Shown here: positions 1 to 64,000 of the stretch, in pieces | Position numbering within the stretch: the first letter of the stretch is position 1 | Layout: every line of letters starts with the position of its first letter | Assembly: GCA_030685015.1 (NCBI GenBank) | Contig: JAUXWS010000087.1 | Location: 97,684-161,683 of the forward strand | Direction of reading: 5' to 3' | DNA: 64,000 nt | From: a bacterium | GTDB taxonomy: Bacteria; CAIWAD01 | Program-made: the position numbers and the translations under genes | Notes under the pieces: generated by a model | Database searches by the model: none | Seen by the model: the letters and a program-made list of their open reading frames with translations, nothing else | Told to the model about the DNA's origin: nothing

Positions 1-2
1 CC

Positions 3-218
3 TGGCGGCGCCTGGCGGAAAGGCAGGCGGGCTGGGACCTGCCTCTAGAGGGGGCGGCCTTCCGGCGCGCGCTGGCCATCGCCCTGTCCTGGAGCGAGGA
101 GGAACGGGCCGCCTGGTCCGCCGGCGCGCGACAGGCGGGCCGGGCCCATGTGGAGGATCCGCTGCCGCTGGAAGGCCATCGGCGACTCTTCCAGACGGCC
201 CGGGAGTTACGGAGATGA
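3..218 (+). CDS. 3' end of an upstream gene (partial, last ~71 aa); function not assignable
   Basis: Frame 3 is open from the window edge to TGA 216-218. That stop overlaps the next start (ATGA at 215-218), which suggests translational coupling with the following gene. Confidence 0.4.
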   Translation, partial: WRRLAERQAGWDLPLEGAAFRRALAIALSWSEEERAAWSAGARQAGRAHVEDPLPLEGHRRLFQTARELRR

Positions 219-2209
219 GCGGCCTGGGTCGGGCGCTGGCCGAGCACGGGCTGGCGGGACTGGGCGAGACCCTGCTCGTCTGGAAGTTGTGGCGCCCCTG
301 GCAGAAGAGACGCTGGGTGGCGCGCTGCCTGGCCGACGAGGCGGCCCATCCCCTTGACCTGGGCGACAGGACCTGGCAGTGGGCCGCGCCCGGCGACATC
401 CCGCCCGACTGGTACTCCCCGCACTTCCCGCTCAGCCGGGAGGACCAGGAGCGCCTGCCCGCCGCAGCGTGGACGCCAGTGGAGGTGGAAGGTCTCCGGG
501 ACCGGTGCGCGCAGATCGACCGCGGGGACTTCAGCTGGCTGATGGCGGGCGCGCCCGCCCTGGGGCCCCTACCCGACTGGCATGCCCTGCTCGACCGTGC
601 GGGATCCTGGCCGGACGTGCCTTCCGACCAGATCGACTACTTGAGCGAAGCACGGCCGGCGGACATCCGCCGCATCTGGGAGCTGAACCGGCACCAGTAC
701 TTCATGGTCCTGGGCCGCGCCTGGCGCCTGGAGCGGGACCCGCGCTGGGCGGCATGCTTCGCCCGGCATCTGGGGGACTGGATCCGGCGCAATCCGCCGG
801 GCCGCGGGCCGAACTGGACCCAGGCCCAGGAGGTGGGGCTGCGGGCGGTGAGCTGGTGCTGGGCCTGGCACCTCTTCCACGACGCCCCGGCCTTTACGCC
901 GGAATTGAGGGGGACGATGCTGCGGGCCCTCTCCTGGCACCTGCGCTTCCTGGAGCGCGAGACCTGCGCCTTCGGCAAATGGACGCACAACCATCTCATC
1001 TCCGAGCTGGCGGGCCTCCACCTGGTCAGCTCGCTCTTTCCACAGATGCGGCAGGCCGGACGACTGGAGCGCTGGAGCCGCCGGCTGCTGCTGCGCGAAG
1101 CGGGGAAGCAGGTCTGGCCGGACGGCCTGGCCGGCGAGTTGGCCACCGCCTACATGGGCTTCGTGCTGGACACGCTCTGCGGCGTGCTGGCCTGCCGGCG
1201 CGAGAGCTGGCGCGGATCCGTCCTCGAGGAGCGGGTGGCGGCCATGGGCGGGGCCATGGCCTGGCTGACCCGCCCCGACGGCAGCCTGCCCAGCGTGGGG
1301 GACTCGGACGACGGGCGCGGCTGGATCCTGTCGGAGGAGCCGGTGCGTCGCAGCGCCTACGGCCAACTGCCCGCCCTGCTGCTGGGAGGGAGAGTCGAGG
1401 CGTGGGTGGCCGCGGAGGCGGATGTGGCATGGCGCTGGCTCTTCCCCGCCGCGGCGGAGCGCTGCTCCCGCCAGGGAGGACCGGCGCCGGCGGGACGCGT
1501 CTTTCGGGAGGGGGGCATTTGGAGCTGGCGGCGCCACGCGGGGCAGGATTCCGACTGGCTCCTGCTGCGCGGCGGCGCCACCCGGCGCCGGCGCTGGGTG
1601 CAGCAGGGCCATCACCACGCCGACCTCCTTTCCTTCGAGTACGTCCATGGCGGCCGTCCGCTCCTGCTCGACCCCGGCAGCTATGCCTACGGCCGTGAGA
1701 CCGCGCTGCGCCTGCGCTACCGAGGCAGCCGCGTCCACAACGGCTTGTGGGTGGAGGACCTGGAGCCCTGCGACTTCCGCGGCCTGCGCTTCGGTGTGTG
1801 GGATCTGCCCCTCAGCCGCTGGATCCAAGCTCCCACCGCCGCGCGGCCGGAGGCCTGCCTGGAGTTCAGTCGGGGAGCGGTGACCCATCGCCGCCTGCTG
1901 CGTCCCCTGCCGGACGGCTTCGAACTGGTCGACTGGATCCGCCGCCCGGCGGAGCGGTGCGCCGAGCTGGGCTTCCAGCTGGCGCCCGGGATCGAGGCCC
2001 GGGCCGGTACCGCCGGCTGGACGCTCCCCGGACTGGGCCTGGCATTGGAGGTGGAGAGCAGGGAGGGCGGCCCGGCCCTGGCGCGGATCGATCAAGGCCG
2101 CGTGTCCAGGCGCTACGGCGAGGAGGAGGCCGCCCTTCGGCTTTGCCTGGAGCTGCCGCCCCTTCCGCTCTGCCGGATCGTGACGCGCCTGCGCCCCACG
2201 TCATCATGA
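215..2209 (+). CDS. Heparinase II/III-like (alginate/heparin lyase superfamily) protein
   Basis: 664-aa ORF. The C-terminal segment GHHHADLLSFEY...LLDPGSYAY matches the heparinase II/III-like domain signature. It lies in a polysaccharide gene cluster. Confidence 0.65.
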   Translation: MSGLGRALAEHGLAGLGETLLVWKLWRPWQKRRWVARCLADEAAHPLDLGDRTWQWAAPGDIPPDWYSPHFPLSREDQERLPAAAWTPVEVEGLRDRCAQIDRGDFSWLMAGAPALGPLPDWHALLDRAGSWPDVPSDQIDYLSEARPADIRRIWELNRHQYFMVLGRAWRLERDPRWAACFARHLGDWIRRNPPGRGPNWTQAQEVGLRAVSWCWAWHLFHDAPAFTPELRGTMLRALSWHLRFLERETCAFGKWTHNHLISELAGLHLVSSLFPQMRQAGRLERWSRRLLLREAGKQVWPDGLAGELATAYMGFVLDTLCGVLACRRESWRGSVLEERVAAMGGAMAWLTRPDGSLPSVGDSDDGRGWILSEEPVRRSAYGQLPALLLGGRVEAWVAAEADVAWRWLFPAAAERCSRQGGPAPAGRVFREGGIWSWRRHAGQDSDWLLLRGGATRRRRWVQQGHHHADLLSFEYVHGGRPLLLDPGSYAYGRETALRLRYRGSRVHNGLWVEDLEPCDFRGLRFGVWDLPLSRWIQAPTAARPEACLEFSRGAVTHRRLLRPLPDGFELVDWIRRPAERCAELGFQLAPGIEARAGTAGWTLPGLGLALEVESREGGPALARIDQGRVSRRYGEEEAALRLCLELPPLPLCRIVTRLRPTSS

Positions 2210-2216
2210 GGCCGCC

Positions 2217-3395
2217 ATGCGCCTGATCTACCGCTTCTCGGGACCGGTCACCAACAAGGTCATCCATTCCCAGGTGGTGGGCACGCTGGCTGCCTTGCGC
2301 GACGAGGGAGTGGAGGTCGACCTCGCCGCCTGGTGCGGGCTGGGGCACGCCCTGCGCCACCTGCCGGCCTACCGGGAGGCGGGGGCCGTCCTTCGCCGGC
2401 GCCTCCAGGCACCCTTGGCCGTGCGTTGGACCATCGACCGCTGGCCCTGGCTGGACCGCCGGCTCAAGGACAGGGAGCTGCGGAGGGCCGTGGGCCAGGC
2501 CGGCGCACAAAAGCTTGTCCTGCAGACCCGCTCCGCTGACATGGCGGCGCTGATGGCCCTTCTGCGGCGCTCCCGCCCGGCGCTCCGCTTTGTCTACGAA
2601 CTACGCGGCGACAGCATCGCCGAGCAGGACTACCGCATCGGGCCACGGCCCGCGCCCGAGCGGCGGCGCGCGGTGGACAGGCTGTCCCGGGATCTGGCGG
2701 CGGCGGATCTTGTCCTGTGCGTGTCCCGGCGCCTTGCGCACCTCGTGGCGGAGCGCCACGGCGTGGCGGCGGAGCGCCTGCACGTCATGCCATGCACGGC
2801 CGACGAGAACTGCTTTCGCCGTGATGAAGGGGAGCGCATGGTGCGCCGGCGGGACTTGGGCCTGGCGGAGCGGGACTTCCTGCTCGTCTACTCGGGCAGC
2901 CTGCGCAAGGGCTGGGATGCCCCCGCGCTCCTGGGCGCCTTCCTTCACGCGAATTTGAGCGCCGAGCCCGGGCTGCAGGTCCTGCTGCTCAGTCCGGACC
3001 ACGCCGCGGCGGCCGCCCTGGCCACCCGGCTGCCGGCGGGGCGCGTCCATTGCCGCAGCTCCGACCACTGGGGGATGCCGGCCTGGCTGAGCGCGGCCGA
3101 CGCCGGCCTTCTCCTGCGCGAGGATCATCCCCTCAATGCCGTTGCATCGCCCACCAAGGCGGCCGAGATGCTGCTCTGCGGGCTGCCCCTGGTGATCAGC
3201 CCCGCAGTGGGGGACTACTCGGAGTGGGTGGCGCGGGCCGGCCTTGGGGTGGTGGCCACGGAGCATCTGCTCCCCGCCGGGGCCTGGAGCCGGCTGCGCG
3301 GTCTTGATCCGGCCCACATCCGTCAGGAAGCGCTGGAACAGGTGGGGCGGGGCGGCCCGATCCGGCGGCTGGCCGCACGCCTGAGGGAGCTGTAG
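2217..3395 (+). CDS. GT1/GT4-family glycosyltransferase
   Basis: 392-aa ORF starting 8 nt after the previous stop. The C-terminal half has the GT-B pattern (YSGSL..KG, ...PTKAAEMLLCGLPLV). Confidence 0.65.
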   Translation: MRLIYRFSGPVTNKVIHSQVVGTLAALRDEGVEVDLAAWCGLGHALRHLPAYREAGAVLRRRLQAPLAVRWTIDRWPWLDRRLKDRELRRAVGQAGAQKLVLQTRSADMAALMALLRRSRPALRFVYELRGDSIAEQDYRIGPRPAPERRRAVDRLSRDLAAADLVLCVSRRLAHLVAERHGVAAERLHVMPCTADENCFRRDEGERMVRRRDLGLAERDFLLVYSGSLRKGWDAPALLGAFLHANLSAEPGLQVLLLSPDHAAAAALATRLPAGRVHCRSSDHWGMPAWLSAADAGLLLREDHPLNAVASPTKAAEMLLCGLPLVISPAVGDYSEWVARAGLGVVATEHLLPAGAWSRLRGLDPAHIRQEALEQVGRGGPIRRLAARLREL

Positions 3396-4854
3396 CCGCC
3401 GCCCGCATGCGCCAGGCATCCTCCTCGAAGCGGGGCAGCATCCACAACAGGGCCGCCACCAGCCAGAACATGCCGTGGATGTATATGGCGTTGTTGTGGG
3501 TGAGTCGGCCCCCGCCGAAAAAGAGCACGAACTGGTAGTAGAAGAGCCCGGTCAGGATGCCGAAGTTGAGGCGCTTCAAGTAGGGTTCGCCCAGGCGTCG
3601 CACATTGAGCAGGCCGCGCGCGAAGATGGTGCCCACCACGCCCAGGTAGGCCAGGATCCCCACCAGGCCCTGCTCCGTCAGGATCGTCACGTAGTAGTTG
3701 TGCGGCGTGATGGCCTGGGCGCGCGTATTCATGGCGGCCGGAAGGTACTGGAGCGGTCCGATGCCCAGCCAGGGATGATCGCGCACCAGGTTCAGGGCGA
3801 AACTCCACATCACCAGCCGTTTCTGGGCGGAGCCGTCCATCATGAAGGACTCGTCCAGCAGGATGCGGCGGTTCAGGTAGTCCAGCACCTTGTCGTGCAG
3901 GAAGAAGAGGACCAGGCCGAGCACGGCGAGCTTCATCCAGGCCTTGATGTTGCGGGTCCGGCCGAACACGATGAAGAGGAGGAGGACGATGATGCCCCCC
4001 AGCAGGGCCGCCCGATGCTCGGTGGCGATGATGAAATAGGTGGAGACGAGGATGATGGCATAGGGCAGCAGGTTGGCCCTCTGCAGGGCCCGGCCGCGGA
4101 TCATGACCACCGCCACCGGCACCAGCAGCATGAAGACGCGGTTCCCCACCTCCGAATTGACGAAGCCGGCCCCCACCAGGAAGCGGCGCACGCCGCCGCT
4201 GATGCGGGTCTGGGCGGACAGCACCTCGCCCACATCCAGCCCGATGGTCTGGTCCAGCACGAAGACCCAGGTCAGGGACAGGACGGCGAAGAGCGCCAGG
4301 GACAGCATGAGCGCACGCAGAAAGCGATCCATGTCCAGCCGGTGGCGCACCGCCGCGCAAGCCATGAGGAAGAGGGCGAAGGGAAGCAGGTTCTCCTGGA
4401 CCAGGTACCAGATGGTGGACGGGTGCGTGACCTGGTTGACCACCAGCGAGAGCAGCGCCCCCACCAGCAGGACAAGCATGCAGCTGAGCAGCGCCGTCAG
4501 CCGGTGGGCCGCCAGGCGGCGGTGATGCCAGAGATAGACGGTCAGCAGCAGGACGAGCACCGTCTCGATGTAGATGTGCATGCCGAACACGTTGAGCTCG
4601 ACCCGGCGGTGGAGTGTGCTGATGAGGGGGAAGGACAGGATGAAGACGGTGAAGAGCCGGTGGCGCTGGTCGCGCGCGGCGAGGAAGAAGACGTAGATCG
4701 ACATGGCCAGCGCGGCCATCAGCGGAAGCAGCACGTAGACCTTCTCCTGTCCGGCCAGAAGATACTCCGCCAGGCGGATCAGGCCGGGGAGTCCGAAGAT
4801 GACGCCACCGAGGACGCCGGCCATGACGAGAACGCCGAGCAGAAGGGGTGCCAT
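3196..4854 (-). CDS. O-antigen polymerase/ligase-like (Wzy/WaaL family) polytopic membrane protein
   Basis: The start MAPLLLGVLVMAG... overlaps the upstream stop (TGATG at 4852-4856). There are about 10 hydrophobic helices and a loop typical of O-antigen ligase-like proteins. The last ~65 aa are P/A/G-rich and overlap the convergent GT gene. Confidence 0.55.
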   Translation of the reverse strand: MAPLLLGVLVMAGVLGGVIFGLPGLIRLAEYLLAGQEKVYVLLPLMAALAMSIYVFFLAARDQRHRLFTVFILSFPLISTLHRRVELNVFGMHIYIETVLVLLLTVYLWHHRRLAAHRLTALLSCMLVLLVGALLSLVVNQVTHPSTIWYLVQENLLPFALFLMACAAVRHRLDMDRFLRALMLSLALFAVLSLTWVFVLDQTIGLDVGEVLSAQTRISGGVRRFLVGAGFVNSEVGNRVFMLLVPVAVVMIRGRALQRANLLPYAIILVSTYFIIATEHRAALLGGIIVLLLFIVFGRTRNIKAWMKLAVLGLVLFFLHDKVLDYLNRRILLDESFMMDGSAQKRLVMWSFALNLVRDHPWLGIGPLQYLPAAMNTRAQAITPHNYYVTILTEQGLVGILAYLGVVGTIFARGLLNVRRLGEPYLKRLNFGILTGLFYYQFVLFFGGGRLTHNNAIYIHGMFWLVAALLWMLPRFEEDAWRMRAAATAPSGVRPAAGSGRPAPPVPALPDGCGPDQDRAAGSRPRRGADAPWPPPQGRPAPPTPSSPPLRG

Positions 4855-6215
4855 CAGCGCTCCTCTCCCTGCGTCCACCGCCACGCCAGGCGGGTGACGA
4901 CGGACCAGCCTCGCCCGGGATTGCGGTGCTCGGCACTGGCGGCGAGGGAGAGCTGGTCGTTCACCTGGGCCATCGCCTGGCAGCGGACCAGCCACTGGGT
5001 GGTCACCGGCGGCAGGGGCCAGGGGGCACCGGCCGTCGCCTCCGCGTCCCAGGCCGCGCCCGGGCGGATGGCACCCAGCTCGATCCGCCCCACTCCCAGC
5101 GAAAGGAGGCGGGGCCGCCCCGTCAGCCGATAGACCTGCAACTGGGCGTGCAGTTCGCGGCAGTCCCCCCCCTCCTCGTTGCCGATCACCTGGCCTTGCT
5201 GCAAGTAGCTCGTCTCCTCGCCCCGGTGGATGTAGGTCCAATGGGAGAGGGCGCTGCCTTCCCCGCGTAGCCGGATCATGTACTGGCGGGCAAGGGGGCG
5301 GCGCAGGGCGAGGCCGAGGGTCAGGCCCAGCGCGTCGTCCAGGCGGGCCCGGTCCGCCGCGTCGATCTGGAACTCGTCCACCAGCACTTCTCCATACCAG
5401 GTCAGGCGCGAGCCGCCGGGCAGATCGTGCCACAGGTCCCACGTCGCAAAGAGCGTGCTGTTGTCCTGGTCGTGGCCCAGGCCATGGTCGGCCTCCGAGA
5501 ATCCCTCGAAGTTCTCGAGGAAGTAGGGGACGAAGGGATTGAAGAAGTGCCAGTCGAAGGAGCGCTGCCTGCCACTGAAGAGGATCTGGTCGCCCAGCGA
5601 GAAACGCGCCCTGAGATGGGCCGGCTGCCAGACGAAGCGATGCCGCGCGAACCAGCGTGCCAGGTCGGGATCCTCGCTGGAACCCAGTCGCGCCCCCGCC
5701 GTCTCCAGGCTGAACACGTCATCGGGCCGGCGCAGGCGGAAGCGGAACATGTCGACGGGTGGAAGGTGGGCGGGCCAGGCCAGCTCCGACAAGTGATCCA
5801 GGCCGGCGCCCAGATTGCGTCGGCCCCATTCCGCCACCAGCCAGGGTGTCTCCCAGCCCAGGGTGGCATGCAGCACCCGCCCCGTCCACCCGCCCCGCTC
5901 CGTGTGGGTGCCAAGCAGGACCTCGCCCTCCTCCGCCGTCGTTCCGGCCAGCCAGAAGCCCGCCCACAGCGAGGGCCCAAGCCGGGCATGGCCCCCACCC
6001 TCCCCCCACACTCCCGGAACGGTGCTGCCGGCGCGGAGCTCCAGGGAACGGGCTTCACGGGACCATGGCCGGGTGAGGACGTCCACCCCTTCCTCCGCCA
6101 GGCGCAGACGGAGGAGTTCGCCGAAGGGATCCGCGGGCAGGAGCCAGTCCGCCGCGACCGCCGCACGCATCAGGGCGAGGATCGCCACGGCCAGTGGCAG
6201 ACGGGGGCGGATCAT
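4854..6215 (-). CDS. Exported protein of unknown function (possibly an outer-membrane beta-barrel, Wzi-like)
   Basis: 453-aa ORF with signal peptide MIRPRLPLAVAILALMRAAVAADW. It is translationally coupled on both sides (4-nt overlap at 6212-6215, 1-nt overlap at 4854). The functional guess is weak. Confidence 0.5.
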   Translation of the reverse strand: MIRPRLPLAVAILALMRAAVAADWLLPADPFGELLRLRLAEEGVDVLTRPWSREARSLELRAGSTVPGVWGEGGGHARLGPSLWAGFWLAGTTAEEGEVLLGTHTERGGWTGRVLHATLGWETPWLVAEWGRRNLGAGLDHLSELAWPAHLPPVDMFRFRLRRPDDVFSLETAGARLGSSEDPDLARWFARHRFVWQPAHLRARFSLGDQILFSGRQRSFDWHFFNPFVPYFLENFEGFSEADHGLGHDQDNSTLFATWDLWHDLPGGSRLTWYGEVLVDEFQIDAADRARLDDALGLTLGLALRRPLARQYMIRLRGEGSALSHWTYIHRGEETSYLQQGQVIGNEEGGDCRELHAQLQVYRLTGRPRLLSLGVGRIELGAIRPGAAWDAEATAGAPWPLPPVTTQWLVRCQAMAQVNDQLSLAASAEHRNPGRGWSVVTRLAWRWTQGEER

Positions 6216-7816
6216 CGCAACAAACCCGCCACCGTGACCACGGCCAGGGAGGCGACGGCCAAGGCATGGACGCGGTTCTCCTCCAGCGGCGCCAGGCTGG
6301 CCCAGACGCGGTAGACGAAGAAGAAGGCCAGCATCTCCACGCCCAGCAGGTCCGTCGAAAAGGTCGCCTTCAACTGCACAGGCAGATAGAAGAGCAGGAT
6401 CGCCCCGAACACGAGGAAGTACTCGATGGGGTTGGTGACGAGGACGATGCGCCGGAACCAGGCGATGAAACAGAGGCCGCTGTAGACAGTCAGCGCCAGC
6501 CCCAGCCCCAGCCAGGCGCGGGCCACCGGCTGGTCCAGGTCATGGATGCCGAAACCGCTCTGGTGCAGGATGAAGAAGTGGGTGGCCACGATCAGGGCCA
6601 CCGTGATGGAAAGACGGGACTGCCCGGAACTGCGCAGGCGCATCCACGACCAGAAGGCGTAGCCCAAGGCCAGCGTGGCAGGCAGCACGCCGTACTTCAG
6701 GTCGACGCCCCTTACCATGAACAGCTCAAGCCCGAAGAGGAGGACGAGGGCCAGCCCCGTGACGCGCGGCAGTAGGGCGTGAGGGCCCGCTTGGACCCCG
6801 CCGGATGCCACCCGGACGGATTCGGAAGAAGGCCGACGGTGCTCCTGCCACCGCCTGATCAAAAAGATGCCGATCAGCGCCAGGATCAGGCCCAGCCCCA
6901 TCCATCGAAGCTTCAAGGGACTCAGGGCCAGGATGGGAAAAAGCCCCACGAGGCTGGCCAGCATGTACTCCAGGTAGACCACGCTGTCCTGGCGCAGGCC
7001 CAGACCGATCAGAAGGTGATGCAGGTGCTTGCGGTCGGCCAGGAAGGGGGAGCGTCCGGCACTCAGGCGCCGGATGAAGACCTGCAGCGTGTCCAGCATG
7101 GGGATGGCGAAAAAGCAGAGGGCCGTCCAGGGAGGCAGGCGGCCGCCCTCTTGATTGACAAGGAAGACGGCGGCCAGCACGAAGCCGAGCAGGTAGGAGC
7201 CGGCGTCCCCCATGAAGATCGTGGCTGGCCAGGTGTTGACGCGGAGGAAGCCCACGACGCTGGCGATCAGCGCGATGAGCACGGCCACCGTCCGCCATTC
7301 GTCCCCGTGGATCAGGTACATGCCCAGGCAGAGCCCGCCAATGACGACCAGCCCGCCAGCCAGGCCGTCCAGGCCGTCCTGCAGGTTGACGGCGTTGATG
7401 AGGAAGACCATGAAGAGGCCGGCGACCGGCCAGCTGAGCCAGGGGTCGCCGCCGACCAGCGGCAGGTTGATGACGGGACGGGCGATGGCCAGGAAGACCG
7501 CCGCCGTGACCCACTGCAGGCCGAACTTGGTCCAAGGGGAGAGGCCGATGAGGTCATCGGTCAGGCCCACGGCGGAGATGATGAGGGATCCGGCCAGGAT
7601 GGCCCGCACGGCGGGGGTGAAGGGAATGAAGACCAACGAGGTCAAGAGAAAGGCGAAGACGATGAGCACGCCCCCGATGCGCGGAATGGGCACGGTGTGG
7701 ACCTTGCGCCCGTCCGGCTGGTCGACGGCTCCGATGTGGAGGGCGAGACGCTGCAGCAGCGGCATGAGCAGGATCATGATGCTGAGGGCGAACACGCCGA
7801 CGAGGAGATAGGTCAC
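6212..7816 (-). CDS. Polyprenyl-phosphate sugar-1-phosphate transferase (WecA/MraY glycosyltransferase family 4) with a C-terminal membrane extension
   Basis: The N-terminal region has ...HIGAVDQPDGRKVHTVPIPRIGG... and NAVNLQDGLDGLAGG motifs typical of WecA/MraY. The 534-aa product is multi-spanning. Confidence 0.75.
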   Translation of the reverse strand: MTYLLVGVFALSIMILLMPLLQRLALHIGAVDQPDGRKVHTVPIPRIGGVLIVFAFLLTSLVFIPFTPAVRAILAGSLIISAVGLTDDLIGLSPWTKFGLQWVTAAVFLAIARPVINLPLVGGDPWLSWPVAGLFMVFLINAVNLQDGLDGLAGGLVVIGGLCLGMYLIHGDEWRTVAVLIALIASVVGFLRVNTWPATIFMGDAGSYLLGFVLAAVFLVNQEGGRLPPWTALCFFAIPMLDTLQVFIRRLSAGRSPFLADRKHLHHLLIGLGLRQDSVVYLEYMLASLVGLFPILALSPLKLRWMGLGLILALIGIFLIRRWQEHRRPSSESVRVASGGVQAGPHALLPRVTGLALVLLFGLELFMVRGVDLKYGVLPATLALGYAFWSWMRLRSSGQSRLSITVALIVATHFFILHQSGFGIHDLDQPVARAWLGLGLALTVYSGLCFIAWFRRIVLVTNPIEYFLVFGAILLFYLPVQLKATFSTDLLGVEMLAFFFVYRVWASLAPLEENRVHALAVASLAVVTVAGLLR

Positions 7817-7865
7817 CGCCGCTTCCTCGGGTTGGGCGCCGGACCAGGATGGCGGACTCCGGGCC

Positions 7866-9065
7866 TCACACGCGCTGCACGCCGGCCAGGTGCTCTCCCA
7901 CCAGCCGGGCGATGGCCGGGGCGCTGGTCAGGCCCGGCGATTCGACGCCGATCAAGTTAACAAGGCCGGCCAGTCCCCGTCGACCCTCCTCGCGGATGTA
8001 GAAGTCGCCGGCCGGCTTCCGGCGCGGGCGCAGGCCCACTCCCGCCGGCCGCAGGTCGGCGGCGGCCAATCCGGGCAAAAAGCGGGACACGCCGGCGGCG
8101 AAGTCCGCGGCCAGGGCCTCGTCCTGCGCGAAGTCCTCCCGGCGGCTGTGTGGCGGGCAGGGCCAGGTGGCCGAGGGACCGAAGCGCAGGGCGCCGCCCA
8201 GATCCAGCGTGACGTGGATGCCCAGGTGGCCCTCGCCGTCGGCGGGTGGCAGCGGGTAGATCAGGTGGCGCAGCGGAGGGCAGGCGCCGCCGCGGGGCGT
8301 GAAGTACTCGCCCCGGCTCCAGTATTGGCGCAGCCCCTCCCCCTCCACATCGATGCCGGCCAGGGCCGCCACCTGGTCCGCCTCCAGGCCCGCCGCGTTG
8401 ACCACGGCCCGGGCGCTGATGGTCAGGCGGGGACCCCGGCGGGGCAATGCCCGCGGCAGGACGGGCGGCGCCTCTTCCTCCCGGCACGGCGCCAACGCTC
8501 CCTCCCCCTCCTCCACCTCCAGCTCCCATCCGCCCGCCACCGGCCGCAGGGCGGCGACGCGGGAGCGGCACGCCAGCTGGGCGCCAGCCGCCCGGGCCCG
8601 TTCCCAGAGGTGGCGCATCAACCCGTGGCTGTCCAGGATGGCCGTCTCCGGACTCCACAGCGCCGCCAGGGCGCGCACGGCCGGCTCGGCCGCGGCCAAC
8701 TCCTCCACGCCGGCGCGGCGCAGGCTTGTCACGCCATTGAGTCGGCCTTGCTCCAGCAGGTCGTCCAGGCGCGAAAGTTCCTCCCGCCGGGTGGCGACGA
8801 TGAACTTGCCCGTTTTCCGGTAGCCGAAATGGCCCTGGGCGGCCCATTCCTCGATGCGGCGCCGACCCTCCAGACAGAGGCGCGCCTTCAGACTGCCGGG
8901 TTCGTAGTAGATTCCGGCGTGGACCACCTCGGAGTTGCGGCTGGACACGCCCCGTCCATAGCCCTCCTCGCGTTCGAGAAGAAGCAGTTCGGCCCAGGGC
9001 GCCAATTCAGCGGCGACGGCGAGTCCGACCACGCCGGCGCCCACGATGATGACGTCAACATCCAT
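7866..9065 (-). CDS. FAD-dependent oxidoreductase (L-2-hydroxyglutarate oxidase/glycerol-3-P dehydrogenase-like)
   Basis: The start was chosen at MDVDVIIVGAGVVGLAVAAELA, a Rossmann GxGxxG motif at the N-terminus. The ORF track extends further upstream to 9272. Confidence 0.7.
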   Translation of the reverse strand: MDVDVIIVGAGVVGLAVAAELAPWAELLLLEREEGYGRGVSSRNSEVVHAGIYYEPGSLKARLCLEGRRRIEEWAAQGHFGYRKTGKFIVATRREELSRLDDLLEQGRLNGVTSLRRAGVEELAAAEPAVRALAALWSPETAILDSHGLMRHLWERARAAGAQLACRSRVAALRPVAGGWELEVEEGEGALAPCREEEAPPVLPRALPRRGPRLTISARAVVNAAGLEADQVAALAGIDVEGEGLRQYWSRGEYFTPRGGACPPLRHLIYPLPPADGEGHLGIHVTLDLGGALRFGPSATWPCPPHSRREDFAQDEALAADFAAGVSRFLPGLAAADLRPAGVGLRPRRKPAGDFYIREEGRRGLAGLVNLIGVESPGLTSAPAIARLVGEHLAGVQRV

Positions 9066-9714
9066 GGAGTTTCCCGCTCTCATGACCAGGAGGGAAGGCA
9101 GCACGCCCGCCGCGGGAGAGGGCGCCGCGCTGGAAGAGCTGTGCCGGGAGGCCGCCGCCTGCCGGCTCTGCGCGGAAGTGCCGGAGCCGCGACCGGTCTT
9201 CCAGGTCGGGATCACGGCCCGCCTGCTCATCGTGGGACAGGCCCCCGGCCGCCGCGTCCACCAGTGCGGCATCCCCTGGCACGATCCCTCCGGCGATCTC
9301 CTGCGCCACTGGCTGGACCTGGATCGCGCCGCCTTCTACGACGCCTCCCGGGTGGCCATCGTGCCGGCCGGGCTCTGCTGGCCGGGCACGATTCCAGGGC
9401 GGGGGGACCGACCCCCGCCGCCCCGCTGCGCCGCGCTCTGGCAGCCGCGTTTCGCCGCCGCCCTGCCGAGGCTGGAGCTGGTGCTGGCCGTGGGGGCGGC
9501 CGCCCAGCGTCACTGGTTGCCCGGCGCCACGAGGGTGGATGAGACGGTGCGGGGAGGCGAGCGTCTCGCGGAGGTCCAGGACCGGCGCCTGGCCGTGCTG
9601 CCCCTGCCCCACCCCTCGCCCCGCAACCGCCGCTGGCTGGCGCTGCGTCCCTGGTTCGAGGCGGAGGTGCTGCCCCACCTGCGCCGCCGCGTCCAGCGGC
9701 TGTTGGCGTCATGA
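9064..9714 (+). CDS. Uracil-DNA glycosylase superfamily protein
   Basis: LLIVGQAPG motif and C-terminal LPLPHPSPRN motif. The start is uncertain (ATGs at 9046, 9064, 9082). It is divergent from, and overlaps the start of, the oxidoreductase gene. Confidence 0.6.
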   Translation: MEFPALMTRREGSTPAAGEGAALEELCREAAACRLCAEVPEPRPVFQVGITARLLIVGQAPGRRVHQCGIPWHDPSGDLLRHWLDLDRAAFYDASRVAIVPAGLCWPGTIPGRGDRPPPPRCAALWQPRFAAALPRLELVLAVGAAAQRHWLPGATRVDETVRGGERLAEVQDRRLAVLPLPHPSPRNRRWLALRPWFEAEVLPHLRRRVQRLLAS

Positions 9715-9771
9715 CGCTTGATCATGCAGCCATGAATCAGAACATTGCCTGCACACAGCCCCGGAGTGTCC

Positions 9772-10350
9772 ATGCGTCAGAAGACAGGTGACAAGCACGG
9801 CGCCATCCTGAAAGCCGCCGTCCAGGTTTTTGCCGACCAGGGCTTCGCCGAGGCGAAGGTGGCCCGCATCGCCCGCGTGGCCGGAGTGGCCACGGGCAGC
9901 GTCTACAACTACTTCGACAGCAAGGAGGACCTCCTCCACTCCATCTTCCGCGACATGTGGACCCGCATCCTGGAGGATCTGGCCGAGCTGGCCGGGCAGA
10001 CGGAAGTGCCGTCCGACCAGCGGCTGGAGCGCATGGTGGACACGGTTTTCGACCGCTTCAGCGACGACGCCAACCTGGCGCGCGTCTTCGTCAACGAGCA
10101 AAGCTTCTGGATGCATCGCTGGGAGGGGGAGCTGGAGCAGCTCTACGGCCGCTTCATGGAGCTGCTGGGGCGCACCCTGCAGGATGCCGGCTTGCGGTCG
10201 CAGATGGATCCGACCATCCAGCGCTACCTGGTCTTCGGCGCCGTGCGCCAGCTCATCCACCAGTGGGTGGACCCCAAGTGCGCCTTCACCCGGGAGCAGG
10301 CCCATGCGCAAATCCTGCTGCTCCTGCACTCCTTGACCGGCCAGGACTGA
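9772..10350 (+). CDS. TetR/AcrR-family transcriptional regulator
   Basis: N-terminal HTH: ILKAAVQVFADQGFAEAKVARIARVAGVATGSVYNYFDSKEDLL. Confidence 0.85.
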   Translation: MRQKTGDKHGAILKAAVQVFADQGFAEAKVARIARVAGVATGSVYNYFDSKEDLLHSIFRDMWTRILEDLAELAGQTEVPSDQRLERMVDTVFDRFSDDANLARVFVNEQSFWMHRWEGELEQLYGRFMELLGRTLQDAGLRSQMDPTIQRYLVFGAVRQLIHQWVDPKCAFTREQAHAQILLLLHSLTGQD

Positions 10351-10372
10351 GCAAAAGCCGGCATCGCCCTGG

Positions 10373-10448
10373 CCATCTCATCGCCATCTCATCGCCTCTC
10401 ATCGCTATCGCTATCGATCCCGATACCGATAGCGATATCGATATCGAT
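10373..10448. repeat. ATCG-rich direct/inverted repeat tract between convergent genes (possible bidirectional terminator)
   Basis: catctcatcgc occurs twice in tandem (10375-10396) followed by a diverged copy ctctcatcgc (10397-10406). It is followed by atcgctatcg (10401-10410), which pairs with cgatagcgat (10427-10436), and by a gatatcgatatcgat palindrome. Confidence 0.4.
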
Positions 10449-10474
10449 TTGGAGAAACTCGAGCCGGCCTGGGT

Positions 10475-11506
10475 TCACAACTGCACGAAGCCCACCTTGC
10501 GCTGGACCTTGCCCAACATGCGGCCGGCCCTCCGACGCGCCTTCTCGGCGCCCTGGCGCAGGATCTCCTCCAGCCCCGGCTTGTCGGCCAGCAGCTCCCG
10601 CGTCCGGGTGCGGATGGGCGTCAGCCAGGCCGCCAGCGCCTCGCCCAGCTCCTCCTTGAAAGCGCCGTAGCCCTTGCCGGCGAAGCGCTGCTCCAGGCTG
10701 GCGAAGTCCTCGCCCGTGGCGGCCCGGAAGAGGGTCATCAGGTTGCTCACCCCGGGTCGTCCCTCTGGATCATAGGCGATGCTGTCCCCCGAGTCCGTCA
10801 CCGCCCGGCGGATCTTGCCCTTGATCTCCCCCGGCTCGTCCAGCAGGAAGATGGTGGCGTTGGGGTCGGAATCGGACTTGGACATCTTGGCCGCGGGGTC
10901 CTGCAGGCTCATGATGCGGGCGCCCTCGGCCCGGGGCGGAATCCAGGGCTCGGGCAGGGTGAAAGTCTCGCTGTAGAGATGGTTGAAGCGCTGGGCCAGG
11001 TCGCGCGCCAACTCCAGATGCTGCTTCTGGTCCTCCCCGACGGGAACTTTGTCCGCGTCGTAGAGCAGGATGTCGGCGGCCATCAGCACGGGGTAGGTGA
11101 GCAGGCCCGTGTTGATGTTCTTCTCGTTCTTGCGGGCCTTGTCCTTGAACTGGGTCATGCGCTGCAGCTGGCCCAGGGGTGCGATGCAGCTGAGGATCCA
11201 GGCCAGCTCGCTGTGCTGGGGAACGTGGCTCTGGATGAAGACCGTGTGGCGCGCCGGGTCGATTCCCGCCGCCAGGTAGAGGGCGAGGGCCTCCAGGCAT
11301 TGCCGGCGCAGGTCGGCGGGCTTCTGCCAGACGGTGATGGCGTGCATGTCCACCAGCATGTAGAAGCACTCGTGGTCCTCCTGCAGCCGGACCCAGTTGC
11401 GCATGGCGCCAAGGTAGTTGCCGATCATCAGGCGTCCGCTGGGTTGGATGCCTGACAGGATGACCGGCAGGCGGGGCGGAGTCGGGGCGGGGGTCGATGG
11501 GTCCAT
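10475..11506 (-). CDS. trpS: Tryptophan--tRNA ligase
   Basis: Begins MDPSTPAP...ILSGIQPSGRLMIGNYLGA. It has a class I HIGH-type region, a KMSKS motif (AAKMSKSD) and a typical length of 343 aa. Confidence 0.9.
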   Translation of the reverse strand: MDPSTPAPTPPRLPVILSGIQPSGRLMIGNYLGAMRNWVRLQEDHECFYMLVDMHAITVWQKPADLRRQCLEALALYLAAGIDPARHTVFIQSHVPQHSELAWILSCIAPLGQLQRMTQFKDKARKNEKNINTGLLTYPVLMAADILLYDADKVPVGEDQKQHLELARDLAQRFNHLYSETFTLPEPWIPPRAEGARIMSLQDPAAKMSKSDSDPNATIFLLDEPGEIKGKIRRAVTDSGDSIAYDPEGRPGVSNLMTLFRAATGEDFASLEQRFAGKGYGAFKEELGEALAAWLTPIRTRTRELLADKPGLEEILRQGAEKARRRAGRMLGKVQRKVGFVQL

Positions 11507-11517
11507 GAATCCTCGCT

Positions 11518-12699
11518 TCAACAGGAAGAGCTTAGAATCTCCTTGACGGCGGCCTCGTGGTAATCGTCCATCCCCCAGGCGCCAGCCTGGCGGGCGACGT
11601 TGGCGGCGATCTCGTCGTGCCGCTCCGGACCCACCCCCGCCTCGCCCAGGCGGGTGGGGCTGCCGATCTCCCGGTACCAGGCCTCGATGGCGCCGATGCA
11701 CGCCTGCGCCCCCGACTGGATGGTGGCGGAAGCCGGCAGGCCGAAGACCCTCTCCCCCAGGCGGGCGAGGCGGGCGGCCAGCGGGGCGGCGGCGGGCTGT
11801 TCCAGGCGCCAGCGCAGCCAGCCGGGAAAGAGGGCGGACAGACCGGCGCCATGGGCCAGGTCCGTGATGGCGCTCACCGCATGCTCGATCAGGTGGACGG
11901 GAAAGGGGGCCGGCCCCATCCCGGCGCTGGTGACGCCGTTGAGGGCCATGGTGGCCGTCCACATGAAATCGCCGCGCGCCTCCAGGTCGAGGGGGTCGCG
12001 CCGCAGGCGCGCGCCGCAGTCCACCAGGCAGCGGATGAGGGCCTCCTTCAACTCCAGCTGGACGATGGGCCGCGCCACGGGCGTGTTGGCATAGGGTTCC
12101 ATCACGTGGGCGAAAGCGTCCGACAGGCCGTTGGCCGTCTGCTCCCAGGGCAGGGTGAGGGTGAGGGCGGGGTCGAGCAGGGAGACGCGCGGATGGGTGT
12201 GCAGGCTGGAGAAAAAAGTCTTCTCCCGCGTCTCCTCCCTCGTCACCACGGCGCCGCCGTTCATCTCGCTGCCGGTGGCGGCCAGGGTGAGGACGGCGAC
12301 CAGGGGCAGGGCGGCCTGGACCGTGGCCGCGCCGCTGAAGAAGTCCCACACGTCGTGCTCGGCCAGGGCGCCGGCGGCGATGGCCTTGGCGCTGTCCACC
12401 ACGCTGCCGCCCCCCACCGCCAGCACCAGGTCGACCTGCCGGCGCCGCGCCAGCTCGATGCCGGCCCGCACGTGGAAGAGCACGGGGTTGGGCCGCACCC
12501 CCTCGTGGAGGATGGCCTCCACTCCCGCCGCCGCCAGCTGGGCCTCCACCTGGTCCAGCAGGCCGCTGCGGCGCGCGCTGCCCTGCCCGGCCACGAGCAG
12601 GGCCCGCCGGCCCAGGGCGCGGCAGGCCTCGCCCACCCGGGACGACACGCCGGGGCCGAACTCGATCCGGGTCGGATTCTGGAAGACGAAGGGATTCAT
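11518..12699 (-). CDS. Iron-containing (group III) alcohol dehydrogenase, YqhD/butanol dehydrogenase-like
   Basis: MNPFVFQNPTRIEFGPG..., LAVGGGSVVDSAKAIA and conserved His clusters. 393 aa. Confidence 0.85.
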   Translation of the reverse strand: MNPFVFQNPTRIEFGPGVSSRVGEACRALGRRALLVAGQGSARRSGLLDQVEAQLAAAGVEAILHEGVRPNPVLFHVRAGIELARRRQVDLVLAVGGGSVVDSAKAIAAGALAEHDVWDFFSGAATVQAALPLVAVLTLAATGSEMNGGAVVTREETREKTFFSSLHTHPRVSLLDPALTLTLPWEQTANGLSDAFAHVMEPYANTPVARPIVQLELKEALIRCLVDCGARLRRDPLDLEARGDFMWTATMALNGVTSAGMGPAPFPVHLIEHAVSAITDLAHGAGLSALFPGWLRWRLEQPAAAPLAARLARLGERVFGLPASATIQSGAQACIGAIEAWYREIGSPTRLGEAGVGPERHDEIAANVARQAGAWGMDDYHEAAVKEILSSSC

Positions 12700-13409
12700 C
12701 GCTTGCCGCCTCCTCGTGGGCTATCCGCGACCAGGATCCGATGCCCATCCAGGACGAGCCGGATCGACCCCCGGCCCTCGCGCGGGGTCTTGCGCTGCCG
12801 CATGGCGCCGCGCAGCCGTTCATAGTGGCGCTGGAGCTCCGGGCCGAGGGCCAGCTCGACCCGCACCGCGGCGGGCAGCCAGTGGCCGCCCACGGACAAC
12901 CAGTCGTTCTCCAGCCGCAGGGTCTCCAATGTATCGTGCCAGGTGCTGACCTGGGTGACCAGCCAGCGCAGGGTGTCCACGCAATAGTCCATGCGCGCCA
13001 GCAGGCCGTCCTCGCGGAAACTGCCGGCCAGGCGGACGCTGTGGGGCGGATCGCCGGCGCGGGGTGGCAACCGGCGCGGCTCGGAAAGACCGGCGAAGAG
13101 GCTGTCCGCCGTCCACATCATCGCCCGGCGCGGGAGCAGGACGAAGCCCTTGGCCTCGAATGAGAAACTGTCCGGTGGCGTGAAGCGCAATCCGGCCTGC
13201 CTGCCCTTGACGCGCATGCCGGGCAGGTCGATGTCGATGAGCAGGCGGGCGCTCCAGGCCGGCAGTTTCTCCTGGGCGGCCCTGACGCGCTGGATGAGAC
13301 GCTCCGCCTCCGCGCGGCCGCTTACCGTCCCCGTGGCCGGCACGGCCGTCCAGGTGGCGGCCAGCAGGATGAGCAGGACCATGGGCAGGGCCGGGAAAAG
13401 GGTTCTCAT
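12696..13409 (-). CDS. Exported protein, possibly LolA-like/lipoprotein-sorting fold
   Basis: Signal peptide MRTLFPALPMVLLILLAATWTAVPA. ATGA overlaps with both neighbours. The functional guess is weak. Confidence 0.45.
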   Translation of the reverse strand: MRTLFPALPMVLLILLAATWTAVPATGTVSGRAEAERLIQRVRAAQEKLPAWSARLLIDIDLPGMRVKGRQAGLRFTPPDSFSFEAKGFVLLPRRAMMWTADSLFAGLSEPRRLPPRAGDPPHSVRLAGSFREDGLLARMDYCVDTLRWLVTQVSTWHDTLETLRLENDWLSVGGHWLPAAVRVELALGPELQRHYERLRGAMRQRKTPREGRGSIRLVLDGHRILVADSPRGGGKR

Positions 13410-14245
13410 GACAGGATGTCCTTCCGCAGGAAGGCGCCGGCGGCCGCCCCGGTGAAGAGGGCGGTCCAGGCCGCCAGGCATGTCAGGCTGCGCCCCAGCT
13501 CGCCCAGCGGCAGCGGATCCTCCAGGGCCAGGCTCCACACATCGAAGTGCGAGGTGGGCAGCCAGGGCCGCACGCCGTCGAAGAGCGCCAGGGGCAGGTT
13601 GGAGACGGCGAGCAGCACGATGAGGATGGCCATGCTGCCCACGATCGGTCCGATCGGGTGTTCCACCAGGGTGCCCACCCAGAAAGCCAGGGCGGCCACG
13701 CAGGCCATCGCCGCCGCCGCGCAGAGATAGGCCAGGGCGAGACGGGGAAGCGCCTCCTCCTCGGCCAGCAGGACCAGGCCGTCGGCCCCCGCCACCAGCA
13801 CGTCGCCGCTGCCCATCAGCAGCAGGCCGACGCCGACCGACACCACGGCCAGGAGGGCCACCAGGCTGAGAGCGTAGAGCTGGGCCACAAGGTATTTGGC
13901 GGCCAGCACCTGCCAGCGCGCGGGACGCCGCGTCAGCCAGACCCGCCAGGTGCCCCGCACCGCCTCGCCGGAAAGGATGTCGCCGGCCACCAGGGTGATG
14001 AGGAAGGGAACGTGCACCCAGAGGAAGTTCATGACAATGACCGTCGCCGTGTAGCCGTTCATCACGCTGCCCACGACGAAGAACTGCTCCTCGAGGCCGC
14101 GCAGGAACTGGGCGGCCAGTTGCTCGCCGCCGGCGGCCAGACCCCAGAGGATGAGCGGCACCACGACCAGGATGGCGGCGTAGCCGATGCCGGTGCGGGC
14201 CAGACGGCTGGTCTTGGCCACCTCGGCCAGGAAGAGGGTCAACAC
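13406..14245 (-). CDS. ABC-2 type transporter permease
   Basis: GTG start overlaps the ATPase stop (GTGTTGA). Six predicted hydrophobic helices. It lies immediately downstream of the ABC ATPase. Confidence 0.6.
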   Translation of the reverse strand: MLTLFLAEVAKTSRLARTGIGYAAILVVVPLILWGLAAGGEQLAAQFLRGLEEQFFVVGSVMNGYTATVIVMNFLWVHVPFLITLVAGDILSGEAVRGTWRVWLTRRPARWQVLAAKYLVAQLYALSLVALLAVVSVGVGLLLMGSGDVLVAGADGLVLLAEEEALPRLALAYLCAAAAMACVAALAFWVGTLVEHPIGPIVGSMAILIVLLAVSNLPLALFDGVRPWLPTSHFDVWSLALEDPLPLGELGRSLTCLAAWTALFTGAAAGAFLRKDILS

Positions 14246-15180
14246 GGCTCCTCCCCGCCCGCCAGCGAGAAGAGCAGGTCCTCCAGTGAATCCCGCGGTC
14301 GGAACTCGGCCAGCCCCAGGTCGGCGGCGGCCAATTGCGCCACCAGGGCCGGCGCGTCCAGGTCCGGCGCCTGGAAGGCCAGGCGCCCGCCCCTCTCCTC
14401 CAGTCCGCACAGGCCGGGGACCCGGGCCAGGATCTGTCTGGCGCGGTCTCTGTCACGACAGAGGATCTCCCAGCGCCGACCGCCGTGGCGCTCGAAGAGT
14501 GTGCCCGGCTCCCCGTCGGCCACGCGGCGGCCTCGGTGCAGCACAAGCAGACGGTCGGCGAGCAGGTGAACCTCGCCCAGCAAATGGCTGGAGAAAAGGA
14601 CGGCCATGCCCTCCTCGCCGGCCAGGCGGCGGATCCAGTCCCGCATGCGGCGCATGCCGGCGGGGTCCAGGCCAGTCATCGGCTCGTCCAGCAGCAGGAG
14701 GCGCGGCCGGTGGAGGATGGCCTGGGCCAGGCCCAGGCGCTGCTTCATGCCCTGGCTGTACACCTTGACGCGGTCGCCGGCGCGGGCGGCCAGGCCCACC
14801 TGGGCCAGCACCTCCTCGACGCGCCGCTCGTCGCGCACGCCCTGCAGCCGGCCCAGCCAGCGCAGGTTGTCGCGGGCGCTGAGCTGGGGATAGAGGTCAG
14901 CCCGCTCGACCAGGGCGCCCACGCCGGCCAGGACGCGCCGATGACCGCCCGGGAAGGTCTCGCCCAGGAGGCGGAAGCTGCCGGACGTGGGGCGGACCAG
15001 GCCGAGCAGCATGCGCAGGGTCGTGCTCTTGCCGGCCCCGTTGGGTCCCAGGAAGCCGAGGATCTCACCAGGCGCCAGGCTGAAGGTCAGATCCTCGACG
15101 GCCATCCGCCGGCCAAAGCGTTTGCCCAACCCGTGGACGGCAAGAATGGGATCCGGGCTGAAGGTCGATGAGCTGGCCAT
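14239..15180 (-). CDS. ABC transporter ATP-binding protein
   Basis: Walker A GPNGAGKST, signature YSQGMKQRLGLA and Walker B LLLLDEP. The start was chosen at MASSSTF. Confidence 0.9.
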   Translation of the reverse strand: MASSSTFSPDPILAVHGLGKRFGRRMAVEDLTFSLAPGEILGFLGPNGAGKSTTLRMLLGLVRPTSGSFRLLGETFPGGHRRVLAGVGALVERADLYPQLSARDNLRWLGRLQGVRDERRVEEVLAQVGLAARAGDRVKVYSQGMKQRLGLAQAILHRPRLLLLDEPMTGLDPAGMRRMRDWIRRLAGEEGMAVLFSSHLLGEVHLLADRLLVLHRGRRVADGEPGTLFERHGGRRWEILCRDRDRARQILARVPGLCGLEERGGRLAFQAPDLDAPALVAQLAAADLGLAEFRPRDSLEDLLFSLAGGEEPC

Positions 15181-15334
15181 GGTCGAACCTATGACATCCT
15201 TGCCCATCATGCCATCCCTGGACATGTATCACAGCTGTTTCAGGATGGGGCCGGGCGCCCACCGACGGACATGTGCCGGAGATAGATTCAGACAATTGGT
15301 GGTCAATACATGCGCTATTCGTTATTGGCGAGAG

Positions 15335-15477
15335 CCTGGCACCGACCTGGCACCGGCCTGGCACCGGCCTGGCACCGACCTGGCACCGGCCTGGCACCGG
15401 CCTGGCACCGGCCTGGCACCGGCCTGGCACTGACCTGGCACCGACCTGGCACCGGCCTGGCACCGGCCTGGCACCCA
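15335..15477. repeat. Tandem repeat, 11-bp unit CCTGGCACCGG, about 13 copies
   Basis: Read directly. Units lie at 15335, 15346, 15357 ... 15467 with a few A/T substitutions. The unit length is not a multiple of 3, and the tract is intergenic between divergent operons. Confidence 0.9.
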
Positions 15478-15522
15478 GCTTGGCCGAGCGGGTTTTTCGC
15501 GAGCAAAGCGCCATGTTCCGGC

Positions 15523-17190
15523 ATGAACACATGCGTCCTCTGCCTGGTGGCCGTCTTGATGTCAGCCACCGCTTCCCGCGCCCAATGGTTGCGCACCATC
15601 CATGACGGCTTCACCGATGAGTGGACCGGCTGGCCGGTCCTGGCCGTGGACCCGGCCGGCGACCATGCCGTCGATCTGCAACTCCTGCAGGCCGCGCGGG
15701 ACGAGACCAGCCTGACCTTCCGCTTGCGTCTGGGAACCGAATTCCTGCTGCAGGAGAGCAATACCCTGCGCATGTTGCTGGACACGGACTGCAACCCCGC
15801 CACGGGCACCTCCGTCGAGGGCCTGGGCGCTGAACTGGTCTGGACCTTCGGATCCCGCAGCGGCACCTATCGCCAGGGCGCCACCACCATCACCGTGCGC
15901 CACCAGCATCTGGGCCTGCGCACCCTGCCGACCCATTCCAGCACCGACTACGAGATCACCCTGGACCTGGCCGCCCTGCCCGATGGCACGCACCCGCTCT
16001 TCCCCCTGGATTCCCTGCGCGCCGTCTTCCAAGTGCCGAGCGGCGACCGGCTGCCCGCCGCGGGCCACGCCACGGTGCAGATCGGGTCCGGCAGCCTGCC
16101 CGCCCTCCCCAACACGCCCCTGCCGCGAACCGGCGATGGCACCCTGCGGGTGGCGGCCTGGAACGTCCTCTTCGGCAGTCTCTTCGACACCGGCCTGACC
16201 GCCTCCTACGATCGCCTGCTCACCGCCCTGGCGCCGGACATCATCGCCTTCGAGGAGGTCTGGGACCAATCGGCGGCGCAGACCGTGACGCGACTGAACC
16301 AGCTGGTTCCCGAACTGGGCCCCTGGACCGCCGTCAAGCGGGATGTGGGCAACATCATCGCGGCGCGCTTCCCCATTCGCACTTCCTGGCTGGTCCAGAG
16401 CGGCTATCGCGAGTCGGCCGCCCTCATCGACGCCAGCGCCGTGCTGGGTGACAGCCTGCTCTTCGTCGCCTGCCACCTGCGCGCCTCCGGCGCCAACGCC
16501 GAGCGGCAGCAGGAGGCCGACGGCTTGATCAAGTTTCTCCATGACGCGCGCAACCCCGGTGGGGCCATCACCCTGCGCGCGGGCACGCCCATCGTCCTGG
16601 CCGGCGACTTCAATCTGGTGGGGGATCGCCAACAGCTGACCACCCTGCTGACCGGGGACATCGTGGACAACGCCACCTACGGCCCGGATAGCCCACCGGA
16701 CTGGGACGGCAGCGATCTGGCCGATCTCGTGCCCCGCTTCGCCAACCGGCCCGAGGTGGCCACTTGGTGGAACAACAGCTCCACTTATCTGCCGGGGCGG
16801 CTTGATTTCATCCTGACCACGGACAGCGTCCTGGAGGCGGTGCGCTCCGGCGTGGTGGCCACGCCCTTCCTCGGGGACAGCCTGCTCGCCGCCTGGAACC
16901 TGGAGGCGGGCGACAGCTGGAGCGCCAGCGACCACTTCATTGTCTGGGCCGATCTGCGCCTGCCCCAGTCCTCGGTGGAGGCGCCGCAGCTGCACATCCA
17001 GCGACAGGCCGACGCCAGCCTGCTGCTCAGTTGGGAGGCCGTGTCCGGGGCCGCCGCCTACCGGGTCGAACAGGCCTGGACCCTGGGCGCGCCGTGGATG
17101 GAAGTGGGTGTGGTGACGGGCACGGCGCTGGTCCTGCCGCCGCCCGGCCAGACGGACCAGCGCCTCTTCCGCGCCATCGCCCTGCGCTGA
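15523..17190 (+). CDS. Secreted endonuclease/exonuclease/phosphatase (EEP) family protein with a C-terminal Fn3-like module
   Basis: The start was chosen at the signal peptide MNTCVLCLVAVLMSATASRAQ. EEP motifs are LRVAAWNV, IIAFEEV and SASDHFIVWADLRL. Confidence 0.75.
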   Translation: MNTCVLCLVAVLMSATASRAQWLRTIHDGFTDEWTGWPVLAVDPAGDHAVDLQLLQAARDETSLTFRLRLGTEFLLQESNTLRMLLDTDCNPATGTSVEGLGAELVWTFGSRSGTYRQGATTITVRHQHLGLRTLPTHSSTDYEITLDLAALPDGTHPLFPLDSLRAVFQVPSGDRLPAAGHATVQIGSGSLPALPNTPLPRTGDGTLRVAAWNVLFGSLFDTGLTASYDRLLTALAPDIIAFEEVWDQSAAQTVTRLNQLVPELGPWTAVKRDVGNIIAARFPIRTSWLVQSGYRESAALIDASAVLGDSLLFVACHLRASGANAERQQEADGLIKFLHDARNPGGAITLRAGTPIVLAGDFNLVGDRQQLTTLLTGDIVDNATYGPDSPPDWDGSDLADLVPRFANRPEVATWWNNSSTYLPGRLDFILTTDSVLEAVRSGVVATPFLGDSLLAAWNLEAGDSWSASDHFIVWADLRLPQSSVEAPQLHIQRQADASLLLSWEAVSGAAAYRVEQAWTLGAPWMEVGVVTGTALVLPPPGQTDQRLFRAIALR

Positions 17191-17192
17191 AC

Positions 17193-18431
17193 TCAGGCGG
17201 AGAAGCGCTTCAGATCCCGACCCAGGCGCCGCGCCTCGTCGCCCAGCAGGCGGCGGACCTGTTCCTCGATGGCCGCAAAGGGGTGGCCCACCAGCAGATC
17301 CGGCTTGAGCAGGGGCACGCGGTTGTGCGTCAGCTGTTGGTAATGAAGGCGCGAGGCCTGGTTGCGGAACTTCATGCCGGAAAGGAAGAGCAGCTCGAAG
17401 AGCGTGTCCGTTCGGCAGCCCAGGCTGCCCGCCATCTCCACCAGCTCCTGCTGGTGGCCGAGCAGGTACATGATGCGCACCTGGCACTCCGGCAGGCTCT
17501 GGTCCACGCCGCTGATCGCCCCTTCGCGGATGAAGCGCGCGGCCGTCTCATAGACGAAATCCGCCGGCCCGATGGGCACCTGGCTGCTCAGGATGAAGGG
17601 CTTGCCCTGCTCGCGGGCCAGCTGGAGGGCGTCCAGGGCGTTCTCGGGCAGATCGGGGTCGGCGCAGGCGTTGCCGCCGCCATAACCCGCCAGCACCACC
17701 GCCTGGCTGCGCTCCACCGCCGCGCAGTAATCGGCGGATCTGAGGAAGGGATCGCAGTAGATGAGGCGCACGCCGTCGGAGAAGCGCAGGTCCAGGCCTT
17801 CCTCGCCGGCCGCGGGTCCCTCCCCCGGCCGCCCCACGGCGCAGCGCCAGACCTGGCGGGCGATGGCCTCCATCAGCGCGCGCGTCATCTCCGCCGAATC
17901 GACCCGGCAGACGCGGTGGACGTAGATCTCGCGGAAGGCCTCGGGCATGGCCATGCGCAGGAAATCCTCCACCACGCTTTGTCCGGGTTTGAGGGGCTGG
18001 CCGTCCTCGCCGGCGGGGGAGCTGTCGATGGTGCCCCCCGTTGTGATGAGGTGCAACTCGTCCAGCACCACCGGTTCGCGCAGGCGGGCGTCCCCCGCCC
18101 GGTGCTGCACCTCGTCCCATTCCATCGTCGCGATGGGATCGCCGATGAAGGCGCTGCCGCGCCAGCGCTCCACCTTGGCCAGACTGTCGGAAAAGGCGCT
18201 GACGCCATTGTTGAAGACGGCGAAGAGCTTGGGCGGCTCCAGGATGGAAAGGAAGCGCACGGCGCCGTGGATGTTCTGGAAGCCGTCGCTGTGGGCGAAG
18301 GCGCGTTCCATGGGCACTTGGCTGCCCGTGAGGCAGACATTGCAATCCAGCTCCTTGAGGGCGTAGCGCAGGAAGGGCAGGGTCCAGGCCAGGGTGTCCG
18401 TGCCGTGGGTGACGAGAATGCCGCGCTCCAT
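17193..18431 (-). CDS. Asparaginase-family protein with an unusual motif order
   Basis: THGTDTL and TGSQVP lie near the N-terminus and TTGGTIDSS about 140 aa later. A C-terminal domain follows (GYGGGN...). See findings. Confidence 0.65.
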   Translation of the reverse strand: MERGILVTHGTDTLAWTLPFLRYALKELDCNVCLTGSQVPMERAFAHSDGFQNIHGAVRFLSILEPPKLFAVFNNGVSAFSDSLAKVERWRGSAFIGDPIATMEWDEVQHRAGDARLREPVVLDELHLITTGGTIDSSPAGEDGQPLKPGQSVVEDFLRMAMPEAFREIYVHRVCRVDSAEMTRALMEAIARQVWRCAVGRPGEGPAAGEEGLDLRFSDGVRLIYCDPFLRSADYCAAVERSQAVVLAGYGGGNACADPDLPENALDALQLAREQGKPFILSSQVPIGPADFVYETAARFIREGAISGVDQSLPECQVRIMYLLGHQQELVEMAGSLGCRTDTLFELLFLSGMKFRNQASRLHYQQLTHNRVPLLKPDLLVGHPFAAIEEQVRRLLGDEARRLGRDLKRFSA

Positions 18432-18528
18432 GGGTCCTCCACTTGACCGGGGCAAGGTATCATCGCGCGGGACCAGGGCCGGCCCCCGGCCAGGGCCGGG
18501 CAGCTTGGCGGAGGACCGGCGCCCTTCC

Positions 18529-18557
18529 TTGACTTTGCCGCCGTCGGCTGCTACTCT
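18529..18557 (+). promoter_or_regulatory. Putative sigma-70-type promoter of tRNA-Asn
   Basis: TTGACT (18529-18534), a 17-nt spacer, then TACTCT (18552-18557), about 11 nt upstream of the tRNA 5' end. Confidence 0.45.
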
Positions 18558-18568
18558 TGGGGCCTGAT

Positions 18569-18641
18569 TCCTGAGTAGCTCAATCGGTAGAGCGGGTGGC
18601 TGTTAACCACTAGGTTGGGGGTTCAAGTCCCTCCTCAGGAG
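18569..18641 (+). tRNA. tRNA-Asn (anticodon GUU)
   Basis: Acceptor stem TCCTGAG/CTCAGGA, D-arm GCTCAATCGGTAGAGC, anticodon loop CTGTTAA (GTT at 18602-18604), T-arm GGGGGTTCAAGTCCCTC. CCA is not encoded. Confidence 0.9.
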
Positions 18642-18651
18642 TTTGAAGGTC

Positions 18652-18686
18652 AAAGGGTTCCGCCACAAACGGAACCCTTTCTTTTT
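18652..18686 (+). terminator. Rho-independent terminator after the tRNA
   Basis: 11-bp stem AAAGGGTTCCG/CGGAACCCTTT with a 7-nt loop, followed by CTTTTT. Confidence 0.6.
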
Positions 18687-18785
18687 GCCCCGTCTCCTTT
18701 CCGTCTCCTTGCAAACAAAAGATGCCCCACCGCTCAAGTTCGGCAGGGCAAATTGCGCCTGAGGCACTCTGCTTTCGCGCGGGCA

Positions 18786-18810
18786 CAAAAAAGGCCCCCG
18801 GATGGGGGCC
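18786..18810 (-). terminator. Rho-independent terminator at the end of the prophage late/lysis operon
   Basis: The minus strand reads GGCCCCCATCCGGGGGCC followed by TTTTTT, about 115 nt downstream of the endolysin stop. Confidence 0.5.
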
Positions 18811-18926
18811 AGCGACCAGGTTGCCTGATCTCGTGGGCTGTCACTCGTCGCACTGCTCCCGTCCCACGTGGCCTTATGATAACGGGGCGTTGGGACACAA
18901 GCGTGGGCGCAGCCAGCAGGTGCCCC

Positions 18927-19523
18927 TTACGGCGGATGCCTGGCCAGGGTCTGAAGGATCCGACGGATGCGCGTCACGTAGCCGCGGGTCTCGTCGGCAT
19001 TCTTGCCCGTTACAAGGTGCAGCCGCGCTGCCACCGAGGCCCACTCATTAGAGTACGTGCTGGCCAGAACCTGGCGCTGGGCTTTCAGGATGTTGCCGGC
19101 GCCAGCGTTGTAGCTGGCCAGCGTGAAGGCCACCCGCTCCACCAGCGGCCGGGGTGCTTTCCAGATCGCCCACATGCGGGCGTCATAGTAGATGCCGGCC
19201 TGGATGGACTGCCGTACCTCCCAGGGGTTGGTCAGGCCGAGTTTGGGCGCCATGTCCTTCCACGTCCCTGGCATGACCTGCATGACGCCTCTGGCCCCGC
19301 ACCAGCTCTGGGCCGTCGAGTCTAGGGCGCTCTCCGCGATGGCCTGGGCCTTCCACCAGCGCCAGTCGAAGTCCACCCCGAAGTAGCGCTTGGAGTACTT
19401 CTGGAAGTGGGGGTCGAAGCGGTTGGTCCACGCCCCAGCCACGGCGACCAGAACGAGCACGGCGACGAAGGCGACCAAGGCCCGGTGTGTGGGCCACAGT
19501 CGGCCCGTGTGCCTCGTTCCCAT
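18927..19523 (-). CDS. Endolysin, lytic transglycosylase (SLT domain) with an N-terminal signal-anchor (SAR-like)
   Basis: AIAESALD...GARGVMQVMPGTW...ASYNAGAGN motifs. The N-terminus has a hydrophobic helix, ALVAFVAVLVLVAVAGAW. Confidence 0.8.
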   Translation of the reverse strand: MGTRHTGRLWPTHRALVAFVAVLVLVAVAGAWTNRFDPHFQKYSKRYFGVDFDWRWWKAQAIAESALDSTAQSWCGARGVMQVMPGTWKDMAPKLGLTNPWEVRQSIQAGIYYDARMWAIWKAPRPLVERVAFTLASYNAGAGNILKAQRQVLASTYSNEWASVAARLHLVTGKNADETRGYVTRIRRILQTLARHPP

Positions 19524-19738
19524 CAGTTCAGGCCCGCTGATACCAGATGGGCGCAGAAGAGCAGCAGCACGCCCGCCAGGATGGCCGCGGCCACGTTGCC
19601 CTTCTTGATCTCGGGGATGAAGTCGATGCCCGGGAAGAGCCAGCGGTCAGTGGCCTTCCAGAGGCTGACGGCCAAGAGCACAGTCAAGGCCGTGTAGGCC
19701 AGGTTGACCGCGGCCGCGCGGATGAGCTGGTCGAACAT
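19523..19738 (-). CDS. Small two-TM membrane protein, holin/pinholin candidate (DUF350-like)
   Basis: 71 aa with two hydrophobic helices. It overlaps the endolysin start (ATGA). The start was chosen at MFDQLIR, preceded by GGGGGG. Confidence 0.5.
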   Translation of the reverse strand: MFDQLIRAAAVNLAYTALTVLLAVSLWKATDRWLFPGIDFIPEIKKGNVAAAILAGVLLLFCAHLVSAGLN

Positions 19739-19748
19739 GGGTCCCCCC

Positions 19749-20495
19749 TTAGAATGCCTTGAAAACGAAAACACCCACCGCCCCGGCGCTTACGGATACG
19801 ACCGCGCCCCAGGGGTCGAGCCTGGCGCCGGCCAGCACCTCCGGGTGGCCATCCCGAACGCCCAGGCCAGCCAAAGGGTGGAAGCGGTCCCTCCATGTGG
19901 GCTTGCGTGGCTGCGCGGCCAGGGTGATGCCTGCGGACAGGGCCGGGCTGGACGTCCGAGTGATCGCCCGCCAACCGTCCGGGCCCTCCATCAGGTCGAT
20001 GGCCACGCCGGCGCGGACCTGCAGCCGGTCCAGGCGCACGGTTAGGCTGGGCAGCCAGTCCGACCCAGGCTGGTCCAGGCTCACCGTCCCAGAGGCGCAG
20101 ATCCCGTCCATGCTGTCCTCGTCCACCAGCACGAAGGGCACCTCGAAGTGCGTGAGCCCGCCGGCTGCCGGCGCCTGACGCACGCTGTCCACGAGGATCT
20201 GGACGTTCGGGAGGTCCTCGCCGGCCAGGTCCAGCCGCAGGCGCAGGTCCACCTGGGCCCGGGTGGCAGCCTTCAAGGCCCGGGTCAGGCGCTGGATGGA
20301 CGCGTCCCTTTCCAGCAACACGCCCTCCAGGCCCCGCGTCACGGTCGTGGAGTCGTCCACCTGGATAGGCTGCTCAGCCGCGGCCGCGGCGCGTAGGGCG
20401 TCCACCGCACTCGCCTGGGCCTGGCGCACGCGCCACTCCTGCCAGCACAGGATCGCCAGCAGGGCCAAAGCCAGGGTGAGCCAGGCCTGCTTCAC
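19749..20495 (-). CDS. Membrane-anchored/exported phage protein, unknown function (spanin-like position)
   Basis: N-terminal helix MKQAWLTLALALLAILCW. The C-terminus ends ...VFVFKAF. It lies in the lysis cassette. Confidence 0.4.
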   Translation of the reverse strand: MKQAWLTLALALLAILCWQEWRVRQAQASAVDALRAAAAAEQPIQVDDSTTVTRGLEGVLLERDASIQRLTRALKAATRAQVDLRLRLDLAGEDLPNVQILVDSVRQAPAAGGLTHFEVPFVLVDEDSMDGICASGTVSLDQPGSDWLPSLTVRLDRLQVRAGVAIDLMEGPDGWRAITRTSSPALSAGITLAAQPRKPTWRDRFHPLAGLGVRDGHPEVLAGARLDPWGAVVSVSAGAVGVFVFKAF

Positions 20496-20932
20496 GCGCG
20501 CGCCCCGTTCATGTGCAGGCGCCGAATCTCGCCGACTTCGCTCTCCAGCCGTGCCAGGGATCCCGCCTGGGCGGCCTGAGTGCCTGCCACCTGGGCCAGG
20601 CTTCCCTCGATGCGGCCCAGGCTCTGCTGGATCTTGGCCTGGGTTTCCACGTAAATGCGCAGGGTCGTCTCGGTCTCCACCTGCTTCATGCGTAGGTCGT
20701 CCAGGCGCTGCTGCTGGTCATCCCGCAGCATCTCTATGCGCCCCTCCTGCTCTTTGCGAAGCTCGCCCAGGCGGTGGGTGTGGTCCTCGCGCAGGGCGGT
20801 CAGCTCGCGCTCGTTGCGGATCCCGCGGTCGCTGATGGGCTTGATGATGTAGGCCAGGATGATGGTTACGATGAGGGTGACAGCCCCGAACAGCCAGCCA
20901 CCCCAGGTCGCCAGTCCGCTTTCGCCTAGCAT
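20492..20932 (-). CDS. Membrane-anchored coiled-coil phage protein (holin or i-spanin candidate)
   Basis: One TM (WLFGAVTLIVTIILAYII) followed by heptad-rich charged sequence. There is a 4-nt overlap with the next gene. Confidence 0.4.
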   Translation of the reverse strand: MLGESGLATWGGWLFGAVTLIVTIILAYIIKPISDRGIRNERELTALREDHTHRLGELRKEQEGRIEMLRDDQQQRLDDLRMKQVETETTLRIYVETQAKIQQSLGRIEGSLAQVAGTQAAQAGSLARLESEVGEIRRLHMNGARA

Positions 20933-20956
20933 GCGCGACTCCTTTCACCAAACCCG

Positions 20957-21943
20957 TCAAGCGAGGGTCACTTCCGTTCCCGCCCCATTCATTGCCACGG
21001 CACCGTTGCGCACGTAGATGCCCTTGTTCGCGCCCGCCGTCACCGCGAACCACTCCCCGTCGTCTACCTGCAGTTGGGTCGGCATGGACGTGAAGGACCG
21101 CAGCCGGACTTTGCCGGCCGTGGCGTTGAGGATCTTGCCGGCTGGAAGTGTGGCCGTGGAGCCCGAACCCGTCAGGATGCCGCCCGAGACCTTGGTCAGG
21201 CTGGCGGCGCTACTTGCGAGCTTCACGTCGGTGACCGCGCTGGTGGCAAGCTGGGTGGCACCGACCGCGCTTGAGGCGATCTTGGTGGACGACACGGATC
21301 CATCTGCGAGGCCGTTGTTCGTGACGGCGTTCTTGGCGATTTCCTTGTCCGTGACGGCATCGAGGATGGCCAGCGCGCCCCGGTTCTTGATGGAGGCCGA
21401 CGCCAGGTTGATGTCGCCGCTCAGCAGGTTCCCGACCTTCACGCGCCCGTAAACGGTCCCGTCCGAGACGTTGTCCAGCGTGCTGAGTTCAGTCAGGATG
21501 CTGGGCGTCCAGGCAGGCACCCACTCGCCCGGGACGGCCTGCACGGCATCCACGTAGCCAATGCCAACTCCCGTCCCCGTGCCATCCGCAATGCCAAAGC
21601 GGAGCTTCACATGGGTCGTGCCTGCCGGAAGATCCGCGCGCTTCACCTGGGCGATGTATTGTGTGAAGGCTGTGGCCGTGTCGACGTGATCGGCCCAGAC
21701 CACCGCCGATCCCAGGTCCGTGCCTGCGGCGTTTAAGAAATGCACCTCGGCCTTCAGGCTGGAGGCCCCGGCGAAGATTTCGCCGGAGATCCAGCAGGAC
21801 AGCATCAGCGAGCCCGTGAAGCGCTGGAAGTCGATGGCATTGGACCAGCCGCTCCACAGGTCGACGCCCACCGCCTCGATGCGCATAGTGTAGCCGCCCA
21901 AGAACACGCGCTCCGTGGACCGGGTGATGGTTCCGGTTGGCAT
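20957..21943 (-). CDS. Tail fibre protein 2 (jelly-roll/CBM-like N-terminal domain + 11-residue repeats + C-terminal domain)
   Basis: Paralogous to the N-terminal part of the 875-aa fibre (ITRST..vFGGY.M.I.A ... YVDAV.V..G..P..WTP ... VSDG..Y.RVK). It is followed by SSAVGATQLATSAVTDVKLASSAA repeats. Confidence 0.6.
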   Translation of the reverse strand: MPTGTITRSTERVFLGGYTMRIEAVGVDLWSGWSNAIDFQRFTGSLMLSCWISGEIFAGASSLKAEVHFLNAAGTDLGSAVVWADHVDTATAFTQYIAQVKRADLPAGTTHVKLRFGIADGTGTGVGIGYVDAVQAVPGEWVPAWTPSILTELSTLDNVSDGTVYGRVKVGNLLSGDINLASASIKNRGALAILDAVTDKEIAKNAVTNNGLADGSVSSTKIASSAVGATQLATSAVTDVKLASSAASLTKVSGGILTGSGSTATLPAGKILNATAGKVRLRSFTSMPTQLQVDDGEWFAVTAGANKGIYVRNGAVAMNGAGTEVTLA

Positions 21944-24570
21944 TAGATCCAGGCCGCCGTTTCGAAGCTGCCGTTGATGATGAGGTTGACGGTGGAGAGC
22001 TCCGAGAAGACGCCCGCATCCACTTTCTCGCGGGTGACGGATCCGGCCGCCAGTTTGTCTGCGGTAACCGCGTTCGTCGCCAACTGCGTGGCGCCGATGG
22101 CCGACGCGCTCACGTGGGTGGAGCCGACCGCATTGGCAGCGAGCTTCGTTCCGCTGACCGCCCCATCCGCCAGGCGATCCGTGGCCACGGCCCCGGCCGC
22201 AATCTTGGCTGTGGAAACCGCCCCGTCGATCAGCTGCGCGCTGCCCACCGCCGCGCTGCCCATCTTGGCCTGGGTGACCACCGCGTCGGCGAGCTTGGTG
22301 GTGCCCACCGCCGCGTCGGCCAGGTTGCTGGAGCCCACGGCCGCCGCGCCGAGCTTGGCCGTCGTCACCGCCCCATCCGCCAGCTTGGTGTTCGTGACGG
22401 CGCTGGCGCCCAGTTCCGTGGAGCCCACGACGCCCGCCGCGATCTTGCCGCTGGTGACGGCGCCCGTGGCGATCTTGGAAGACCCCACTGACCCGTCGAC
22501 GATCTTGGCTGCGGAGACGGACCCATCGGCGAGTTTAGTGCCCGTCACGGCGCCGGCCGCCACCTTGTTCCCCGTCACCGCCGCATCTTGTAGGGCGCCC
22601 TCGGCCACCTTGGCCGCGCCGATGAGGCCCGCGCTCGTCACGACGGTGGAGCCGTCGGCCAAATGGATGAGCGGCGTGCCGCTGCCCAGGGCGATGGAGC
22701 CATCCGCCTGGCGCTGCAGGGCGTTGGAAGTCACTTTCCCCAGCGAGGCCGTATCGGCCGCCAGGCGCGTGCTATCCACGGCGTTCGTGGCGAGCTTGGC
22801 CGTGGCAATGGCCGCGTCGGCCACCTTCGCCGTGGTGACGGCCGCCGCCCCCAGCTTGTTCGTGGTGACTGCCCCGTCGGCGAGCTTCGTTTCGGTGACC
22901 GCACCCGCCGTGATCTTCGTGTCGATGACGGCGTTCGTGCCGAGCTGATTGCTGCCCACGGCGCCAGCGGCCAGTTGCGCAGCGCCCACGGCCCCCGCAG
23001 CGATCTTGGCCGCGCCCACCGCCCCATCGGCGATCGAGGCCTGCACGACCTTTGCCGGGGCAATGTTGGCGCTGGCGTCGGTCAGGTCGATGAGCTTCCG
23101 GCCCGGCGCCACGGGCGTGTTCCAGTCACCCGTGCCCTTCAGGTCGAGGATCGTGGCCGTCAGGTTGGGATCCGCCTCGCCCGAGACGACGGCCTTCTTC
23201 ACGAGGGCGTTCCGGCCCAGGGCACCCACGGTGTTGCGCCGGCTGTAGAGGGCATCGAAGTGCGTGACCGTCCCCACCGGCAGGGCCGAGAGCTTGATGA
23301 AGACCGTGGAGAGCGGCACGGCGCCGCCATCATTCAGCCACCAGCCCGCCCCCAGGCCCGAGCCCGTCTGCGCGTCGCCCGGCGTGACGACCGAGGTGCC
23401 GTTCTGGTTCAGGCAGATGCCCGTCACCGTGACGGGTGCACCGCCCGAGTCGAGCAGGTCGCCGCCCGCCGAATTCAGCAAGTCGAAGAGGCCGGCCAGC
23501 GAATCGCCCGTCTCGCCGATGTTGATGGCCGCGCCCGCCGCCTGGAAGGCCAGGCGATAGGTGAAGACGCCGCCACCGGCAGCGTGGATGCTGCCCACCG
23601 GGACGCTATTGTCCTCGTAGGGCTCGGCGATGGCCCGGGCGTGCAGGGCGGCGGCGTTGCGCACGGCCGTGTCCAGGACCGCGCCGTCCGAGGTCTTCAG
23701 TTCGGTCGTGACCTGGCCATGGCTCGTGTCGATCAGCGTGCGGATGCCGCCCGGCGCGCCCGCGTCCTCCTGCACCACGGCGCCACGCACGTACCCATCC
23801 GACCGCAGCGCCGAGAGCTTGCCCTGGGCGCTGGAGTCCAGTTTGGTCTCGGGCAGGATGCCGTCGGCGATCTTGGACGGCAGATCGATGCGCGCTAGGT
23901 TGGCATTGGGCAGCTCGCCCACCACCTTCGTGCCCAGATTGACCGATCCGTCGGCAATCTTAGTCGATCCCACCGCCCCATCAGCGAGCTTCGGCTGCAG
24001 CACGGCCCCGTCCTGGATGGAGCCGGGCGTGATCTCGCCCGAGGGGTTCACCTCCTTCACGCGCCGGTAAGTCTCGCCATCCGAGACCAAGTCCAGCGAG
24101 TCCTGCTCCTTTAGGCCATAGGGCGTCCAGTGGGTGGGAAAGGAGCCCTGCTCGACCTTGACCGCATCCACGTAGGCCGTGCCCGACGCCAGTGCCCCGT
24201 CCCAGCCGAAGGAGAGCTTGATGAAGACCGTGCCCAGGGGCAGCTCGCCCGCGTCGCCGAGCTTCGACATGTCGAAAGAGCGCCAATAGCGCGTGAACTG
24301 GGTCTCGCCCGACTGGGTCAGCACCGTCCAGTCGATGGGCGTCATGGGCATGTGGTCTTCGTAGTAGGGCGTGATTCGGGCGTAGAAGGTGCCGGCGTTC
24401 CGCAGGTGCATGCGGATGTAAGCCGAGACACAAACCTTCGACAGTCCGCGCAGATCGATGAAGTTGACCTTGGCCAGACTGGTGGCGGACGGGCCGCCCT
24501 CGGCCTGGATCTTCATCGAATAGCCGCCGAAGACCGAGCAGTCCGTTGACCGCGTGATGAGCACGGACAT
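21943..24570 (-). CDS. Tail fibre protein 1 (875 aa; CBM-like domain, central region, about 27 copies of an 11-residue repeat)
   Basis: Size and position are right for a fibre. There is a long xGAVxxxKLAx repeat array. TAATG overlaps the next fibre gene. Confidence 0.7.
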   Translation of the reverse strand: MSVLITRSTDCSVFGGYSMKIQAEGGPSATSLAKVNFIDLRGLSKVCVSAYIRMHLRNAGTFYARITPYYEDHMPMTPIDWTVLTQSGETQFTRYWRSFDMSKLGDAGELPLGTVFIKLSFGWDGALASGTAYVDAVKVEQGSFPTHWTPYGLKEQDSLDLVSDGETYRRVKEVNPSGEITPGSIQDGAVLQPKLADGAVGSTKIADGSVNLGTKVVGELPNANLARIDLPSKIADGILPETKLDSSAQGKLSALRSDGYVRGAVVQEDAGAPGGIRTLIDTSHGQVTTELKTSDGAVLDTAVRNAAALHARAIAEPYEDNSVPVGSIHAAGGGVFTYRLAFQAAGAAINIGETGDSLAGLFDLLNSAGGDLLDSGGAPVTVTGICLNQNGTSVVTPGDAQTGSGLGAGWWLNDGGAVPLSTVFIKLSALPVGTVTHFDALYSRRNTVGALGRNALVKKAVVSGEADPNLTATILDLKGTGDWNTPVAPGRKLIDLTDASANIAPAKVVQASIADGAVGAAKIAAGAVGAAQLAAGAVGSNQLGTNAVIDTKITAGAVTETKLADGAVTTNKLGAAAVTTAKVADAAIATAKLATNAVDSTRLAADTASLGKVTSNALQRQADGSIALGSGTPLIHLADGSTVVTSAGLIGAAKVAEGALQDAAVTGNKVAAGAVTGTKLADGSVSAAKIVDGSVGSSKIATGAVTSGKIAAGVVGSTELGASAVTNTKLADGAVTTAKLGAAAVGSSNLADAAVGTTKLADAVVTQAKMGSAAVGSAQLIDGAVSTAKIAAGAVATDRLADGAVSGTKLAANAVGSTHVSASAIGATQLATNAVTADKLAAGSVTREKVDAGVFSELSTVNLIINGSFETAAWI

Positions 24571-24578
24571 GATTCCTC

Positions 24579-25196
24579 CTACCAGGCTTCCTGTTCGAAT
24601 GACCCGCCCCGCTGCAGGTTGGTCGACCCATCCTGCTCGGGGCCATCTCCTGTCGTTGTGCTGAGGCTGCGGCTATAACCGCGCGTGCGCCCTTCCACCG
24701 TCTCCTGACGGACTCGAAACGCATAGGTCGTGCTGGACAAGAGGTCCATCACGACCAGCGTGCGCGCCTGCCGTTCGCGCGTCTCGGCCACGTCCGTCCA
24801 GGCCGGGCTTCCCGCCGCCTGGGCCTGTGCCACCACGCGCTCGCCCTGGAACCCGTCCGCCGGATGTGTCCAGGCGAGTTTCACGGACAGGTCCGTGGCC
24901 ACGGCGGAAAGCAGAATCACCGGCGGCGGCACGACGTGCTCCAGCCGGCGCCGGAAGTCTGCCCGGTCCCCCACGTCGATGGAGAGACGCGACTGCGCCA
25001 CCAACGCCAATGGACGGAACAGCAGGGCGTAGTTGGAGTCGCGCAGCTCGGTCAGCGATAGCACGCCGGACTTGGGAATGACGCCCGTGCGCACCAACAG
25101 GCCATGCCGCTGCCCGCCCCGCTCCACCTCGCACAGGTTGTCCTGCAGGACATAGACGGCGCCCGCCGGCAGCCCGCTTTGCGTCAGCGTGGCCAT
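24579..25196 (-). CDS. Tail fibre-associated protein with an Fn3-like module
   Basis: 205 aa. LSVKLAWTHPADG...YAFRVRQ resembles Fn3. It ends with NLQRGGSFEQEAW (see the split-domain finding). Confidence 0.45.
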   Translation of the reverse strand: MATLTQSGLPAGAVYVLQDNLCEVERGGQRHGLLVRTGVIPKSGVLSLTELRDSNYALLFRPLALVAQSRLSIDVGDRADFRRRLEHVVPPPVILLSAVATDLSVKLAWTHPADGFQGERVVAQAQAAGSPAWTDVAETRERQARTLVVMDLLSSTTYAFRVRQETVEGRTRGYSRSLSTTTGDGPEQDGSTNLQRGGSFEQEAW

Positions 25197-27331
25197 CAGA
25201 CACCCGCCTGCAGCTCTTCAAGGGTCCGGACCACCGTGGTGAACTGCTCCTGCGTGGGCGCCTCGGCCAGGGCGCGCTGCAGCTGGAAGACCTGCTCCTC
25301 CAGGTCCGTGGCCATGCGGTCCCGCTCGACCTCGAAGCGGGTCCTTTCCTGGCTGCGCCGGAGGGCCAGGATCTCGGCTAGGGTCTGTCCATCGGCGTTC
25401 TCCAGTGCGTCCGTCAACACCTCCAGCCCCGCCGACCAGTCCCCGCCCACGTCATACTCGGTGACGGCCTGGGCGTAGATGACCAGATGCTGCCCGCCGC
25501 GGATGGGCCACTGCAGGCGCTCGGTCCAGACGTCGCCCTCCCAGGCGAGCTGGTAGCCCGTCAGGGCCTGGCCCATGGCCGGCGGCGCTGGCAGGGGCGT
25601 CAGCAGCTCGATGGTGCGGTTGCTGGAGTCGAAAGCCTTGACGATGCGCGAAACGCCGCCCACCTCCACGCGCGTGCTCGGCTGGAAGACCGCCGTGCCG
25701 GCGACCTTCACGAGGCTGGTGGTGGACCCGCTACCGACCAGGTCGCTGGCCTGAACAGCCTCGCGCTTCTGGCGGGGTATGGTCGAGGACTCGTGCGTGC
25801 GATGAATCAGGTCGACGTGGGCGCTCTCCAGCACCGCCTTGGAGACACCAACCGGCAGGCGCGTGCGCGTGTGCTTCAGCTCATAGACCCGCACCCGGTA
25901 GCCGCGAATCTCCTCCTGGTCCACCAGGGCCGGCTTGTCCCAGGAGAGGCGCAGGGCGTAGGACTCGCTCTCGGCGGAGCTGCCCTGCTCATCCTTGAAG
26001 AGTTCCAAAACGGTGTTGGCATGGGCGGCCTTGGCCTGCAGGACCTCGGTCCGCGTGGCGCTTCGCGCGGCCTTGGTCGCATCCACGGCCGCCAGCATCT
26101 CGGAGGCCGTGCCGACATCGCTTCCGTAGCCCAGGGCGCTCGACTTGGCCAGGTGGAAGTATGCTGCGCCCTCGGACACGCTGGCCGGGGCTGTCAGCAC
26201 CAGGGTCTGCAGGGCTGCGTTCACGCTTAGGACCGTCACCTCGCTAAGGAGGCCTTCCGCGTGCAGGAGCAGAGTCTGGCCTTCCAGGCTGGAGCCCAAA
26301 TCCGTGCCCGCGCCCGTGACGGTCGCGGAGCCTGTGACGATGGACAGCGTGCCCTGCTCGCGGCTGACGCCTGCCGCGCCCGAGACGATCGCTTGCTGCT
26401 TGGCGTGCAGGACGTCCAGGTCGGCGCTGCCGCCCACCAGCTCCGTGCCCCGAACCTGGCCCAGCGTGTAGCCGGCCAGGCGCTTGGCGTTGATCAAGGC
26501 CCGGTAGCCATCCAGCTCGCCCACGTGGGCCGACAGGGCCTCCACGCTGACGCGCGCGGCCGTGTAGGTATCCAGCGCGCTCTTCAAGGCCGCCGTGCGG
26601 TCCGGGGCGTCCGCGTGGATCTGCAGGGCCAGATTCACTTCCAGCAGTACGGGCGTGCCGGGCTGGGACGGAATCTTGCGCGTCTCGATGACGCGGTCCC
26701 CGTGCCCGTCCTGCAGGTTGAGGATGCCGCTGCGAAAGAGCAGGGCCAGCTCCGGGTGCAAGGCCAGGGCATTCAAGACGGTCAGGACCGCGCTGCCCGG
26801 ATTCTGCTCGTCCTGGTAGCCAACCTGAAATCCCGCCGCCGTCGTGTGCGTATCCGTGTTTGGCAGGTGGAGGCGCGGGTCGCTGACGACCTGGGCGAAA
26901 GCGCGCAGGTCCTCCACCGTCCCATCCGCGTGGACCCGGGCCACCACGACCTCCTGCGCGCCCTTGACCGGAAAGGCCGAGAGACGCAGTGCGAAACCGT
27001 GGAGCTGGCGCGTCTGGTGGGTCTGCCCGGTCACGAAGTGGGTCTTGGGTGCCACCGCCGTCAGCGTGTAACCGGCGAAGACGTAGGACGTCGCGGAAGG
27101 CCAGGGCTCAAAGAGACCGATCAGGCTGACAATGCGCTCGCCGCCCGCGTAAGCCACGCCGGGCGCCAGCACCAGGTCGCTGCCATTCTGGCTGACGTCG
27201 AAGCCATGGATGACGCCTTCCGTGAAGAGGTCGTCCGTCCGGTCCAGGATGGCCTGCAGGAGCGCATCCCGACTGAAGTTCTCGTCCTCAAGCGTGGGCT
27301 TGTCGCCCGAGAAGAACAGGTAGCGGTCCAT
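25196..27331 (-). CDS. Baseplate-attached fibre/adaptor protein (711 aa)
   Basis: It lies between baseplate gene I-like and the fibres. It has coiled-coil segments and an Fn3-like segment (YALRLSWDKP...YRVRVYE). Confidence 0.45.
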   Translation of the reverse strand: MDRYLFFSGDKPTLEDENFSRDALLQAILDRTDDLFTEGVIHGFDVSQNGSDLVLAPGVAYAGGERIVSLIGLFEPWPSATSYVFAGYTLTAVAPKTHFVTGQTHQTRQLHGFALRLSAFPVKGAQEVVVARVHADGTVEDLRAFAQVVSDPRLHLPNTDTHTTAAGFQVGYQDEQNPGSAVLTVLNALALHPELALLFRSGILNLQDGHGDRVIETRKIPSQPGTPVLLEVNLALQIHADAPDRTAALKSALDTYTAARVSVEALSAHVGELDGYRALINAKRLAGYTLGQVRGTELVGGSADLDVLHAKQQAIVSGAAGVSREQGTLSIVTGSATVTGAGTDLGSSLEGQTLLLHAEGLLSEVTVLSVNAALQTLVLTAPASVSEGAAYFHLAKSSALGYGSDVGTASEMLAAVDATKAARSATRTEVLQAKAAHANTVLELFKDEQGSSAESESYALRLSWDKPALVDQEEIRGYRVRVYELKHTRTRLPVGVSKAVLESAHVDLIHRTHESSTIPRQKREAVQASDLVGSGSTTSLVKVAGTAVFQPSTRVEVGGVSRIVKAFDSSNRTIELLTPLPAPPAMGQALTGYQLAWEGDVWTERLQWPIRGGQHLVIYAQAVTEYDVGGDWSAGLEVLTDALENADGQTLAEILALRRSQERTRFEVERDRMATDLEEQVFQLQRALAEAPTQEQFTTVVRTLEELQAGV

Positions 27332-27335
27332 GTGC

Positions 27336-28016
27336 TCACGCCTCCACGTAGGTCAGCACGCACGCGGTGTGCGCGGGTTTCTCGGCCATCACGAGCTCGG
27401 ACACGCGCGTCCGCTCCTCGGCGTCCTGGGCGCCGGCCGGCAGGATGGACAGCCAGAAGGTGAAGCGCATGTCCAGGTCGGCCTGGCTGAAGAGGCGCGT
27501 CTGGCGCAGGCCGTCCATCTCCGGATCCGCTTGGTCCGCCGCGCTGAAGAGATGGCTACGCTCGGCTTCCACCTGCGCGGCCTGGTCCGCTTCGCTCCGC
27601 ACGATGCGCGCCTCCGGGTCATCCGCGTAGACAGTCAGGGCGCTCAGTGTGTGGCCCAGAACCTCCTCGACCAGATACTTCATCCCCATCGCGCTGCCGG
27701 CGTACTGCCTCGTCGCCGGCATGATGGCCAGGCGCGCCTCCAGCTCGGCATTCGTTTCACCCAAGAGCCGCCTCGTGCCACGATCCAACGCATGTCGATC
27801 CAGGTCGGCCGTGCGCAGGTCCGTCGCGTAGTAGGGATTCGTTCCGCTTCCCAGGGTCCAAAGGAAGCCGCGCCGGCGGAGCTCGTAGATGGCGTCCTTG
27901 GCCGCGTCGTAGGAGAGCCCGAAAGCGTCCAGCAGGCGCCCTAGCACGCTGTCGTCCACCAGCTTGCGCACCTTCGGCAGCAGCGCCAGTAGGTAGCTCC
28001 CCAGGCGACTCTCCAT
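27336..28016 (-). CDS. Baseplate/tail protein, P2 gpI / Mu gp48-like
   Basis: It lies immediately downstream of baseplate J with an ATGA overlap. The N-terminus MESRLGSYLLALLPKV... resembles the tail protein I family. Confidence 0.5.
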   Translation of the reverse strand: MESRLGSYLLALLPKVRKLVDDSVLGRLLDAFGLSYDAAKDAIYELRRRGFLWTLGSGTNPYYATDLRTADLDRHALDRGTRRLLGETNAELEARLAIMPATRQYAGSAMGMKYLVEEVLGHTLSALTVYADDPEARIVRSEADQAAQVEAERSHLFSAADQADPEMDGLRQTRLFSQADLDMRFTFWLSILPAGAQDAEERTRVSELVMAEKPAHTACVLTYVEA

Positions 28017-29209
28017 CACAGGCTCCACTCGATCTTGTCGATGGGGTCGATGCCCGTGATGTCCTCGCCCGCCGGCAGGAGCGTCCGATCCTGGTAGGTG
28101 CGGCCCTTCACGCGATGCACCAGCGTGGCGGCCTGGGCGTCCACGTCCAGGTACTCGGCCGGCGTGGCCGGCACGTCCGCCAGGGGCGCATCCACGGTTA
28201 CGTTGTAGACGCCGTCCACGGCCATGACGGCCGCCATCAGACGCGCGCGGATGAGGCCCTCGCCCAGCTGCAGGGCGTCCGAGTAGCCCTGCAGGGCCAG
28301 GCGCACGGCCGTGTCCACCGTGGCCTGGTCGGCCGTGGCGAAACGCCAGACGGTCAGGGAGAGGGCGACGGGCGTGATGGCCGCCCTGGAGACGACGAGC
28401 TGGGCGGTCAGGGGCTGGCGCGGCCGGATGTAGTCCCGCACGTCCGCCAGGAGTTGGGGCGTGGGCGCGCCATCCGTGCCCAGCACCACCACGCCCACCG
28501 TGCCGGGTCCGTAGGGCGCGTCGTCCAGCACCATGGCTGCCTGCACGCCCGGCACGCTCATTGCCCAGGCGTGATAGGCGCCGCGCGTGCCGCCGACACC
28601 CAGCGTGTCCCATTTGCCGATGGCGCGCTCACGGAAAGCCCGGTCGCTCTCGGCGTCCGCGCCCTCCTGCACCAGGGTGGAGAGCTCGCCCACGTCCACA
28701 TTGGTGACGGTCTCGATGCCGGAGATGGGCGTGACGATCAGCGTGATGAGACCCGCGGCCACGTTGCCGGAAAACCCCGCCTGCTCGGCCGTGGCCAGGA
28801 CGACCACCGAGCTCGCGCCCGTGGGCAGCGTGGCGTCCGCGTCGGTCAGAAACCGGACGCTGGCCCCCGCCGCGTCGCGCCGGCTGCGCACGATGGTGCC
28901 CGCCGGGATGAGCGTGTCCTGGGTGGCTGGCGTGGCCCGGCTGAAGGTCAGGCGCACCTGCGCCTGCTTGGCCACCAGGCGCCGCACGCCCACCTCGCGG
29001 GCCTTCAAGTCCAACCAAGATCCCGTGGCGGTTTGGATGAAGAGGGCGCCGCTGACCGTCCGCACCAGCTGGTAGAGGCCCGCCAGGCCGCTGGAGAGGG
29101 CCTCCAGGATGCCACGCAAGGCGGCGCCCACGTTGACGTTGGTGAAGGGCGTCTTGGCCAGGACGGCCGCCAGGAGGTCGGCCAGGATCTCGTCGAAGGA
29201 CTTGGTCAT
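28016..29209 (-). CDS. Baseplate J-like protein (P2 gpJ / Mu gp47)
   Basis: 397 aa with the family-typical N-terminus (FDEILADLLAAVLAKTP...). It lies between the gp25/W-like and I-like genes. Confidence 0.7.
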   Translation of the reverse strand: MTKSFDEILADLLAAVLAKTPFTNVNVGAALRGILEALSSGLAGLYQLVRTVSGALFIQTATGSWLDLKAREVGVRRLVAKQAQVRLTFSRATPATQDTLIPAGTIVRSRRDAAGASVRFLTDADATLPTGASSVVVLATAEQAGFSGNVAAGLITLIVTPISGIETVTNVDVGELSTLVQEGADAESDRAFRERAIGKWDTLGVGGTRGAYHAWAMSVPGVQAAMVLDDAPYGPGTVGVVVLGTDGAPTPQLLADVRDYIRPRQPLTAQLVVSRAAITPVALSLTVWRFATADQATVDTAVRLALQGYSDALQLGEGLIRARLMAAVMAVDGVYNVTVDAPLADVPATPAEYLDVDAQAATLVHRVKGRTYQDRTLLPAGEDITGIDPIDKIEWSL

Positions 29210-29634
29210 GGGACGATCTCCCCCTGGTGGACCGTGAAGGGCCCGGACAAGCCCAGGCCCCACACCAGCTCCTGCAGCTTGTCCTGCCCGGCCAGGGCGA
29301 AGCGGATCTGAAAGACCTTTTCCTCGGGCGTGAAGCCGATCTGCTGCACGCGGATGCTGGCGTCCTCCACGCGGGACTCGTCCTCCAGCGCCTCGCGCAG
29401 GTAGCGCAGGGCCAGCATGCGCGTGCGCGGCGTGTCCGGCGCGCCCAGCAGGGTCTTGATGCGGCAACCCCAGGCGGGGTGAGCCGGCAGCTCGCCGGGC
29501 AGGCTGGCCAGCCGGTCGAGGATGTCCTGGCGCATCACGTCCTCATCGTGGGCCACCTGCAGGTCGCCCGTTGGTGCCACCAAGAGGTCGCCATCGGCCG
29601 CAAAGGCAATGTCGCGGGCCAGGAACGTGCTCAC
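29206..29634 (-). CDS. Baseplate wedge protein, GPW/gp25-like
   Basis: 142 aa. ...DILDRLASLPGELPAHPAWGCRI... matches the gp25/W pattern. It overlaps neighbours by 4 nt. Confidence 0.6.
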   Translation of the reverse strand: MSTFLARDIAFAADGDLLVAPTGDLQVAHDEDVMRQDILDRLASLPGELPAHPAWGCRIKTLLGAPDTPRTRMLALRYLREALEDESRVEDASIRVQQIGFTPEEKVFQIRFALAGQDKLQELVWGLGLSGPFTVHQGEIVP

Positions 29635-29876
29635 TGGATCATCCCCGGGCCGGTCGTGGCCCCCGTCTGCGCGCTCGGACTGCCGGCAGTTGCCACCGGG
29701 ATGCCGGGCAGCACGATGGCAGAGGAGACGATGTGCTCCACGATAGCCTCGGCGATGGCCAGCGCATCGGCCTGCTGGACCGCACTGGCGGATCCCGGCG
29801 CGGCACGGTTGATGCCAGCCATGTGCTGGGTCCGCTTCGAGAGGATGAGGTCGGCCAGGGCCTGTGGATTGAGCAT
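29631..29876 (-). CDS. Small baseplate-region protein, unknown function
   Basis: 81-aa ORF coupled to the downstream gene, within the baseplate block. Confidence 0.4.
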   Translation of the reverse strand: MLNPQALADLILSKRTQHMAGINRAAPGSASAVQQADALAIAEAIVEHIVSSAIVLPGIPVATAGSPSAQTGATTGPGMIQ

Positions 29877-29884
29877 GCCTTACG

Positions 29885-30451
29885 CTACTCCGTCCGAGAG
29901 GTGTTTGAAAGCTCTTGCCCGGTCAAAGGGGCGATCGGTGTCGACGTGGGGACGCCCACGTTGCCGATGTGCTGATGGGCGTTGAAGAGGGACTGGAACG
30001 TGTTGCCCAGGATGAGCTGCTCGGCCGCGGCCGCGCCCAGCTCCACGGCTGGGGCCTTCACGTGCACCTTCACCGCGGATTCGATCTCCACCAGGCCATC
30101 CGCGCTCATCACCACACGGGCCTGGCCCTGCTCCAGCACCAGGTGCTTGTCTTGTGGGCCGGCGCCCGTGAGGAAACCGGAGACGAAGGGCTTGTCCGGC
30201 TGGCCGCCCTCGAAGGAGACCATCACGTGGTCGCCGGCCGTGGGCAGCACCACCAGGCGCGCGGCTGCAGTTGCCCAGACGGCCAGGATCTCGCAGCGGG
30301 GCAGAATGGCCAGGGCAGGGTCGTCGGGCTGGACGCTGACCGTGTAGGCCGCGGCGTCCACCTCGGTGACCACGCCGCGTACGGGGAAGCGCATGTAGCT
30401 GGAAAAGTCCGGGCGGACCTGCTCGATGAGGGTCTTCAGCTCCGCGCGCAT
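29885..30451 (-). CDS. Baseplate assembly protein V / central spike (Mu gp45-like)
   Basis: 188 aa. It has an OB-fold-like N-terminal part (FPVRGVVTEVD...GDHVMVSFEGGQPDKPFV) typical of gpV. Confidence 0.65.
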   Translation of the reverse strand: MRAELKTLIEQVRPDFSSYMRFPVRGVVTEVDAAAYTVSVQPDDPALAILPRCEILAVWATAAARLVVLPTAGDHVMVSFEGGQPDKPFVSGFLTGAGPQDKHLVLEQGQARVVMSADGLVEIESAVKVHVKAPAVELGAAAAEQLILGNTFQSLFNAHQHIGNVGVPTSTPIAPLTGQELSNTSRTE

Positions 30452-31197
30452 GGCGCCACCTGCAGCACGAGGCGTCCGCCCGCTTGCCAGCGGTACTCGG
30501 CCTCTTCGACGAACCAGCGCGTCCCGTCAATCGTCACCACCTGGCTGTGCAGGACGGGCGCCACCAGGGTTTCCACCTCCAGCAGGCCCAGCCGGCCCGG
30601 GCGCTGGTCGATCAGGTTGACGCCGGTCTCGATGGCGTGCACGGCCGCCTGGGCGTGGTCGGGTTCCGCCAGGACCAGCACGCCGTCCCGCACATGGAAA
30701 CGCAGCTCAGTCCCTGTCTCGCGCCGGACCCACTGCACGAGCTGCAGTAGGGCCTCCTTGGGTGTCAGGCCGTGGACGGGGAAGCGGTCGATGGTGAGAG
30801 CGGGAGCGTGGGCGGCCAGCGTGAGGCCCGTGCCGGCGATCAGGTCACCCGCGATCTCTGCCGGCGTCGACTGGTCCCAGGTGCGGGTGATGGCCCGGCC
30901 GCGCGCCTGCAGCAGGGTCTGCCAGTCGATCAGGTGAACGACGGTCTGAAGGCCCCGGGCCTGCACGTCCCGCGCGACGCCGTGGAAGATCGACGTGAGT
31001 TCCGCATCCTCCTGGTAGCCCCAGCGGATGCGGATGGCGTCGCCGGCCTTGACCTGGGGAGCGATCAGGCCTTCGGGGTCCTGCAGGAGTAGGTGGCCTG
31101 AGTCGGCCGTGTTCGTAGCCTGGCTGAACACGTGGAAGGCCGCCACAACGACCTCGATCGGCTGGCCCTTCCAGGTGACGTCGAAGAGTGGGGTCAC
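30436..31197 (-). CDS. Baseplate hub protein (late control D / Mu gp44-like)
   Basis: Position upstream of gpV and N-terminal similarity pattern to gpD-type proteins. It is shorter than the classical gpD. Confidence 0.45.
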   Translation of the reverse strand: MTPLFDVTWKGQPIEVVVAAFHVFSQATNTADSGHLLLQDPEGLIAPQVKAGDAIRIRWGYQEDAELTSIFHGVARDVQARGLQTVVHLIDWQTLLQARGRAITRTWDQSTPAEIAGDLIAGTGLTLAAHAPALTIDRFPVHGLTPKEALLQLVQWVRRETGTELRFHVRDGVLVLAEPDHAQAAVHAIETGVNLIDQRPGRLGLLEVETLVAPVLHSQVVTIDGTRWFVEEAEYRWQAGGRLVLQVAPCARS

Positions 31198-31206
31198 GCT
31201 TGGCTC

Positions 31207-31899
31207 CTACTCATCGGGGTCGTCCAGGTCCTCGGAAGGCGTCTCCGTTCCCGAGCCAGCGTCCACGCCGGCGCTAAACTGGTCCCGCACGTAGCCCAGC
31301 TCATGGTCCAGCTCGGCATTGCCCTCGATGGCCTCGGCGCCTGCAGCCGCGGCATCATCCGACGCGCCGGCGCCGGCCGCTTGATGTTCGAGCTGGGTCT
31401 TGATGGATTCGTACTCGGTGAGCACCAGGTGGACGGGAATCCAGTCGAAGGTTCCGTCCTCGTCCGCCGTCAGCTCCTGGATGAAGACCTGGCGGATCCC
31501 GATCAGGTCGGTCAGGGGCGAGACGATCTCCACGGCCTTGGGCAGGCTGGCACGCCCGTCGCGGAACAGGCGCTGCAGGACGCGCAGACGCTCCAGGGCC
31601 GGCTGGATCAGCGTGCCGTCCAGGCCCTCCTCGTCACAGACCTCCAGCTCCACGGTGATCTCGGCGGGCTCGTAACCTGTCACGTGGCGGACCTTGCCGC
31701 TTTTCTTGGGGATGGAGATCTCGTCGACCTTGATGGCCTGCTTGACGGTCATGGCCTTGGGCGGCACGATGAAGGTCAGGCCGCCCAGCATGAAGGGGAT
31801 TTCCGCGAGGTTGCGCAGCGACGAGCCTGCTGCCGTGGCCTCTTGTAGCAGCTGTTCTTCCGCTGTGGGCGGGCCCGCCTGATTCGGATCAGTTGGCAT
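31207..31899 (-). CDS. Tail/baseplate protein downstream of the tape measure (Mu gp43 / DNA-circulation-like position)
   Basis: 230-aa ORF that overlaps the TMP stop by 11 nt. The assignment is by synteny only. Confidence 0.4.
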   Translation of the reverse strand: MPTDPNQAGPPTAEEQLLQEATAAGSSLRNLAEIPFMLGGLTFIVPPKAMTVKQAIKVDEISIPKKSGKVRHVTGYEPAEITVELEVCDEEGLDGTLIQPALERLRVLQRLFRDGRASLPKAVEIVSPLTDLIGIRQVFIQELTADEDGTFDWIPVHLVLTEYESIKTQLEHQAAGAGASDDAAAAGAEAIEGNAELDHELGYVRDQFSAGVDAGSGTETPSEDLDDPDE

Positions 31900-34654
31900 A
31901 CTGCAGGCCCTCCAATCCGTCCTCCTGTCCCGCCGCGCTGCGCAAGGCCTCCATCACCTGGTCCCGGATGGAGGTGGCCGGCGTGTTCGGGCCCGCCGTC
32001 ACCTCGATCTTCGAGACCGTGATGCTGCGGTCGACGTTGGCGGTTTGGCTGCGATGGGTGATGGCCTTGGCCGGTTGCGAGCCGACACCCGCCCGGGCGG
32101 GTCTGAGCGGGCCTTGGCCTGCCGTCAATCCAGCGCCCGCTGCCGCCGCCAGGCGCCCGCCCCGGGGCGCGACGGCCATGGCCGCCTCAAGCCCCGAAGG
32201 CGCCGCCATGGAGGTCATGGTGGACGTGGCCGCCTTCGGATCCCGTTTGAAGACGCCCTTGACAGCGGATGCCGCGCCCGTGAGATCCTCGCCCATGCCG
32301 GTTCCCGTCTTGAGCTTGGGGATGAGGGGAATCTCGACGCCCGGGATCAGGTTGATGGTTTCGATGAGGCCATTGATCAGGCCAATGACGCCGTTGATCC
32401 CCGACTTGAAGCCGTCCCACATGCCGTCGAGGAAGTTTCGGACCGGCTCGAAGCGCTGGTACAAGACCTTGATCAGGGTGATCGGCCAAAACATGGCCTT
32501 GACCGCCATCTTCACGCCCCAGAGGAATCCGTCCCAGAGCGTGTTCAGCAGATTCCGGAAGCCCTCGCTGTGCTGGTAGGCGTAGACGATGCCCGCCGTC
32601 AAGAGGGCCAAGAGGCCAACCACGATGCCGATGGGGTTGGCGGAGAGGGCCGCGTTGAGCAGCCACTGGATTCCCGCCCAGATCTTGGACACGACCGCCA
32701 CGGCCACGATCTGGGCGTTCAGCAGGATGGCGCTGCGCGCATTCCACAGGTAGGCCGCGCCCGCCCGCATCGCCGCCACGCGCGCCACCAGGAAGCCCGC
32801 CGCTGCCCGCACGCCGCCGATCGCGGCGCGCGCGCCCGCCAGCATCGTCTGGGTGGCGAAGGTCCACACGGCAGCAATGGCGGGGGCGATGAGCGGCCAC
32901 GCGAAGGCGCCCAGGGCGACGAACAAGAGGCCGCTGACGATCGGGTTGGCCTGGATCCAGTTCCAGGCGCGTAGGATGGTCCCGACCATGAAGCCCAATC
33001 CCCAGGCCACCATGCCGGCGAAGAACAGGATGGGCGAGATGCCGCTCATGGCGCCCTGGTACCAGCCGGTCAGAAAGCGCCAGAACGCGCCCAGGGTGGC
33101 GTCGAAAACCGTGGCGATGCCCTGGCCCATGGCCTTCACGCCGCCCCAGATGGCGAAGACCACGGGTTTGATGGCAAACCAGACCTCTTCGACCGTGTCG
33201 CGGAAGCCCAGGAAATTGGTGTCCCAGGCCTTCACGATGGCGTAGAGGGCCAGGCCCACCAGTGCGAAGGGCGCGATCATATTCAGCGCGCCCAGGCCCA
33301 GGGCCTTCAGGCTGGCGGTCAGCGGCACGGCCGCCGAGTTCGTCACGCCCAACGAGAAGGCGATCTGCCCAAGCTTGGCGGGGAGCTGCAGGGCCAAGGC
33401 GCCCAGGTGCAGGAAGCCGCCGCCCACCAGTAGCAGGGCCCCGCCCAGGATCAGTCCCACGGCCGCCACGAAGGCGATGCCCGCCGCCACCTTGGTCAGG
33501 ACCGGGTGCGCACGCAGCCAGCCGAAGATGGCGTCGGCCACGCCCTTGATCGCGCCCATGAGCTGCAGGGTCATGGGCATCAGCGCCCCACCAATCGTCA
33601 TGCTGACGCCGCTCATGGCCGCCTTCATGAGCTTCCACTGGCCCGTCGGCGTGTCCATGATGCGCTTCTCGAACTTGGCCGTGGCGCTGGAGGCCTTCGT
33701 GATGTCGCCGCGCATGCCCATCAGCTCATCGCGCGAGCTGGACAAGAGGATGTTGAAGACCTTGATGCCCTCGGCGCCGAAGATGTCCGTCAGGGTGGTG
33801 TTCTTCTTCTCCTCGGACAGGGTGCCGAGCTTGGCCTTCAGCTCGCCAAAGACCTCGATGAAGTCCCGCGTCTTGCCCGTGACCTTGTCGTAGACGTTGA
33901 CGCCCAGCGCCTTGCGCACCTTGCCCGCCTGGGTGTAGAGCTTGGTCATGGTCATGGAAAGCCGCGTGCCGGCGCGCGCGCCCACCTCGTTCCGGTTGGC
34001 CAAGACGCCCAGCACGGCCAGGTTGGTCCCAATGGACTGCCCAAACGTGGCCGAGGTCGAGGCCGTGTTGAGCATCGACTCCTGCAGGTCGCCGAACTTC
34101 AGGTTGGAACGGTTCATGGCCACGGTCATCATGTCGCTCAGGGTCGTGGCTTGGGACAAGGGCTTCTTGTAGGCGTTGAGCGTGCCGACGAGGAGCGCGC
34201 CGGCGTCGGCCATGGCCACCTGCTGGCCCGTGGCGAAGGAGATCGTGTCGGCCATAATGCCGGTCTTGTTGGCCACGTCCACGGCAGTGAGACCCATGGA
34301 CGCCAGCTCGCCCTGGCCCTCCGCCACCTGCTGGGCCGTGAAGGCCGTCTTGGCGCCCAGATACATGGCCGTGTCACCGATGGCCTGGACCTGTTTGTCC
34401 GAGGCCTCCGCGATGCCGCCGACCCGCGCGATCTCCGTCTGGAATTTTCCCATCTGCAGAATGGGCATGGCTAGGCTGGCCGCGATGCCGGCGCCCACCA
34501 GCATGGTCTTCAGGCCGGCCTTCTTCACGCGCTCGCTGGCCTGCTCGAAGTTGCCCGCGAACTTATCCAGGCGCTTGGACGCCGCCGTGAAGGCCGAGAG
34601 GTTGCTCGTCCCGAAGACGCTGATCGTGATGGCGCTGGTGAAGCCGGTCATCAT
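31889..34654 (-). CDS. Tail tape measure protein
   Basis: 921 aa. The N-terminal helical TP901-type core has ...DTAMYLGAKTAFTAQQVAEGQGELASMGL... The middle region has long hydrophobic/Gly-rich segments. It lies after the G/GT chaperones. Confidence 0.85.
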   Translation of the reverse strand: MMTGFTSAITISVFGTSNLSAFTAASKRLDKFAGNFEQASERVKKAGLKTMLVGAGIAASLAMPILQMGKFQTEIARVGGIAEASDKQVQAIGDTAMYLGAKTAFTAQQVAEGQGELASMGLTAVDVANKTGIMADTISFATGQQVAMADAGALLVGTLNAYKKPLSQATTLSDMMTVAMNRSNLKFGDLQESMLNTASTSATFGQSIGTNLAVLGVLANRNEVGARAGTRLSMTMTKLYTQAGKVRKALGVNVYDKVTGKTRDFIEVFGELKAKLGTLSEEKKNTTLTDIFGAEGIKVFNILLSSSRDELMGMRGDITKASSATAKFEKRIMDTPTGQWKLMKAAMSGVSMTIGGALMPMTLQLMGAIKGVADAIFGWLRAHPVLTKVAAGIAFVAAVGLILGGALLLVGGGFLHLGALALQLPAKLGQIAFSLGVTNSAAVPLTASLKALGLGALNMIAPFALVGLALYAIVKAWDTNFLGFRDTVEEVWFAIKPVVFAIWGGVKAMGQGIATVFDATLGAFWRFLTGWYQGAMSGISPILFFAGMVAWGLGFMVGTILRAWNWIQANPIVSGLLFVALGAFAWPLIAPAIAAVWTFATQTMLAGARAAIGGVRAAAGFLVARVAAMRAGAAYLWNARSAILLNAQIVAVAVVSKIWAGIQWLLNAALSANPIGIVVGLLALLTAGIVYAYQHSEGFRNLLNTLWDGFLWGVKMAVKAMFWPITLIKVLYQRFEPVRNFLDGMWDGFKSGINGVIGLINGLIETINLIPGVEIPLIPKLKTGTGMGEDLTGAASAVKGVFKRDPKAATSTMTSMAAPSGLEAAMAVAPRGGRLAAAAGAGLTAGQGPLRPARAGVGSQPAKAITHRSQTANVDRSITVSKIEVTAGPNTPATSIRDQVMEALRSAAGQEDGLEGLQYAN

Positions 34655-34666
34655 CGAGGCGGGTTC

Positions 34667-35211
34667 CTATCGTTTGCGCCGGCTGGGCCGGCTGGTGGCC
34701 CGGTTCGCCTTCGCTTCCTGTTCGCCCAACCATTCCGCCGCGACCTGCAGTTCGACGACTTCCTCGAAGGGCGTGGCGTCCAGGACCTCGAAGGTGTAGG
34801 CGTGAAAGCGGTGGGCGATCACCGCACGCGCCTGGAGGTACCAGGCCCCCTCCAGGTCTGCGCGCGCCGCCCTTAGAGCTTTTTTACCGTGATCTCCTTC
34901 GAGTAGCCCAGCACCTCCTGGATCTTCTCGGAGAGGGCCGCGATCAAGCCCGGCTCCCAGGCACCACCCTGATTGTATTCCAGCTCCTGGGCGTCGATGG
35001 CCGGCGCGACCACGAAGGTTCGGACGATGTCCAGGGCCAGGCGCTGCTCGTTTCCCTTGGCGCTCTTGGCCAGGCGACTGAACTCGTCCCAACTGGAACC
35101 GCGCACGACGAAGCCGCGACCATCGGGCAATTCCAACTGGTAGAGGCTGGCCTTGGGGTACTTGGTTTTGAGGTCTTTGACGACCTCGGGAGTGACGACA
35201 AACGGGTCCAT
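34667..35211 (-). CDS. Tail assembly chaperone frameshift product (gpGT-like)
   Basis: The -1 frame stays open from the slippery site to 34667 (…GKKALRAARADLEGAW...RRKR*). This is the conserved G/GT architecture. Confidence 0.5.
34873..35211 (-). CDS. Tail assembly chaperone (gpG-like)
   Basis: 112 aa starting at MDPFVVTPE. It lies between the tube and tape measure genes and ends ...EITVKKL*. Confidence 0.6.
   Translation of the reverse strand: MDPFVVTPEVVKDLKTKYPKASLYQLELPDGRGFVVRGSSWDEFSRLAKSAKGNEQRLALDIVRTFVVAPAIDAQELEYNQGGAWEPGLIAALSEKIQEVLGYSKEITVKKL
34879..34885 (-). promoter_or_regulatory. -1 programmed ribosomal frameshift slippery heptamer A AAA AAG
   Basis: The minus strand reads ...acg gtA AAA AAG ctc taa. 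The heptamer lies 2 codons before the gpG stop. Confidence 0.55.
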
Positions 35212-35297
35212 GAATCCTCCAGAGGGGAGTTGAGAGAGTCCGGGGCAGTGGCGCGGGCCCTGGAAGGCTGACGCGCCGCTGCCCCGTGCTGTGTGTG

Positions 35298-35759
35298 TTA
35301 GAAGCCAAGCATGCCCGTGGCGAAGCCCGAGCACTTGATGCTGATCGCCTCGGCGTCCTCGCTGTCGGAAATGCCGCCGTCGGTGTTCGTGATCTCCACG
35401 CCCGTGAAGGTCTTCGACAGCGCGCTGTTCAGACCCGGGTAGAAGAGCACGATGACCGCGTTCCTGCAGTCGCAGGGGTTGAGGTAGAGCTCGCCTGCCG
35501 CCAGGCTGCCGGCCGCCATGACGGTCTTCAGCTCAGCCAGGGAGATGAGGAGCTCGGTGATCTCGAAGTCGATCTCGTAGGTCGTGTGATTGCTCCGGAC
35601 GACGCCATGGGCGTCCGCGAAGCCCGCGCCGAAGACGGGCTTCTTGTCCCTGGAGATCTTCCAGTTGAAGTTGACGAGCCCGAAGACGGGCATGCCATTC
35701 AAGAGCATCTTGACACTGTTGCCCGCGATGCCGTCGGCGAATCCCGGCGTGGGAGGCAT
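35298..35759 (-). CDS. Tail tube protein (contractile tail)
   Basis: 153 aa, immediately downstream of the sheath gene. Size and beta-rich sequence are typical of myophage tube proteins. Confidence 0.65.
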   Translation of the reverse strand: MPPTPGFADGIAGNSVKMLLNGMPVFGLVNFNWKISRDKKPVFGAGFADAHGVVRSNHTTYEIDFEITELLISLAELKTVMAAGSLAAGELYLNPCDCRNAVIVLFYPGLNSALSKTFTGVEITNTDGGISDSEDAEAISIKCSGFATGMLGF

Positions 35760-35791
35760 GGTGGTTCTCCTTGTTAGCTACGGCTCTGGGC

Positions 35792-37186
35792 CTAGTCCAG
35801 GTAGACCTTCTCCAGGATGATCTCGAAGGCCTTCATGCTGTTGATGCTGATGTGCGCCTCGACCTCGCCCAGCGCCCGCATCTCGTCCGTCGAGGTGAGC
35901 TGCAGGTCGTAGTGGTCGATCTCGCCCTTTTGCGCCATCAGGGAAAGCGGCTGGCGCATGTCGGTCTCCATCAGGAGCAGGCCCTCGCCCGCCGAGTCGT
36001 TGGGCTTGCCCAGGTGCGGCAGGGCCGCCAGGCGGCAGGCCTTGCCCGCGGCGTAGGTGGCGCGCACCTTCTCGACACGGTTGTAGGCGCTCCCCTCCGG
36101 GCAGCGGTTGTCGCTGAGGCCGAAGATCAGCCCCAGGCCGGGCTCGTTGCGCATGTGAATCAGGTGCTCGGTCACGAGCAGGGTCTGCTGGCCGACGTTC
36201 CACTCGGGGCAGAGCTTGGAGACATTGGGCGCCGACTTGGCCAAGAGGCTCTCCTGGACCTTCAGCGCCGCCACCCGGCCCGCCACCGCACTGGTGATGC
36301 GGTTCCAGTAGACGGTCCCGGCCATGTCCGTGTAGCGCGCCTCGCCCACGGGGATGACGGCGTTCTGATCCGCCACCGTGGCGATCAGAGTCTGGATCGT
36401 CGTCACGTAGGTGCTGGTCTCGGCCGCCGTCGGCTTCAGCGGGTCGGCCACGACCATGCGCGGCACGTCCAGGAAGGCAAAGCGCTCGCCCAGGTTCGAC
36501 GTCACCATCGTGTTGCAGCTGGTGAGGATGGCCGCCCAGAGGGTCAGGGTGTCCGCGCCCACGAAATGCACCCAGTTGACGTCCGTGAAGTCCTCGCTGG
36601 CCGTGATGCCCGCCGTGTAGTCGCCGTTGGCCAGGGTCAGGCCATCGTTGCCGCCCGCCATGTTGGCCGCGGCCTTGGCCGCCACAAGCCCGCCGGCGCC
36701 GATGGTCGCCTTCACCAGGGACTGACCGGCGTTGATGGCCGCCACAAGGGCCGCGTTGGATGTCGCCGTGAAGGAATAGACCACGTCGGTGTCGGGGTCC
36801 ACGATCTCGATCGTGCGATCAGCGCCGTTGGCCGTGATGGAGATGCTCACGCCGTTCCACCAGGTGCCCGGGTAGTAGCCATCCAGCGTGAAGGCCGTGC
36901 CGGTCGCGCCGGGAATGGACATGGTTGCCTTGGCCATGGCGCTGCCCGCCAGGCGCAAGGCGTAGATGACCGTGGAGCCCGCGTCCAGGCGCTCCAGGAG
37001 GGCCTGCAGCAAGGGCCCGCTCTTGAACAGGTCCAATGCGCTGCGCTTGTCCGAAATGATGTAGCGGGTCAGCTTGTCGCCGCCACCTGCCGCGCCGGCC
37101 ACACACTCGATGGCCGTCGGCTTCTGGCTCATGCCCGCCTTGCCCGAGAAGTACTCGGTGTAGACGTCCTTGATGATCTTGCCCAC
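35792..37186 (-). CDS. Tail sheath protein
   Basis: 464 aa, positioned before the tube gene, with family-like N- and C-terminal regions. Confidence 0.8.
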   Translation of the reverse strand: MGKIIKDVYTEYFSGKAGMSQKPTAIECVAGAAGGGDKLTRYIISDKRSALDLFKSGPLLQALLERLDAGSTVIYALRLAGSAMAKATMSIPGATGTAFTLDGYYPGTWWNGVSISITANGADRTIEIVDPDTDVVYSFTATSNAALVAAINAGQSLVKATIGAGGLVAAKAAANMAGGNDGLTLANGDYTAGITASEDFTDVNWVHFVGADTLTLWAAILTSCNTMVTSNLGERFAFLDVPRMVVADPLKPTAAETSTYVTTIQTLIATVADQNAVIPVGEARYTDMAGTVYWNRITSAVAGRVAALKVQESLLAKSAPNVSKLCPEWNVGQQTLLVTEHLIHMRNEPGLGLIFGLSDNRCPEGSAYNRVEKVRATYAAGKACRLAALPHLGKPNDSAGEGLLLMETDMRQPLSLMAQKGEIDHYDLQLTSTDEMRALGEVEAHISINSMKAFEIILEKVYLD

Positions 37187-37195
37187 GTTGCCTCC

Positions 37196-37432
37196 CTACT
37201 GCTTCTGCGCCGGAGCCGCGAGCCACGCGGTCACCAGGGCCTCGAACTCCACCGGATCCACCAGGGCCGTCCGGGTCAGCCCGTGCTCGGCCAGGACTCC
37301 GGCCGCCACGGTTGCCGGGACCTTCAGCCGCTTGATCACCGTGGCCGCGCGCTGCTGCGTGAACTGGGCCGGAGCTCCTTGCCCGCCTCCGCTCACTTCC
37401 GTCCCTTCCTGGGGCTTGTCGCCTGCCTTCAT
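37196..37432 (-). CDS. Small phage protein, unknown function
   Basis: 78-aa ORF with good spacing within the neck/tail block. Confidence 0.4.
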   Translation of the reverse strand: MKAGDKPQEGTEVSGGGQGAPAQFTQQRAATVIKRLKVPATVAAGVLAEHGLTRTALVDPVEFEALVTAWLAAPAQKQ

Positions 37433-37441
37433 GCTGGGCTC

Positions 37442-37993
37442 CTAGTTCAGTTCGATGCTCTGGGAATTCGTCTCGATCAGCGGCGCGCGCTGGACCTCGT
37501 CCACCACCACTGCCCAGACCTCCACATCCAGCGTCCGCTGGGCCTCAAAGGGCACGCGTGTCAAGAGCGGGCCTTGGTCGCTTTCACCTAGGAAGCGAAG
37601 GCGCTCCAGGTGGACGGGCGTGCCGGTTACTTCATCCACCAGGTCCAAGGGCTGCCCGTTGGCGTGCCGGCGCAGGAACGCCTGCACGGTCTCGGACACC
37701 TTGTCCAGCACCGTCGTGCCGCTCTTGCCACTCATGGCCGCGCTGCGCAGCGTGAGGCGCAGGGTCAACCGGCGCGCCCAGGCCTTGTGATAGACCCACT
37801 CTTGGGCCCCTTCATCCCACTCCTTCACGTCGTAGCGTCCCGTCCCCTTGCCCTGCAGCCGCTCCGCCGTCTTGGTGACCATCAGGTAGGGCCAGGGCTC
37901 GCCCGCCTGCGTCCAGGCCAGCTCGTCCTTGAAGACGTGCAGGACAGGATTCAGCACCACCAGGTGCTCGGCGAAGGCGCGCTCCACGATCAT
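37442..37993 (-). CDS. Tail completion / neck protein
   Basis: The start MIVERAF overlaps the upstream stop (ATGA). The assignment is by synteny between the gp10-like and sheath genes. Confidence 0.45.
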   Translation of the reverse strand: MIVERAFAEHLVVLNPVLHVFKDELAWTQAGEPWPYLMVTKTAERLQGKGTGRYDVKEWDEGAQEWVYHKAWARRLTLRLTLRSAAMSGKSGTTVLDKVSETVQAFLRRHANGQPLDLVDEVTGTPVHLERLRFLGESDQGPLLTRVPFEAQRTLDVEVWAVVVDEVQRAPLIETNSQSIELN

Positions 37994-38484
37994 GCCAGGT
38001 GCTTCTCCACCGCTGCGAACGCCAAGTCCACCGCGTGCTGGACGGTCACCGGCGCCATGGCCACGCCCATCAGCCAGGCCGGCTGCATGAAGGGCTTGGG
38101 CTTGGGATGCACGTAGAAATAGGTCCGGGATTCGCCCTGCGGGATCTTGTGGCGCACGAGCCATTCCCGCAGGCCCGGCACGTTCTCGACCTTGACGAAG
38201 TGCCCCACCGTGCCGAACTCCACCGGCGCCGCGTACTCGCTGGGCGTGCCGACGAGAACGGTGAGCGGTCCCATCACCAGGATGTGGAGGGAGGCCCGCA
38301 GGGCGCCCAGGTCGATGGCGCCCTCATCCGTCAGGCTGCGCTTGGCCTGGGTCTGCACGACCTTGGCGATCTCCAGAATGGCCAGGGCCAAGCTGCGTGC
38401 CAGGACGGTGGGAAAGGCTGCCAGCAGCTTCTGCGTCTTGCCCAGCGCCTTCTTGTCCAGCAGCATGGTCACGCCGTCCAGCAT
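37990..38484 (-). CDS. Head-tail joining protein, HK97 gp10-like
   Basis: 164 aa. The pattern ...GALRASLHI...PSEYAAPVEFGT... is typical of the gp10 family. Confidence 0.5.
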   Translation of the reverse strand: MLDGVTMLLDKKALGKTQKLLAAFPTVLARSLALAILEIAKVVQTQAKRSLTDEGAIDLGALRASLHILVMGPLTVLVGTPSEYAAPVEFGTVGHFVKVENVPGLREWLVRHKIPQGESRTYFYVHPKPKPFMQPAWLMGVAMAPVTVQHAVDLAFAAVEKHLA

Positions 38485-38858
38485 CAGGCGCTCCCATGGA
38501 GCTGCTTGGTGGACAGCTCCAGATGCGTGACCGTGCCGAAGAGGTTCCGCGGCACGACGTCCTCCACCTGGTACTGGTGCCCACCGTGCGTGAACTCATC
38601 GCCCTCCACCACCACCGTGGAAGGGCCCACCAGCACGAGCAGCTCGTGGCCCACTTGCAGCAAGTCTTCCGGTGCCTTGGCGGTCAGGACGGCCGGGACG
38701 GCCACGGGGGATCCAAACTCGGGAGCTGGATCCCCCGCGAAGCCGGAAGCGGGAGGTGTTTGGCGCTGGCAGAGCTGGATGACGTCGCCCGTCGATGCGA
38801 GCAGAAACGCCACGTCCGTCAGGGCGAAGGCCGCCTCGGATGCTGTCAAATAGCTCAT
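38484..38858 (-). CDS. Head closure / head-tail adaptor protein
   Basis: 124 aa, coupled to its neighbours. The assignment is by synteny. Confidence 0.4.
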   Translation of the reverse strand: MSYLTASEAAFALTDVAFLLASTGDVIQLCQRQTPPASGFAGDPAPEFGSPVAVPAVLTAKAPEDLLQVGHELLVLVGPSTVVVEGDEFTHGGHQYQVEDVVPRNLFGTVTHLELSTKQLHGSA

Positions 38859-39310
38859 GCGGAAGCCGCGTCAGTGGAAACCACGGATCCGCGTTCAAAG
38901 AGCAAGGATTTCAGCGCCGCCTGGCGGTCGCCCTCGCTGAGCTCCACCAGGCGCTGGTACTCGCCCTGCGCATGGGATAGAAGCTCGCGCCAGGCGCCGG
39001 CTGCCCGCGTCGTGTCGATCTCGATGGCGCCTGCCTTGAAGCTCGGGCGCCGGGCGGCCTTGGCGATCTCGATCCGGCAGCAGGTGGGCGTGGCGGCCAG
39101 GAGCAGGAGCTCCAGGTCCAGATCCGTGAGCGTTGGCGTGATCGTCTCCTGGTCCGCTTCGACCACGTAGGCCAGCTCGAAGTCCCGATTCATCAGGACC
39201 ACGCCGCGCCGAAGGGCGTTCCGCAGCTGCTCGGTCGTCAGGTCGGCCTCCGCCGCCGCGACCAGCTCGCCGCGCAGCACCTGGATCAGCTGGGAGACCG
39301 TGGTCGCCAT
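38855..39310 (-). CDS. Head-tail connector protein (gp6-like)
   Basis: 151 aa, helical N-terminus. The assignment is by synteny. Confidence 0.4.
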   Translation of the reverse strand: MATTVSQLIQVLRGELVAAAEADLTTEQLRNALRRGVVLMNRDFELAYVVEADQETITPTLTDLDLELLLLAATPTCCRIEIAKAARRPSFKAGAIEIDTTRAAGAWRELLSHAQGEYQRLVELSEGDRQAALKSLLFERGSVVSTDAASA

Positions 39311-39317
39311 GCGTCAC

Positions 39318-39806
39318 TTATCTCCGGCCGCCCGAGGACGTGCGAGTCCGCGTGCCAATCTTGGCCGCTGCCTTGGCGCCCATGGCCGGCGCCGGCGAAG
39401 CGGGAGGCGTGGCGTCATCCGCAAACGGATCGACCCCAGGTCCGGCATCGCCGCCTTCGCCCTCGCCTTCGCCGTCATCGTCGACATGCAGGATGGTCAC
39501 GCCGCCCAGGCCGTCGTCGCCGGCGCCCGGGTTCGTGTCATCACCGTTCCCAGCGCCGCCAGTGGGATTGTCATCCCCGACAGCACCTTCACCGTCGCCA
39601 TCCACGGCGCCCGTCTTGTCCACGCCATCCGCCGTCATGCCGAAGACGGACGTGAGCTCCGGGGCGTCGCCATCGACGATCTCCACCAGGTCCGTGCGCT
39701 CGGCCACGTCCGCCGGAACACCGTCCGGGAAGTGCGTGAAGCGATCGGGATGCAGCACATGCTCGCCGATCACTACGATCGAGCCGATGGCCTTCACCTT
39801 TTGCAT
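39318..39806 (-). CDS. Acidic Gly/Asp-rich head-region protein, unknown function
   Basis: The start was chosen at MQKVKAIG. The central part is low-complexity (DGDGEGAVGDDNPTGGAGNGDDTNPGAGDDGLGG). Confidence 0.4.
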   Translation of the reverse strand: MQKVKAIGSIVVIGEHVLHPDRFTHFPDGVPADVAERTDLVEIVDGDAPELTSVFGMTADGVDKTGAVDGDGEGAVGDDNPTGGAGNGDDTNPGAGDDGLGGVTILHVDDDGEGEGEGGDAGPGVDPFADDATPPASPAPAMGAKAAAKIGTRTRTSSGGRR

Positions 39807-39880
39807 GAGTCCTCCTGTCCAGGGAAGAGAGAGAGCCGGCCAGGAAAACCCCGGCCGGCCACTGACCACGTCGATTCAGA

Positions 39881-40744
39881 CTAGGCCGTGATGACGACCT
39901 TGAAGACCAGGTCGGGACGCGTGATGCCCATGGCGCACTCCTGCCAGGACAGGAAGCTCACCTTGAAGCCCTTGCGCTCGGGGTCGACCTTCAGGGGCGT
40001 CCGGATGGCATACTTGCCCACCTCGGCGTCCGGGATGAGGATCACCTCGTCCGTCTTCATGGACGCGCTGTTGATCAGCCCCGCGCCCTGCAGGCGGTTG
40101 AGGATGCCCTTCTCGACGAACTCGCGCCGGGACTCGGGATCCAGGTTGAAGTCCTTCAGGTCGATGACCCGACTGCCACGGATGAGCAGGTAGCGGGGCG
40201 TCAGCTCCATGTCGTTGATGCGGCTGATGGCCGTGAAGAGCGCCGTGTCGGTCAGCTTGCCGCCCGACACCGTGACCACGTTGGTCGTGGGCAGCGTGGC
40301 CGCCGCGGCGGACAAGAGGTCCACGATCTTCGAGTTCAGCTTGTTGCGGATGGCGCTGGCGGCGTCGGTCTGCATGTCGGTGATGGCGCCGATGTTGCCG
40401 TTGGCCAGGTCGCTGATGTCGACCTCGGGGTTGGCGTGGATGCGGAAAATGGGGAAGATCACCTCCGTGTCCGCGTTCACCTCCTGGCGGTGCGGCTGGC
40501 CGCCCACGCCGATGTAGAAGGCACGCAGGGCCGCGCGCTTCTGGTACTTGGCCTCCTGCCCGGCCTTGAGCGTGTGCTCGGTCAGGACCAGGGGCACGAT
40601 GTTCTTGCGCTCGATGTCCATCTTGATCACCGGCGCCACGGCCTCGGCCAGGGCGTAGAGGCCGCTCTCCTTGCTCAAGGACTCGGCCATCAGCCCGGCC
40701 ATGGCAGCCATGAACTGCGGGTCCTTCGTGCTGTTCGTCTTCAC
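39881..40744 (-). CDS. Major capsid protein
   Basis: GTG start preceded by AAGGAG, 287 aa. It lies downstream of the protease/scaffold gene and a DUF2190-like gene, the standard head-module order. Confidence 0.6.
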   Translation of the reverse strand: MKTNSTKDPQFMAAMAGLMAESLSKESGLYALAEAVAPVIKMDIERKNIVPLVLTEHTLKAGQEAKYQKRAALRAFYIGVGGQPHRQEVNADTEVIFPIFRIHANPEVDISDLANGNIGAITDMQTDAASAIRNKLNSKIVDLLSAAAATLPTTNVVTVSGGKLTDTALFTAISRINDMELTPRYLLIRGSRVIDLKDFNLDPESRREFVEKGILNRLQGAGLINSASMKTDEVILIPDAEVGKYAIRTPLKVDPERKGFKVSFLSWQECAMGITRPDLVFKVVITA

Positions 40745-40791
40745 TGTGGAGTTCTCCTTGCTTGGAGCCGGGTGGCTTGCGCCCCAGGCGA

Positions 40792-41187
40792 TTAGGCCAC
40801 CAGGCCGTGATTGGTCCACAGGACGGAGATTTCGGTCCCGTCCACGGCCAGCACGCGGCCCACGATCTTGTTCGTCGCCACCGCCACCTTGAGCTTGGCC
40901 GTGGTGGCATCGAAAGTGAGGTTGTTCCCGACGGCCGGCGTGCCCGAGAACTGGTCCGTCTGGAAGACGAAGGCGCCCGTGTCCACGACGCATGGGGTCG
41001 TCTCCGTCGCGCCCTGCGTCGCGCAGTTCTTGTCCGCGCGCTTCAGGATGCCGACCGGGATGTCGGCGACATTCGACACCACCGTGAACTCGTTGTTGCC
41101 CGTGCTCTTCAGCACCTGACCCGGCGTGCCCGGCCCTTTCAGGACGCCGTCGCCAAGCTCGATGCCGGGGTGGGAGTTGTTGTACAT
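40792..41187 (-). CDS. Head decoration/structural protein (DUF2190-like)
   Basis: 131 aa, beta-rich, located between the scaffold and capsid genes. Confidence 0.45.
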   Translation of the reverse strand: MYNNSHPGIELGDGVLKGPGTPGQVLKSTGNNEFTVVSNVADIPVGILKRADKNCATQGATETTPCVVDTGAFVFQTDQFSGTPAVGNNLTFDATTAKLKVAVATNKIVGRVLAVDGTEISVLWTNHGLVA

Positions 41188-41240
41188 GATCTGCTCCTTC
41201 TAGTTGAGTCCGCCCCGGCATCCCCGGGTCGGGGGTGATG

Positions 41241-43832
41241 CTACTCGCTGATCTCGCCGCGCTCGCTGGCCAGCCGCTCGGCGTAGATGGCCTGGAAGCC
41301 ATCCGTGAGCTTGTCCTTCAGGCCCTTGGGTGCGGGGTCGCCCTCCGTGGCCGGCGTGGTGCTGGCATTGGCGCGCAGCTGCCCCTGGGCGGCGGCGGCG
41401 GCACTCCCCCCGGCGGCGGCCGCGGCCTCCTCCTCGGTGGGCGCTGCCTTGTCGGGCGCGCCTGACTTGTCAGGCAGCGCGCTCCAGGTGTCCTCGATGG
41501 CCTTGCGCGCCTCGTCGGACAGGCCGGCCAGGCGCTCGACCTCGGCCTTCCGCGCGGCATCGTCGGCAAAGGCGCGGCCCTTCTTCTCCATCAGGACGAC
41601 CAGGGCCTCGGCCGCCTTGGTGGCCGCACTCTTGGCCTTCTCGTCCTCGGCTGCCTGGACCTTGACCGTCAGGTCCGTGTTCACGCCTGCCAGCTCCTCG
41701 GCGTGCTTGAGGAGTTCCTCGTGAGTCATGTCCTTCAGGGCCTTCTGGGAGGCCTGCTGGTCCTTGTTCGGGTCCATGTTGCCCGTCTCCTTGCTGATGG
41801 TGGTCAGGATCTGGATCACGCGATCCGCCGTGTCGCTGGCGGCCTGGCGGATCTTCGTGCTGGTGTCCTCCAGCGTGACAGCTTCCGCCGCGAACTGGTC
41901 GACCAGCGTGTTGGTGACGATGTGGAAGGCATCCCAGGCGCGCCAGAGATCGTCCCGGATCTCCTGCTGGATCAGCACCTGACGCACGGTCTCGGGCTTG
42001 GAGCTGCCGACGTCGCCACCGTAGGACACGGCGCGCATCAGGCCGTCCGGCTCATGGGCCATCGACGTGATGTCGGCCTTGGGGTCGGCGGGCTCGTAGC
42101 CCTCCAGTAGACCGGCGCCCGTGAAGGTCACGCCATGGAGGATCTCGTAGACGTCCTTGCCGTCCAGCTGCTGGCCCTTGGACTTTTTCAGGTGCTCGCA
42201 GCGGTCCGCCACGGCCACGTGCGTGTGGCCGCAGATGGAGCATTCGCCCTTGGCGTACGAGCACTCCATCGAGACCTTGGTGATCAGGTCCTCGTGGATG
42301 AGCTTCCGGGCCTTGGCCGCCAGCTCGTCGGAGCCCGTGAAGAGTTTTCCCGCGCAGAGGACGCGCCCGCCCTCGGCGTCGTCGAAGGCCGCCGTCTCCG
42401 TCTTGCCCACGATGTCCTGGGCCTTCTGGCCGTGCTTCAAGTTGATCTTGACGCCGGCTGCACTGGGTGCAGCCGCCTTCAGCTCGTCCACCGTGAAGTG
42501 ATCGCCATTCCGGTTCGTGCCGGCGTGGCAAAGCACGAAGGCGATCTCATGGTCCTCGCCGCCCTCGGACTTTGCCTCCGCCACGGCCACCACCCGGCCG
42601 GCGACCAGGCGCGCCGTCATGCGCGTCCTGTCAGCAGCAGCGGCCGCCATCGCGGCAATGGCCGCGGCGTCCACGGGCTCTTTGTCCTTCACGTCGTCCT
42701 CCTTGGGCTGATCCGGCTTACTCGGCTTGGCCGCTTCGTCCTTCTTCGCCGTCCCCACGAACAGGTACTCCTTGGCCTTGGCCGGATCCTTGTCCCGGTT
42801 CTTGCCGGCCAGACTGCCGTAGGAGAAATCCTTCGTCTCCAGGCGGAACTCGCGCCCGGCCTTCTCGAAGACTTCCTGCAGCTCGGCTTCGCTGGGGTAG
42901 CTGTGGTCGCGGTAGGAGAGGATCCAGTCCGGGATGTGCTCGGCCGCGGCAAAGACCTCCTGGAAGAAAGCCGCGATGTTGGCCTTGGTGAGGTCCCCTT
43001 GGGTCTTTTCCATCCGCGTGACGCTGTCGGCGTTGGGCGTACGACCCTCGCCCTTCACCATCACGGCATCGACGACGTGGTAGTTGGCGCTGTAGTTGGC
43101 GGCGCTGAACTCGGTCACGTAGGGCGGGTCGAAGTAGGCCAGGTCGGCCTTGACCTTGGGCAGGAACTCGCGCACGTCCAGGCGCTGCGCCGTGCAGGCC
43201 GGCCCGTCCAGCACCATCGAGTTCAGGCGCCGGATGACCTCGCCCAGGCGCTTGTGGAACTGCTCGGGGCTGTAGCCGTCCTCGCTGACCTTGCTGGTGG
43301 TGAACTGGGGAAACCAGCCGCGGGCCGAGAGCATCGTGGCCCCCAGGGCCGCCAGGGCCAGGTCCTTCTTGAAACCCTTCAGGGCATCGACGTTTTCCCG
43401 TACCTCGTCGATGACGCCATGGATCTCGGGCTTCCAGAACTTGTCCTTGTAGTGGTCCCGAACGAAGGTGCCGGCCTTCGGGTTGGGCTGGCAGAGGGCG
43501 TCGATCTCCTCGTCCGTCACTTGCTCGGTCTGGTTGACGAGGATGGCCCGGGCGATGTGGTGGGGCCAGTGCAGGCTGTCGTTGGAGTGGACCTGGAAGC
43601 CTTCGCGCTTCAACATGTAGCTCACGCTGCCACCGCCGGCGAAGGCGTCCACCACGGTCTTCACGCCCTCGGGAATCTGCTCGCGGATCCAATCGAGCAG
43701 CTTGCGCTTGTTCCCGATGTACTGGACCCCATGCGTCGGCGCCCCGGCGGCCTGGGAGGTCAGGCTTAACTCGGGGAAGAGGGCGGCTTCGACAGTCAGG
43801 AAGTGCATGGAAATCCCGCGACTTAGGTTCAT
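41241..43832 (-). CDS. Fusion protein: D12-class (Dam-like) N6-adenine DNA methyltransferase + prohead protease-like domain + scaffold-like coiled coil
   Basis: A single 863-aa ORF. aa 35-245 hold YIGNKRKLL, DAFAGGGSV and FDPPY. aa ~405-600 hold GTNRNGDHFT...INLKHGQ...VSMECSY, an HK97/U35-like protease pattern. aa ~600-863 are a charged helical tail. The first ATG may instead be 43808. Confidence 0.7.
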   Translation of the reverse strand: MNLSRGISMHFLTVEAALFPELSLTSQAAGAPTHGVQYIGNKRKLLDWIREQIPEGVKTVVDAFAGGGSVSYMLKREGFQVHSNDSLHWPHHIARAILVNQTEQVTDEEIDALCQPNPKAGTFVRDHYKDKFWKPEIHGVIDEVRENVDALKGFKKDLALAALGATMLSARGWFPQFTTSKVSEDGYSPEQFHKRLGEVIRRLNSMVLDGPACTAQRLDVREFLPKVKADLAYFDPPYVTEFSAANYSANYHVVDAVMVKGEGRTPNADSVTRMEKTQGDLTKANIAAFFQEVFAAAEHIPDWILSYRDHSYPSEAELQEVFEKAGREFRLETKDFSYGSLAGKNRDKDPAKAKEYLFVGTAKKDEAAKPSKPDQPKEDDVKDKEPVDAAAIAAMAAAAADRTRMTARLVAGRVVAVAEAKSEGGEDHEIAFVLCHAGTNRNGDHFTVDELKAAAPSAAGVKINLKHGQKAQDIVGKTETAAFDDAEGGRVLCAGKLFTGSDELAAKARKLIHEDLITKVSMECSYAKGECSICGHTHVAVADRCEHLKKSKGQQLDGKDVYEILHGVTFTGAGLLEGYEPADPKADITSMAHEPDGLMRAVSYGGDVGSSKPETVRQVLIQQEIRDDLWRAWDAFHIVTNTLVDQFAAEAVTLEDTSTKIRQAASDTADRVIQILTTISKETGNMDPNKDQQASQKALKDMTHEELLKHAEELAGVNTDLTVKVQAAEDEKAKSAATKAAEALVVLMEKKGRAFADDAARKAEVERLAGLSDEARKAIEDTWSALPDKSGAPDKAAPTEEEAAAAAGGSAAAAAQGQLRANASTTPATEGDPAPKGLKDKLTDGFQAIYAERLASERGEISE

Positions 43833-43900
43833 CGCGGGATACGATCCCCTGTCCGAGAGGGTCTGTCAAGTAAGGAGAGAAGGAATATTCGTGGGGCTGG

Positions 43901-44215
43901 CTACTTTTTTGTCACAAGGGCTTCCAGGCGCCTGAAGAAGGCCGCGTAATCAGTGACCTCTTCTTCCTGGATCTCGCTCGCGCTGCGATAGTAGCCCACG
44001 TGATGACGCCAGTAATCCAGCATCTCGCGGGGGACGAAGCGCTGATCTTGCTCCAGCATGGCATTGATCAGGTCGGAGGGAATCTCCTCATCCTCTGGGA
44101 AGGCCGGGTCGAACACGTAGTCCAGCCTGTCGTCCTGGGTGATCCAAGCGCCGATGGGCTGCTTGCGTGTGGAGTCCGGATCGAACTCGAACACATAGAA
44201 CCAGAGCACTTTCAC
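43901..44215 (-). CDS. Small protein of unknown function (moron), coupled to the upstream gene
   Basis: GTG start overlaps the upstream stop (GTGA) and is preceded by AGGAGAG. The gene looks AT-richer than the flanking head genes. An ATG at 44254 is an alternative start. Confidence 0.45.
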   Translation of the reverse strand: MKVLWFYVFEFDPDSTRKQPIGAWITQDDRLDYVFDPAFPEDEEIPSDLINAMLEQDQRFVPREMLDYWRHHVGYYRSASEIQEEEVTDYAAFFRRLEALVTKK

Positions 44216-44712
44216 CGGCTCATCTCTCCTGTCGATTGGAGGTTGACCGTCCATTCCGTCGCCTGCTGGTCCAGCAAGGCCTGGAGGGCCTCATCCCCAC
44301 CGAAGTCCTTCACGGCATCCTCCCAGGCCTGGTAGGTGGCTTCCTGCCGCTTGTCCAAGTCGTGCGGATCATTCGTGCAGATGAGAAAGCGCTTTCCGCC
44401 ATCCACCTCCTTCAGCCAGCAGAAATGCCCCTTGCGCTCCGTCACCACGCCACGAAAGGCATGCACGGGATGGCCTGCGTTCAGCATATCCAGGACGCTC
44501 ATCTCTGCGAAAAGAACGAAGTAGCGCCACGCCTGGATCGCGCCTGTGTGGCGGTCGAAGACAGGCGAGGCCTCCAGCACGCGGATGCCTGCAGCGTGGA
44601 TGTCAATGGCATCTCCATCCTGGAAGAGAACCGTAATCGTGGCCCCGAAGCCCGTCATCAGGGATTCGCAGTAGGCCTGGAAGGCCAGGCGCTCCGGTTC
44701 TTGCATGCTCAT
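44212..44712 (-). CDS. Small protein of unknown function (moron; immunity candidate)
   Basis: ATG lies 1 nt after the stop of the 1505-aa gene (TAGCATG). 166 aa with no recognisable motifs. Confidence 0.45.
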   Translation of the reverse strand: MSMQEPERLAFQAYCESLMTGFGATITVLFQDGDAIDIHAAGIRVLEASPVFDRHTGAIQAWRYFVLFAEMSVLDMLNAGHPVHAFRGVVTERKGHFCWLKEVDGGKRFLICTNDPHDLDKRQEATYQAWEDAVKDFGGDEALQALLDQQATEWTVNLQSTGEMSR

Positions 44713-44713
44713 G

Positions 44714-47700
44714 CTACCTCGCAAACACGACATCCTCGATCCGCCGGCCGTCCGGCAGAACCGTGATGCCGTGCTTCTTGAAAAGGGCGATGACCTTGAC
44801 CCTGCGACCGGCATCGCCGACGACGATGGAATCCATGTTCTCCAAGAGGGGAACCGCTCCCTTGATGATGGTCTCGTTCCCGCAGTAGTGGGGCATCTTC
44901 TTCAGCGTCTCCAGGTCCGAGATCCGGTTCTCGCGGACGAAGTTCCCCACCACCTTGCCGTAGTGGTCACTGTTGTAACTAATCGCGTCGGCACGACGTA
45001 GCAGATCGGGCTTGAAGCGGATGGTGTTGGCCTGCGTGTTCGTGGATCGCATGATGCGCGTGAAGAAGTAGCTCGCCCCGCCCGAATTCATGTCCTGGGA
45101 CGGGCTCATGCCGCCGATGGGCACCCCCGTGCTGAAGCGCTCGGCCGTCGGGATGAAGGACTGGTTGGTCGGCAGCACGGCCTCCAGGAAGTCCTCCACG
45201 GAGCCCTTCGTCATGCCGTGCATGAGCACGTAGCCCTCCATCTCCCTCTCCAGCGTCTCGCGTGACACGTCGAAGCGGACCTGCACGCGCATGCCTGCCG
45301 TGCCACCCTTGCCCGTGGCGACCGCCGCCTGGTGCGTGCCCATCGGGTTGTAGTCGGGCAGCTTGGTCACGTCCTTCACGCCCAGATGGCGACTCCAGAC
45401 CTCACGCCAGATGCGCACGGCGGACTCGGTGGAGGCCTTCTTTGCTTCCTCGGCCGCGGCCAGGAAGGCAGGGCTGTCGTCGATCTTGGCGACGAAAGCG
45501 ACCTTCTGCAGATACATGAGCTCCTCGTCCCAGGGTGTCGAGGGCGCCGTGTCCAAGCCCAGAACCTTCAACCGCTCCATAGCCCGGGCGACGACGCTCT
45601 CGGAGACGCCCTCGCGCACCTTGACGGTCATGCGCCCGTGCATGGCGTAGCTCTTGCCCACCGACTTGCCCGTCCCCTGGAAGGGCTTGTAGACGGCCTC
45701 CACCCCGTCCCCCAGGTCCACATGATATTCGACCAGGTTGTCCATGATGGACGAGTGAAAGCGTGAGAGCGGCACGTGCTCGGCCTCGACCACCAGCTCG
45801 TGCCCCTTGGAGACCACACGATCCTCCGTCCAGCGCGGGCTGGCGGTCACGCGCAGGCCCTTGCCCTTCGCGGGAGCGCCGACGCCCTTTTGCAGGGCCT
45901 TCAGCTCGGCGGCGGAGGGCGCGTACTGCTTCACCAAGGGGAGTTTCGTTGGCGTGCCGGCAGTCGAGGCCTCCACGGCATGCGCGATGTCGTCCAGGGT
46001 CTTCAGATACTGCTGGGCCATGGATTGCTCGACCGCACTGCCAGCCTTTGCCAGCTTCTGCAAGGCTGGCCGCAGATCCTCCGCCGCGCGCAGTTTCGTC
46101 GTGTTGTAGTTCAGGTCACCCACGTGCGTGTTGACGGTCTTGGCGGCCGCCAGGATCGTGTCCCAGAAGCCATCCTCCACCGCCAGCTCCTTCGGGACCT
46201 CGCCCACGACATTCGCCTTCAGGAGTTTGACCAGGCGCTTGTCCGCCTCCTGGCGCAGCCGCAGCTGCAGGATGGTTTGCTTCTCACCGTCCATCCCGAA
46301 GACTTGGCGGACGAGGATGTTCTGGTCCTCGATGTCGCCCTTGTCCACGGCCAGGGAGCGCCCCTGCCAGCCGGACTCGCGGATCGTCTCCACCTCCGCC
46401 TTCAGGTTGATGCGGCTACCCCGCGCCCAGGCCTCGCCCGTCTCTTTGGCTGCGGGCGTTGCCGCCGCCGGCGCCGGCGCGGCGTCCCCGAACCGGAAGA
46501 CCACGGGCTTCCCGGTCCGTGCCGACTCTATCTCGCTGTAGAATCGCTCGAAGTCCGCCTGCAGCGTGTTTTTGCGCAGGGTGGCGGCTTTGAGGAAATC
46601 CTCCAGAGCGCCGGGCTGGCTGGCGAAGCGCCGGCCGGCGTAGGGCATCAGCATCTCGCGGTAGGCCGCATCCGAGATTCCCTGCACGCGGCGCACCCAC
46701 ACGCCCGTCGCCTGCAGGTCCAGTTTCAGTTTCCCATCGCGGTGGGCGCGCAGCAGCTTGTTGTAGATGGGCTCGTCGAAGCGCCCGCCGGCGTTGGGCG
46801 CGTAGTCAACCGAGAGCTTGTCCTTGCCGAAATACTTGTAGAGCTGGCCCTTGTCGATGCCATAGACGCGACCGTCCTGGGCACGCAGGAACTGCTCCGC
46901 GTGACCGTCGTGGTTGGAAATGAGCCAATCGGCCACATGCTCGCGCTGGAGCTGAACCAGGTCCTGCGGATCAATCGTCGTGACGTCGATGCCCTTGTAG
47001 TTGGCCGGCTTCTTCAGCCCCTGCTTCATCTGCTGGATCGATCCCATCCGCATCCGGCCATGCATGTCCTTCAGCTCGATGAAGCGGACCTCGATGGCGT
47101 CCGGATCGATCTCGCGCTGGATCAGGTAGGCCACCTCGTCACCCCAAGCGCGGAAGTCCTCGCTGATGGGCTTGAACAGCCACTTGTCGCCGGCCTGGTC
47201 CGTGTAGAAATACTTGGTGTGCACGCCGCCCAGCTCGCTGGCGTCGCTGTGGAAGGTGAACGGGTTCTTGGCTTTGAGCGCCTCCCAGGCCTCGTCTGCC
47301 TGGCGTGCCTGAACGGCCGGGCTGGCCGCTGGCGTGGGCACAGGCGCCGCGGTTGGCATAGGCGCAGCCTTTGGCGCGGGGGCGGACTTGGGCGCCACTG
47401 GAGCCGGCTTGGGCACAGCGGGCGCTGGTGGGGCCGGCACCGGCACGGCTTTTTTGAGCTTGGCCGCATCCTTGGCAGCGGCTACTTTGGCCGCCACCTG
47501 CTCGGCGATCTTGGGCTGCAGGGGCTTCTGGGTCAGGTAGGCGACGGACTCGGGTTTCGTGAACCACTGGAAGTTCTTGACCTTCGCCGCCTTCAAGACC
47601 TCGCGTAGCACCGACTGACTATTGAGTTCCACCTTGAACGCGAAGACGTCTTGAGCCTTCGACAGGTAACCACCCAGGTCTGCCGCCTGCTGCGGTCCCA

Positions 47701-49231
47701 AGAGCTCCAAGTTTCCGTGGACCTGAGCCAGAAGCTTGTCCATCTGGGCGTGGAAGGCTTCGAACTGAGCCGGGTCCGATTCCAGTGCCTTCAACTGCGC
47801 CAGCCCCGAATGGAAATCCGCCACGGCCTGGTTGGCTTTCGCCAGTTTCGCCGCGGCATCCTCGGCCGCCTGCTTGGCCGCCTTCCCAGCATCCTCGGCC
47901 TGCTTCAGCGCCGCCAGCTTGGCCGCATCCGTGGCGTGGTCGGTCTTGTAAAGGGCCGCCAGCAGCTCGTCCTTGGACTTCAGCGCGCCGATCTTGTACT
48001 GCTTGAACCAGGCGTCCAGCTCATTCATCGTGTGGCCGGAGAGCCACTCCTCGCTCTGCCCGGAGGCCTTCGACAGGAGCGAGATGCGCTCGGCCTTGGT
48101 GCGGCCGATGGACACGCCCTTCTCCTTGGCCACCTCGCGCAGCTGGGCGCTCGTGAGCTTCCCGTAGTCGCCGCTCTGGAGCGCCTCCTTCACCACGACC
48201 TGGCCCAGCGTGTCGCTAACGATCTTGGCCTCCAGGGTCGCCAGGTCGGTGATCTGGGAGAGATCGCCGGCGCCGGGCGTGTGCGTGCAGCGGCAGGCCG
48301 GGTGCAGGGGCTGGCTGGGCAGGCTGGTGAGCGGGTATTCCTTCCCGTCCAGGGGCTCGCACTCCGGGCACATGCGCTCGTCGCCTGCCGTCAGCCAGAA
48401 CACGGACTTGACGCCGAGCTTGGCTTCAAACTTCAGCGCGCCCTGGTTGTAGGCCCGCATCGTCTCGGATCTCGCGATCAGCTCGGCGCGCTGCTGCACG
48501 GTCTTGAAGACCGTCTTGCCCGCCTGGCGGAACTCGTCCGGGTTCTTCACGATCCCGCCGATGCGCCTCGCGATCTTCGCCGGGCCCTCACCCTGGGCGA
48601 TGCCCACTTGCACGGCACCCTTGATACCGGCGACGAGGTCGTCCGAGAGCTTGCCCAGGAGCTGCAGCTGGTAGCCGGAGAGGAAGTCGAAGGCGTCGGC
48701 CGGGAAAAGGGAGAAGGCCCCCTCCGCCAGCGCCTCGCGGCCGGCCTGGTCCAAGGCCTTGTATCCACCGGCCTTCAGGACGCCGAGCTTGGCAAGGGTG
48801 CCGCCGACTCCTGCCTTGGCCATCTCCTTGGTCATGCCCTGGTAGGCCATGGTCAGCTCCTGCTTCAGCTTGGCGCCCGTCGCTGCCAGATTCTTGTCCA
48901 GCGCTTTCAGCCGAGTGAGCTGGACGAGCTTCCCGCCCTGGCGGTCGGGCGCGAACTGGGTGAGGTCGCCCAGACCCAGGATCTCGGCCTTGACGGACTT
49001 GGCCGCCTGGTCCAGGTGCTTCAGGCTGGTGGTGAGGAGGTCGTCCGAGTAGGCGCCGGCCTTGGCCAGGCTTTCCGCCGTGGCCTTTTCGATGGCTTGC
49101 CGCTGGGTGGTGGCGTAGGCGTTCAGGGCCCGGCTGCCGCGCACCAGGAGGAGCGCTTCCGCCTGCAGGTGGAGCGCTCCCACCGGCAGCGGGGCATGCG
49201 GCCGGCCACACGTACAGGTGGCGCTGGGCAT
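44714..49231 (-). CDS. Giant head morphogenesis protein: Mu gpF/SPP1 gp7 domain fused to HeH motifs, a Pro/Ala linker, a kinase-like domain and a PARP-like ADP-ribosyltransferase-like C-terminal domain
   Basis: 1505-aa ORF directly after the portal gene (TGATG overlap). MuF signature ...RSETMRAYNQG...ERMCPECEPLDGKEY...HPACRCT at aa 250-317. See findings for the other domains. Confidence 0.75.
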   Translation of the reverse strand: MPSATCTCGRPHAPLPVGALHLQAEALLLVRGSRALNAYATTQRQAIEKATAESLAKAGAYSDDLLTTSLKHLDQAAKSVKAEILGLGDLTQFAPDRQGGKLVQLTRLKALDKNLAATGAKLKQELTMAYQGMTKEMAKAGVGGTLAKLGVLKAGGYKALDQAGREALAEGAFSLFPADAFDFLSGYQLQLLGKLSDDLVAGIKGAVQVGIAQGEGPAKIARRIGGIVKNPDEFRQAGKTVFKTVQQRAELIARSETMRAYNQGALKFEAKLGVKSVFWLTAGDERMCPECEPLDGKEYPLTSLPSQPLHPACRCTHTPGAGDLSQITDLATLEAKIVSDTLGQVVVKEALQSGDYGKLTSAQLREVAKEKGVSIGRTKAERISLLSKASGQSEEWLSGHTMNELDAWFKQYKIGALKSKDELLAALYKTDHATDAAKLAALKQAEDAGKAAKQAAEDAAAKLAKANQAVADFHSGLAQLKALESDPAQFEAFHAQMDKLLAQVHGNLELLGPQQAADLGGYLSKAQDVFAFKVELNSQSVLREVLKAAKVKNFQWFTKPESVAYLTQKPLQPKIAEQVAAKVAAAKDAAKLKKAVPVPAPPAPAVPKPAPVAPKSAPAPKAAPMPTAAPVPTPAASPAVQARQADEAWEALKAKNPFTFHSDASELGGVHTKYFYTDQAGDKWLFKPISEDFRAWGDEVAYLIQREIDPDAIEVRFIELKDMHGRMRMGSIQQMKQGLKKPANYKGIDVTTIDPQDLVQLQREHVADWLISNHDGHAEQFLRAQDGRVYGIDKGQLYKYFGKDKLSVDYAPNAGGRFDEPIYNKLLRAHRDGKLKLDLQATGVWVRRVQGISDAAYREMLMPYAGRRFASQPGALEDFLKAATLRKNTLQADFERFYSEIESARTGKPVVFRFGDAAPAPAAATPAAKETGEAWARGSRINLKAEVETIRESGWQGRSLAVDKGDIEDQNILVRQVFGMDGEKQTILQLRLRQEADKRLVKLLKANVVGEVPKELAVEDGFWDTILAAAKTVNTHVGDLNYNTTKLRAAEDLRPALQKLAKAGSAVEQSMAQQYLKTLDDIAHAVEASTAGTPTKLPLVKQYAPSAAELKALQKGVGAPAKGKGLRVTASPRWTEDRVVSKGHELVVEAEHVPLSRFHSSIMDNLVEYHVDLGDGVEAVYKPFQGTGKSVGKSYAMHGRMTVKVREGVSESVVARAMERLKVLGLDTAPSTPWDEELMYLQKVAFVAKIDDSPAFLAAAEEAKKASTESAVRIWREVWSRHLGVKDVTKLPDYNPMGTHQAAVATGKGGTAGMRVQVRFDVSRETLEREMEGYVLMHGMTKGSVEDFLEAVLPTNQSFIPTAERFSTGVPIGGMSPSQDMNSGGASYFFTRIMRSTNTQANTIRFKPDLLRRADAISYNSDHYGKVVGNFVRENRISDLETLKKMPHYCGNETIIKGAVPLLENMDSIVVGDAGRRVKVIALFKKHGITVLPDGRRIEDVVFAR

Positions 49232-50745
49232 CAGGCGGCCTGGGCGGCTTCAGCCTTGGCGAGGCTCTCCTGCACCAGGATCTGGGCGCGCTGCAGGAGC
49301 AGCTGGTCCACCTGGTCGTAGAGGGCCGCCACGTCGCCCGTCTGGCCGTCCGGCGCGCCCTCCGTGGGCTTGGCGTCCGGCGCGCCCTTCAGCCGCTCGG
49401 CCAGGTTGAGCAGGTAGAAGACCTGGTCGTTCTGCAGCATGCCTTGCTGGGCCAGGCCCACGATGTCGCCAGGGGACAGTGGCGCGATCACCTGCTTCGT
49501 CTCGCGCTTGGTCTGGGCCTGCTCGATGTCGGGCGAGAGGCCCATCATCGCCTGCAGGCTGCGCACGCTGATCAGGCCGCGGTCGTAGAGGTCCACCAGC
49601 ACCTTGCGCTGGTCGGCGCCGGCCGAGAGGTCGATCTCGGGGAAGGCGATGTGCAGGGTCTCGCCCTCTTTCCCGCGCATGGCCAGCCAGTCATCCAGCA
49701 CCCACTGCAGCATCTCGCGCGCCGTGTCGCGCAGGTCCGCCAGCATGAGCTGGATCTTGGCGAAGCCCAGGCTGGCGGTTGAAAAGTTCGCTCCATCCCC
49801 GGAGACTAGGGCGCGCGTGAACCCCATGGCGACGATGACGTCGCTCTTGGCCTCCTTCACCTTTTCCTCGGTCTTGAGCGTCTCGCCCTCGGCGCCGTAG
49901 GTGTCGATGGTCACGTAGAAGGGCACGACCGCGCCCTGGCGGGCCGTCATGGCGTCGAAGATCTTCTTGATGTCCTTCAGCATGGAAGGCTTGGGCATGA
50001 CGACGGTCTTGCCGAACTGGCCGCCCACCTTGATCAGCCGCACAGGCATGGCCCATCGCTTGGCGATGGCGCGCTCGGCACGCCGGTAGTCGCGCAGGAG
50101 CTCGATGGACTCGAAGGCCGGCAGCACCATGCTGGTGCCGTGGTCGGCGAAGTCCGGCGCGTCCCACATCCAGCGCCGGAACTGGGGCAGGGCCACGTCC
50201 TGATGGCCTGTGGGGTTGCCCGAGGTGTCCAGCGTGAAGGAGCGCACCTTCACCACGGTGCCGTCCTGGACCGTCGTCTCCAGGAGGAGCGGGTTCAGGG
50301 CCTTCACCTTCCTAAAGTCCTGGTAGAGCGGCGCGCCGTCCTGGGTCGTGTCCTTCTTCTCGCCGCCGTAGACCTTGAACGCCGCCGCTTCACCCTTGGT
50401 CAAGAGCTGCAAGAGCTGGTCCTTCAACCAGCGCTTCAGGCAGAGGCGCTTCTTCAGCTCGTCGACCGCCTTCTGCAGCTCGTCACTGGACGCCAGGACG
50501 GTGAAGTCCTCACCCACCGCCAGCGTGCGCCAGGCATTGATGCAGTTGTTGACGATGGGTTCCTGCTGGTAGTACTCCCAGGCCTTGGCGCCCCGGTCCG
50601 CCCAGGCCTGGGCGATGCCGTCGTTCTCCGTCTCGCTGGCGAAGGGGTCCAGCGTGGCGGCCTGGGCCTGCATCTCATCGCCCACCAGCAGCACGCCGCC
50701 CGCGCGCGGCGCGCGGTTGAAGATCCCGGATCCAAGCAGGTTCAT
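49231..50745 (-). CDS. Portal protein
   Basis: 504 aa, between the large terminase and the MuF-like gene. The acidic C-terminus is typical of portals. Confidence 0.75.
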   Translation of the reverse strand: MNLLGSGIFNRAPRAGGVLLVGDEMQAQAATLDPFASETENDGIAQAWADRGAKAWEYYQQEPIVNNCINAWRTLAVGEDFTVLASSDELQKAVDELKKRLCLKRWLKDQLLQLLTKGEAAAFKVYGGEKKDTTQDGAPLYQDFRKVKALNPLLLETTVQDGTVVKVRSFTLDTSGNPTGHQDVALPQFRRWMWDAPDFADHGTSMVLPAFESIELLRDYRRAERAIAKRWAMPVRLIKVGGQFGKTVVMPKPSMLKDIKKIFDAMTARQGAVVPFYVTIDTYGAEGETLKTEEKVKEAKSDVIVAMGFTRALVSGDGANFSTASLGFAKIQLMLADLRDTAREMLQWVLDDWLAMRGKEGETLHIAFPEIDLSAGADQRKVLVDLYDRGLISVRSLQAMMGLSPDIEQAQTKRETKQVIAPLSPGDIVGLAQQGMLQNDQVFYLLNLAERLKGAPDAKPTEGAPDGQTGDVAALYDQVDQLLLQRAQILVQESLAKAEAAQAA

Positions 50746-50757
50746 GGTTCCCCCTCG

Positions 50758-52344
50758 CTACTCGAACACGCTGTCCGTCAGCAGGGGCATGACGAACTCC
50801 GCGTCCAGGCTACCCCCCTCGTCCGTGAGCTGCTTCAGGTGCTCGCGCTCCTTGCGCAAGACGGCCGTGCGCGTGGAGTCGATGATGTGGTCGTTGCCCT
50901 TGGAGTAGATCAGGCGGCCCATCTGCGTCTGGCTGTAGGTGTGCGTGCAGAACTGGTCCTCCCAGTCGAGGTCCACGTCGCCGGCGGGAAAGAGCAGGGT
51001 GCGCGCCGCCAGGCGGCCGTTGATCAGGCTGGTCATGTATTCCTTGATGCGCTGGACCTTGGGCCGGCCCTGCGGATCGTAGGACGTGGTCAGGCTGCCG
51101 CCGAAGTCGTAGGTCTCCAGCCGGAAGGCGAACTGGTGGCCCTCGTAGCGGTCCTCGGTGGTGAGGATGTGCTCGACGGCCAGGCCATTGGACCCGGCGT
51201 CGAAGCCCAGGCCGGCGAAGTCGAAGTGGTCGTCAAGGATGGCGATGATCGCCGCCTGGAAGGTGTAGGGCATATGCTCGTTGTGGACGCGCAAGACAGG
51301 CACCAGGCGCCCGCGTTCGTCCTCCAGCCAGACCGTCAGCTCGCTGGGGTCGTTGGTGTAGCCCAGGTCGCCGCCCATCCAATACGTGCCACGCGCCTCG
51401 TCCTGCAAATCAAGCAGAGATTCCAGCCGGCTGAAGGCCTCGTCCACCGAGTGGATGGCGCTGAATTCCTCACCGTCGATCCGCACCACGCGGTAGACCT
51501 TTTCCAGCTTCCGCTGGCAATCCCGGAACTGACGCACGTTGAAGGCCGAATATGACGGCGCGCCATGCTCGCCGGCCACCTCGTGCTGGAAGCCCGCCGT
51601 GTCCTTCCCGCCGTAGAACTTGGCCTCGCCCTCGGTGTCGGCCTGGCACCAACCCGGCACGATCCAGCTCGGCCACTTGTAGATCCTCCAGCCGCTGGCC
51701 GGCTGGGTGATGCGGTAGTAGGTCGTGTTCCTCAGGCCGTTGGGGTTGGAGTAGCAGCGCATCTGGCCGCCGCGGTTGAGCACTCTTCGGAGTGCGCGCC
51801 AAGCGGGCTCGGGGTACCAGGCGGCCTCGTCCACCAGCACGCGGTCGCAGTGCAGGGAGCGCACGCTCTTGCCCGTCGGGCCCGCCGGCCGGAAATAGAT
51901 GATCGTGCCGTTCTTCCACGTGATCTGGTAGTAGGGCTTGCGCGTGATGCGGTGCCGGCCGTTCGCATCGACGGCCACCATCTCCAGCAGGAACTCGCTG
52001 TTCTGCAGGTGGGCCTCGACCTCCTCGATGATCTTGTTCACATGGCCGTCGTTGGGCGCTGTCACCAGCATGCGCCCGTTCCGGGCGGTCACGCCGTAGT
52101 GCAGGACCTGCACGACGATGTCCACGGTCTTGCCCACCGCACGCCCATCCTGGTGGGCGATCTGCAGGGCGGAATCCCGCACGTCCTCCACCTGGTGCGG
52201 CCAGAGGGCCATGGGCCGCCCCGACTCCGGGCCGTCGAGCTGGGAGAGGAAGCCGGCGGAAAAGGCGACCGGGTCCAGCAGCACCTGAACGAAGGAGATC
52301 TCGTCCTGGGAGAGCTTGGCCGGATGAGGTTTACGAATCGTCAT
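50758..52344 (-). CDS. Terminase large subunit
   Basis: Walker A-like QDGRAVGKT, Walker B RVLVDEAAW and a C-terminal nuclease-type region. 528 aa. It is the first gene of the late operon. Confidence 0.85.
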   Translation of the reverse strand: MTIRKPHPAKLSQDEISFVQVLLDPVAFSAGFLSQLDGPESGRPMALWPHQVEDVRDSALQIAHQDGRAVGKTVDIVVQVLHYGVTARNGRMLVTAPNDGHVNKIIEEVEAHLQNSEFLLEMVAVDANGRHRITRKPYYQITWKNGTIIYFRPAGPTGKSVRSLHCDRVLVDEAAWYPEPAWRALRRVLNRGGQMRCYSNPNGLRNTTYYRITQPASGWRIYKWPSWIVPGWCQADTEGEAKFYGGKDTAGFQHEVAGEHGAPSYSAFNVRQFRDCQRKLEKVYRVVRIDGEEFSAIHSVDEAFSRLESLLDLQDEARGTYWMGGDLGYTNDPSELTVWLEDERGRLVPVLRVHNEHMPYTFQAAIIAILDDHFDFAGLGFDAGSNGLAVEHILTTEDRYEGHQFAFRLETYDFGGSLTTSYDPQGRPKVQRIKEYMTSLINGRLAARTLLFPAGDVDLDWEDQFCTHTYSQTQMGRLIYSKGNDHIIDSTRTAVLRKEREHLKQLTDEGGSLDAEFVMPLLTDSVFE

Positions 52345-52461
52345 CTATCTGATTCTCAAGGTGTTCCGACTTGACTTCCGGGAGGGCCTTGTGCAGACTG
52401 ATGTCCGAGAATGAACGGGCGAGCTTATCCCCGCCAGTCACACCCCAGCGCGAGAGGACCC

Positions 52462-53304
52462 ATGCGGTCACAGATCCCAGCCTTTGCCGAACACCTGGCG
52501 GCCCGGCAGCTTGCCCTTGGCACTATCACGCCCTACCTGTCCGAGCTGCGCCGCTTTGCCGCCTTCCTGGAAGCGGAGGGCGTTGCCTTCGATGGACTTT
52601 CCATCACGCAGGCCACACGCTACTTCGTCCGAGAGGGAAGGTCAAGTCTGACCACGCGCCGGGCCCTGACCATCCTGAACCAGTTCCTGACCTGGGCCAA
52701 GCACCCACTGGCGCCTGAGCTCGGCGCCATCCGCCTGCCCCGCGCGCACCAAGCTGCCCCCGACTACCTGAGCGAGGTCGAGGAGAAGGCGCTGCGCAAG
52801 GCCCTGAAGGCGCGCACGGACGTCCGAGACCAGCCCCGGGACCGGGCGCTCTTCTGCCTGCTGCTGGACACGGGGATTCGCATCTCCGAAGCCGCTGGGC
52901 TGACCGTGGGCGACGTGGAGCTGGATGAGAAGACGATCCGGCTGGTCACCAAGGGCGACAAGCGCCGCGTGCGCTTCCTACCCGTGGAGACGCGAGACCT
53001 GCTACGGCCGCTGATGGCCGGCCAGCCGGCGGAGAGCGCCGTGTTTCGCACCCGGACCGGGCGCGCCGTCAGCGATCGGCACATCCGCCGCCTGCTCGAC
53101 TCCTGGGCCAAGGCCGCCGGGATCGAGCGGTTCATCCATCCGCACGCCCTCCGGCACACCTTCGCCACCAGCCTGCTGAAGAAGACCGGCAACCTGCGCC
53201 TGGTCCAGCTCGCCCTGGACCACGAGAGCCCCAAGACGACGGCCATCTACGCCCACGTGGCCGACGAGGAACTTCGGGCCGCCATCGAAGGTCGATGCAA
53301 GTGA
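52462..53304 (+). CDS. Tyrosine recombinase/integrase, XerC/XerD-like
   Basis: ATG preceded by AGAGGA. It has an N-terminal SAM-like domain, and catalytic residues in ...RDRALFCLLLDTGIRISE..., HPHALRHTFAT and TAIYAHV. Confidence 0.85.
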   Translation: MRSQIPAFAEHLAARQLALGTITPYLSELRRFAAFLEAEGVAFDGLSITQATRYFVREGRSSLTTRRALTILNQFLTWAKHPLAPELGAIRLPRAHQAAPDYLSEVEEKALRKALKARTDVRDQPRDRALFCLLLDTGIRISEAAGLTVGDVELDEKTIRLVTKGDKRRVRFLPVETRDLLRPLMAGQPAESAVFRTRTGRAVSDRHIRRLLDSWAKAAGIERFIHPHALRHTFATSLLKKTGNLRLVQLALDHESPKTTAIYAHVADEELRAAIEGRCK

Positions 53305-53497
53305 GGCTTCGTGGTGCGGATTGGATGGAGGCAAGCACCTGCCAAAATCCCAACAATACAGGGTTTAATGATGGCAGTTGGTGTTCGGTGTGTGTATGCG
53401 TTTTAGGAGCAAATCATAGTCAATTCAATCCCGGTCACTGGATTGTGATGCTAACCAAATTTCGCCACCTTATACCCAACAAACAGAAAGAAGGTCG

Positions 53498-53893
53498 ATG
53501 GCAACGGAAACTCAAACAGCAGCATGGACCGAACTCAGTCCGACACCAGCGGCCGCTGCGATGCGCCGGCTTAGGGCCCAGCGCCGACAGGCCCGCATCG
53601 GTTCTGGCCAAAGCTTGCAGCAGGTTCGCATCGAAACCAGCCACTACCTTCACCACACCACGCGCATCGAAGAGCGGGGCTCCGGCAAGGTCTGGGTCCG
53701 CCACTCCTGGGAAGGGCGCGTGCAGGTGAAAGGTCACAACCACGTCATCACGCGCAGCGTGGCCAAGTACGGCGCCCGCAAGGCCTACCTGCAGTGCCTC
53801 AATCAAGTAGGCGAGTGGCTCCTCCTACTCTACCCTGCTGATTGGGTGGAGGTCAAGCTGCAGACGCTTGTGGACAAAGCGCCCGAAGCGTAG
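53498..53893 (+). CDS. Small protein, possible AP2/integrase-type DNA-binding fold
   Basis: 131 aa. GKVWVRHSWEGRVQVKGHNHVITRSVAKYGARKAYLQ resembles an AP2-like three-strand plus helix unit. This is a weak call. Confidence 0.35.
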   Translation: MATETQTAAWTELSPTPAAAAMRRLRAQRRQARIGSGQSLQQVRIETSHYLHHTTRIEERGSGKVWVRHSWEGRVQVKGHNHVITRSVAKYGARKAYLQCLNQVGEWLLLLYPADWVEVKLQTLVDKAPEA

Positions 53894-53920
53894 ACCCCTA
53901 AACAACTCAGATTTCCAATT

Positions 53921-53947
53921 ATCGCCCCGAAAGGGGCGATTTCTCTC
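53921..53947 (+). terminator. Rho-independent terminator (GAAA tetraloop)
   Basis: ATCGCCCC-GAAA-GGGGCGAT followed by TTCTCTC. Confidence 0.55.
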
Positions 53948-53994
53948 ACTGTCCAATCAATCAGCACCAAGACAATGTTTCAGCAATAAAACCT

Positions 53995-54072
53995 GATTAA
54001 TATTTCTCTATTCAACTTGACTTATAAAAGTGTCTCTGCGTAGTTATGCCCACCAAACGAGGAGACGGACCG
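53995..54072 (+). promoter_or_regulatory. Promoter/leader cassette copy A
   Basis: cTTGACT (54017-54022), 18 nt, TAGTTAT (54041-54047), then GCCCACCAAACGAGGAGACGGACCG-ATG. Confidence 0.5.
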
Positions 54073-54477
54073 ATGACGAAGATGACGCGCAAAGGCCTGA
54101 TTAACATGCTGGGCGAAGACGAAGCCGCTTTCATGCAACTCTTGAAGACCAAGCTGATCCAGCTTATGGCAACCGACAACTTGGACACGGTCCAGCTTGC
54201 CCGCGACGAGATGGCCAACCGAGGCTTGGGCACGAACGGAGAGTGGATTGGCTTTCCGGCAGCCAAAAAGCTCTGGCAAGCGCCGGCTGCTGCCGCCCAG
54301 CCGGGCGCCGACGATGCGACGATCGACGCTGGCCTTGCCGCCCTGGCCAACATCCACTGCGGGTTCGAGACCCTGGAAGCCCGCAACATGGACGCTCTGG
54401 ACTTCCACGAGGTCTGCGTCCTAAGCCTGAAGGACGCCCTGCGCGCCGCCTTTGAGCTGGGCCGGGCAAGCAAGTAA
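54073..54477 (+). CDS. Early-region protein, unknown function
   Basis: The start was set by the conserved GGAGAC leader. 134 aa. Confidence 0.5.
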   Translation: MTKMTRKGLINMLGEDEAAFMQLLKTKLIQLMATDNLDTVQLARDEMANRGLGTNGEWIGFPAAKKLWQAPAAAAQPGADDATIDAGLAALANIHCGFETLEARNMDALDFHEVCVLSLKDALRAAFELGRASK

Positions 54478-54500
54478 CCCACACGAGAGGAGACACGGAC

Positions 54501-54815
54501 ATGCTGCTCAACGACCTGATTGCCAAGCTGGAAGAGCTGGCCCAGGACCACCCGGACGCAGAGGTCAGACTCCTGACTCAATCTCAATGGCCTTTTCAGA
54601 ATTGCCTGCTTGGCATCACCACCCAAAGCGCCATTGCCGACGAAGTGGATCAGCAAGAGGCCGAACGGCTTCTGGAGCGGGGTGTCGAACTGGAAGACGA
54701 GGACGAGGTCGGCCCGCGCAAGGACGCCAACCCTGGACCCGAGATCATCTACCTGGTCGAGGGCAGCCAGCTCGGCTACGGCAGCAAGGCCGCCTGGGAT
54801 GTCTGCGAACGCTGA
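54501..54815 (+). CDS. Early-region acidic protein, unknown function
   Basis: 104-aa ORF preceded by GAGAGGAGAC. Confidence 0.5.
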   Translation: MLLNDLIAKLEELAQDHPDAEVRLLTQSQWPFQNCLLGITTQSAIADEVDQQEAERLLERGVELEDEDEVGPRKDANPGPEIIYLVEGSQLGYGSKAAWDVCER

Positions 54816-54897
54816 AACGTGCCGATGGAAAACTGATACACCGATCACACGCCCGGGCCGGCAGGATTCTGCCCAGGCAACACCAAGGAGACGACCA

Positions 54898-55173
54898 ATG
54901 GCAAAGCAGAACTGGGACGTGAAGGCCTTCGTGGCCGGGCAAGTGGCGCTGGGACGCGAGACCCTGGGTGGCGCCCGCAAGCGGCTGGGCCGCGTGGATG
55001 TCCAGCTCCAGCAGGCCTTCCTGCAGCTGGGGCAGGATGCGCAGCTTCAGGCGGAGATGGCCACGGTGATGGGCCGCATGCAGGCCCTAAAGGAAAGCGT
55101 CGAGCAGGTGGCGGAGCGGCTGGACGCGCTTGCACCGAAGGAGACCCTGGCTGCCCAGGAGGCCCAGGTCTGA
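54898..55173 (+). CDS. Early-region coiled-coil protein, unknown function
   Basis: The start MAKQNWD is preceded by AAGGAGACGACC. 91 aa. Confidence 0.45.
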   Translation: MAKQNWDVKAFVAGQVALGRETLGGARKRLGRVDVQLQQAFLQLGQDAQLQAEMATVMGRMQALKESVEQVAERLDALAPKETLAAQEAQV

Positions 55174-55197
55174 CGGCCCACTGGCATTCCCACTCTT

Positions 55198-55221
55198 ACG
55201 GGCCATTCGTGGCCCGTTTTA
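55198..55221 (+). terminator. Rho-independent terminator
   Basis: ACGGGCCA-TTCG-TGGCCCGT followed by TTTTATGTT. Confidence 0.55.
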
Positions 55222-55249
55222 TGTTCAACCATTATTAGTAGTCCAGAAC

Positions 55250-55332
55250 TAAAGTCCGAAGATTTCTCACGATTATGTTGACTTAGTTAAGTGGCGATGC
55301 GTAGTTACGCCCAACAAAAAAGGAGAGACACC
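55250..55332 (+). promoter_or_regulatory. Promoter/leader cassette copy B
   Basis: AAAGTCCGAAGATTTCTCA, then TTGACT (55278-55283), 18 nt, TAGTTAC (55302-55308), then GCCCAACAAAAAAGGAGAGACACC-ATG. Confidence 0.5.
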
Positions 55333-55809
55333 ATGTCAAGCATCGAATCGGCAGTCACCAAACGCATCGCACGGACTTGGATGGTGGGTTACGACACTAC
55401 GGAGCGCGCGGACTTGGCTGCCCTGGGTGACGGGCAGCTTTCTAACGCCTACCGCCGCTTCCATGGCGCACTGAACAATAGGACGGAGCAGGAGAAGACC
55501 GAAATCGCCGCCCTCTACGCCGAGCTCATGCGTCGGCACTACCGGCGCCAAGCCGCCGTGGAGGAGCAGGCCCGGCAGGCCTGGGCCATGGTCGAAGCCG
55601 CTGGAGTCTGGCCGAACAGCACCAAGCGCGTGCCGCAGGTCGGGGCCAGGGTTTGGAAGGTGTTCCCCGCCCTGTTCGGCATGGCCCTACGGGTCAATGG
55701 CCGGGTCTTTCGGGCCAAAGTTGGGCTCCGGGTCCGGCTGGACGCCGGGCAGCCCATCGCCGGCGCCAAAACGGTCGACCTGGACAGCGGATGGCGGATC
55801 GCAGAATAG
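55333..55809 (+). CDS. Early-region protein, unknown function
   Basis: 158 aa. The start was set by the conserved leader. Confidence 0.5.
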   Translation: MSSIESAVTKRIARTWMVGYDTTERADLAALGDGQLSNAYRRFHGALNNRTEQEKTEIAALYAELMRRHYRRQAAVEEQARQAWAMVEAAGVWPNSTKRVPQVGARVWKVFPALFGMALRVNGRVFRAKVGLRVRLDAGQPIAGAKTVDLDSGWRIAE

Positions 55810-55830
55810 CCTTAACGCCAGCCTCAGCAA

Positions 55831-55855
55831 AGCGCCCCGAAAGGAGCGTTTTCTG
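55831..55855 (+). terminator. Rho-independent terminator (GAAA tetraloop)
   Basis: AGCGCCCC-GAAA-GGAGCGTT followed by TTCTGCTTT. Confidence 0.5.
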
Positions 55856-55857
55856 CT

Positions 55858-55983
55858 TTACTGGACTAGCGATCCATTTGACTGCTTGTGGCATGTAAAA
55901 TAGTCCGAAGATTTCTCATATATAACTTGCTTTCGCAAAGTGTCACTGCGTAGTTATGACCAACACAAAGGGAGACGGACACT
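55858..55983 (+). promoter_or_regulatory. Promoter/leader cassette copy C (long form)
   Basis: TTTGACTGCTT...TAAAATAGTCCGAAGATTTCTCA, then cTTGCTT (55927-55932), 18 nt, TAGTTAT (55951-55957), then GACCAACACAAAGGGAGACGGACACT-ATG. Confidence 0.5.
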
Positions 55984-56160
55984 ATGACGATCAAGACTAA
56001 CACCAAGCAAACCGCCGCCAACAACACCTTCCTGAAGAGCGTAAAGCGGGACTGGAACACGAAGATCTACAAGCACGTCCTGGCCCTGGTCAACACCCAA
56101 GGCGAGGACGCCGCCCGCGCCAACCTGCAAACCTTCACCACCGCCACGCTGAACTACTAA
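55984..56160 (+). CDS. Small early-region protein (58 aa), not in the supplied ORF track
   Basis: ATG follows directly after the conserved GGAGACGGACACT leader. I translated it by hand: MTIKTNTKQTAANNTFLKS...TTATLNY*. Confidence 0.45.
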   Translation: MTIKTNTKQTAANNTFLKSVKRDWNTKIYKHVLALVNTQGEDAARANLQTFTTATLNY

Positions 56161-56173
56161 GAGGGCTGGACTC

Positions 56174-56413
56174 ATGACGACCAACACCAACCTCGCGCCC
56201 ATGAAAACCGGCCTCTACCTGCTTGGGAAGGCCAGTGCCCAGGCAAATACCCTGCAGGCCACACTGCAGCGGGCCGCCGCACAGTTTGCCGCCGACAAGC
56301 GCTTCCGGAACGACCTCGGCGACGCCCTGGCCCAGATCCACAAGCTGGCCGAAGCCATCCAAGACCTCGCGGTCCACGCCGAGATGGCCATCGACGAAAC
56401 TCCAACCGCTTGA
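56174..56413 (+). CDS. Early-region helical protein, unknown function
   Basis: 79-aa ORF starting 13 nt after the previous stop. Confidence 0.45.
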   Translation: MTTNTNLAPMKTGLYLLGKASAQANTLQATLQRAAAQFAADKRFRNDLGDALAQIHKLAEAIQDLAVHAEMAIDETPTA

Positions 56414-56442
56414 CAGCCAGCAGCAATAAGCTGGAGCACTTC

Positions 56443-56709
56443 ATGAACACGACCGCCACCGCCCAGACCACCACGGTCGGCCGCTTCACCTTCAACCACG
56501 AGACCGGCAAAGTCGTCGGCCCCGCCGGCTACCTGCAAAGCGGCCGGTTAGAAGCCATCATGGACAAGATCCACAGCGGGCAGAGCACGGTTTACAACAC
56601 CGGGCGCCAGCTGGGCCATGGCGGGATCAACCTGATCCTTGTCTGTATCCAGACCGACTACGCCGCCTGGGCCGGCGAACAGGAATTCCTGGCCCTTTCC
56701 CGCCGGTAG
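56443..56709 (+). CDS. Early-region protein, unknown function
   Basis: Start chosen at MNTTATAQ. 88 aa. Confidence 0.4.
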   Translation: MNTTATAQTTTVGRFTFNHETGKVVGPAGYLQSGRLEAIMDKIHSGQSTVYNTGRQLGHGGINLILVCIQTDYAAWAGEQEFLALSRR

Positions 56710-56731
56710 CGGCAACCCCAACAAGGAGCCC

Positions 56732-56932
56732 ATGACCATGCGACTGCTCTCAAGCGCCCCTGCCCGCATCTTCGCCACCTTGGCCGAAGCCGACAATGCT
56801 GCCGCCGAGCTGGCCACCGGCGAGACCGAGGGCTGGACCTACACGGTCATCCCGGACCCCAAGGGCTCCGGCCGCTGCACTATCGAGATCCGCGACGAGG
56901 ACGGCCGCTTCGTTTCCAAGCTGACCAGCTGA
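56732..56932 (+). CDS. Early-region protein, unknown function
   Basis: The start MTMRLLSS is preceded by AAGGAGCCC. 66 aa. Confidence 0.4.
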   Translation: MTMRLLSSAPARIFATLAEADNAAAELATGETEGWTYTVIPDPKGSGRCTIEIRDEDGRFVSKLTS

Positions 56933-56945
56933 AAGGACCACCCCC

Positions 56946-57215
56946 ATGAACCGCTTCACCGTCACGCGCACAGGAACCGGTGCCCCATTCGGAACCATCA
57001 CCCTTGACCCTCTCAATCCGGATCCCGACACAAAGGCCAGCTTTACACCGGCCAATGCCCGGTCCAAGCGAGAGTCCTTTAACGTGGAAGCCCAGCTCAT
57101 CGACGCCGCCCGCTGGCTGGCCGAAACTGAAGACAACGTCGTGAGCATTTGCCTCGACTGCGGCTTGACCGTCGGCAAGGAGCCTGAGGCGACACTGGGC
57201 GCGCCTGGCGCCTGA
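56946..57215 (+). CDS. Early-region protein, unknown function
   Basis: 89-aa ORF, the last gene before the terminator. Confidence 0.45.
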   Translation: MNRFTVTRTGTGAPFGTITLDPLNPDPDTKASFTPANARSKRESFNVEAQLIDAARWLAETEDNVVSICLDCGLTVGKEPEATLGAPGA

Positions 57216-57240
57216 AGCTTCCACCAAAAGCCCCATCAAA

Positions 57241-57265
57241 GGCGCTCCGAAAGGGGCGCTTATTG
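57241..57265 (+). terminator. Rho-independent terminator (GAAA tetraloop)
   Basis: GGCGCTCC-GAAA-GGGGCGCT followed by TATTGT. Confidence 0.5.
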
Positions 57266-57391
57266 TATAACTGGGCTATTCATCTCTTTGACTGTTTTAG
57301 ACATCTAAAATAGTCCGTAGATTTATTAAATCTAACTTGCTATCCGAAAGTAACGATGCGTAATTATGCCCAACAAAACGGGAGAGACACC
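57266..57391 (+). promoter_or_regulatory. Promoter/leader cassette copy D (long form)
   Basis: TTTGACTGTTT...TAAAATAGTCCGTAGATTTATTA, then cTTGCTA (57337-57342), 18 nt, TAATTAT (57361-57367), then GCCCAACAAAACGGGAGAGACACC-ATG. Confidence 0.5.
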
Positions 57392-57598
57392 ATGACGCGC
57401 AAGACCAACACCCAGAACGCCACGGGCAACAACCCCCACATCCTGGGCCGTTTTTCCAGCCCGGCCCTGGCGGCCTCCTTCTCGGCCAGGACCCTGAAGG
57501 CCTCGCGCCAATTCATGGGCGACGACGAGAAGATCTGGGTGGTCACCATGGCCGAGGGCGAGCGCCTGCTGGCCGACGGATACGAAGAACTGCGCTAA
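57392..57598 (+). CDS. Early-region protein, unknown function
   Basis: 68 aa. The start was set by the conserved leader. Confidence 0.45.
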   Translation: MTRKTNTQNATGNNPHILGRFSSPALAASFSARTLKASRQFMGDDEKIWVVTMAEGERLLADGYEELR

Positions 57599-57624
57599 GC
57601 GAAACAGCAAAAGGAGACGGACCC

Positions 57625-58119
57625 ATGACAACCGAAGCCACCACCACGCTACAAGACCTGCTGACCCAGCTCGCGCATGCCAAGGCGGTGTTGCGCGAGG
57701 CGCGGCATGACGACGACATGACGCACCGGGACGACGCAGCAAAGGCGGAGGTCCAGGAGCGACTTATCTACGCCAGACTGGCTCTTCGGGACGTCGAGAT
57801 GGCAATCGGTGAGGCCATGGCCCCAGGCGGCAAGGCCGTGGTCATCCTCACCCTTGGCAGGGAAACCTGCCTCGTCTCCATCACCACCATGGCCAACATT
57901 GGTCAGCCGGAGCGCGCCTACAGCGACGACTTCTGTGGAGCCTACCAGAAGTGCGAAGGATGCAAGGTCTGGAAGCAGACGATCCAGTTCTGGGCCAAAG
58001 ACGGTCGCTGGGTGCCCAGCATGGTCGAGACCATCCTCAACCGCCACGGATACCGCCTGATCGGCTGGGCAGACAACATGCCGGCTGCCGCGCGCAGCAA
58101 GCACAACAGCGCCATCTGA
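57625..58119 (+). CDS. Early-region protein with a small Cys cluster, unknown function
   Basis: 164-aa ORF preceded by AAGGAGACGGACCC. It contains CGAYQKCEGC. Confidence 0.5.
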   Translation: MTTEATTTLQDLLTQLAHAKAVLREARHDDDMTHRDDAAKAEVQERLIYARLALRDVEMAIGEAMAPGGKAVVILTLGRETCLVSITTMANIGQPERAYSDDFCGAYQKCEGCKVWKQTIQFWAKDGRWVPSMVETILNRHGYRLIGWADNMPAAARSKHNSAI

Positions 58120-58180
58120 CGGACAGCCCCAACGCCCGGCGCTGGCCCAAGGGCGGCCCGGGCCTGCTAAGGTGGACGCC

Positions 58181-58429
58181 ATGCATCAGCAGATGATTCG
58201 GGAAGAACTCACGCGGCAGGGCCGGAATGGCATCAACCCCCGCTGGATCGAAGGCTGGATGCGCCTGGAGCTGGGCTGCCTCGACTGGCTGGACAAGCCT
58301 CGCTTTCGCCGCGAGGTGACCATCGCCGCCCAATGCGTGGACGCCTCTACCACCCACGAAAACGAGACCCTGGCCATGAGCCTGCTCGGCCCGCCGCGCA
58401 GCCAGCGCAAGGAGAACACACATGCCTGA
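58181..58429 (+). CDS. Early-region protein, unknown function
   Basis: 82-85 aa (ATGs at 58172 and 58181). It is convergent with the radical-SAM operon. Confidence 0.4.
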   Translation: MHQQMIREELTRQGRNGINPRWIEGWMRLELGCLDWLDKPRFRREVTIAAQCVDASTTHENETLAMSLLGPPRSQRKENTHA

Positions 58430-58565
58430 CTTCACCCAGATACCCGCCCACCTCGCCCCGGCTCTCTTCGCGCCCGCGGGCCACCCTGGGCCTGCCCGCT
58501 CATCGCCATACGTCGCCCAAAACTCACTCCGGCGAAGTTCGTTCTTGTCACGGTTGCGGAAATCC

Positions 58566-59501
58566 TCACCATGACTTCCACCTGCAGTGCGCACCCATGT
58601 CAAGGGAATGCAGCACTTCCGCACAGATCACTTCGACACTGGTACGTGGACAAAATCCAGGGGAATGACTCAGACTGATCAACTTAAGATGTTTGCGAGG
58701 TACGACCATCTGCACTTGCTGCATGAAGCCAGCTACATCCATCGTGCAAGCGTCGTGAGGCAATCCACCAACCTCGTCTGCGTCATCAAAATAGTCGCAG
58801 TCGATATCCAAAATGATCGGAGTTTCGCGCGGTATAATGCTGCCTAGCTCCGCGAGATTGCAGTGACCATCGCAGCGAAGTATTGGAATGCCATTACTGC
58901 CATCTCTTGATGGTCGACAACGCAGACGTCGGACGCCTCGGTTTAACAGGTCGTCCTCGGCCCAGCCAACCGTGATGGACGAGGGATTTCTTACGCCGGC
59001 GATGTTCGCAGTTGAATGATCGGGAAACACGAAAGCTATTCCAATGACCGGCAGCAAGTGAAGGGCGAGCGTTAGGTATGATCCAATTTCGATGGCACTG
59101 CTGTCGACGGCCGATCTCACCGTGAACGGTTCCTGCGGCGAGACTGTCTTACCGGTCCAGCGGTCGATTAAACGACCTGTTGCATCCGGAACGACGTTTG
59201 GACTGCCCAAGTCGTCGTGACTATCGGCGTGGATGATGTAAACTGGCGGTCCGTTCAAGAACATCGAGAGAAAATGCGGCAGGATCGCTGCGTGATGGAT
59301 GACTTCTACCGCAATAACGGATCCCGATGTGTGTGTTGCCAGGACCGTCGAAAGCGGCGGCACACATGCAGACGTCTCGCAAATGACCCGCCCCGGGAGA
59401 AACTCGATGCGAATTACATCCAGTATCTGCAATTCCTTGCGAGCTACGGCCTCGATGTCGATACCGAAAATGGGATCAAGAGGGATCTCAATCGACGGCA
59501 T
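58566..59501 (-). CDS. Arginase/ureohydrolase-fold (UPF0489-like) metal-dependent hydrolase candidate
   Basis: 311 aa. IIHADSHDDLGSP and IILDIDCDYFDD motifs are spaced about 137 aa apart, like the DAHxD and SxDxDxxDP metal-ligand motifs of the arginase fold. It is the last gene of the operon. Confidence 0.45.
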   Translation of the reverse strand: MPSIEIPLDPIFGIDIEAVARKELQILDVIRIEFLPGRVICETSACVPPLSTVLATHTSGSVIAVEVIHHAAILPHFLSMFLNGPPVYIIHADSHDDLGSPNVVPDATGRLIDRWTGKTVSPQEPFTVRSAVDSSAIEIGSYLTLALHLLPVIGIAFVFPDHSTANIAGVRNPSSITVGWAEDDLLNRGVRRLRCRPSRDGSNGIPILRCDGHCNLAELGSIIPRETPIILDIDCDYFDDADEVGGLPHDACTMDVAGFMQQVQMVVPRKHLKLISLSHSPGFCPRTSVEVICAEVLHSLDMGAHCRWKSW

Positions 59502-60537
59502 AAGTGCGCGTAGCGTCTTTTGGAATGGCGCGTCGACACCAAGTATTTAGGGCTTCGAAGTCTAGGGGCAATTCCGCCGGCAGTGATCGACTCAGTGTTT
59601 CGAGCCGAGCAACGGCATCGCAATCACTGAACTGTTTCATCATCATCTGACAACTGGCGCAGGTACCCGACGGTGCATCTTCCAATGAATTGCCGAACAC
59701 CGGCCATGCCCGGTGTGGACCGAACACGGCGTTGATGCGCGCCAATGGGTGAGCCGCAAGACGATTGAGGCAACAGGCTAAACTGTCCTTACCAATCTTT
59801 CCGAGTTTCATCCCAGGGGTATCTTGCTTCGCGTTGCAGCACACGACGACTTCACCACTAGGTGTGACGGTGGGGCTTGTGAGTGAGAAAGCACAGCGCG
59901 CACCGCAAGCATCGATTGATTCCTTCAGTCCGCTTGCGGCGGCGCGTCCGATGCTTGAGATCTGAGCGGGAAGCCAGTCGACTGATTCCGCGCCTTGAAA
60001 CAACCCCGCGCACGCGTGCAGCAAGGTATCACAGGTCCAAGTCGACCCGCTCTGTTCGACAACGTTTACCGCGACATCTAGACCTAGTGTAAGACCGCAA
60101 TCCAGAAAGGCAGCAAGCTCCCTCAGAGACACGACTCGAGCATGCCAGTCGTCGTACGACACCATTACCCTTTCCAAGCCAGCATGGGCAAGTCTACGCA
60201 ACCGAACCGGTGGGGCAAGTTGACCTGGTGAAAAGATCGAGGTGACCATTTCAACCATCAAGCCCGCGCTGCGGGCAGTACCGACAATCTCCTCGAGTTC
60301 GGCGTGCAACAGCGGTTCGCCACCCGTCACATGGATCGTGCGGATGGAAAGCTCACTTGCCTGACGCACCACCGCACGCACAAGTCCCAACCCCATTTCT
60401 TCACCCTGAGGACCTGCACCAAGGTAACAGTGCCCACATCCAGTGTGACAGCGCTCAGTAACGCGGAGTGCAAGGACGTATGGCACAGCGATTGGCACTG
60501 CTGATGAAGGGCCATCGTACTCATATGATTCGAACAT
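59488..60537 (-). CDS. Radical SAM enzyme with a C-terminal Cys-rich (SPASM/twitch-like) region
   Basis: CHTGCGHC (CxxxCxxC) near the N-terminus and GGEPLL. C-terminal Cys residues CGARC...VVCCN...CASC. It overlaps the downstream gene by 14 nt. Confidence 0.75.
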   Translation of the reverse strand: MFESYEYDGPSSAVPIAVPYVLALRVTERCHTGCGHCYLGAGPQGEEMGLGLVRAVVRQASELSIRTIHVTGGEPLLHAELEEIVGTARSAGLMVEMVTSIFSPGQLAPPVRLRRLAHAGLERVMVSYDDWHARVVSLRELAAFLDCGLTLGLDVAVNVVEQSGSTWTCDTLLHACAGLFQGAESVDWLPAQISSIGRAAASGLKESIDACGARCAFSLTSPTVTPSGEVVVCCNAKQDTPGMKLGKIGKDSLACCLNRLAAHPLARINAVFGPHRAWPVFGNSLEDAPSGTCASCQMMMKQFSDCDAVARLETLSRSLPAELPLDFEALNTWCRRAIPKDATRTYAVD

Positions 60538-60560
60538 TCGGTCTCCTTCCTGTTCGCAAC

Positions 60561-61442
60561 TCAGCTCACCGCAATGAGTTCCTTCGCCAGCATAGCCGGG
60601 CCGAGCAGGAGACCCAGTCGTTGTCCCCGTTCTTGACAGTCAGTTAGGCGCATTCTCGCCGCATCTTCCAGGGAACTCAATTCTCGGGTGAAATGATGGC
60701 CCTTCAATTTCAGGCGGCCCTCATCGTCCTTCATGCCATGGACCAGAACAAAAGCAGGCTCAGTCGGTACATTCCGCAGGATATCGTTGAGAGCGTCGTC
60801 AACATCATAATTGTAGAACAGAGCTGACACGTATTCCATCGCCCATTGTAGTCTAATTTCGTCCGTCGACACCTCGCGTAATGCCCAAAAGAAGTACTTA
60901 ACGCGTTTCCAGTAGTCTATGTAGGGCCACGCGCATTTTGCTCGCGGTCGCATATCATACCTATCCGGCGAAGCATCGTACAATCGCCCATCGTCGAGCA
61001 GGTTGAAGCGGAGCGCAGCCAACCAACGCCTCTCGGCGCCTTCACCAAGGCCTAGCCGAGGCCGTACGCGGTCACAGCGCATCTGAAAGTGTGAAAAGAA
61101 GTAAAGAGCCTGCTTCTCATTCCAAAATCCCGAGTCTTTGTCGATTAGATCATCAACAAAGCGGCCCATGAGACAGGCGAGCAACTGATGACGAACGATG
61201 TCGGGCCGTTCAGCAGTCGCTTCACGGCCAAGTACGGCTTCCAGAGTGGGGAGCACGAAGCGGGCGGTGTACATGTAGTGCAGGTAAACAACGATGTGTT
61301 CTAGTTCAGATAGGGATGCATCCCGAAGCTCGTCCAGAGTCTCGGCGATCTCGAGTTCAATGTATGGAGCGATAGAAGATAGCCATCGATGAAGCTCGAC
61401 AGGACCCTCGAATTCAAAGTTGAAATGACTAGTCGCCATCAT
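60561..61442 (-). CDS. All-helical protein with two Asp-rich motifs (class I isoprenoid-synthase-like candidate)
   Basis: 293 aa. FVDDLIDKD at about aa 95 and YDVDDALND at about aa 222. The functional assignment is tentative. Confidence 0.35.
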   Translation of the reverse strand: MMATSHFNFEFEGPVELHRWLSSIAPYIELEIAETLDELRDASLSELEHIVVYLHYMYTARFVLPTLEAVLGREATAERPDIVRHQLLACLMGRFVDDLIDKDSGFWNEKQALYFFSHFQMRCDRVRPRLGLGEGAERRWLAALRFNLLDDGRLYDASPDRYDMRPRAKCAWPYIDYWKRVKYFFWALREVSTDEIRLQWAMEYVSALFYNYDVDDALNDILRNVPTEPAFVLVHGMKDDEGRLKLKGHHFTRELSSLEDAARMRLTDCQERGQRLGLLLGPAMLAKELIAVS

Positions 61443-61453
61443 GCTTGCGCCCT

Positions 61454-62683
61454 TCAGGCTTCGAGCGACGGAGTAGACTGCGGCGCTGGGACTTCAGCCA
61501 AGAGCTTTTGCACTCGCGCTTTGAGTTCCGCGTCTTCCGTTGTGTCAAGCGCACGGGCAGCGTATCGAAAGGCGGCGTCGAAATCCCGAAGGACTATGGC
61601 GGCACCTGCAGCAAGGTAGCCCGCCAAGGGTGAGCGCAGAACAGGAGGAGCTGTCCTGTAGGCTAAAAGGGCCTCTGCGTGGCCGTGCTTTGCGATCAAG
61701 CCGAACATTCGCTCAGGCAGATCGATCGTTGAAGCAATGCATCCATTACGCGCCAGGCATCCACCCCGACATCGGCCCGAATGCGCATGAGTGCAATCGG
61801 TGCACCATTTGAACAGAGTTGGCATCCACCTGTTTCGGTCAACGGATCTCTGGAAGTGCCGCTTCAAATCCTCCGGTGAAGAAAAATCTTCGAGAAGGAC
61901 CCTGTCACAACCGGACAGCGCAAAGCAACGCATTACTTCTAAGTCTGGACTGATATCTAATGGGACATCACACGTACCTAGGCGGCTGGCAGTCTCAGGG
62001 AGATACTTAGCCAGCCATCCAAGATCTTCGTCGCTGAAGAAGCAAACAGGTATCGGGCAATCTAAGTGAGCCCGCAGGCCTAGCTGGACTGCCTTTCGCA
62101 GCATTAGCATGCATCGGGTTGCAAGGGGCTCGAAGTCGACCGCTCCTACCACGCGGCAAGCTGCATCGAGCTCGGGATGGGCGACAGTCCACCGAAAGGT
62201 TTGTCGTCCAAGGTTGTAGGCCAAATTGGGCATGAATTCGGGGGAGAAGCCAAGTTCCCACACGTTAAATCCTAGGGTGGTGCGGAATCCCCGGCGAATG
62301 GCATTAACAGCGTTGCAAATGACGCTATCGAAGCGGCCCGGGGATGCGTAGGTCATTGGCTCGTTGACATTAATGAGCAAGCTGACATCTGCAGCATCAA
62401 GATTATTGAGCAGGGCCGTATCGAAATAACCGCCAGTAAATACAGTCAACGACACTTTGGGGCAGATCTTGCGGAACACTCTTACTATCGCCTGGAGTTC
62501 TGGATGCAAAAATGGCTCGCCACCCAGTAGTGAGAGCGCATCAAGGCCGTTCAGCGCCACCCAGCGGGCGACACGCTCGGCGTTGGCGATGCTAATCTGA
62601 CTACTGCCACTCCGCGTGCTTTCGCCAACCTCAAAGCAATACGGGCAACGGTTAGAACACTTTCTCGTGATGATGAGGTTCAT
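61454..62683 (-). CDS. Radical SAM enzyme with a C-terminal Cys-rich region and a helical tail
   Basis: CSNRCPYC at aa 9-16 and GGEPFL. Late Cys cluster CTDCTHAHSGRCRGGC. 409 aa. Confidence 0.75.
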   Translation of the reverse strand: MNLIITRKCSNRCPYCFEVGESTRSGSSQISIANAERVARWVALNGLDALSLLGGEPFLHPELQAIVRVFRKICPKVSLTVFTGGYFDTALLNNLDAADVSLLINVNEPMTYASPGRFDSVICNAVNAIRRGFRTTLGFNVWELGFSPEFMPNLAYNLGRQTFRWTVAHPELDAACRVVGAVDFEPLATRCMLMLRKAVQLGLRAHLDCPIPVCFFSDEDLGWLAKYLPETASRLGTCDVPLDISPDLEVMRCFALSGCDRVLLEDFSSPEDLKRHFQRSVDRNRWMPTLFKWCTDCTHAHSGRCRGGCLARNGCIASTIDLPERMFGLIAKHGHAEALLAYRTAPPVLRSPLAGYLAAGAAIVLRDFDAAFRYAARALDTTEDAELKARVQKLLAEVPAPQSTPSLEA

Positions 62684-63870
62684 ATACCTCCCCCGACGGC
62701 GAGAAACTTCCGCCAGGAATCAAGAACCTCCATGTGATTGATGAAATGATCGTGCAGTCTCAGATTGGCTTTACAGACGTTTGCGGAGAAGGCGGAGTCC
62801 TGAAGATCGAAGGCCGGGCATCCGTGCTCACAGAGAAAACGGGCTCTACAATTTTGGCACACCGTTTCGTATTTTGCATTTTTCGCGTGAAAGGCCACCA
62901 AGGCATCAAGTTCGAATGGTGCCGTCAGCCGTGCAACATTTCCCATGCTGTAGCGGGCAAACTTCTCACCTGTACCTGCACAACCGCAAGGATAGATTTC
63001 TCCAGCAAGGTCGATCGCGACCATGGTCAGTCCGGCATGACAAAAGGGCGTATCGCATGTCAACTGGCCAGGTTCTTTTGAAAAGCAGCGCTTAAGGAAG
63101 CGATCAATTTTTTGCGCCAACCGCTTCTCGACAATCGTAAAATCTGATTCCTGGGTTGCCGTGCACACGTCACGAAATGCTGTGAAAATCGCTTCGGCAG
63201 GCAGCGGGCTCATAGACGAACCTTTACCGACGGAAGCACCAACGTTGGCCAAGAATGAAGTTACTCCAATTTCGCGCAGAAACTCCATGACTTCCGCCAT
63301 ACGGTCGTAATTATGCAAACCTATAACGCAAATTGGACCGCTAAATAGGCCAGCCGCTCGCGCCTTCTCGATGCCCCTCATGGTTGCGGCATGATCTCCG
63401 CGCATCTGGTTGTGTATGTGGGCCGGACCGTCCAAAGATGTGCCTAGGCTGACACCGAATTCGCGGAAAATGGAAAGATGCTCATCCGATATCAGCGTTA
63501 GATTACTCTGCAGTCCGAAAGACACTTTCCCACCGCGAGCAGTTGCTCGTGCAGTAGTGTATTCGCAAGCTTCGGCATAGAAACTGGGATCCAGCAGCAG
63601 TGGCTCGCCTCCGTGGAAAATCACGGAAATCGCCGCAGAACTCGACGAAGAAAAGATGGTATCAACGCCCTGGCGCAGGACCGAAATATCCATTAATTGT
63701 TCAGCACCAGGCTTTGATTGGACGGCTTTTGCATAGCAATAACGGCAGGAGAGATTGCAGGCTGATGTCACCTGAAAATGGAGTTCGTTTACGCGCCGCA
63801 GCGCTCGGGCTAGTGACCGCTGACAGAAATCGTCTGAGGATGTGAAATTCTTTGGGCGTAGTCCGGCCAT
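62680..63870 (-). CDS. Radical SAM/SPASM enzyme, anaerobic sulfatase-maturase-like
   Basis: CNLSCRYC and HGGEPLL. SPASM-type CHAGLTMVAIDLAGEIYPCGC and CQNCRARFLCEHGCPA. The start was chosen at MAGLRPK (a GTG at 63894 is possible). There is a 4-nt overlap with the next gene. Confidence 0.8.
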   Translation of the reverse strand: MAGLRPKNFTSSDDFCQRSLARALRRVNELHFQVTSACNLSCRYCYAKAVQSKPGAEQLMDISVLRQGVDTIFSSSSSAAISVIFHGGEPLLLDPSFYAEACEYTTARATARGGKVSFGLQSNLTLISDEHLSIFREFGVSLGTSLDGPAHIHNQMRGDHAATMRGIEKARAAGLFSGPICVIGLHNYDRMAEVMEFLREIGVTSFLANVGASVGKGSSMSPLPAEAIFTAFRDVCTATQESDFTIVEKRLAQKIDRFLKRCFSKEPGQLTCDTPFCHAGLTMVAIDLAGEIYPCGCAGTGEKFARYSMGNVARLTAPFELDALVAFHAKNAKYETVCQNCRARFLCEHGCPAFDLQDSAFSANVCKANLRLHDHFINHMEVLDSWRKFLAVGGGI

Positions 63871-64000
63871 AATAGAACCCCGCTGCTGCGGCACGACGGG
63901 GCCGCCCAGCTACGTAACAACTATAATCTCTAACCTCAGAAAGGGTTTGTGTTCCCGCTTGGACCGCTTGCCATAAAGCGTGTAAAAACACTTTCCGGCG

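Follow-up and report, generated by a model that had tools for sequence, protein, structure and literature searches.

Does a head protein encoded next to the portal gene of a prophage carry enzymes into the next host? Enzymes packaged into phage heads belong to the earliest phage proteins to appear in the host cytoplasm, and only a small number are characterised, among them T4 Alt and the MuF-fused EFV toxin. The question is raised here by a 1505-aa protein encoded in the window, i.e. the whole 64,000-nucleotide stretch of DNA that was analysed, for which an original prediction, made from the sequence, had proposed a MuF/gp7 N-terminus followed by kinase-like and PARP-like ADP-ribosyltransferase (ART)-like domains. 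Based on our results, we suggest, with a probability of roughly 0.6, that it is a minor head (MuF/gp7-type) protein of a temperate tailed phage, extended into a five-part injected cargo that would be packaged, ejected and enzymatically active. The features of the locus are collected in Table 1.

Table 1. Features of the 1505-aa gene and its downstream ORFs (positions refer to the window)
Feature	Position	Strand	Basis or remark
Complete 1505-aa gene	44714..49231	minus	ATG overlapping the portal-gene stop codon; full-length homologues
MuF/SPP1 gp7 head-protein region, aa 1-335	48227..49231	minus	Pfam Phage_Mu_F core at aa 203-316
SAP/Rho_N-like helix-extended-helix motif 1, aa 361-386	48074..48151	minus	alignment to segments of P0054 and P0047
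Degenerate second SAP-like motif, aa 403-427	47951..48025	minus	sequence pattern only; weak internal similarity
Ala-rich segment, aa 430-595 (a coiled coil according to the original prediction), and Pro/Ala linker, aa 596-640	47312..47944	minus	
HipA/PI3K-like atypical kinase domain, aa 645-912	46496..47299	minus	fold model, profiles, conservation
MID, conserved multi-subdomain region, aa ~943-1289 (~350 aa)	45365..46405	minus	conservation; phrog_6577
DarT/PARP-like ADP-ribosyltransferase-like domain, aa 1290-1505	44717..45364	minus	model, Foldseek, conservation
d1, ~166-aa ORF	44212..44712	minus	starts 1 nt past the stop codon of the 1505-aa gene; conserved neighbour
d2, ~104-aa ORF	43901..44215	minus	GTG start overlapping the d1 stop (GTGA); AGGAG upstream

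The gene and its head-protein region

The 1505-aa reading frame was borne out by the ORF check, and the eleven motifs quoted for it in the original prediction are all present at the residues and nucleotide coordinates assigned to them. Its full-length homologues are 30-88% identical to it, the closest match among GTDB species-representative genomes sharing 54% identity. Two plus-strand ORFs lying over the gene (45776..47608 and 47651..49321) probably represent shadow ORFs, since long ORFs of this kind are expected in DNA with 64-67% GC.

The gene order in the window is as follows: TerL (50758-52344), portal (49231-50745), the 1505-aa gene and the major capsid gene (39881-41302). The same terminase, portal, MuF gene and capsid order was found in the loci of distant relatives (L001, L002 and L164). 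The N-terminal region scored 50.6 bits with PF04233 (cut-off 29.6) and 50.0 bits with TIGR01641 (cut-off 39.65). With both curated thresholds exceeded and the gene following the terminase and portal genes immediately, the proposed MuF/gp7 identity is supported. In some relatives the MuF domain is encoded by a separate gene, therefore its covalent linkage to the remaining parts is dispensable.

Phage_Mu_F was the sole significant family in the Pfam search of the 1505-aa protein, and none of the curated enzyme families of Pfam and NCBIfam scored above threshold. A PDB sequence search with the whole protein yielded low-complexity or designed-protein noise and no informative match, and PADLOC gave no match. 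Ct_MAD and MuF-C/PBECR, which describe the C-terminal region of phage Mu gpF (PMC5512222), were considered as the identity of the C-terminus and rejected; nothing related to them was matched.

Two helix-extended-helix motifs had been predicted behind the MuF region, of which the first is a putative SAP/Rho_N-like motif: aa 359-386 align with segments of the homologues P0054 and P0047 that pass the Pfam SAP and Rho_N cut-offs, while on the 1505-aa protein itself the SAP profile gave weak matches only (ku70 SAP region, E 0.44). The second proved to be a weak, degenerate repeat. The Pro/Ala linker is as expected in composition, with 69% Pro and Ala. Neither the linker nor the Ala-rich segment before it is conserved family-wide; a comparable Pro/Ala stretch is found in only 7 of 155 homologues, and the linker is specific to close relatives of the 1505-aa protein.

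The kinase-like domain and the C-terminal module

In agreement with the expectation of a kinase of the APH/PI3-4K/HipA class, the AF2 model of the kinase domain (pLDDT 94.7) has a bilobal kinase fold. Foldseek against the PDB returned 775 matches at E<=1e-3; the 50 of these that were listed are all kinases (probability 0.99-1.00), and the best TM-scores were obtained with PI3K and Fam20. The closest profile is HipA_C (PF07804), matched by 21 of 22 family members (best E 8.9e-8), and the second-closest is PI3_PI4_kinase, matched by 4 of the 22. HipA_C scored 18 bits (E 0.0025) on the 1505-aa protein, below the gathering score of 30.5 bits, and by its sequence the domain is to be read as a divergent HipA_C relative and not as a curated member. 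A PDB profile search with the kinase gave noise and one non-significant match to the Fam20B catalytic loop.

The predicted catalytic residues are K687, N773, D775, Q780 and D793. K687 is present in 150 of 151 relatives and D775 and D793 in all of them; with N773 included, each of these four positions is kept in 149-151 of the 151. The loop aspartate is D775, not D773 as named originally, the loop reading N773-H774-D775. We predict that the kinase domain is active. Other putative virion proteins carry the same domain as well, joined either to bona fide ADPrib_exo_Tox ARTs, the genes of which follow that of the portal, or to SLT lysozyme domains.

Besides being closest to the HipA and PI3/PI4 kinases by profile, the domain shares with them the catalytic loop D-G-H-x-x-Q/N and the protein-kinase-like fold. 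Unlike either of them, it is located inside putative virion proteins. In contrast to HipA, no HipA N-terminal domain was detected in the 1505-aa protein, and of the neighbouring genes that were scanned none was recognisable as encoding a HipB-like antitoxin.

The C-terminal domain appears, from its model, to have an ART fold, at E-values that are marginal. The top Foldseek match in the PDB was DarT, the ssDNA thymidine ADP-ribosyltransferase of the DarTG system (7omy, probability 0.99, TM 0.53 over 221 columns, marginal E of 0.031), followed by the ART-fold enzyme OspC3. In a viral structure library the top three matches had a probability of 1.00, also with marginal E-values. In the model, H1338 ends the strand 1334-1339 (end of beta1), Y1388 opens the strand 1388-1395 (start of beta3) and E1453 opens the strand 1453-1457 (start of beta5). 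These residues are found in 211, 212 and all 215 of 215 relatives, respectively (98-100%), which agrees with the PARP-like H-Y-E triad proposed for the domain. Further invariant positions are R1319, K/R1365, S1376, D1380, R1392, D1415, D1422 and R1436. An R-S-E reading (R1319, S1376 and E1453, also invariant) was rejected, because in the model it is H1338 and Y1388, rather than R1319 and S1376, that occupy the canonical places on beta1 and beta3.

The ART assignment therefore stands by fold and not by sequence profile. No curated ART family (PARP, ADPrib_exo_Tox, ART-PolyVal, DarT) matched the 1505-aa protein significantly, and PDB searches gave noise only, whether run with profiles of aa 925-1505 and of the ART-like domain or with two divergent single domains of this type. 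The similarity to DarT is likewise non-significant in sequence, PF14487 being weakly matched by one of 25 relatives (E 0.024). DarT has H13, R51, Y71 and E160 (PMC9967889), and the same order of His, basic residue, Tyr and Glu is seen here in H1338, K/R1365, Y1388 and E1453, the putative pairs being matched by their order. The locus differs from DarTG in having no DarG-like macrodomain partner, and the domain, unlike the free toxin DarT, is fused to MID, kinase and MuF.

MID, a region absent from the original prediction, is found alongside the ART-like domain in almost all relatives other than short fragments, and its invariant residues include E968, Y1075, E1237 and Y1240. In Pfam, NCBIfam and PHROGs its sole match was phrog_6577, a family of unknown function, and Foldseek returned only four-helix-bundle matches of low probability.

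Family spread and the downstream ORFs

Every one of the 54 informative viral contigs has the MUF-SAP-KIN-MID-ARTL architecture, and prophages of many bacterial phyla encode the same five-part protein. The family comprises at least 2000 clusters at 50% identity; its matching stretches number at least 140 in GTDB species-representative genomes and no fewer than 203 in IMG/VR contigs. Its members are annotated as ‘minor head protein’ only, without any functional annotation. The sole member from a cultured phage is gp15 of Pseudanabaena phage Pan1, for which no mass-spectrometry result was found in the accessible portion of the text and supplement of the Pan1 paper. Matching loci, probably prophages, are also present in Desulfosarcina alkanivorans PL12, Ectothiorhodospira shaposhnikovii DSM 243 and Syntrophus buswellii DM-2.

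Two small, translationally coupled ORFs, d1 and d2, which the first reading of the sequence had overlooked, lie downstream of the gene and recur in 75 of 83 related loci, d2 being the best conserved neighbour of the 1505-aa gene. Neither belongs to a Pfam or PHROG family or has a recognisable immunity or macrodomain fold or family, and 48 homologues of d2 are all unnamed or hypothetical and carry no Pfam domain. The two ORFs are not clearly detectable beside the kinase-less distant members Pan1 gp15 and P0106.

Alternatively, the protein might be a MuF polymorphic toxin as described by Jamet et al.; its C-terminal enzymes would then inhibit growth and serve competition between lysogens and non-lysogens or bias the lysis-lysogeny decision, with d1 and/or d2 conferring immunity. 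The prophage setting with an integrase fits such a toxin, and so does a MuF N-terminus combined with C-terminal enzymes and followed by small ORFs, a pattern seen in 89% of MuF toxin genes (PMC5576092). Furthermore, both HipA and DarT serve as the toxin in toxin-antitoxin systems (PMC9967889). However, the C-termini of polymorphic toxins vary, whereas the module found here is kept stably from phylum to phylum, the conservation of d2 exceeds what is usual for immunity proteins, and neither ORF is recognisable as an immunity protein or macrodomain. We consider this explanation quite unlikely.

Proposed role of the protein

According to the reading that we prefer, the five parts of the cargo would be the MuF region, the SAP-like nucleic-acid-binding motifs, the linker, the HipA/PI3K-like kinase, and MID together with the DarT-like ART module. 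The MuF part would bind the portal during head assembly, so that a few copies are packaged, and at infection the protein would exit the head along with the DNA. Its delivery into the host alongside DNA is probable, and it is from the MuF context that we infer an injected multi-effector. In the new host the kinase may phosphorylate a target with ATP, and the ART-like domain may ADP-ribosylate a target with NAD+, perhaps a nucleic acid as in the case of DarT; together they would modify the host early in infection. The d1 and d2 products are possible partners of the cargo, acting as inhibitor, chaperone or immunity protein.

Precedents for such a protein have been described in MuF-fused toxins and ARTs and in T4 Alt (PMC5576092, PMC5512222, PMC9503650). 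The 1505-aa protein would fall in the known class of MuF-fused injected effectors; its ART-like module was previously unannotated. The protein resembles these effectors in the N-terminal MuF/gp7 domain, the portal-adjacent position in a temperate phage, the C-terminal enzymatic cargo including an ART, and the small downstream ORFs (PMC5576092, PMC9503650). On the other hand, its cargo of ~860 aa shows stable conservation instead of polymorphism, a HipA-like kinase is paired in it with a DarT-like ART undetected by the Pfam ART models, and MID is obligatory.

The protein is also similar to the polyvalent proteins of Iyer et al. (2017), in which several effector domains are united in one virion-associated polypeptide and of which kinase and H-Y-[ED] ART domains are common components (PMC5512222). 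In contrast to those proteins, only Phage_Mu_F was matched significantly in Pfam. Moreover, in the polyvalent-protein kinase the C-terminal subdomain is missing and an insert separates the catalytic His from the Asp (PMC5512222), whereas H774 and D775 are adjacent here and a helical C-lobe is predicted. In concept, the protein is comparable to T4 Alt, a head-packaged ART that is injected with the DNA and modifies host proteins (PMC5512222), packaging being predicted in our case. T4 Alt belongs to the R-S-E clade, has neither a MuF domain nor a kinase, and was absent from the structural matches of the ART-like domain in the viral library.

It might alternatively be supposed that the site of action is the producing cell or the phage genome itself and not the next host; for instance, a DarT-like domain could place an anti-restriction mark on the phage DNA during packaging or shortly before it, in concert with the neighbouring D12 methyltransferase of the capsid module. 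The nearest structural relative of the ART-like domain is indeed a DNA-base ART, nucleic-acid-binding SAP/Rho_N motifs are located on the same polypeptide, and a D12 methyltransferase fusion gene lies between the 1505-aa gene and the capsid gene and is kept in all three loci examined. However, no ADP-ribose-removing enzyme was seen in the neighbourhood, the kinase is left with no obvious role, and we know of no ADP-ribosylated phage DNA of this kind; such a function thus seems improbable. It is just as doubtful that the C-terminal 860 residues form a head-internal scaffold or an ejection conduit with kinase-like and ART-like folds devoid of catalysis: MuF/gp7 proteins do play structural roles, inactive ART folds and pseudokinases are common and no curated enzyme family exceeded its threshold, but the K/D/D and H/Y/E positions hardly vary among 151-215 relatives of many phyla, and many charged residues are invariant too, which would not be expected of purely structural domains.

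Returning to the injected multi-effector, a bolder version of it can be put forward tentatively. MID and the ART-like module might constitute a new, phylum-spanning, virion-delivered DarT-like family that ADP-ribosylates nucleic acid (host or phage DNA or RNA) and not protein, works together with the HipA-like kinase and is controlled by d1 and d2; we regard this version as rather unlikely. If true, the nucleic-acid reading would reveal a cassette for host takeover or counter-defence that is widespread in temperate phages and has so far gone unrecognised. More generally, should both domains prove active, the family would represent a common injected protein in which a kinase is united with an ART of the DarT type, and a branch of the ART superfamily that had escaped notice; its predicted catalytic residues can be tested, and culturable sources of it exist.

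The head-protein gene and its surroundings

ORF calling in the window identified the reading frame of the 1505-residue head protein. The portal gene lies upstream, and its stop codon overlaps the ATG of this ORF. Residues 641-1505, used as a query, retrieved 106 relatives, many of them full-length (30-88% identity), and the ORF is a real gene. The long ORFs on the opposite strand (see the table) are probably shadow ORFs, as such ORFs are common in DNA of 64-67% GC. All eleven motifs quoted in the original prediction were found at the residues and nucleotides to which it had assigned them, the sole slip being one of numbering: the catalytic-loop aspartate, called D773, is in fact D775 (N773-H774-D775-G-H777). 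The Pro/Ala linker proposed for aa 596-640 proved to be 69% Pro and Ala.

Membership of the N-terminal third in the MuF/gp7 family was borne out by Pfam Phage_Mu_F (aa 203-316, 50.6 bits versus a cut-off of 29.6) and by TIGR01641, SPP1 gp7 (50.0 versus 39.65), and this part of the protein also matches many PHROG head-morphogenesis families. Two helix-extended-helix motifs had been predicted to follow: the first (aa 359-386) aligns with segments of the homologues P0054 and P0047 in which Pfam recognises SAP and Rho_N, whereas the second (aa 403-427) is merely a degenerate repeat. In the related locus L002 (1525-5870) a separate 289-aa MuF gene is followed by the gene of a 1158-aa protein that begins at the SAP region and continues with the kinase, the middle region (MID) and the ART-like domain, the last base of the former gene being the first base of the latter. 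As MuF is a separate gene there, the boundary after it is a genuine module boundary, at which gene fission or fusion has taken place.

The gene sits within a prophage head module. The GC content (~0.67) drops to 0.54-0.61 past 52 kb (52000-64000), which suggests a prophage boundary near 52 kb of the window.

Features of the head module and its flank (window positions)
Feature	Position	Strand	Location
Tyrosine integrase	52411-53304	+	adjoins terminase gene, on its far side
Large terminase	50758-52344		head module, before portal
Portal	49231-50745		directly upstream of head-protein gene
MuF-cargo head protein, 1505 aa	44714-49231	-	
ORF of 556 aa	47651-49321	+	opposite head-protein gene
ORF of 610 aa	45776-47608	+	opposite head-protein gene
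Two small ORFs (d1, d2)	43901-44712	-	after head-protein gene
D12 DNA methyltransferase fusion	41241-43832	-	between small ORFs and major capsid gene
Major capsid protein	39881-41302		after D12 methyltransferase fusion

The order of terminase, portal, MuF-cargo gene, two small ORFs and D12 methyltransferase fusion is kept, at 35-40% identity, in the related loci L001 and L002. The 863-aa product of the fusion gene carries a D12 N6-adenine DNA methyltransferase domain at aa 38-249, followed by a long C-terminal part that is rich in Ala and Glu and not of methyltransferase type; it is possibly a methylase that is packaged in the head or fused to a scaffold. Methyltransferase fusions of 777 aa (L001) and 1160 aa (L002) fill the equivalent slot. 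In these relatives other conflict-type genes are located just past the cassette, those of a Fic domain protein (L001, 11384-11980) and a pP_pnuc_1 nuclease-family protein (L002, 6963-7847).

The kinase-like domain

The AlphaFold model of aa 645-912, built from a 22-sequence alignment (pLDDT 94.7, pTM 0.91), gave 775 Foldseek matches in the PDB at E<=1e-3, the best 50 of which were all protein or lipid kinases (probability 0.99-1.00); its query TM-score was highest with Fam20, a casein kinase of the Golgi (0.50), and with PI3K (0.48). Pfam HipA_C was matched by 21 of the 22 family members (best E 8.9e-8), the score of the 1505-aa protein itself being just 18 bits, below the cut-off of 30.5, and there were further matches to PI3_PI4_kinase (four members), ABC1 (two) and Fam20C (two). 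Among 151 relatives, K687 (150), N773 (149), D775 (151) and D793 (151) are near-invariant; they correspond to the Lys that binds ATP, the Asp of the catalytic loop and, in 'IDKGQ', the equivalent of DFG, the Asp that binds metal. The fold matches, the profiles and the conserved K/D/D residues agree with the APH/PI3-4K/HipA-type kinase proposed originally, and we conclude that the domain is a divergent, atypical kinase of the HipA/PI3-4K-like branch, which is probably active.

The same domain is joined to bona fide ADPrib_exo_Tox/ART domains in three other virion-associated proteins, P0100, P0103 and P0104, of which P0103 also carries MuF and P0104 is encoded after an SPP1-type portal gene. Another such protein, the 996-aa P0101 (L166, 5001-7991), contains two copies of the kinase domain and a C-terminal SLT lysozyme domain. 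On a contig of 129 kb, its gene has very large neighbours on both sides, encoding 1195 aa and 2950 aa; the kinase may therefore also be carried by tail or ejection proteins.

MID and the ART-like domain

The C-terminal 580 residues form a single conserved unit, of which the original prediction had noticed the ART-like part and overlooked the ~350-aa MID. The best PDB match of the model of this region (25-sequence alignment, pLDDT 87.2, pTM 0.78) was Thermus DarT with carba-NAD+ and ssDNA (7omy; probability 0.99, target-normalised TM 0.53, 221 columns, E 0.031), followed by OspC3, likewise an ART-fold enzyme (probability 0.21); beyond DarT, nothing in the PDB exceeded a probability of 0.25. In BFVD, Foldseek found three ~200-aa giant-virus proteins (probability 1.00, TM 0.48-0.56) and phage polyvalent-type proteins, one named 'minor capsid protein'.

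In the model H1338 ends strand 1334-1339, Y1388 lies at the start of the core strand that follows (1388-1395) and E1453 at that of a later one (1453-1457), which corresponds to the canonical beta1/beta3/beta5 placement of the H-Y-E triad. These residues are conserved in 211, 212 (Phe in the other three) and 215 of 215 relatives, respectively, together with R1319, D1321, basic 1365, S1376, D1380, G1384-G1385, R1392, D1415, D1422, R1436 and R1496. DarT has H13, R51, Y71 and E160 in this order (PMC9967889), and the ART-like domain shares the succession of His, basic residue, Tyr and Glu, a likeness in residue order. No known ART family sequence profile was matched by the domain, PDB profile searches with the C-terminal region gave no match, and a weak Pfam DarT match appeared in only one of 25 relatives (E 0.024). 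The assignment of this putative enzyme to the ARTs is therefore made at the level of the fold, and is moderately strong.

At E<=1e-3, a profile search with the ART-like domain retrieved at least 2000 cluster representatives (clustering at 50% identity; 1235 at E<=1e-10), mostly proteins of 1000-3200 aa, with the domain C-terminal in nearly all. When in-house domain profiles were mapped on 141 new representatives, MID preceded the ART-like domain in 133; seven of the remaining eight are fragment-sized (177-304 aa) and one has 1989 aa. The kinase was present in 62; among the proteins that lack it, at least P0143 has a Zeta-toxin kinase instead. MID has invariant polar residues (E968, Y1075, E1237, Y1240), and its sole match in family searches was phrog_6577, of unknown function.

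All 54 of the closest IMG/VR contigs that reach far enough upstream have the five-part MuF, SAP, kinase, MID and ART-like architecture, 51 of them as a single ORF; the arrangement is therefore stable and widespread, not a one-off fusion. The genomes with matches, cultured strains among them, are assigned to Armatimonadota, Desulfobacterota, Acidobacteriota, Verrucomicrobiota, Planctomycetota, Gammaproteobacteria, Chloroflexota, Nitrospirota and others. Among 50,697 GenBank phage records, a single one contains the module, in gp15 of Pseudanabaena phage Pan1. This 'head morphogenesis protein' of 927 aa has the ART-like domain and a MID of reduced size, and lacks the kinase.

Partner genes and possible function

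We suggest, with a probability of about 0.6, that the protein would be placed in the head by its MuF part, at the portal, and would exit together with the DNA, after which the kinase, using ATP, and the ART-like domain, using NAD+, would modify targets in the new host. The classic example of an injected ART is T4 Alt. A nucleic-acid target is plausible in view of the likeness to DarT and of the SAP-like motifs. The fold and profile identities, the conserved residues of catalytic type, the gene's position and its stable architecture are shown by the analysis; that the protein is packaged and ejected, its activities and its targets are inferred.

The ATG of d1 (~166 aa) lies 1 nt past the stop codon of the head-protein gene, and d2 (~104 aa) begins with a GTG, preceded by AGGAG, which shares bases with the stop codon of d1 (GTGA); the two are translationally coupled. 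Of 83 related loci, 75 have a d2-like ORF, at a constant distance after the ART-like domain, and a d1-like ORF could be recognised in 34. No Pfam or PHROG family and no named homologue was found for either, and next to distant kinase-less members they are not clearly detectable. It seems rather unlikely that the protein belongs to the MuF polymorphic toxins and that d1/d2 confer immunity to it. Still less probable is that the enzymes act within the producing cell, on the DNA of the phage itself, and equally improbable, given that the triad and the kinase residues are so well conserved, that these are degenerate enzyme folds with a purely structural role.

MuF-fused toxins, ARTs among them (PMC5576092, PMC9503650), and polyvalent virion proteins joining kinases with H-Y-[ED] ARTs (PMC5512222) have been described, and the 1505-aa protein belongs to this known class. 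It differs from them in using a HipA-like kinase, in having a DarT-like ART family that is missed by current profile libraries, and in its obligatory MID and two dedicated small partner genes.

Follow-up and report, generated by a model that had tools for sequence, protein, structure and literature searches.

The window (the whole 64,000-nt stretch of DNA that was analysed) carries near its end five tightly packed minus-strand genes (58566-63894). With the short stretch that precedes them, they are, in the direction of reading:

63895-64000, minus strand: stretch 5' of rSAM404, 106 nt, without a precursor ORF
62680-63894, minus strand: rSAM404, 404 aa from a GTG, radical SAM/SPASM peptide-maturase-like enzyme
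61454-62683, minus strand: rSAM409, 409 aa, radical SAM enzyme whose Cys-rich region is SPASM-like and whose helical C-terminal tail is conserved
60561-61442, minus strand: p293, 293 aa, soluble, all-helical as modelled, with a trans-isoprenyl-diphosphate-synthase (class I isoprenoid synthase) fold
59488-60537, minus strand: rSAM349, 349 aa, radical SAM enzyme, probably with a single auxiliary cluster (twitch-like)
58566-59501, minus strand: arg311, 311 aa, predicted divergent UPF0489/peptide-arginase-like binuclear metallohydrolase

The re-derived ORF coordinates match those of an earlier sequence-only reading, and the spacing it gave is exact: overlaps of 4 nt (62680-62683) and 14 nt (59488-59501), and gaps of 11 nt and 23 nt. 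The motifs CNLSCRYC, CSNRCPYC, CHTGCGHC, HADSHDD and DIDCDYFDD are all found in the translations, as are the two Asp-rich motifs of p293 (D97-D103 and D213-D220, about 118 aa apart). Ortholog alignment favours an ATG at 63870 as the likely true start of rSAM404, which would give a protein of 396 aa.

The cassette is AT-richer than its surroundings, with a GC content of 0.543 compared with 0.681 at window positions 1-52400, upstream of the integrase, and 0.607 at 53300-58565. GC3 is 0.52-0.58 across the five genes and 0.79-0.94 in the prophage and host genes measured, and by composition it was right to call the cassette foreign. The Methanoregula cassette has a GC content of 0.36 against 0.61 in its flank, and an IS256 transposase adjoins one such locus (L013). 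Foreign composition in both a bacterium and a methanogen suggests that the cassette moves horizontally.

Whole or in part, the cassette occurs in about eight other independent loci, in bacteria and in Methanoregula. Recurrence of its genes together at 30-64% identity in independent loci indicates that the gene set is not a chance assembly, and the proposed refutation, that the genes would not be found together in other genomes, fails. The gene orders are:

window and L001: rSAM404, rSAM409, p293, rSAM349, arg
L012: rSAM404, rSAM409, p293, arg
L003/L014 and L013 (Methanoregula-type): precursor(s), rSAM409, p293, arg; in L003/L014 a rSAM404-like gene lies on the opposite strand
L011: rSAM409 (partial), p293, arg, rSAM349
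L016: precursor, rSAM349, rSAM404, rSAM409, p293
L018 and L019: rSAM409, p293

In every locus seen, rSAM409 precedes the 293-aa-type gene. A protease or exporter is missing at most loci, an ABC exporter being present in L016 only, and 2OG oxygenases are found at variant loci. The Methanoregula cassette adjoins a mevalonate-pathway/GGPPS operon and a weakly terpene-cyclase-like (alpha/alpha-toroid) protein; isoprenoid genes are absent near the bacterial loci.

No substrate gene had been seen in view, and a precursor-profile HMM and motif search of all six frames of the window gave 0 matches. In every relative complete upstream, a precursor gene lies 5' of the cassette, 180-950 nt upstream of the enzymes (L001, L012, L013, L014/L003 and L016). 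The precursors are 54-64 aa long; a search of 5.8 billion protein clusters gave only seven and an eighth was read from L016, and no NCBIfam or Pfam model matched them. All eight stop at the same point and share L-P...F...D in the leader. The leader motif is L-P-x-x-x-E/D-F-x-x-L-L/I and the C-terminal core Y-x-x-Y-x-x-Y-x-R-x-x-stop, in which the three tyrosines are invariant and the arginine two residues after the third is kept in 7/8 precursors, with lysine in L016. Bacterial precursors end ...Y-[NS]-[RK]-x-C, mostly ...Y-N-R-x-C. This synteny gives strong backing to the earlier proposal of a RiPP-type pathway with a precursor beyond 64000; by analogy with the relatives, the window's own precursor should lie just past that position, an expected 180-950 nt beyond it.

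All three radical SAM enzymes match PF04055 (rSAM404 62.5, rSAM409 43.9 and rSAM349 48.3 bits; Pfam cut-off 29.5) and contain auxiliary Fe-S cysteines. The SPASM scores of rSAM404 (21.0 bits) and rSAM349 (19.2) are both below the cut-off of 21.5. The cassette had been described as unnamed, and every NCBIfam match is indeed far under its cut-off (PapB 129.5 against 340, anSME 122.8 against 349, HxsB 89 against 370, HxsC 22 against 268, ScmF 43 against 400, PqqE 50 against 381, GeoRSP 38 against 400). The top models for rSAM404, all well under cut-off, are PapB, anSME, DynA, AmcB and GrrM; its nearest solved structures are CteB, ChlB, anSME and SkfB, and its nearest characterised relatives are all peptide or protein modifiers. 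It has a CxxxCxxC motif and nine conserved cysteines in the canonical SPASM layout, and is 62.5% identical to its ortholog in L001, 45% in L012, 42% in L016 and 32% in L003. The likeness of rSAM409 to known enzymes (MoaA, viperin-like proteins) is confined to the N-terminal 100 aa or so; C9, C13, C16 and ten more cysteines are kept in 5/5 orthologs, and ortholog identity is 32-64% (L001, L012, L003, L013, L016, L018 and L019). For rSAM349 the top models, MoaA, PqqE and ScmF, are all far under cut-off and the nearest PDB relatives are BlsE, MoaA, PqqE, SkfB and YydG. Its conserved cysteines are C30, C34, C37, C215, C233, C293 and C296, and its orthologs are 58.5% (L001), 36% (L016) and 32% (L011) identical. 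No RRE leader-binding domain was recognisable in any of the three.

The protein p293 has no match in Pfam, NCBIfam or PADLOC, and its relatives number only 4 among 5.8 billion protein clusters and 20 among 1.84 billion representatives. The AF2 model is of high quality (pLDDT 94.2, pTM 0.92), and its top 50 Foldseek matches in the PDB are trans-isoprenyl diphosphate synthases (44) and MoeN5 or UbiA (6), with probability 0.69-1.00 and TM 0.42-0.56. We are therefore confident of the trans-isoprenyl-diphosphate-synthase fold as modelled, and it is at the level of fold only that the suggested isoprenoid-synthase nature is borne out. The family profile gave 0 matches to PDB sequences, and against a genuine GGPPS only the FARM-like motif aligns, over 11 residues (hhalign probability 3%). 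By sequence, p293 founds a new family outside all known ones. Its Asp-rich motifs, GRFxDDLxDxDS and DxDDxxND, are invariant, as are R94, D101, D103, R180, D213 and D220.

Although arg311 also has no match in Pfam, NCBIfam or PADLOC, 12/13 members of its family match PF12640; the window protein does not. The family, for which 5.8 billion protein clusters gave 13 relatives, keeps all the classical ureohydrolase ligands invariant; the invariant residues are H70, H91, D93, H95, D97, D232, D234 and D236. Its profile reaches the peptide arginase OspR (8brp, E = 4.5e-6), and OspR is the top fold match of the AF2 model (pLDDT 88.7; E = 5.6e-8, TM 0.53-0.55), followed by agmatinases, arginases and guanidino-acid hydrolases. 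The arginase/UPF0489 layout read from the motifs thus holds, and arg311 is, as modelled, a divergent ureohydrolase with a fold nearest that of OspR, to which a beta-rich domain of about 65 aa is added at the N terminus. Peptide arginases convert arginine to ornithine in RiPPs (PMC12703449, PMC10028609). An arginase-like gene accompanies the precursor at each of the Arg-type loci that were read as DNA (L001, L012, L013 and L003/L014). L016, with lysine in place of the core arginine, has no arginase-like ORF in six frames, with all the other enzymes there. This covariation, seen in a single locus on a 9.5-kb contig, points to conversion of the core arginine to ornithine by arg311 at that site, which we propose as its role.

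The five genes probably encode the maturation enzymes of a RiPP-type pathway that is very rare and has not been described before; its substrate is most likely a small tyrosine-rich peptide. The metal and cluster ligands and the folds are intact in all five enzymes. This would be a new RiPP-type family, common to a few bacteria and methanogens, and supports the main inference of the sequence-only reading. In the chemistry we infer, the leader would dock on the enzymes, for which the rSAM409 helical tail, the arg311 N-terminal domain and p293 are candidate surfaces. The three radical SAM enzymes would generate the 5'-deoxyadenosyl radical from SAM and abstract hydrogen atoms in the core, forming cross-links on the three Tyr-x-x units, perhaps cyclophane-type C-C or C-O, although the identity and order of the bonds are guesswork. 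There are radical SAM precedents for Tyr-Arg (RrrB), Trp-Arg at W-P-R (WprB) and Asn-Cys at NxxC (NxxcB) cross-links and for Tyr/His three-residue cyclophanes (PMC11851443). A Cys thioether is also possible at the bacterial N-x-x-C end. The conserved arginine two residues past the third tyrosine would be hydrolysed by arg311 to ornithine and urea, giving a primary amine of the kind already present in the Lys-core variant. As the partner of rSAM409, p293 may, through its Asp-rich motifs, bind a Mg-diphosphate donor (a prenyl diphosphate being the likeliest) and alkylate the peptide much as ComQ and PalQ alkylate theirs. Those two are same-fold enzymes that can prenylate RiPP precursors (PMC10853753).

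A product kept inside the cell would fit some of these observations. In a pathway like those of PQQ and mycofactocin, the Tyr core would be cross-linked and the Orn/Lys amine bonded to a Tyr ring. The small cofactor excised from it, either redox-active or metal-binding, would be for intracellular use and not for secretion. The core is nearly identical in bacteria and methanogens, exporter, protease and immunity genes are missing from most loci, the variant loci have 2OG oxygenases, the weak matches include PqqE, MoaA and quinohemoprotein-maturase models, and a primary amine, which the pathway seems to require, suits a C-N bond to an oxidised tyrosine. We nevertheless think a cofactor unlikely: so rare, patchy and compositionally foreign a cassette is unusual where a host enzyme needs the product, no conserved candidate client enzyme adjoins it, L016 has its ABC exporter, and the PQQ, Mft and Qhp cut-offs are all missed by a wide margin. 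It is distinctly improbable that the pathway makes a small molecule, with p293 making or modifying an isoprenoid, radical SAM tailoring, a ureohydrolase acting on a free guanidino compound and an upstream ORF that is incidental or regulatory. Over eight loci that ORF has a conserved sequence and the same position, orientation and stop codon, and whether it has Arg or Lys varies together with the arginase gene. The prenyl-synthase fold of p293 and the mevalonate/GGPPS operon and weakly terpene-cyclase-like protein beside the Methanoregula cassette favour such a pathway, but around the bacterial loci there are no isoprenoid genes. Similarly, rSAM409 and rSAM349 weakly match small-molecule enzymes, and agmatinases and guanidino-acid hydrolases follow OspR among the arg311 fold matches, but rSAM404 resembles only peptide and protein maturases and the top match of arg311 is a peptide arginase.

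Least probable of all is a prophage cargo for defence, counter-defence or lysogenic conversion, for instance an antiviral molecule made by radical SAM chemistry. An integrase lies 5.3 kb from the cassette and a prophage structural module adjoins it. The cassette and a block of small ORFan genes bearing reiterated promoters point towards each other, and the nine ORFs at 53.3-58.5 kb, noted earlier as a phage early region, matched no PHROG family. There is no second att site inside the window, so the prophage may run beyond it, and the foreign composition and weak pVip (viperin) matches of the radical SAM cores also fit. These matches are, however, to the generic N-terminal core (29 bits against a 180-bit cut-off for the prokaryotic viperin model), and PADLOC found nothing else. 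Neither p293 nor arg311 occurs in 2.9 million viral contigs, 50,697 phage records or 72,556 plasmids, the other cassette loci have no prophage association, and a dedicated precursor peptide explains the substrate. The earlier suggestion of defence, counter-defence or modification of a phage or host protein was thus not upheld.

Among known systems, HxsB/HxsC (His-Xaa-Ser), ScmE/ScmF (SynChlorMet), GeoRSP and PQQ/mycofactocin similarly stack radical SAM/SPASM enzymes beside a short precursor with a conserved C-terminal core. The cassette misses every one of their models widely, as does its precursor all NCBIfam and Pfam models, and those systems have no arginase-like or isoprenoid-synthase-fold partner. 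The families that top the matches of rSAM404, with its CxxxCxxC and full SPASM cysteine set, are cross-linking maturases; those compared were the triceptide 3-CyFEs (AmcB, GrrM, XyeB), RrrB, WprB, NxxcB, PapB/CteB and DynA. The core likewise resembles their substrates in its three aromatic-x-x units and bacterial N-x-x-C end (PMC11851443). Unlike them, rSAM404 scores 2.6-4-fold under the family cut-offs, the cassette enzymes lack an N-terminal RRE, and three different radical SAM enzymes serve an 11-residue core. Outside the radical SAM core, rSAM409 and rSAM349 resemble no characterised maturase. With ComQ/PalQ and the trans-isoprenyl diphosphate synthases p293 shares the predicted fold, a FARM-like DDxxDxD and the second Asp-rich motif, and with ComQ/PalQ its place in a RiPP-type operon (PMC10853753). 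It differs from both groups in its lack of Pfam and PDB sequence matches and its modest TM-scores, and from ComQ/PalQ in its constant pairing with a radical SAM gene; the core has no tryptophan, the acceptor residue of ComQ/PalQ, and prenyl transfer by p293 is a proposal.

A further parallel is with the peptide-arginase RiPP pathways (pfam12640): OspR/landornamide, FlmR, OhkR, and BipC and PbsE/biphenomycins. Here too a UPF0489-type binuclear metallohydrolase stands beside an Arg-bearing precursor and radical SAM enzymes, and arg311 has the DxHxD and LDIDxDYF motifs (PMC12703449, PMC12707348). The cassette has no MNIO, B12-dependent radical SAM, lanthionine synthetase or epimerase partner, and its precursor falls outside the six listed types (NHLP, N11P, SCIFF, SCCRRSCN, DD(I/V)LF and MGXRRSSE). 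Identity of arg311 to OspR is just 12-13% or so, xHH(S/A)A(L/V)L stands in place of the peptide-arginase motif EEH(N/H)EAF, and, besides its extra N-terminal domain, arg311 has the clade-specific invariant motifs SSAIEIGSYLT and SPGFCP.

The cassette is of a general kind already known, a RiPP-type cassette that joins radical SAM/SPASM enzymes with a peptide arginase. Four of its features are absent from Pfam, NCBIfam, PADLOC and the searched literature: the family of precursors, the p293 family with its fixed radical SAM pairing, the divergent arginase clade and the overall enzyme set. Literature searches for the precursor's core motif and for the enzyme combination returned nothing relevant. 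The five genes are:

62680-63894, minus strand: rSAM404, radical SAM enzyme, 404 aa (gene 1)
61454-62683, minus strand: rSAM409, radical SAM enzyme, 409 aa
60561-61442, minus strand: p293, isoprenoid-synthase-fold protein, 293 aa
59488-60537, minus strand: rSAM349, radical SAM enzyme, 349 aa
58566-59501, minus strand: arg311, peptide-arginase-like protein, 311 aa

The ORF listing confirmed the packing described in the sequence-only reading, in which, from rSAM404 to arg311, the first and last gene pairs overlap by 4 and 14 nt and the two junctions between them have gaps of 11 and 23 nt, and the translations contained every motif it had named (three CxxxCxxC motifs, HADSHDD, DIDCDYFDD and two Asp-rich motifs). 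Ortholog alignment favours the ATG at 63870 as the start of rSAM404, giving 396 aa, over the GTG at 63894. A promoter and terminator scan gave a signal no better than in shuffled sequences. The claim that the cassette is AT-richer also held: its GC is 0.543, against 0.681 in positions 1-52400 of the window, and GC3 is 0.52-0.58 in its genes against 0.79-0.94 in the prophage and host genes. As both values lie well under those of prophage and host, the cassette is foreign by composition.

All three radical SAM proteins passed the Pfam cut-off for PF04055, rSAM404 with 62.5 bits. Its orthologs show a canonical SPASM layout with the full set of cysteines, C38, C42 and C45 and nine conserved C-terminal cysteines including CX2CX5CX3C; the SPASM model scored 21.0 against a cut-off of 21.5. 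The CxxxCxxC motif plus seven to eight SPASM cysteines typical of RiPP maturases such as PapB, anSME, AmcB, GrrM and DynA are therefore all present in rSAM404, and its nearest solved relatives are CteB, ChlB, anSME and SkfB. It matched many peptide-maturase models in NCBIfam, none near the curated cut-off, and we rejected membership of PapB (129.5, cut-off 340), DynA (117.7, cut-off 450), AmcB (109.8, cut-off 425) and GrrM (104.6, cut-off 310). The likeness of rSAM409 and rSAM349 to known enzymes is confined to the generic N-terminal radical SAM core. Beyond CxxxCxxC, rSAM409 has ten conserved cysteines ahead of a helical tail, also conserved, of some 90 aa, and is SPASM-like; rSAM349 has four and is twitch-like, with one likely auxiliary cluster.

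The sequence-only reading had recognised no named cassette here and had put forward Hxs, Scm, PQQ and sulfatase-maturation systems as the ones to compare. In this it was right, as the curated equivalog models all scored below cut-off in NCBIfam: HxsB 89.2 against 370 and HxsC 22.4 against 267.9; ScmE 16.1 and ScmF 43.3, both against 400; PqqE 50 against 381; and anSME 122.8 against 349. Scores for the GeoRSP and triceptide families were also under their cut-offs, and membership was rejected. In the biphenomycin-type pathway an F-R-F core is combined with an MNIO oxidase and a radical SAM enzyme that depends on B12 (PMC12707348). It too was rejected: both enzymes are lacking here, no MNIO or B12-binding domain having turned up in the five proteins, and the core in the precursors is Y-x-x-Y-x-x-Y-x-R rather than F-R-F.

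These precursors are known from related loci. A small ORF of one family lies upstream of the enzymes in L001, L012, L013, L003/L014 and L016, which are other loci or contigs with related genes (L003/L014 and L013 being of Methanoregula type), and is present as two tandem copies in L003/L014. A profile search of 5.8 billion clusters found only seven proteins of this family; an eighth sequence was taken from L016 DNA. The family is defined from these eight sequences of relatives, the window's own copy not being among them, and no Pfam or NCBIfam model matched them. Aligned, the eight have a leader with an invariant L-P...F...D pattern and a C-terminal core with three invariant tyrosines at three-residue spacing (8/8). 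The core follows the consensus [NGS]-Y-x-x-Y-x-x-Y-[NS]-[RK]-x-[CS]-stop, as in ...ANYSVYHRYNRGC, and most bacterial cores terminate in N-R-x-C. The three Y-x-x units in all eight are aromatic-X-X motifs of the sort that mark triceptide cores.

Searches with tblastn, with a profile HMM on six-frame translations and with regular expressions found no precursor ORF in any frame of the window. In the relatives the precursor is 180-950 nt from the first enzyme. Because this exceeds the 106 nt between gene 1 and the end of the window, a precursor past 64000, where the sequence-only reading had thought it might lie, is the expected situation. Look-ups of the exact gene 1 protein, from either start, and of an exact 47-mer in viral contigs gave no match that would carry the sequence past 64000, and arg311 led only to the sister contig L002.

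Peptide arginases are defined by three motifs, DXHXD, LDIDLDYF and EEH(N/H)EAF (PMC12703449), and in OspR the metal ligands are His12, Asp39, His41, Asp43, Asp165 and Asp167 (PMC10028609). The search of 5.8 billion protein clusters gave 13 relatives for arg311, and throughout the 13-member family H70, H91, D93, H95, D97, D232, D234 and D236 are invariant. The DXHXD metal motif is D93-S-H95-D-D97 in arg311, and LDIDLDYFSC, which supplies two Asp ligands, is L231-D232-I-D234-C-D236-Y-F-D, in a block that the family profile aligns with OspR residues 137-174. At the position of EEH(N/H)EAF, the site of the first His ligand, the clade has xHH(S/A)A(L/V)L and the acidic EE pair is not conserved. The invariant H70 precedes D93 by 23 residues, as His101 does Asp124 in classical arginase; HMMER places H70 on another OspR histidine. 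The family's invariant residues would correspond to the six that ligate the binuclear Mn site in ureohydrolases.

The family profile matched OspR (E = 4.5e-6) and then an agmatinase. The AF2 model of arg311 (pLDDT 88.7) has an arginase-type alpha/beta/alpha fold closest to OspR, the top Foldseek match being OspR 8brp (E = 5.6e-8, TM 0.53-0.55), with agmatinases, arginases and further guanidino hydrolases ranked next. Unlike peptide arginases, the arg311 clade has an additional beta-rich domain, roughly 65 aa long, at the N terminus, and invariant motifs of its own. The window's arg311 had no match in Pfam, NCBIfam or PADLOC; against PF12640 it gave none at E <= 1, and this model does match the remaining 12 proteins of the 13-member family (best 1.3e-11).

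The residue two past the third tyrosine of the core is Arg in seven of the eight precursors and Lys only in L016. That locus has a precursor, three radical SAM orthologs and a p293 ortholog, yet no arginase-like ORF in any of six frames. As the sole operon with a Lys core is the one that lacks the arginase gene, arg311 may hydrolyse the core Arg to ornithine, releasing urea; the primary amine thus gained would be what Lys supplies directly. The pattern, at one locus, fits this role, and the divergent arginase clade comes with a natural control in the Lys-core operon.

p293 has four relatives in 5.8 billion clusters, and an exhaustive profile search of 1.84 billion representatives gave 20. Its AF2 model (pLDDT 94.2, pTM 0.92) has the class I all-helical isoprenoid synthase fold. 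Among the top 50 PDB fold matches, 44 were trans-isoprenyl diphosphate synthases (FPPS, GGPPS, OPPS and others) and six were MoeN5 or UbiA, with probability 0.69-1.00, TM 0.30-0.56 and identity of about 12%. R94, D101, D103, R180, D213, D220 and T227 are invariant in the family, and D97, D98 and D216 nearly so. A FARM-like motif, D97-D98-x-x-D101-x-D103 (FVDDLIDKDSG), aligns weakly (hhalign probability 3%) with the FARM of a Methanoregula GGPPS (IHDDIMDDDSL), and D215-D216-x-x-N219-D220 forms a SARM-like motif. Pfam, NCBIfam and PADLOC gave no match for p293; there was none to PF00348 or a terpene synthase at E <= 0.1, and the family profile matched no PDB sequence at E <= 10. With no PF00348 or PDB sequence match, and an hhalign alignment covering the FARM motif alone, we rejected membership in the trans-isoprenyl diphosphate synthases as sequence models define them.

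ComQ and PalQ, enzymes of the same superfamily, can prenylate ribosomal peptides, with Trp as the acceptor (PMC10853753). Neither was among the fold-search matches of p293, and Trp is absent from the conserved core in 8/8 precursors, the sole Trp being in the L016 leader. With a cognate core that lacks the Trp acceptor, membership of p293 in this group is unsupported. Our leading hypothesis, and only that, is that p293 may act like a ComQ-type peptide prenyltransferase, by analogy and from its modelled fold. In every locus, including the short contigs L018 and L019, a gene of rSAM409 type directly precedes the gene of p293 type.

The sequence-only reading had looked to other genomes for co-occurrence of the genes, and the identities at related loci show it gene by gene.

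Identity of proteins at related loci to those of the window
L001: rSAM404 62.5%, rSAM409 64.2%, p293 61.0%, rSAM349 58.5%, arg311 50.3%; order as in the window
L012: rSAM404 45.3%, rSAM409 38.5%, p293 42.6%, arg311 32.2%; rSAM349 not seen; contig ends about 0.8 kb past the arginase gene
L003 (also L014): rSAM404 32.0% (opposite strand), rSAM409 39.9%, p293 43.0%, arg311 34.5%; rSAM349 not seen
L011: rSAM409 32.9% (partial), p293 38.9%, rSAM349 32.1%, arg311 34.3%; rSAM404 not seen
L016: rSAM404 42.2%, rSAM409 32.5%, p293 25.9%, rSAM349 35.6%; no arg311; distant clade

The conserved gene set is very rare: a scan of 185,579 species representatives, a set that did not include the window's genome, found one locus, in a Methanoregula MAG, and the metagenome collection gave three. 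The gene order at L013 is precursor, rSAM409-like, p293-like, arginase-like. The variant operon of L016 (500-9238), with its Lys core YSVYHKYNKSC and no arginase, also contains a 2OG-Fe(II) oxygenase-like protein, an unknown 390-aa protein, a histidine phosphatase and an ABC exporter.

The cassette is a compositionally foreign island in a high-GC bacterium and in a methanogen alike. In Methanoregula the GC of the island is 36% and that of the flank 61% (L003 7249-12902, equivalent to L009/L010; also L014), and at L013 an IS256-family transposase (5013-5774) abuts it directly downstream. Because of this island and transposase, the cassette appears to be mobile across domains, between bacteria and methanogens. 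The Methanoregula insertion lies right after a mevalonate-pathway/GGPPS/GluRS gene block. Its neighbourhood also includes two HicAB toxin-antitoxin pairs, a Fic protein and a protein of 316 aa that gave weak terpene-cyclase/alpha-alpha-toroid matches. A possible transposase-like ORF, noted by eye, lies upstream of the cassette in L001 (5-520).

In the window the neighbour of the cassette is a prophage-like module (18568-53304), with these features:

18568-18642: tRNA-Asn
about 19 to 52.3 kb: prophage structural module, including portal and large terminase
21943-24570: tail fibre
31889-34654: tape measure
39881-41302: major head protein
41241-43832: 863-aa DNA methyltransferase, among the head genes
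44714-49231: 1505-aa protein with a minor-head/morphogenesis domain
52411-53304: tyrosine integrase, 297 aa

The large terminase has at most 26.5% identity to any known phage. The Rfam scan returned the tRNA alone, and no att-type direct repeat of the tRNA-Asn end is present in the window. Between integrase and cassette (53300-58566) nine small plus-strand ORFs had no PHROG match; GC in this block is 0.61, between the prophage and cassette values. The junction is the same in L002, a 5.6-kb sister contig from another sample that ends inside gene 1. A 74-nt element occurs four times in the block, with 61-100% identity to the reference copy:

53992-54065: 74-nt element
55253-55326: 74-nt element
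55902-55975: 74-nt element
57312-57385: 74-nt element

The element combines a TTGAC-type box and a GGAGA ribosome-binding site with a conserved GCGTAGTTATGCCC segment, and small paralogous ORFs starting MT(I/R)KTNT follow at least two of the copies. It has the look of a promoter and 5' leader reiterated across this ORFan block.

A role in defence or counter-defence, which the sequence-only reading had allowed for with the cassette directly beside phage genes, did not find support. PADLOC models left p293 and arg311 unmatched and gave the radical SAM proteins partial pVip matches to the generic core (E 3.5e-11 to 0.06, at most about 130 residues); prokaryotic viperin identity was rejected in NCBIfam (29, cut-off 180). 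p293 was absent from phage and plasmid records, and p293 and arg311 from IMG/VR contigs. The viral fold search found no phage counterpart of the p293 fold, its best match being a UbiA prenyltransferase. With its markers absent from viral, phage and plasmid DNA, and with no association with phage at its other loci, the cassette is unlikely to act in defence or to have a function specific to phage.

For a peptide-maturation cassette, the course proposed is that the leader would direct binding of the precursor and the three radical SAM enzymes would make cross-links on the Y-x-x units. Cross-links of this sort have precedents in the Tyr/His triceptides, the Arg-Tyr link of RrrB, the Trp-Arg link of WprB at W-P-R and the Asn-Cys link of NxxcB at NxxC (PMC11851443). 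arg311 would convert the conserved Arg to ornithine, and p293, with rSAM409, would attach a diphosphate-activated group, probably prenyl. A protease or exporter is missing from most loci, L016 with its ABC exporter being different in this, and for that reason there is room for the product to be an intracellular cofactor like PQQ. Put together as a single proposal, which we consider possible but rather doubtful, the cassette would make a new class of peptide-derived product through an enzyme partnership that is itself new: a protein of isoprenoid-synthase fold, in obligate coupling with a radical SAM enzyme, would act on a three-Tyr core after conversion of its Arg to ornithine. What results would be a PQQ-like Tyr-amine cofactor or else a peptide that is prenylated and carries several cross-links. 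Bacteria and methanogenic archaea would exchange the pathway horizontally, and here a prophage possibly carries it.

RiPP pathways that join radical SAM enzymes with unusual partners are a major source of new enzyme chemistry and of antibiotic scaffolds, among them darobactin, biphenomycin and landornamide. The present genes form a complete candidate system undescribed in curated libraries or the searched papers, with a new precursor family, a new isoprenoid-synthase-fold protein family and two radical SAM enzymes without characterised relatives; L001, L012, L013 and L016 supply sequences suited to co-expression. If p293 prenylates or alkylates jointly with a radical SAM enzyme, peptides would be modified in a way that is new, and peptide engineering might gain a tool.

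Distant members of the arginase-like clade also occur beside other radical SAM enzymes, with no p293 homolog, in L007 (10001-14775) and L004 (6828-10942). Next to the arginase-like gene of L007 are genes for a radical SAM enzyme, a family-9 glycosyltransferase and an unknown protein of 405 aa, and a 64-aa ORF that ends DYDKYNRDGYERGGG; in L004 a radical SAM enzyme and a 2OG oxygenase are encoded together with an ORF of 64 aa. These gene sets may be sister RiPP families.
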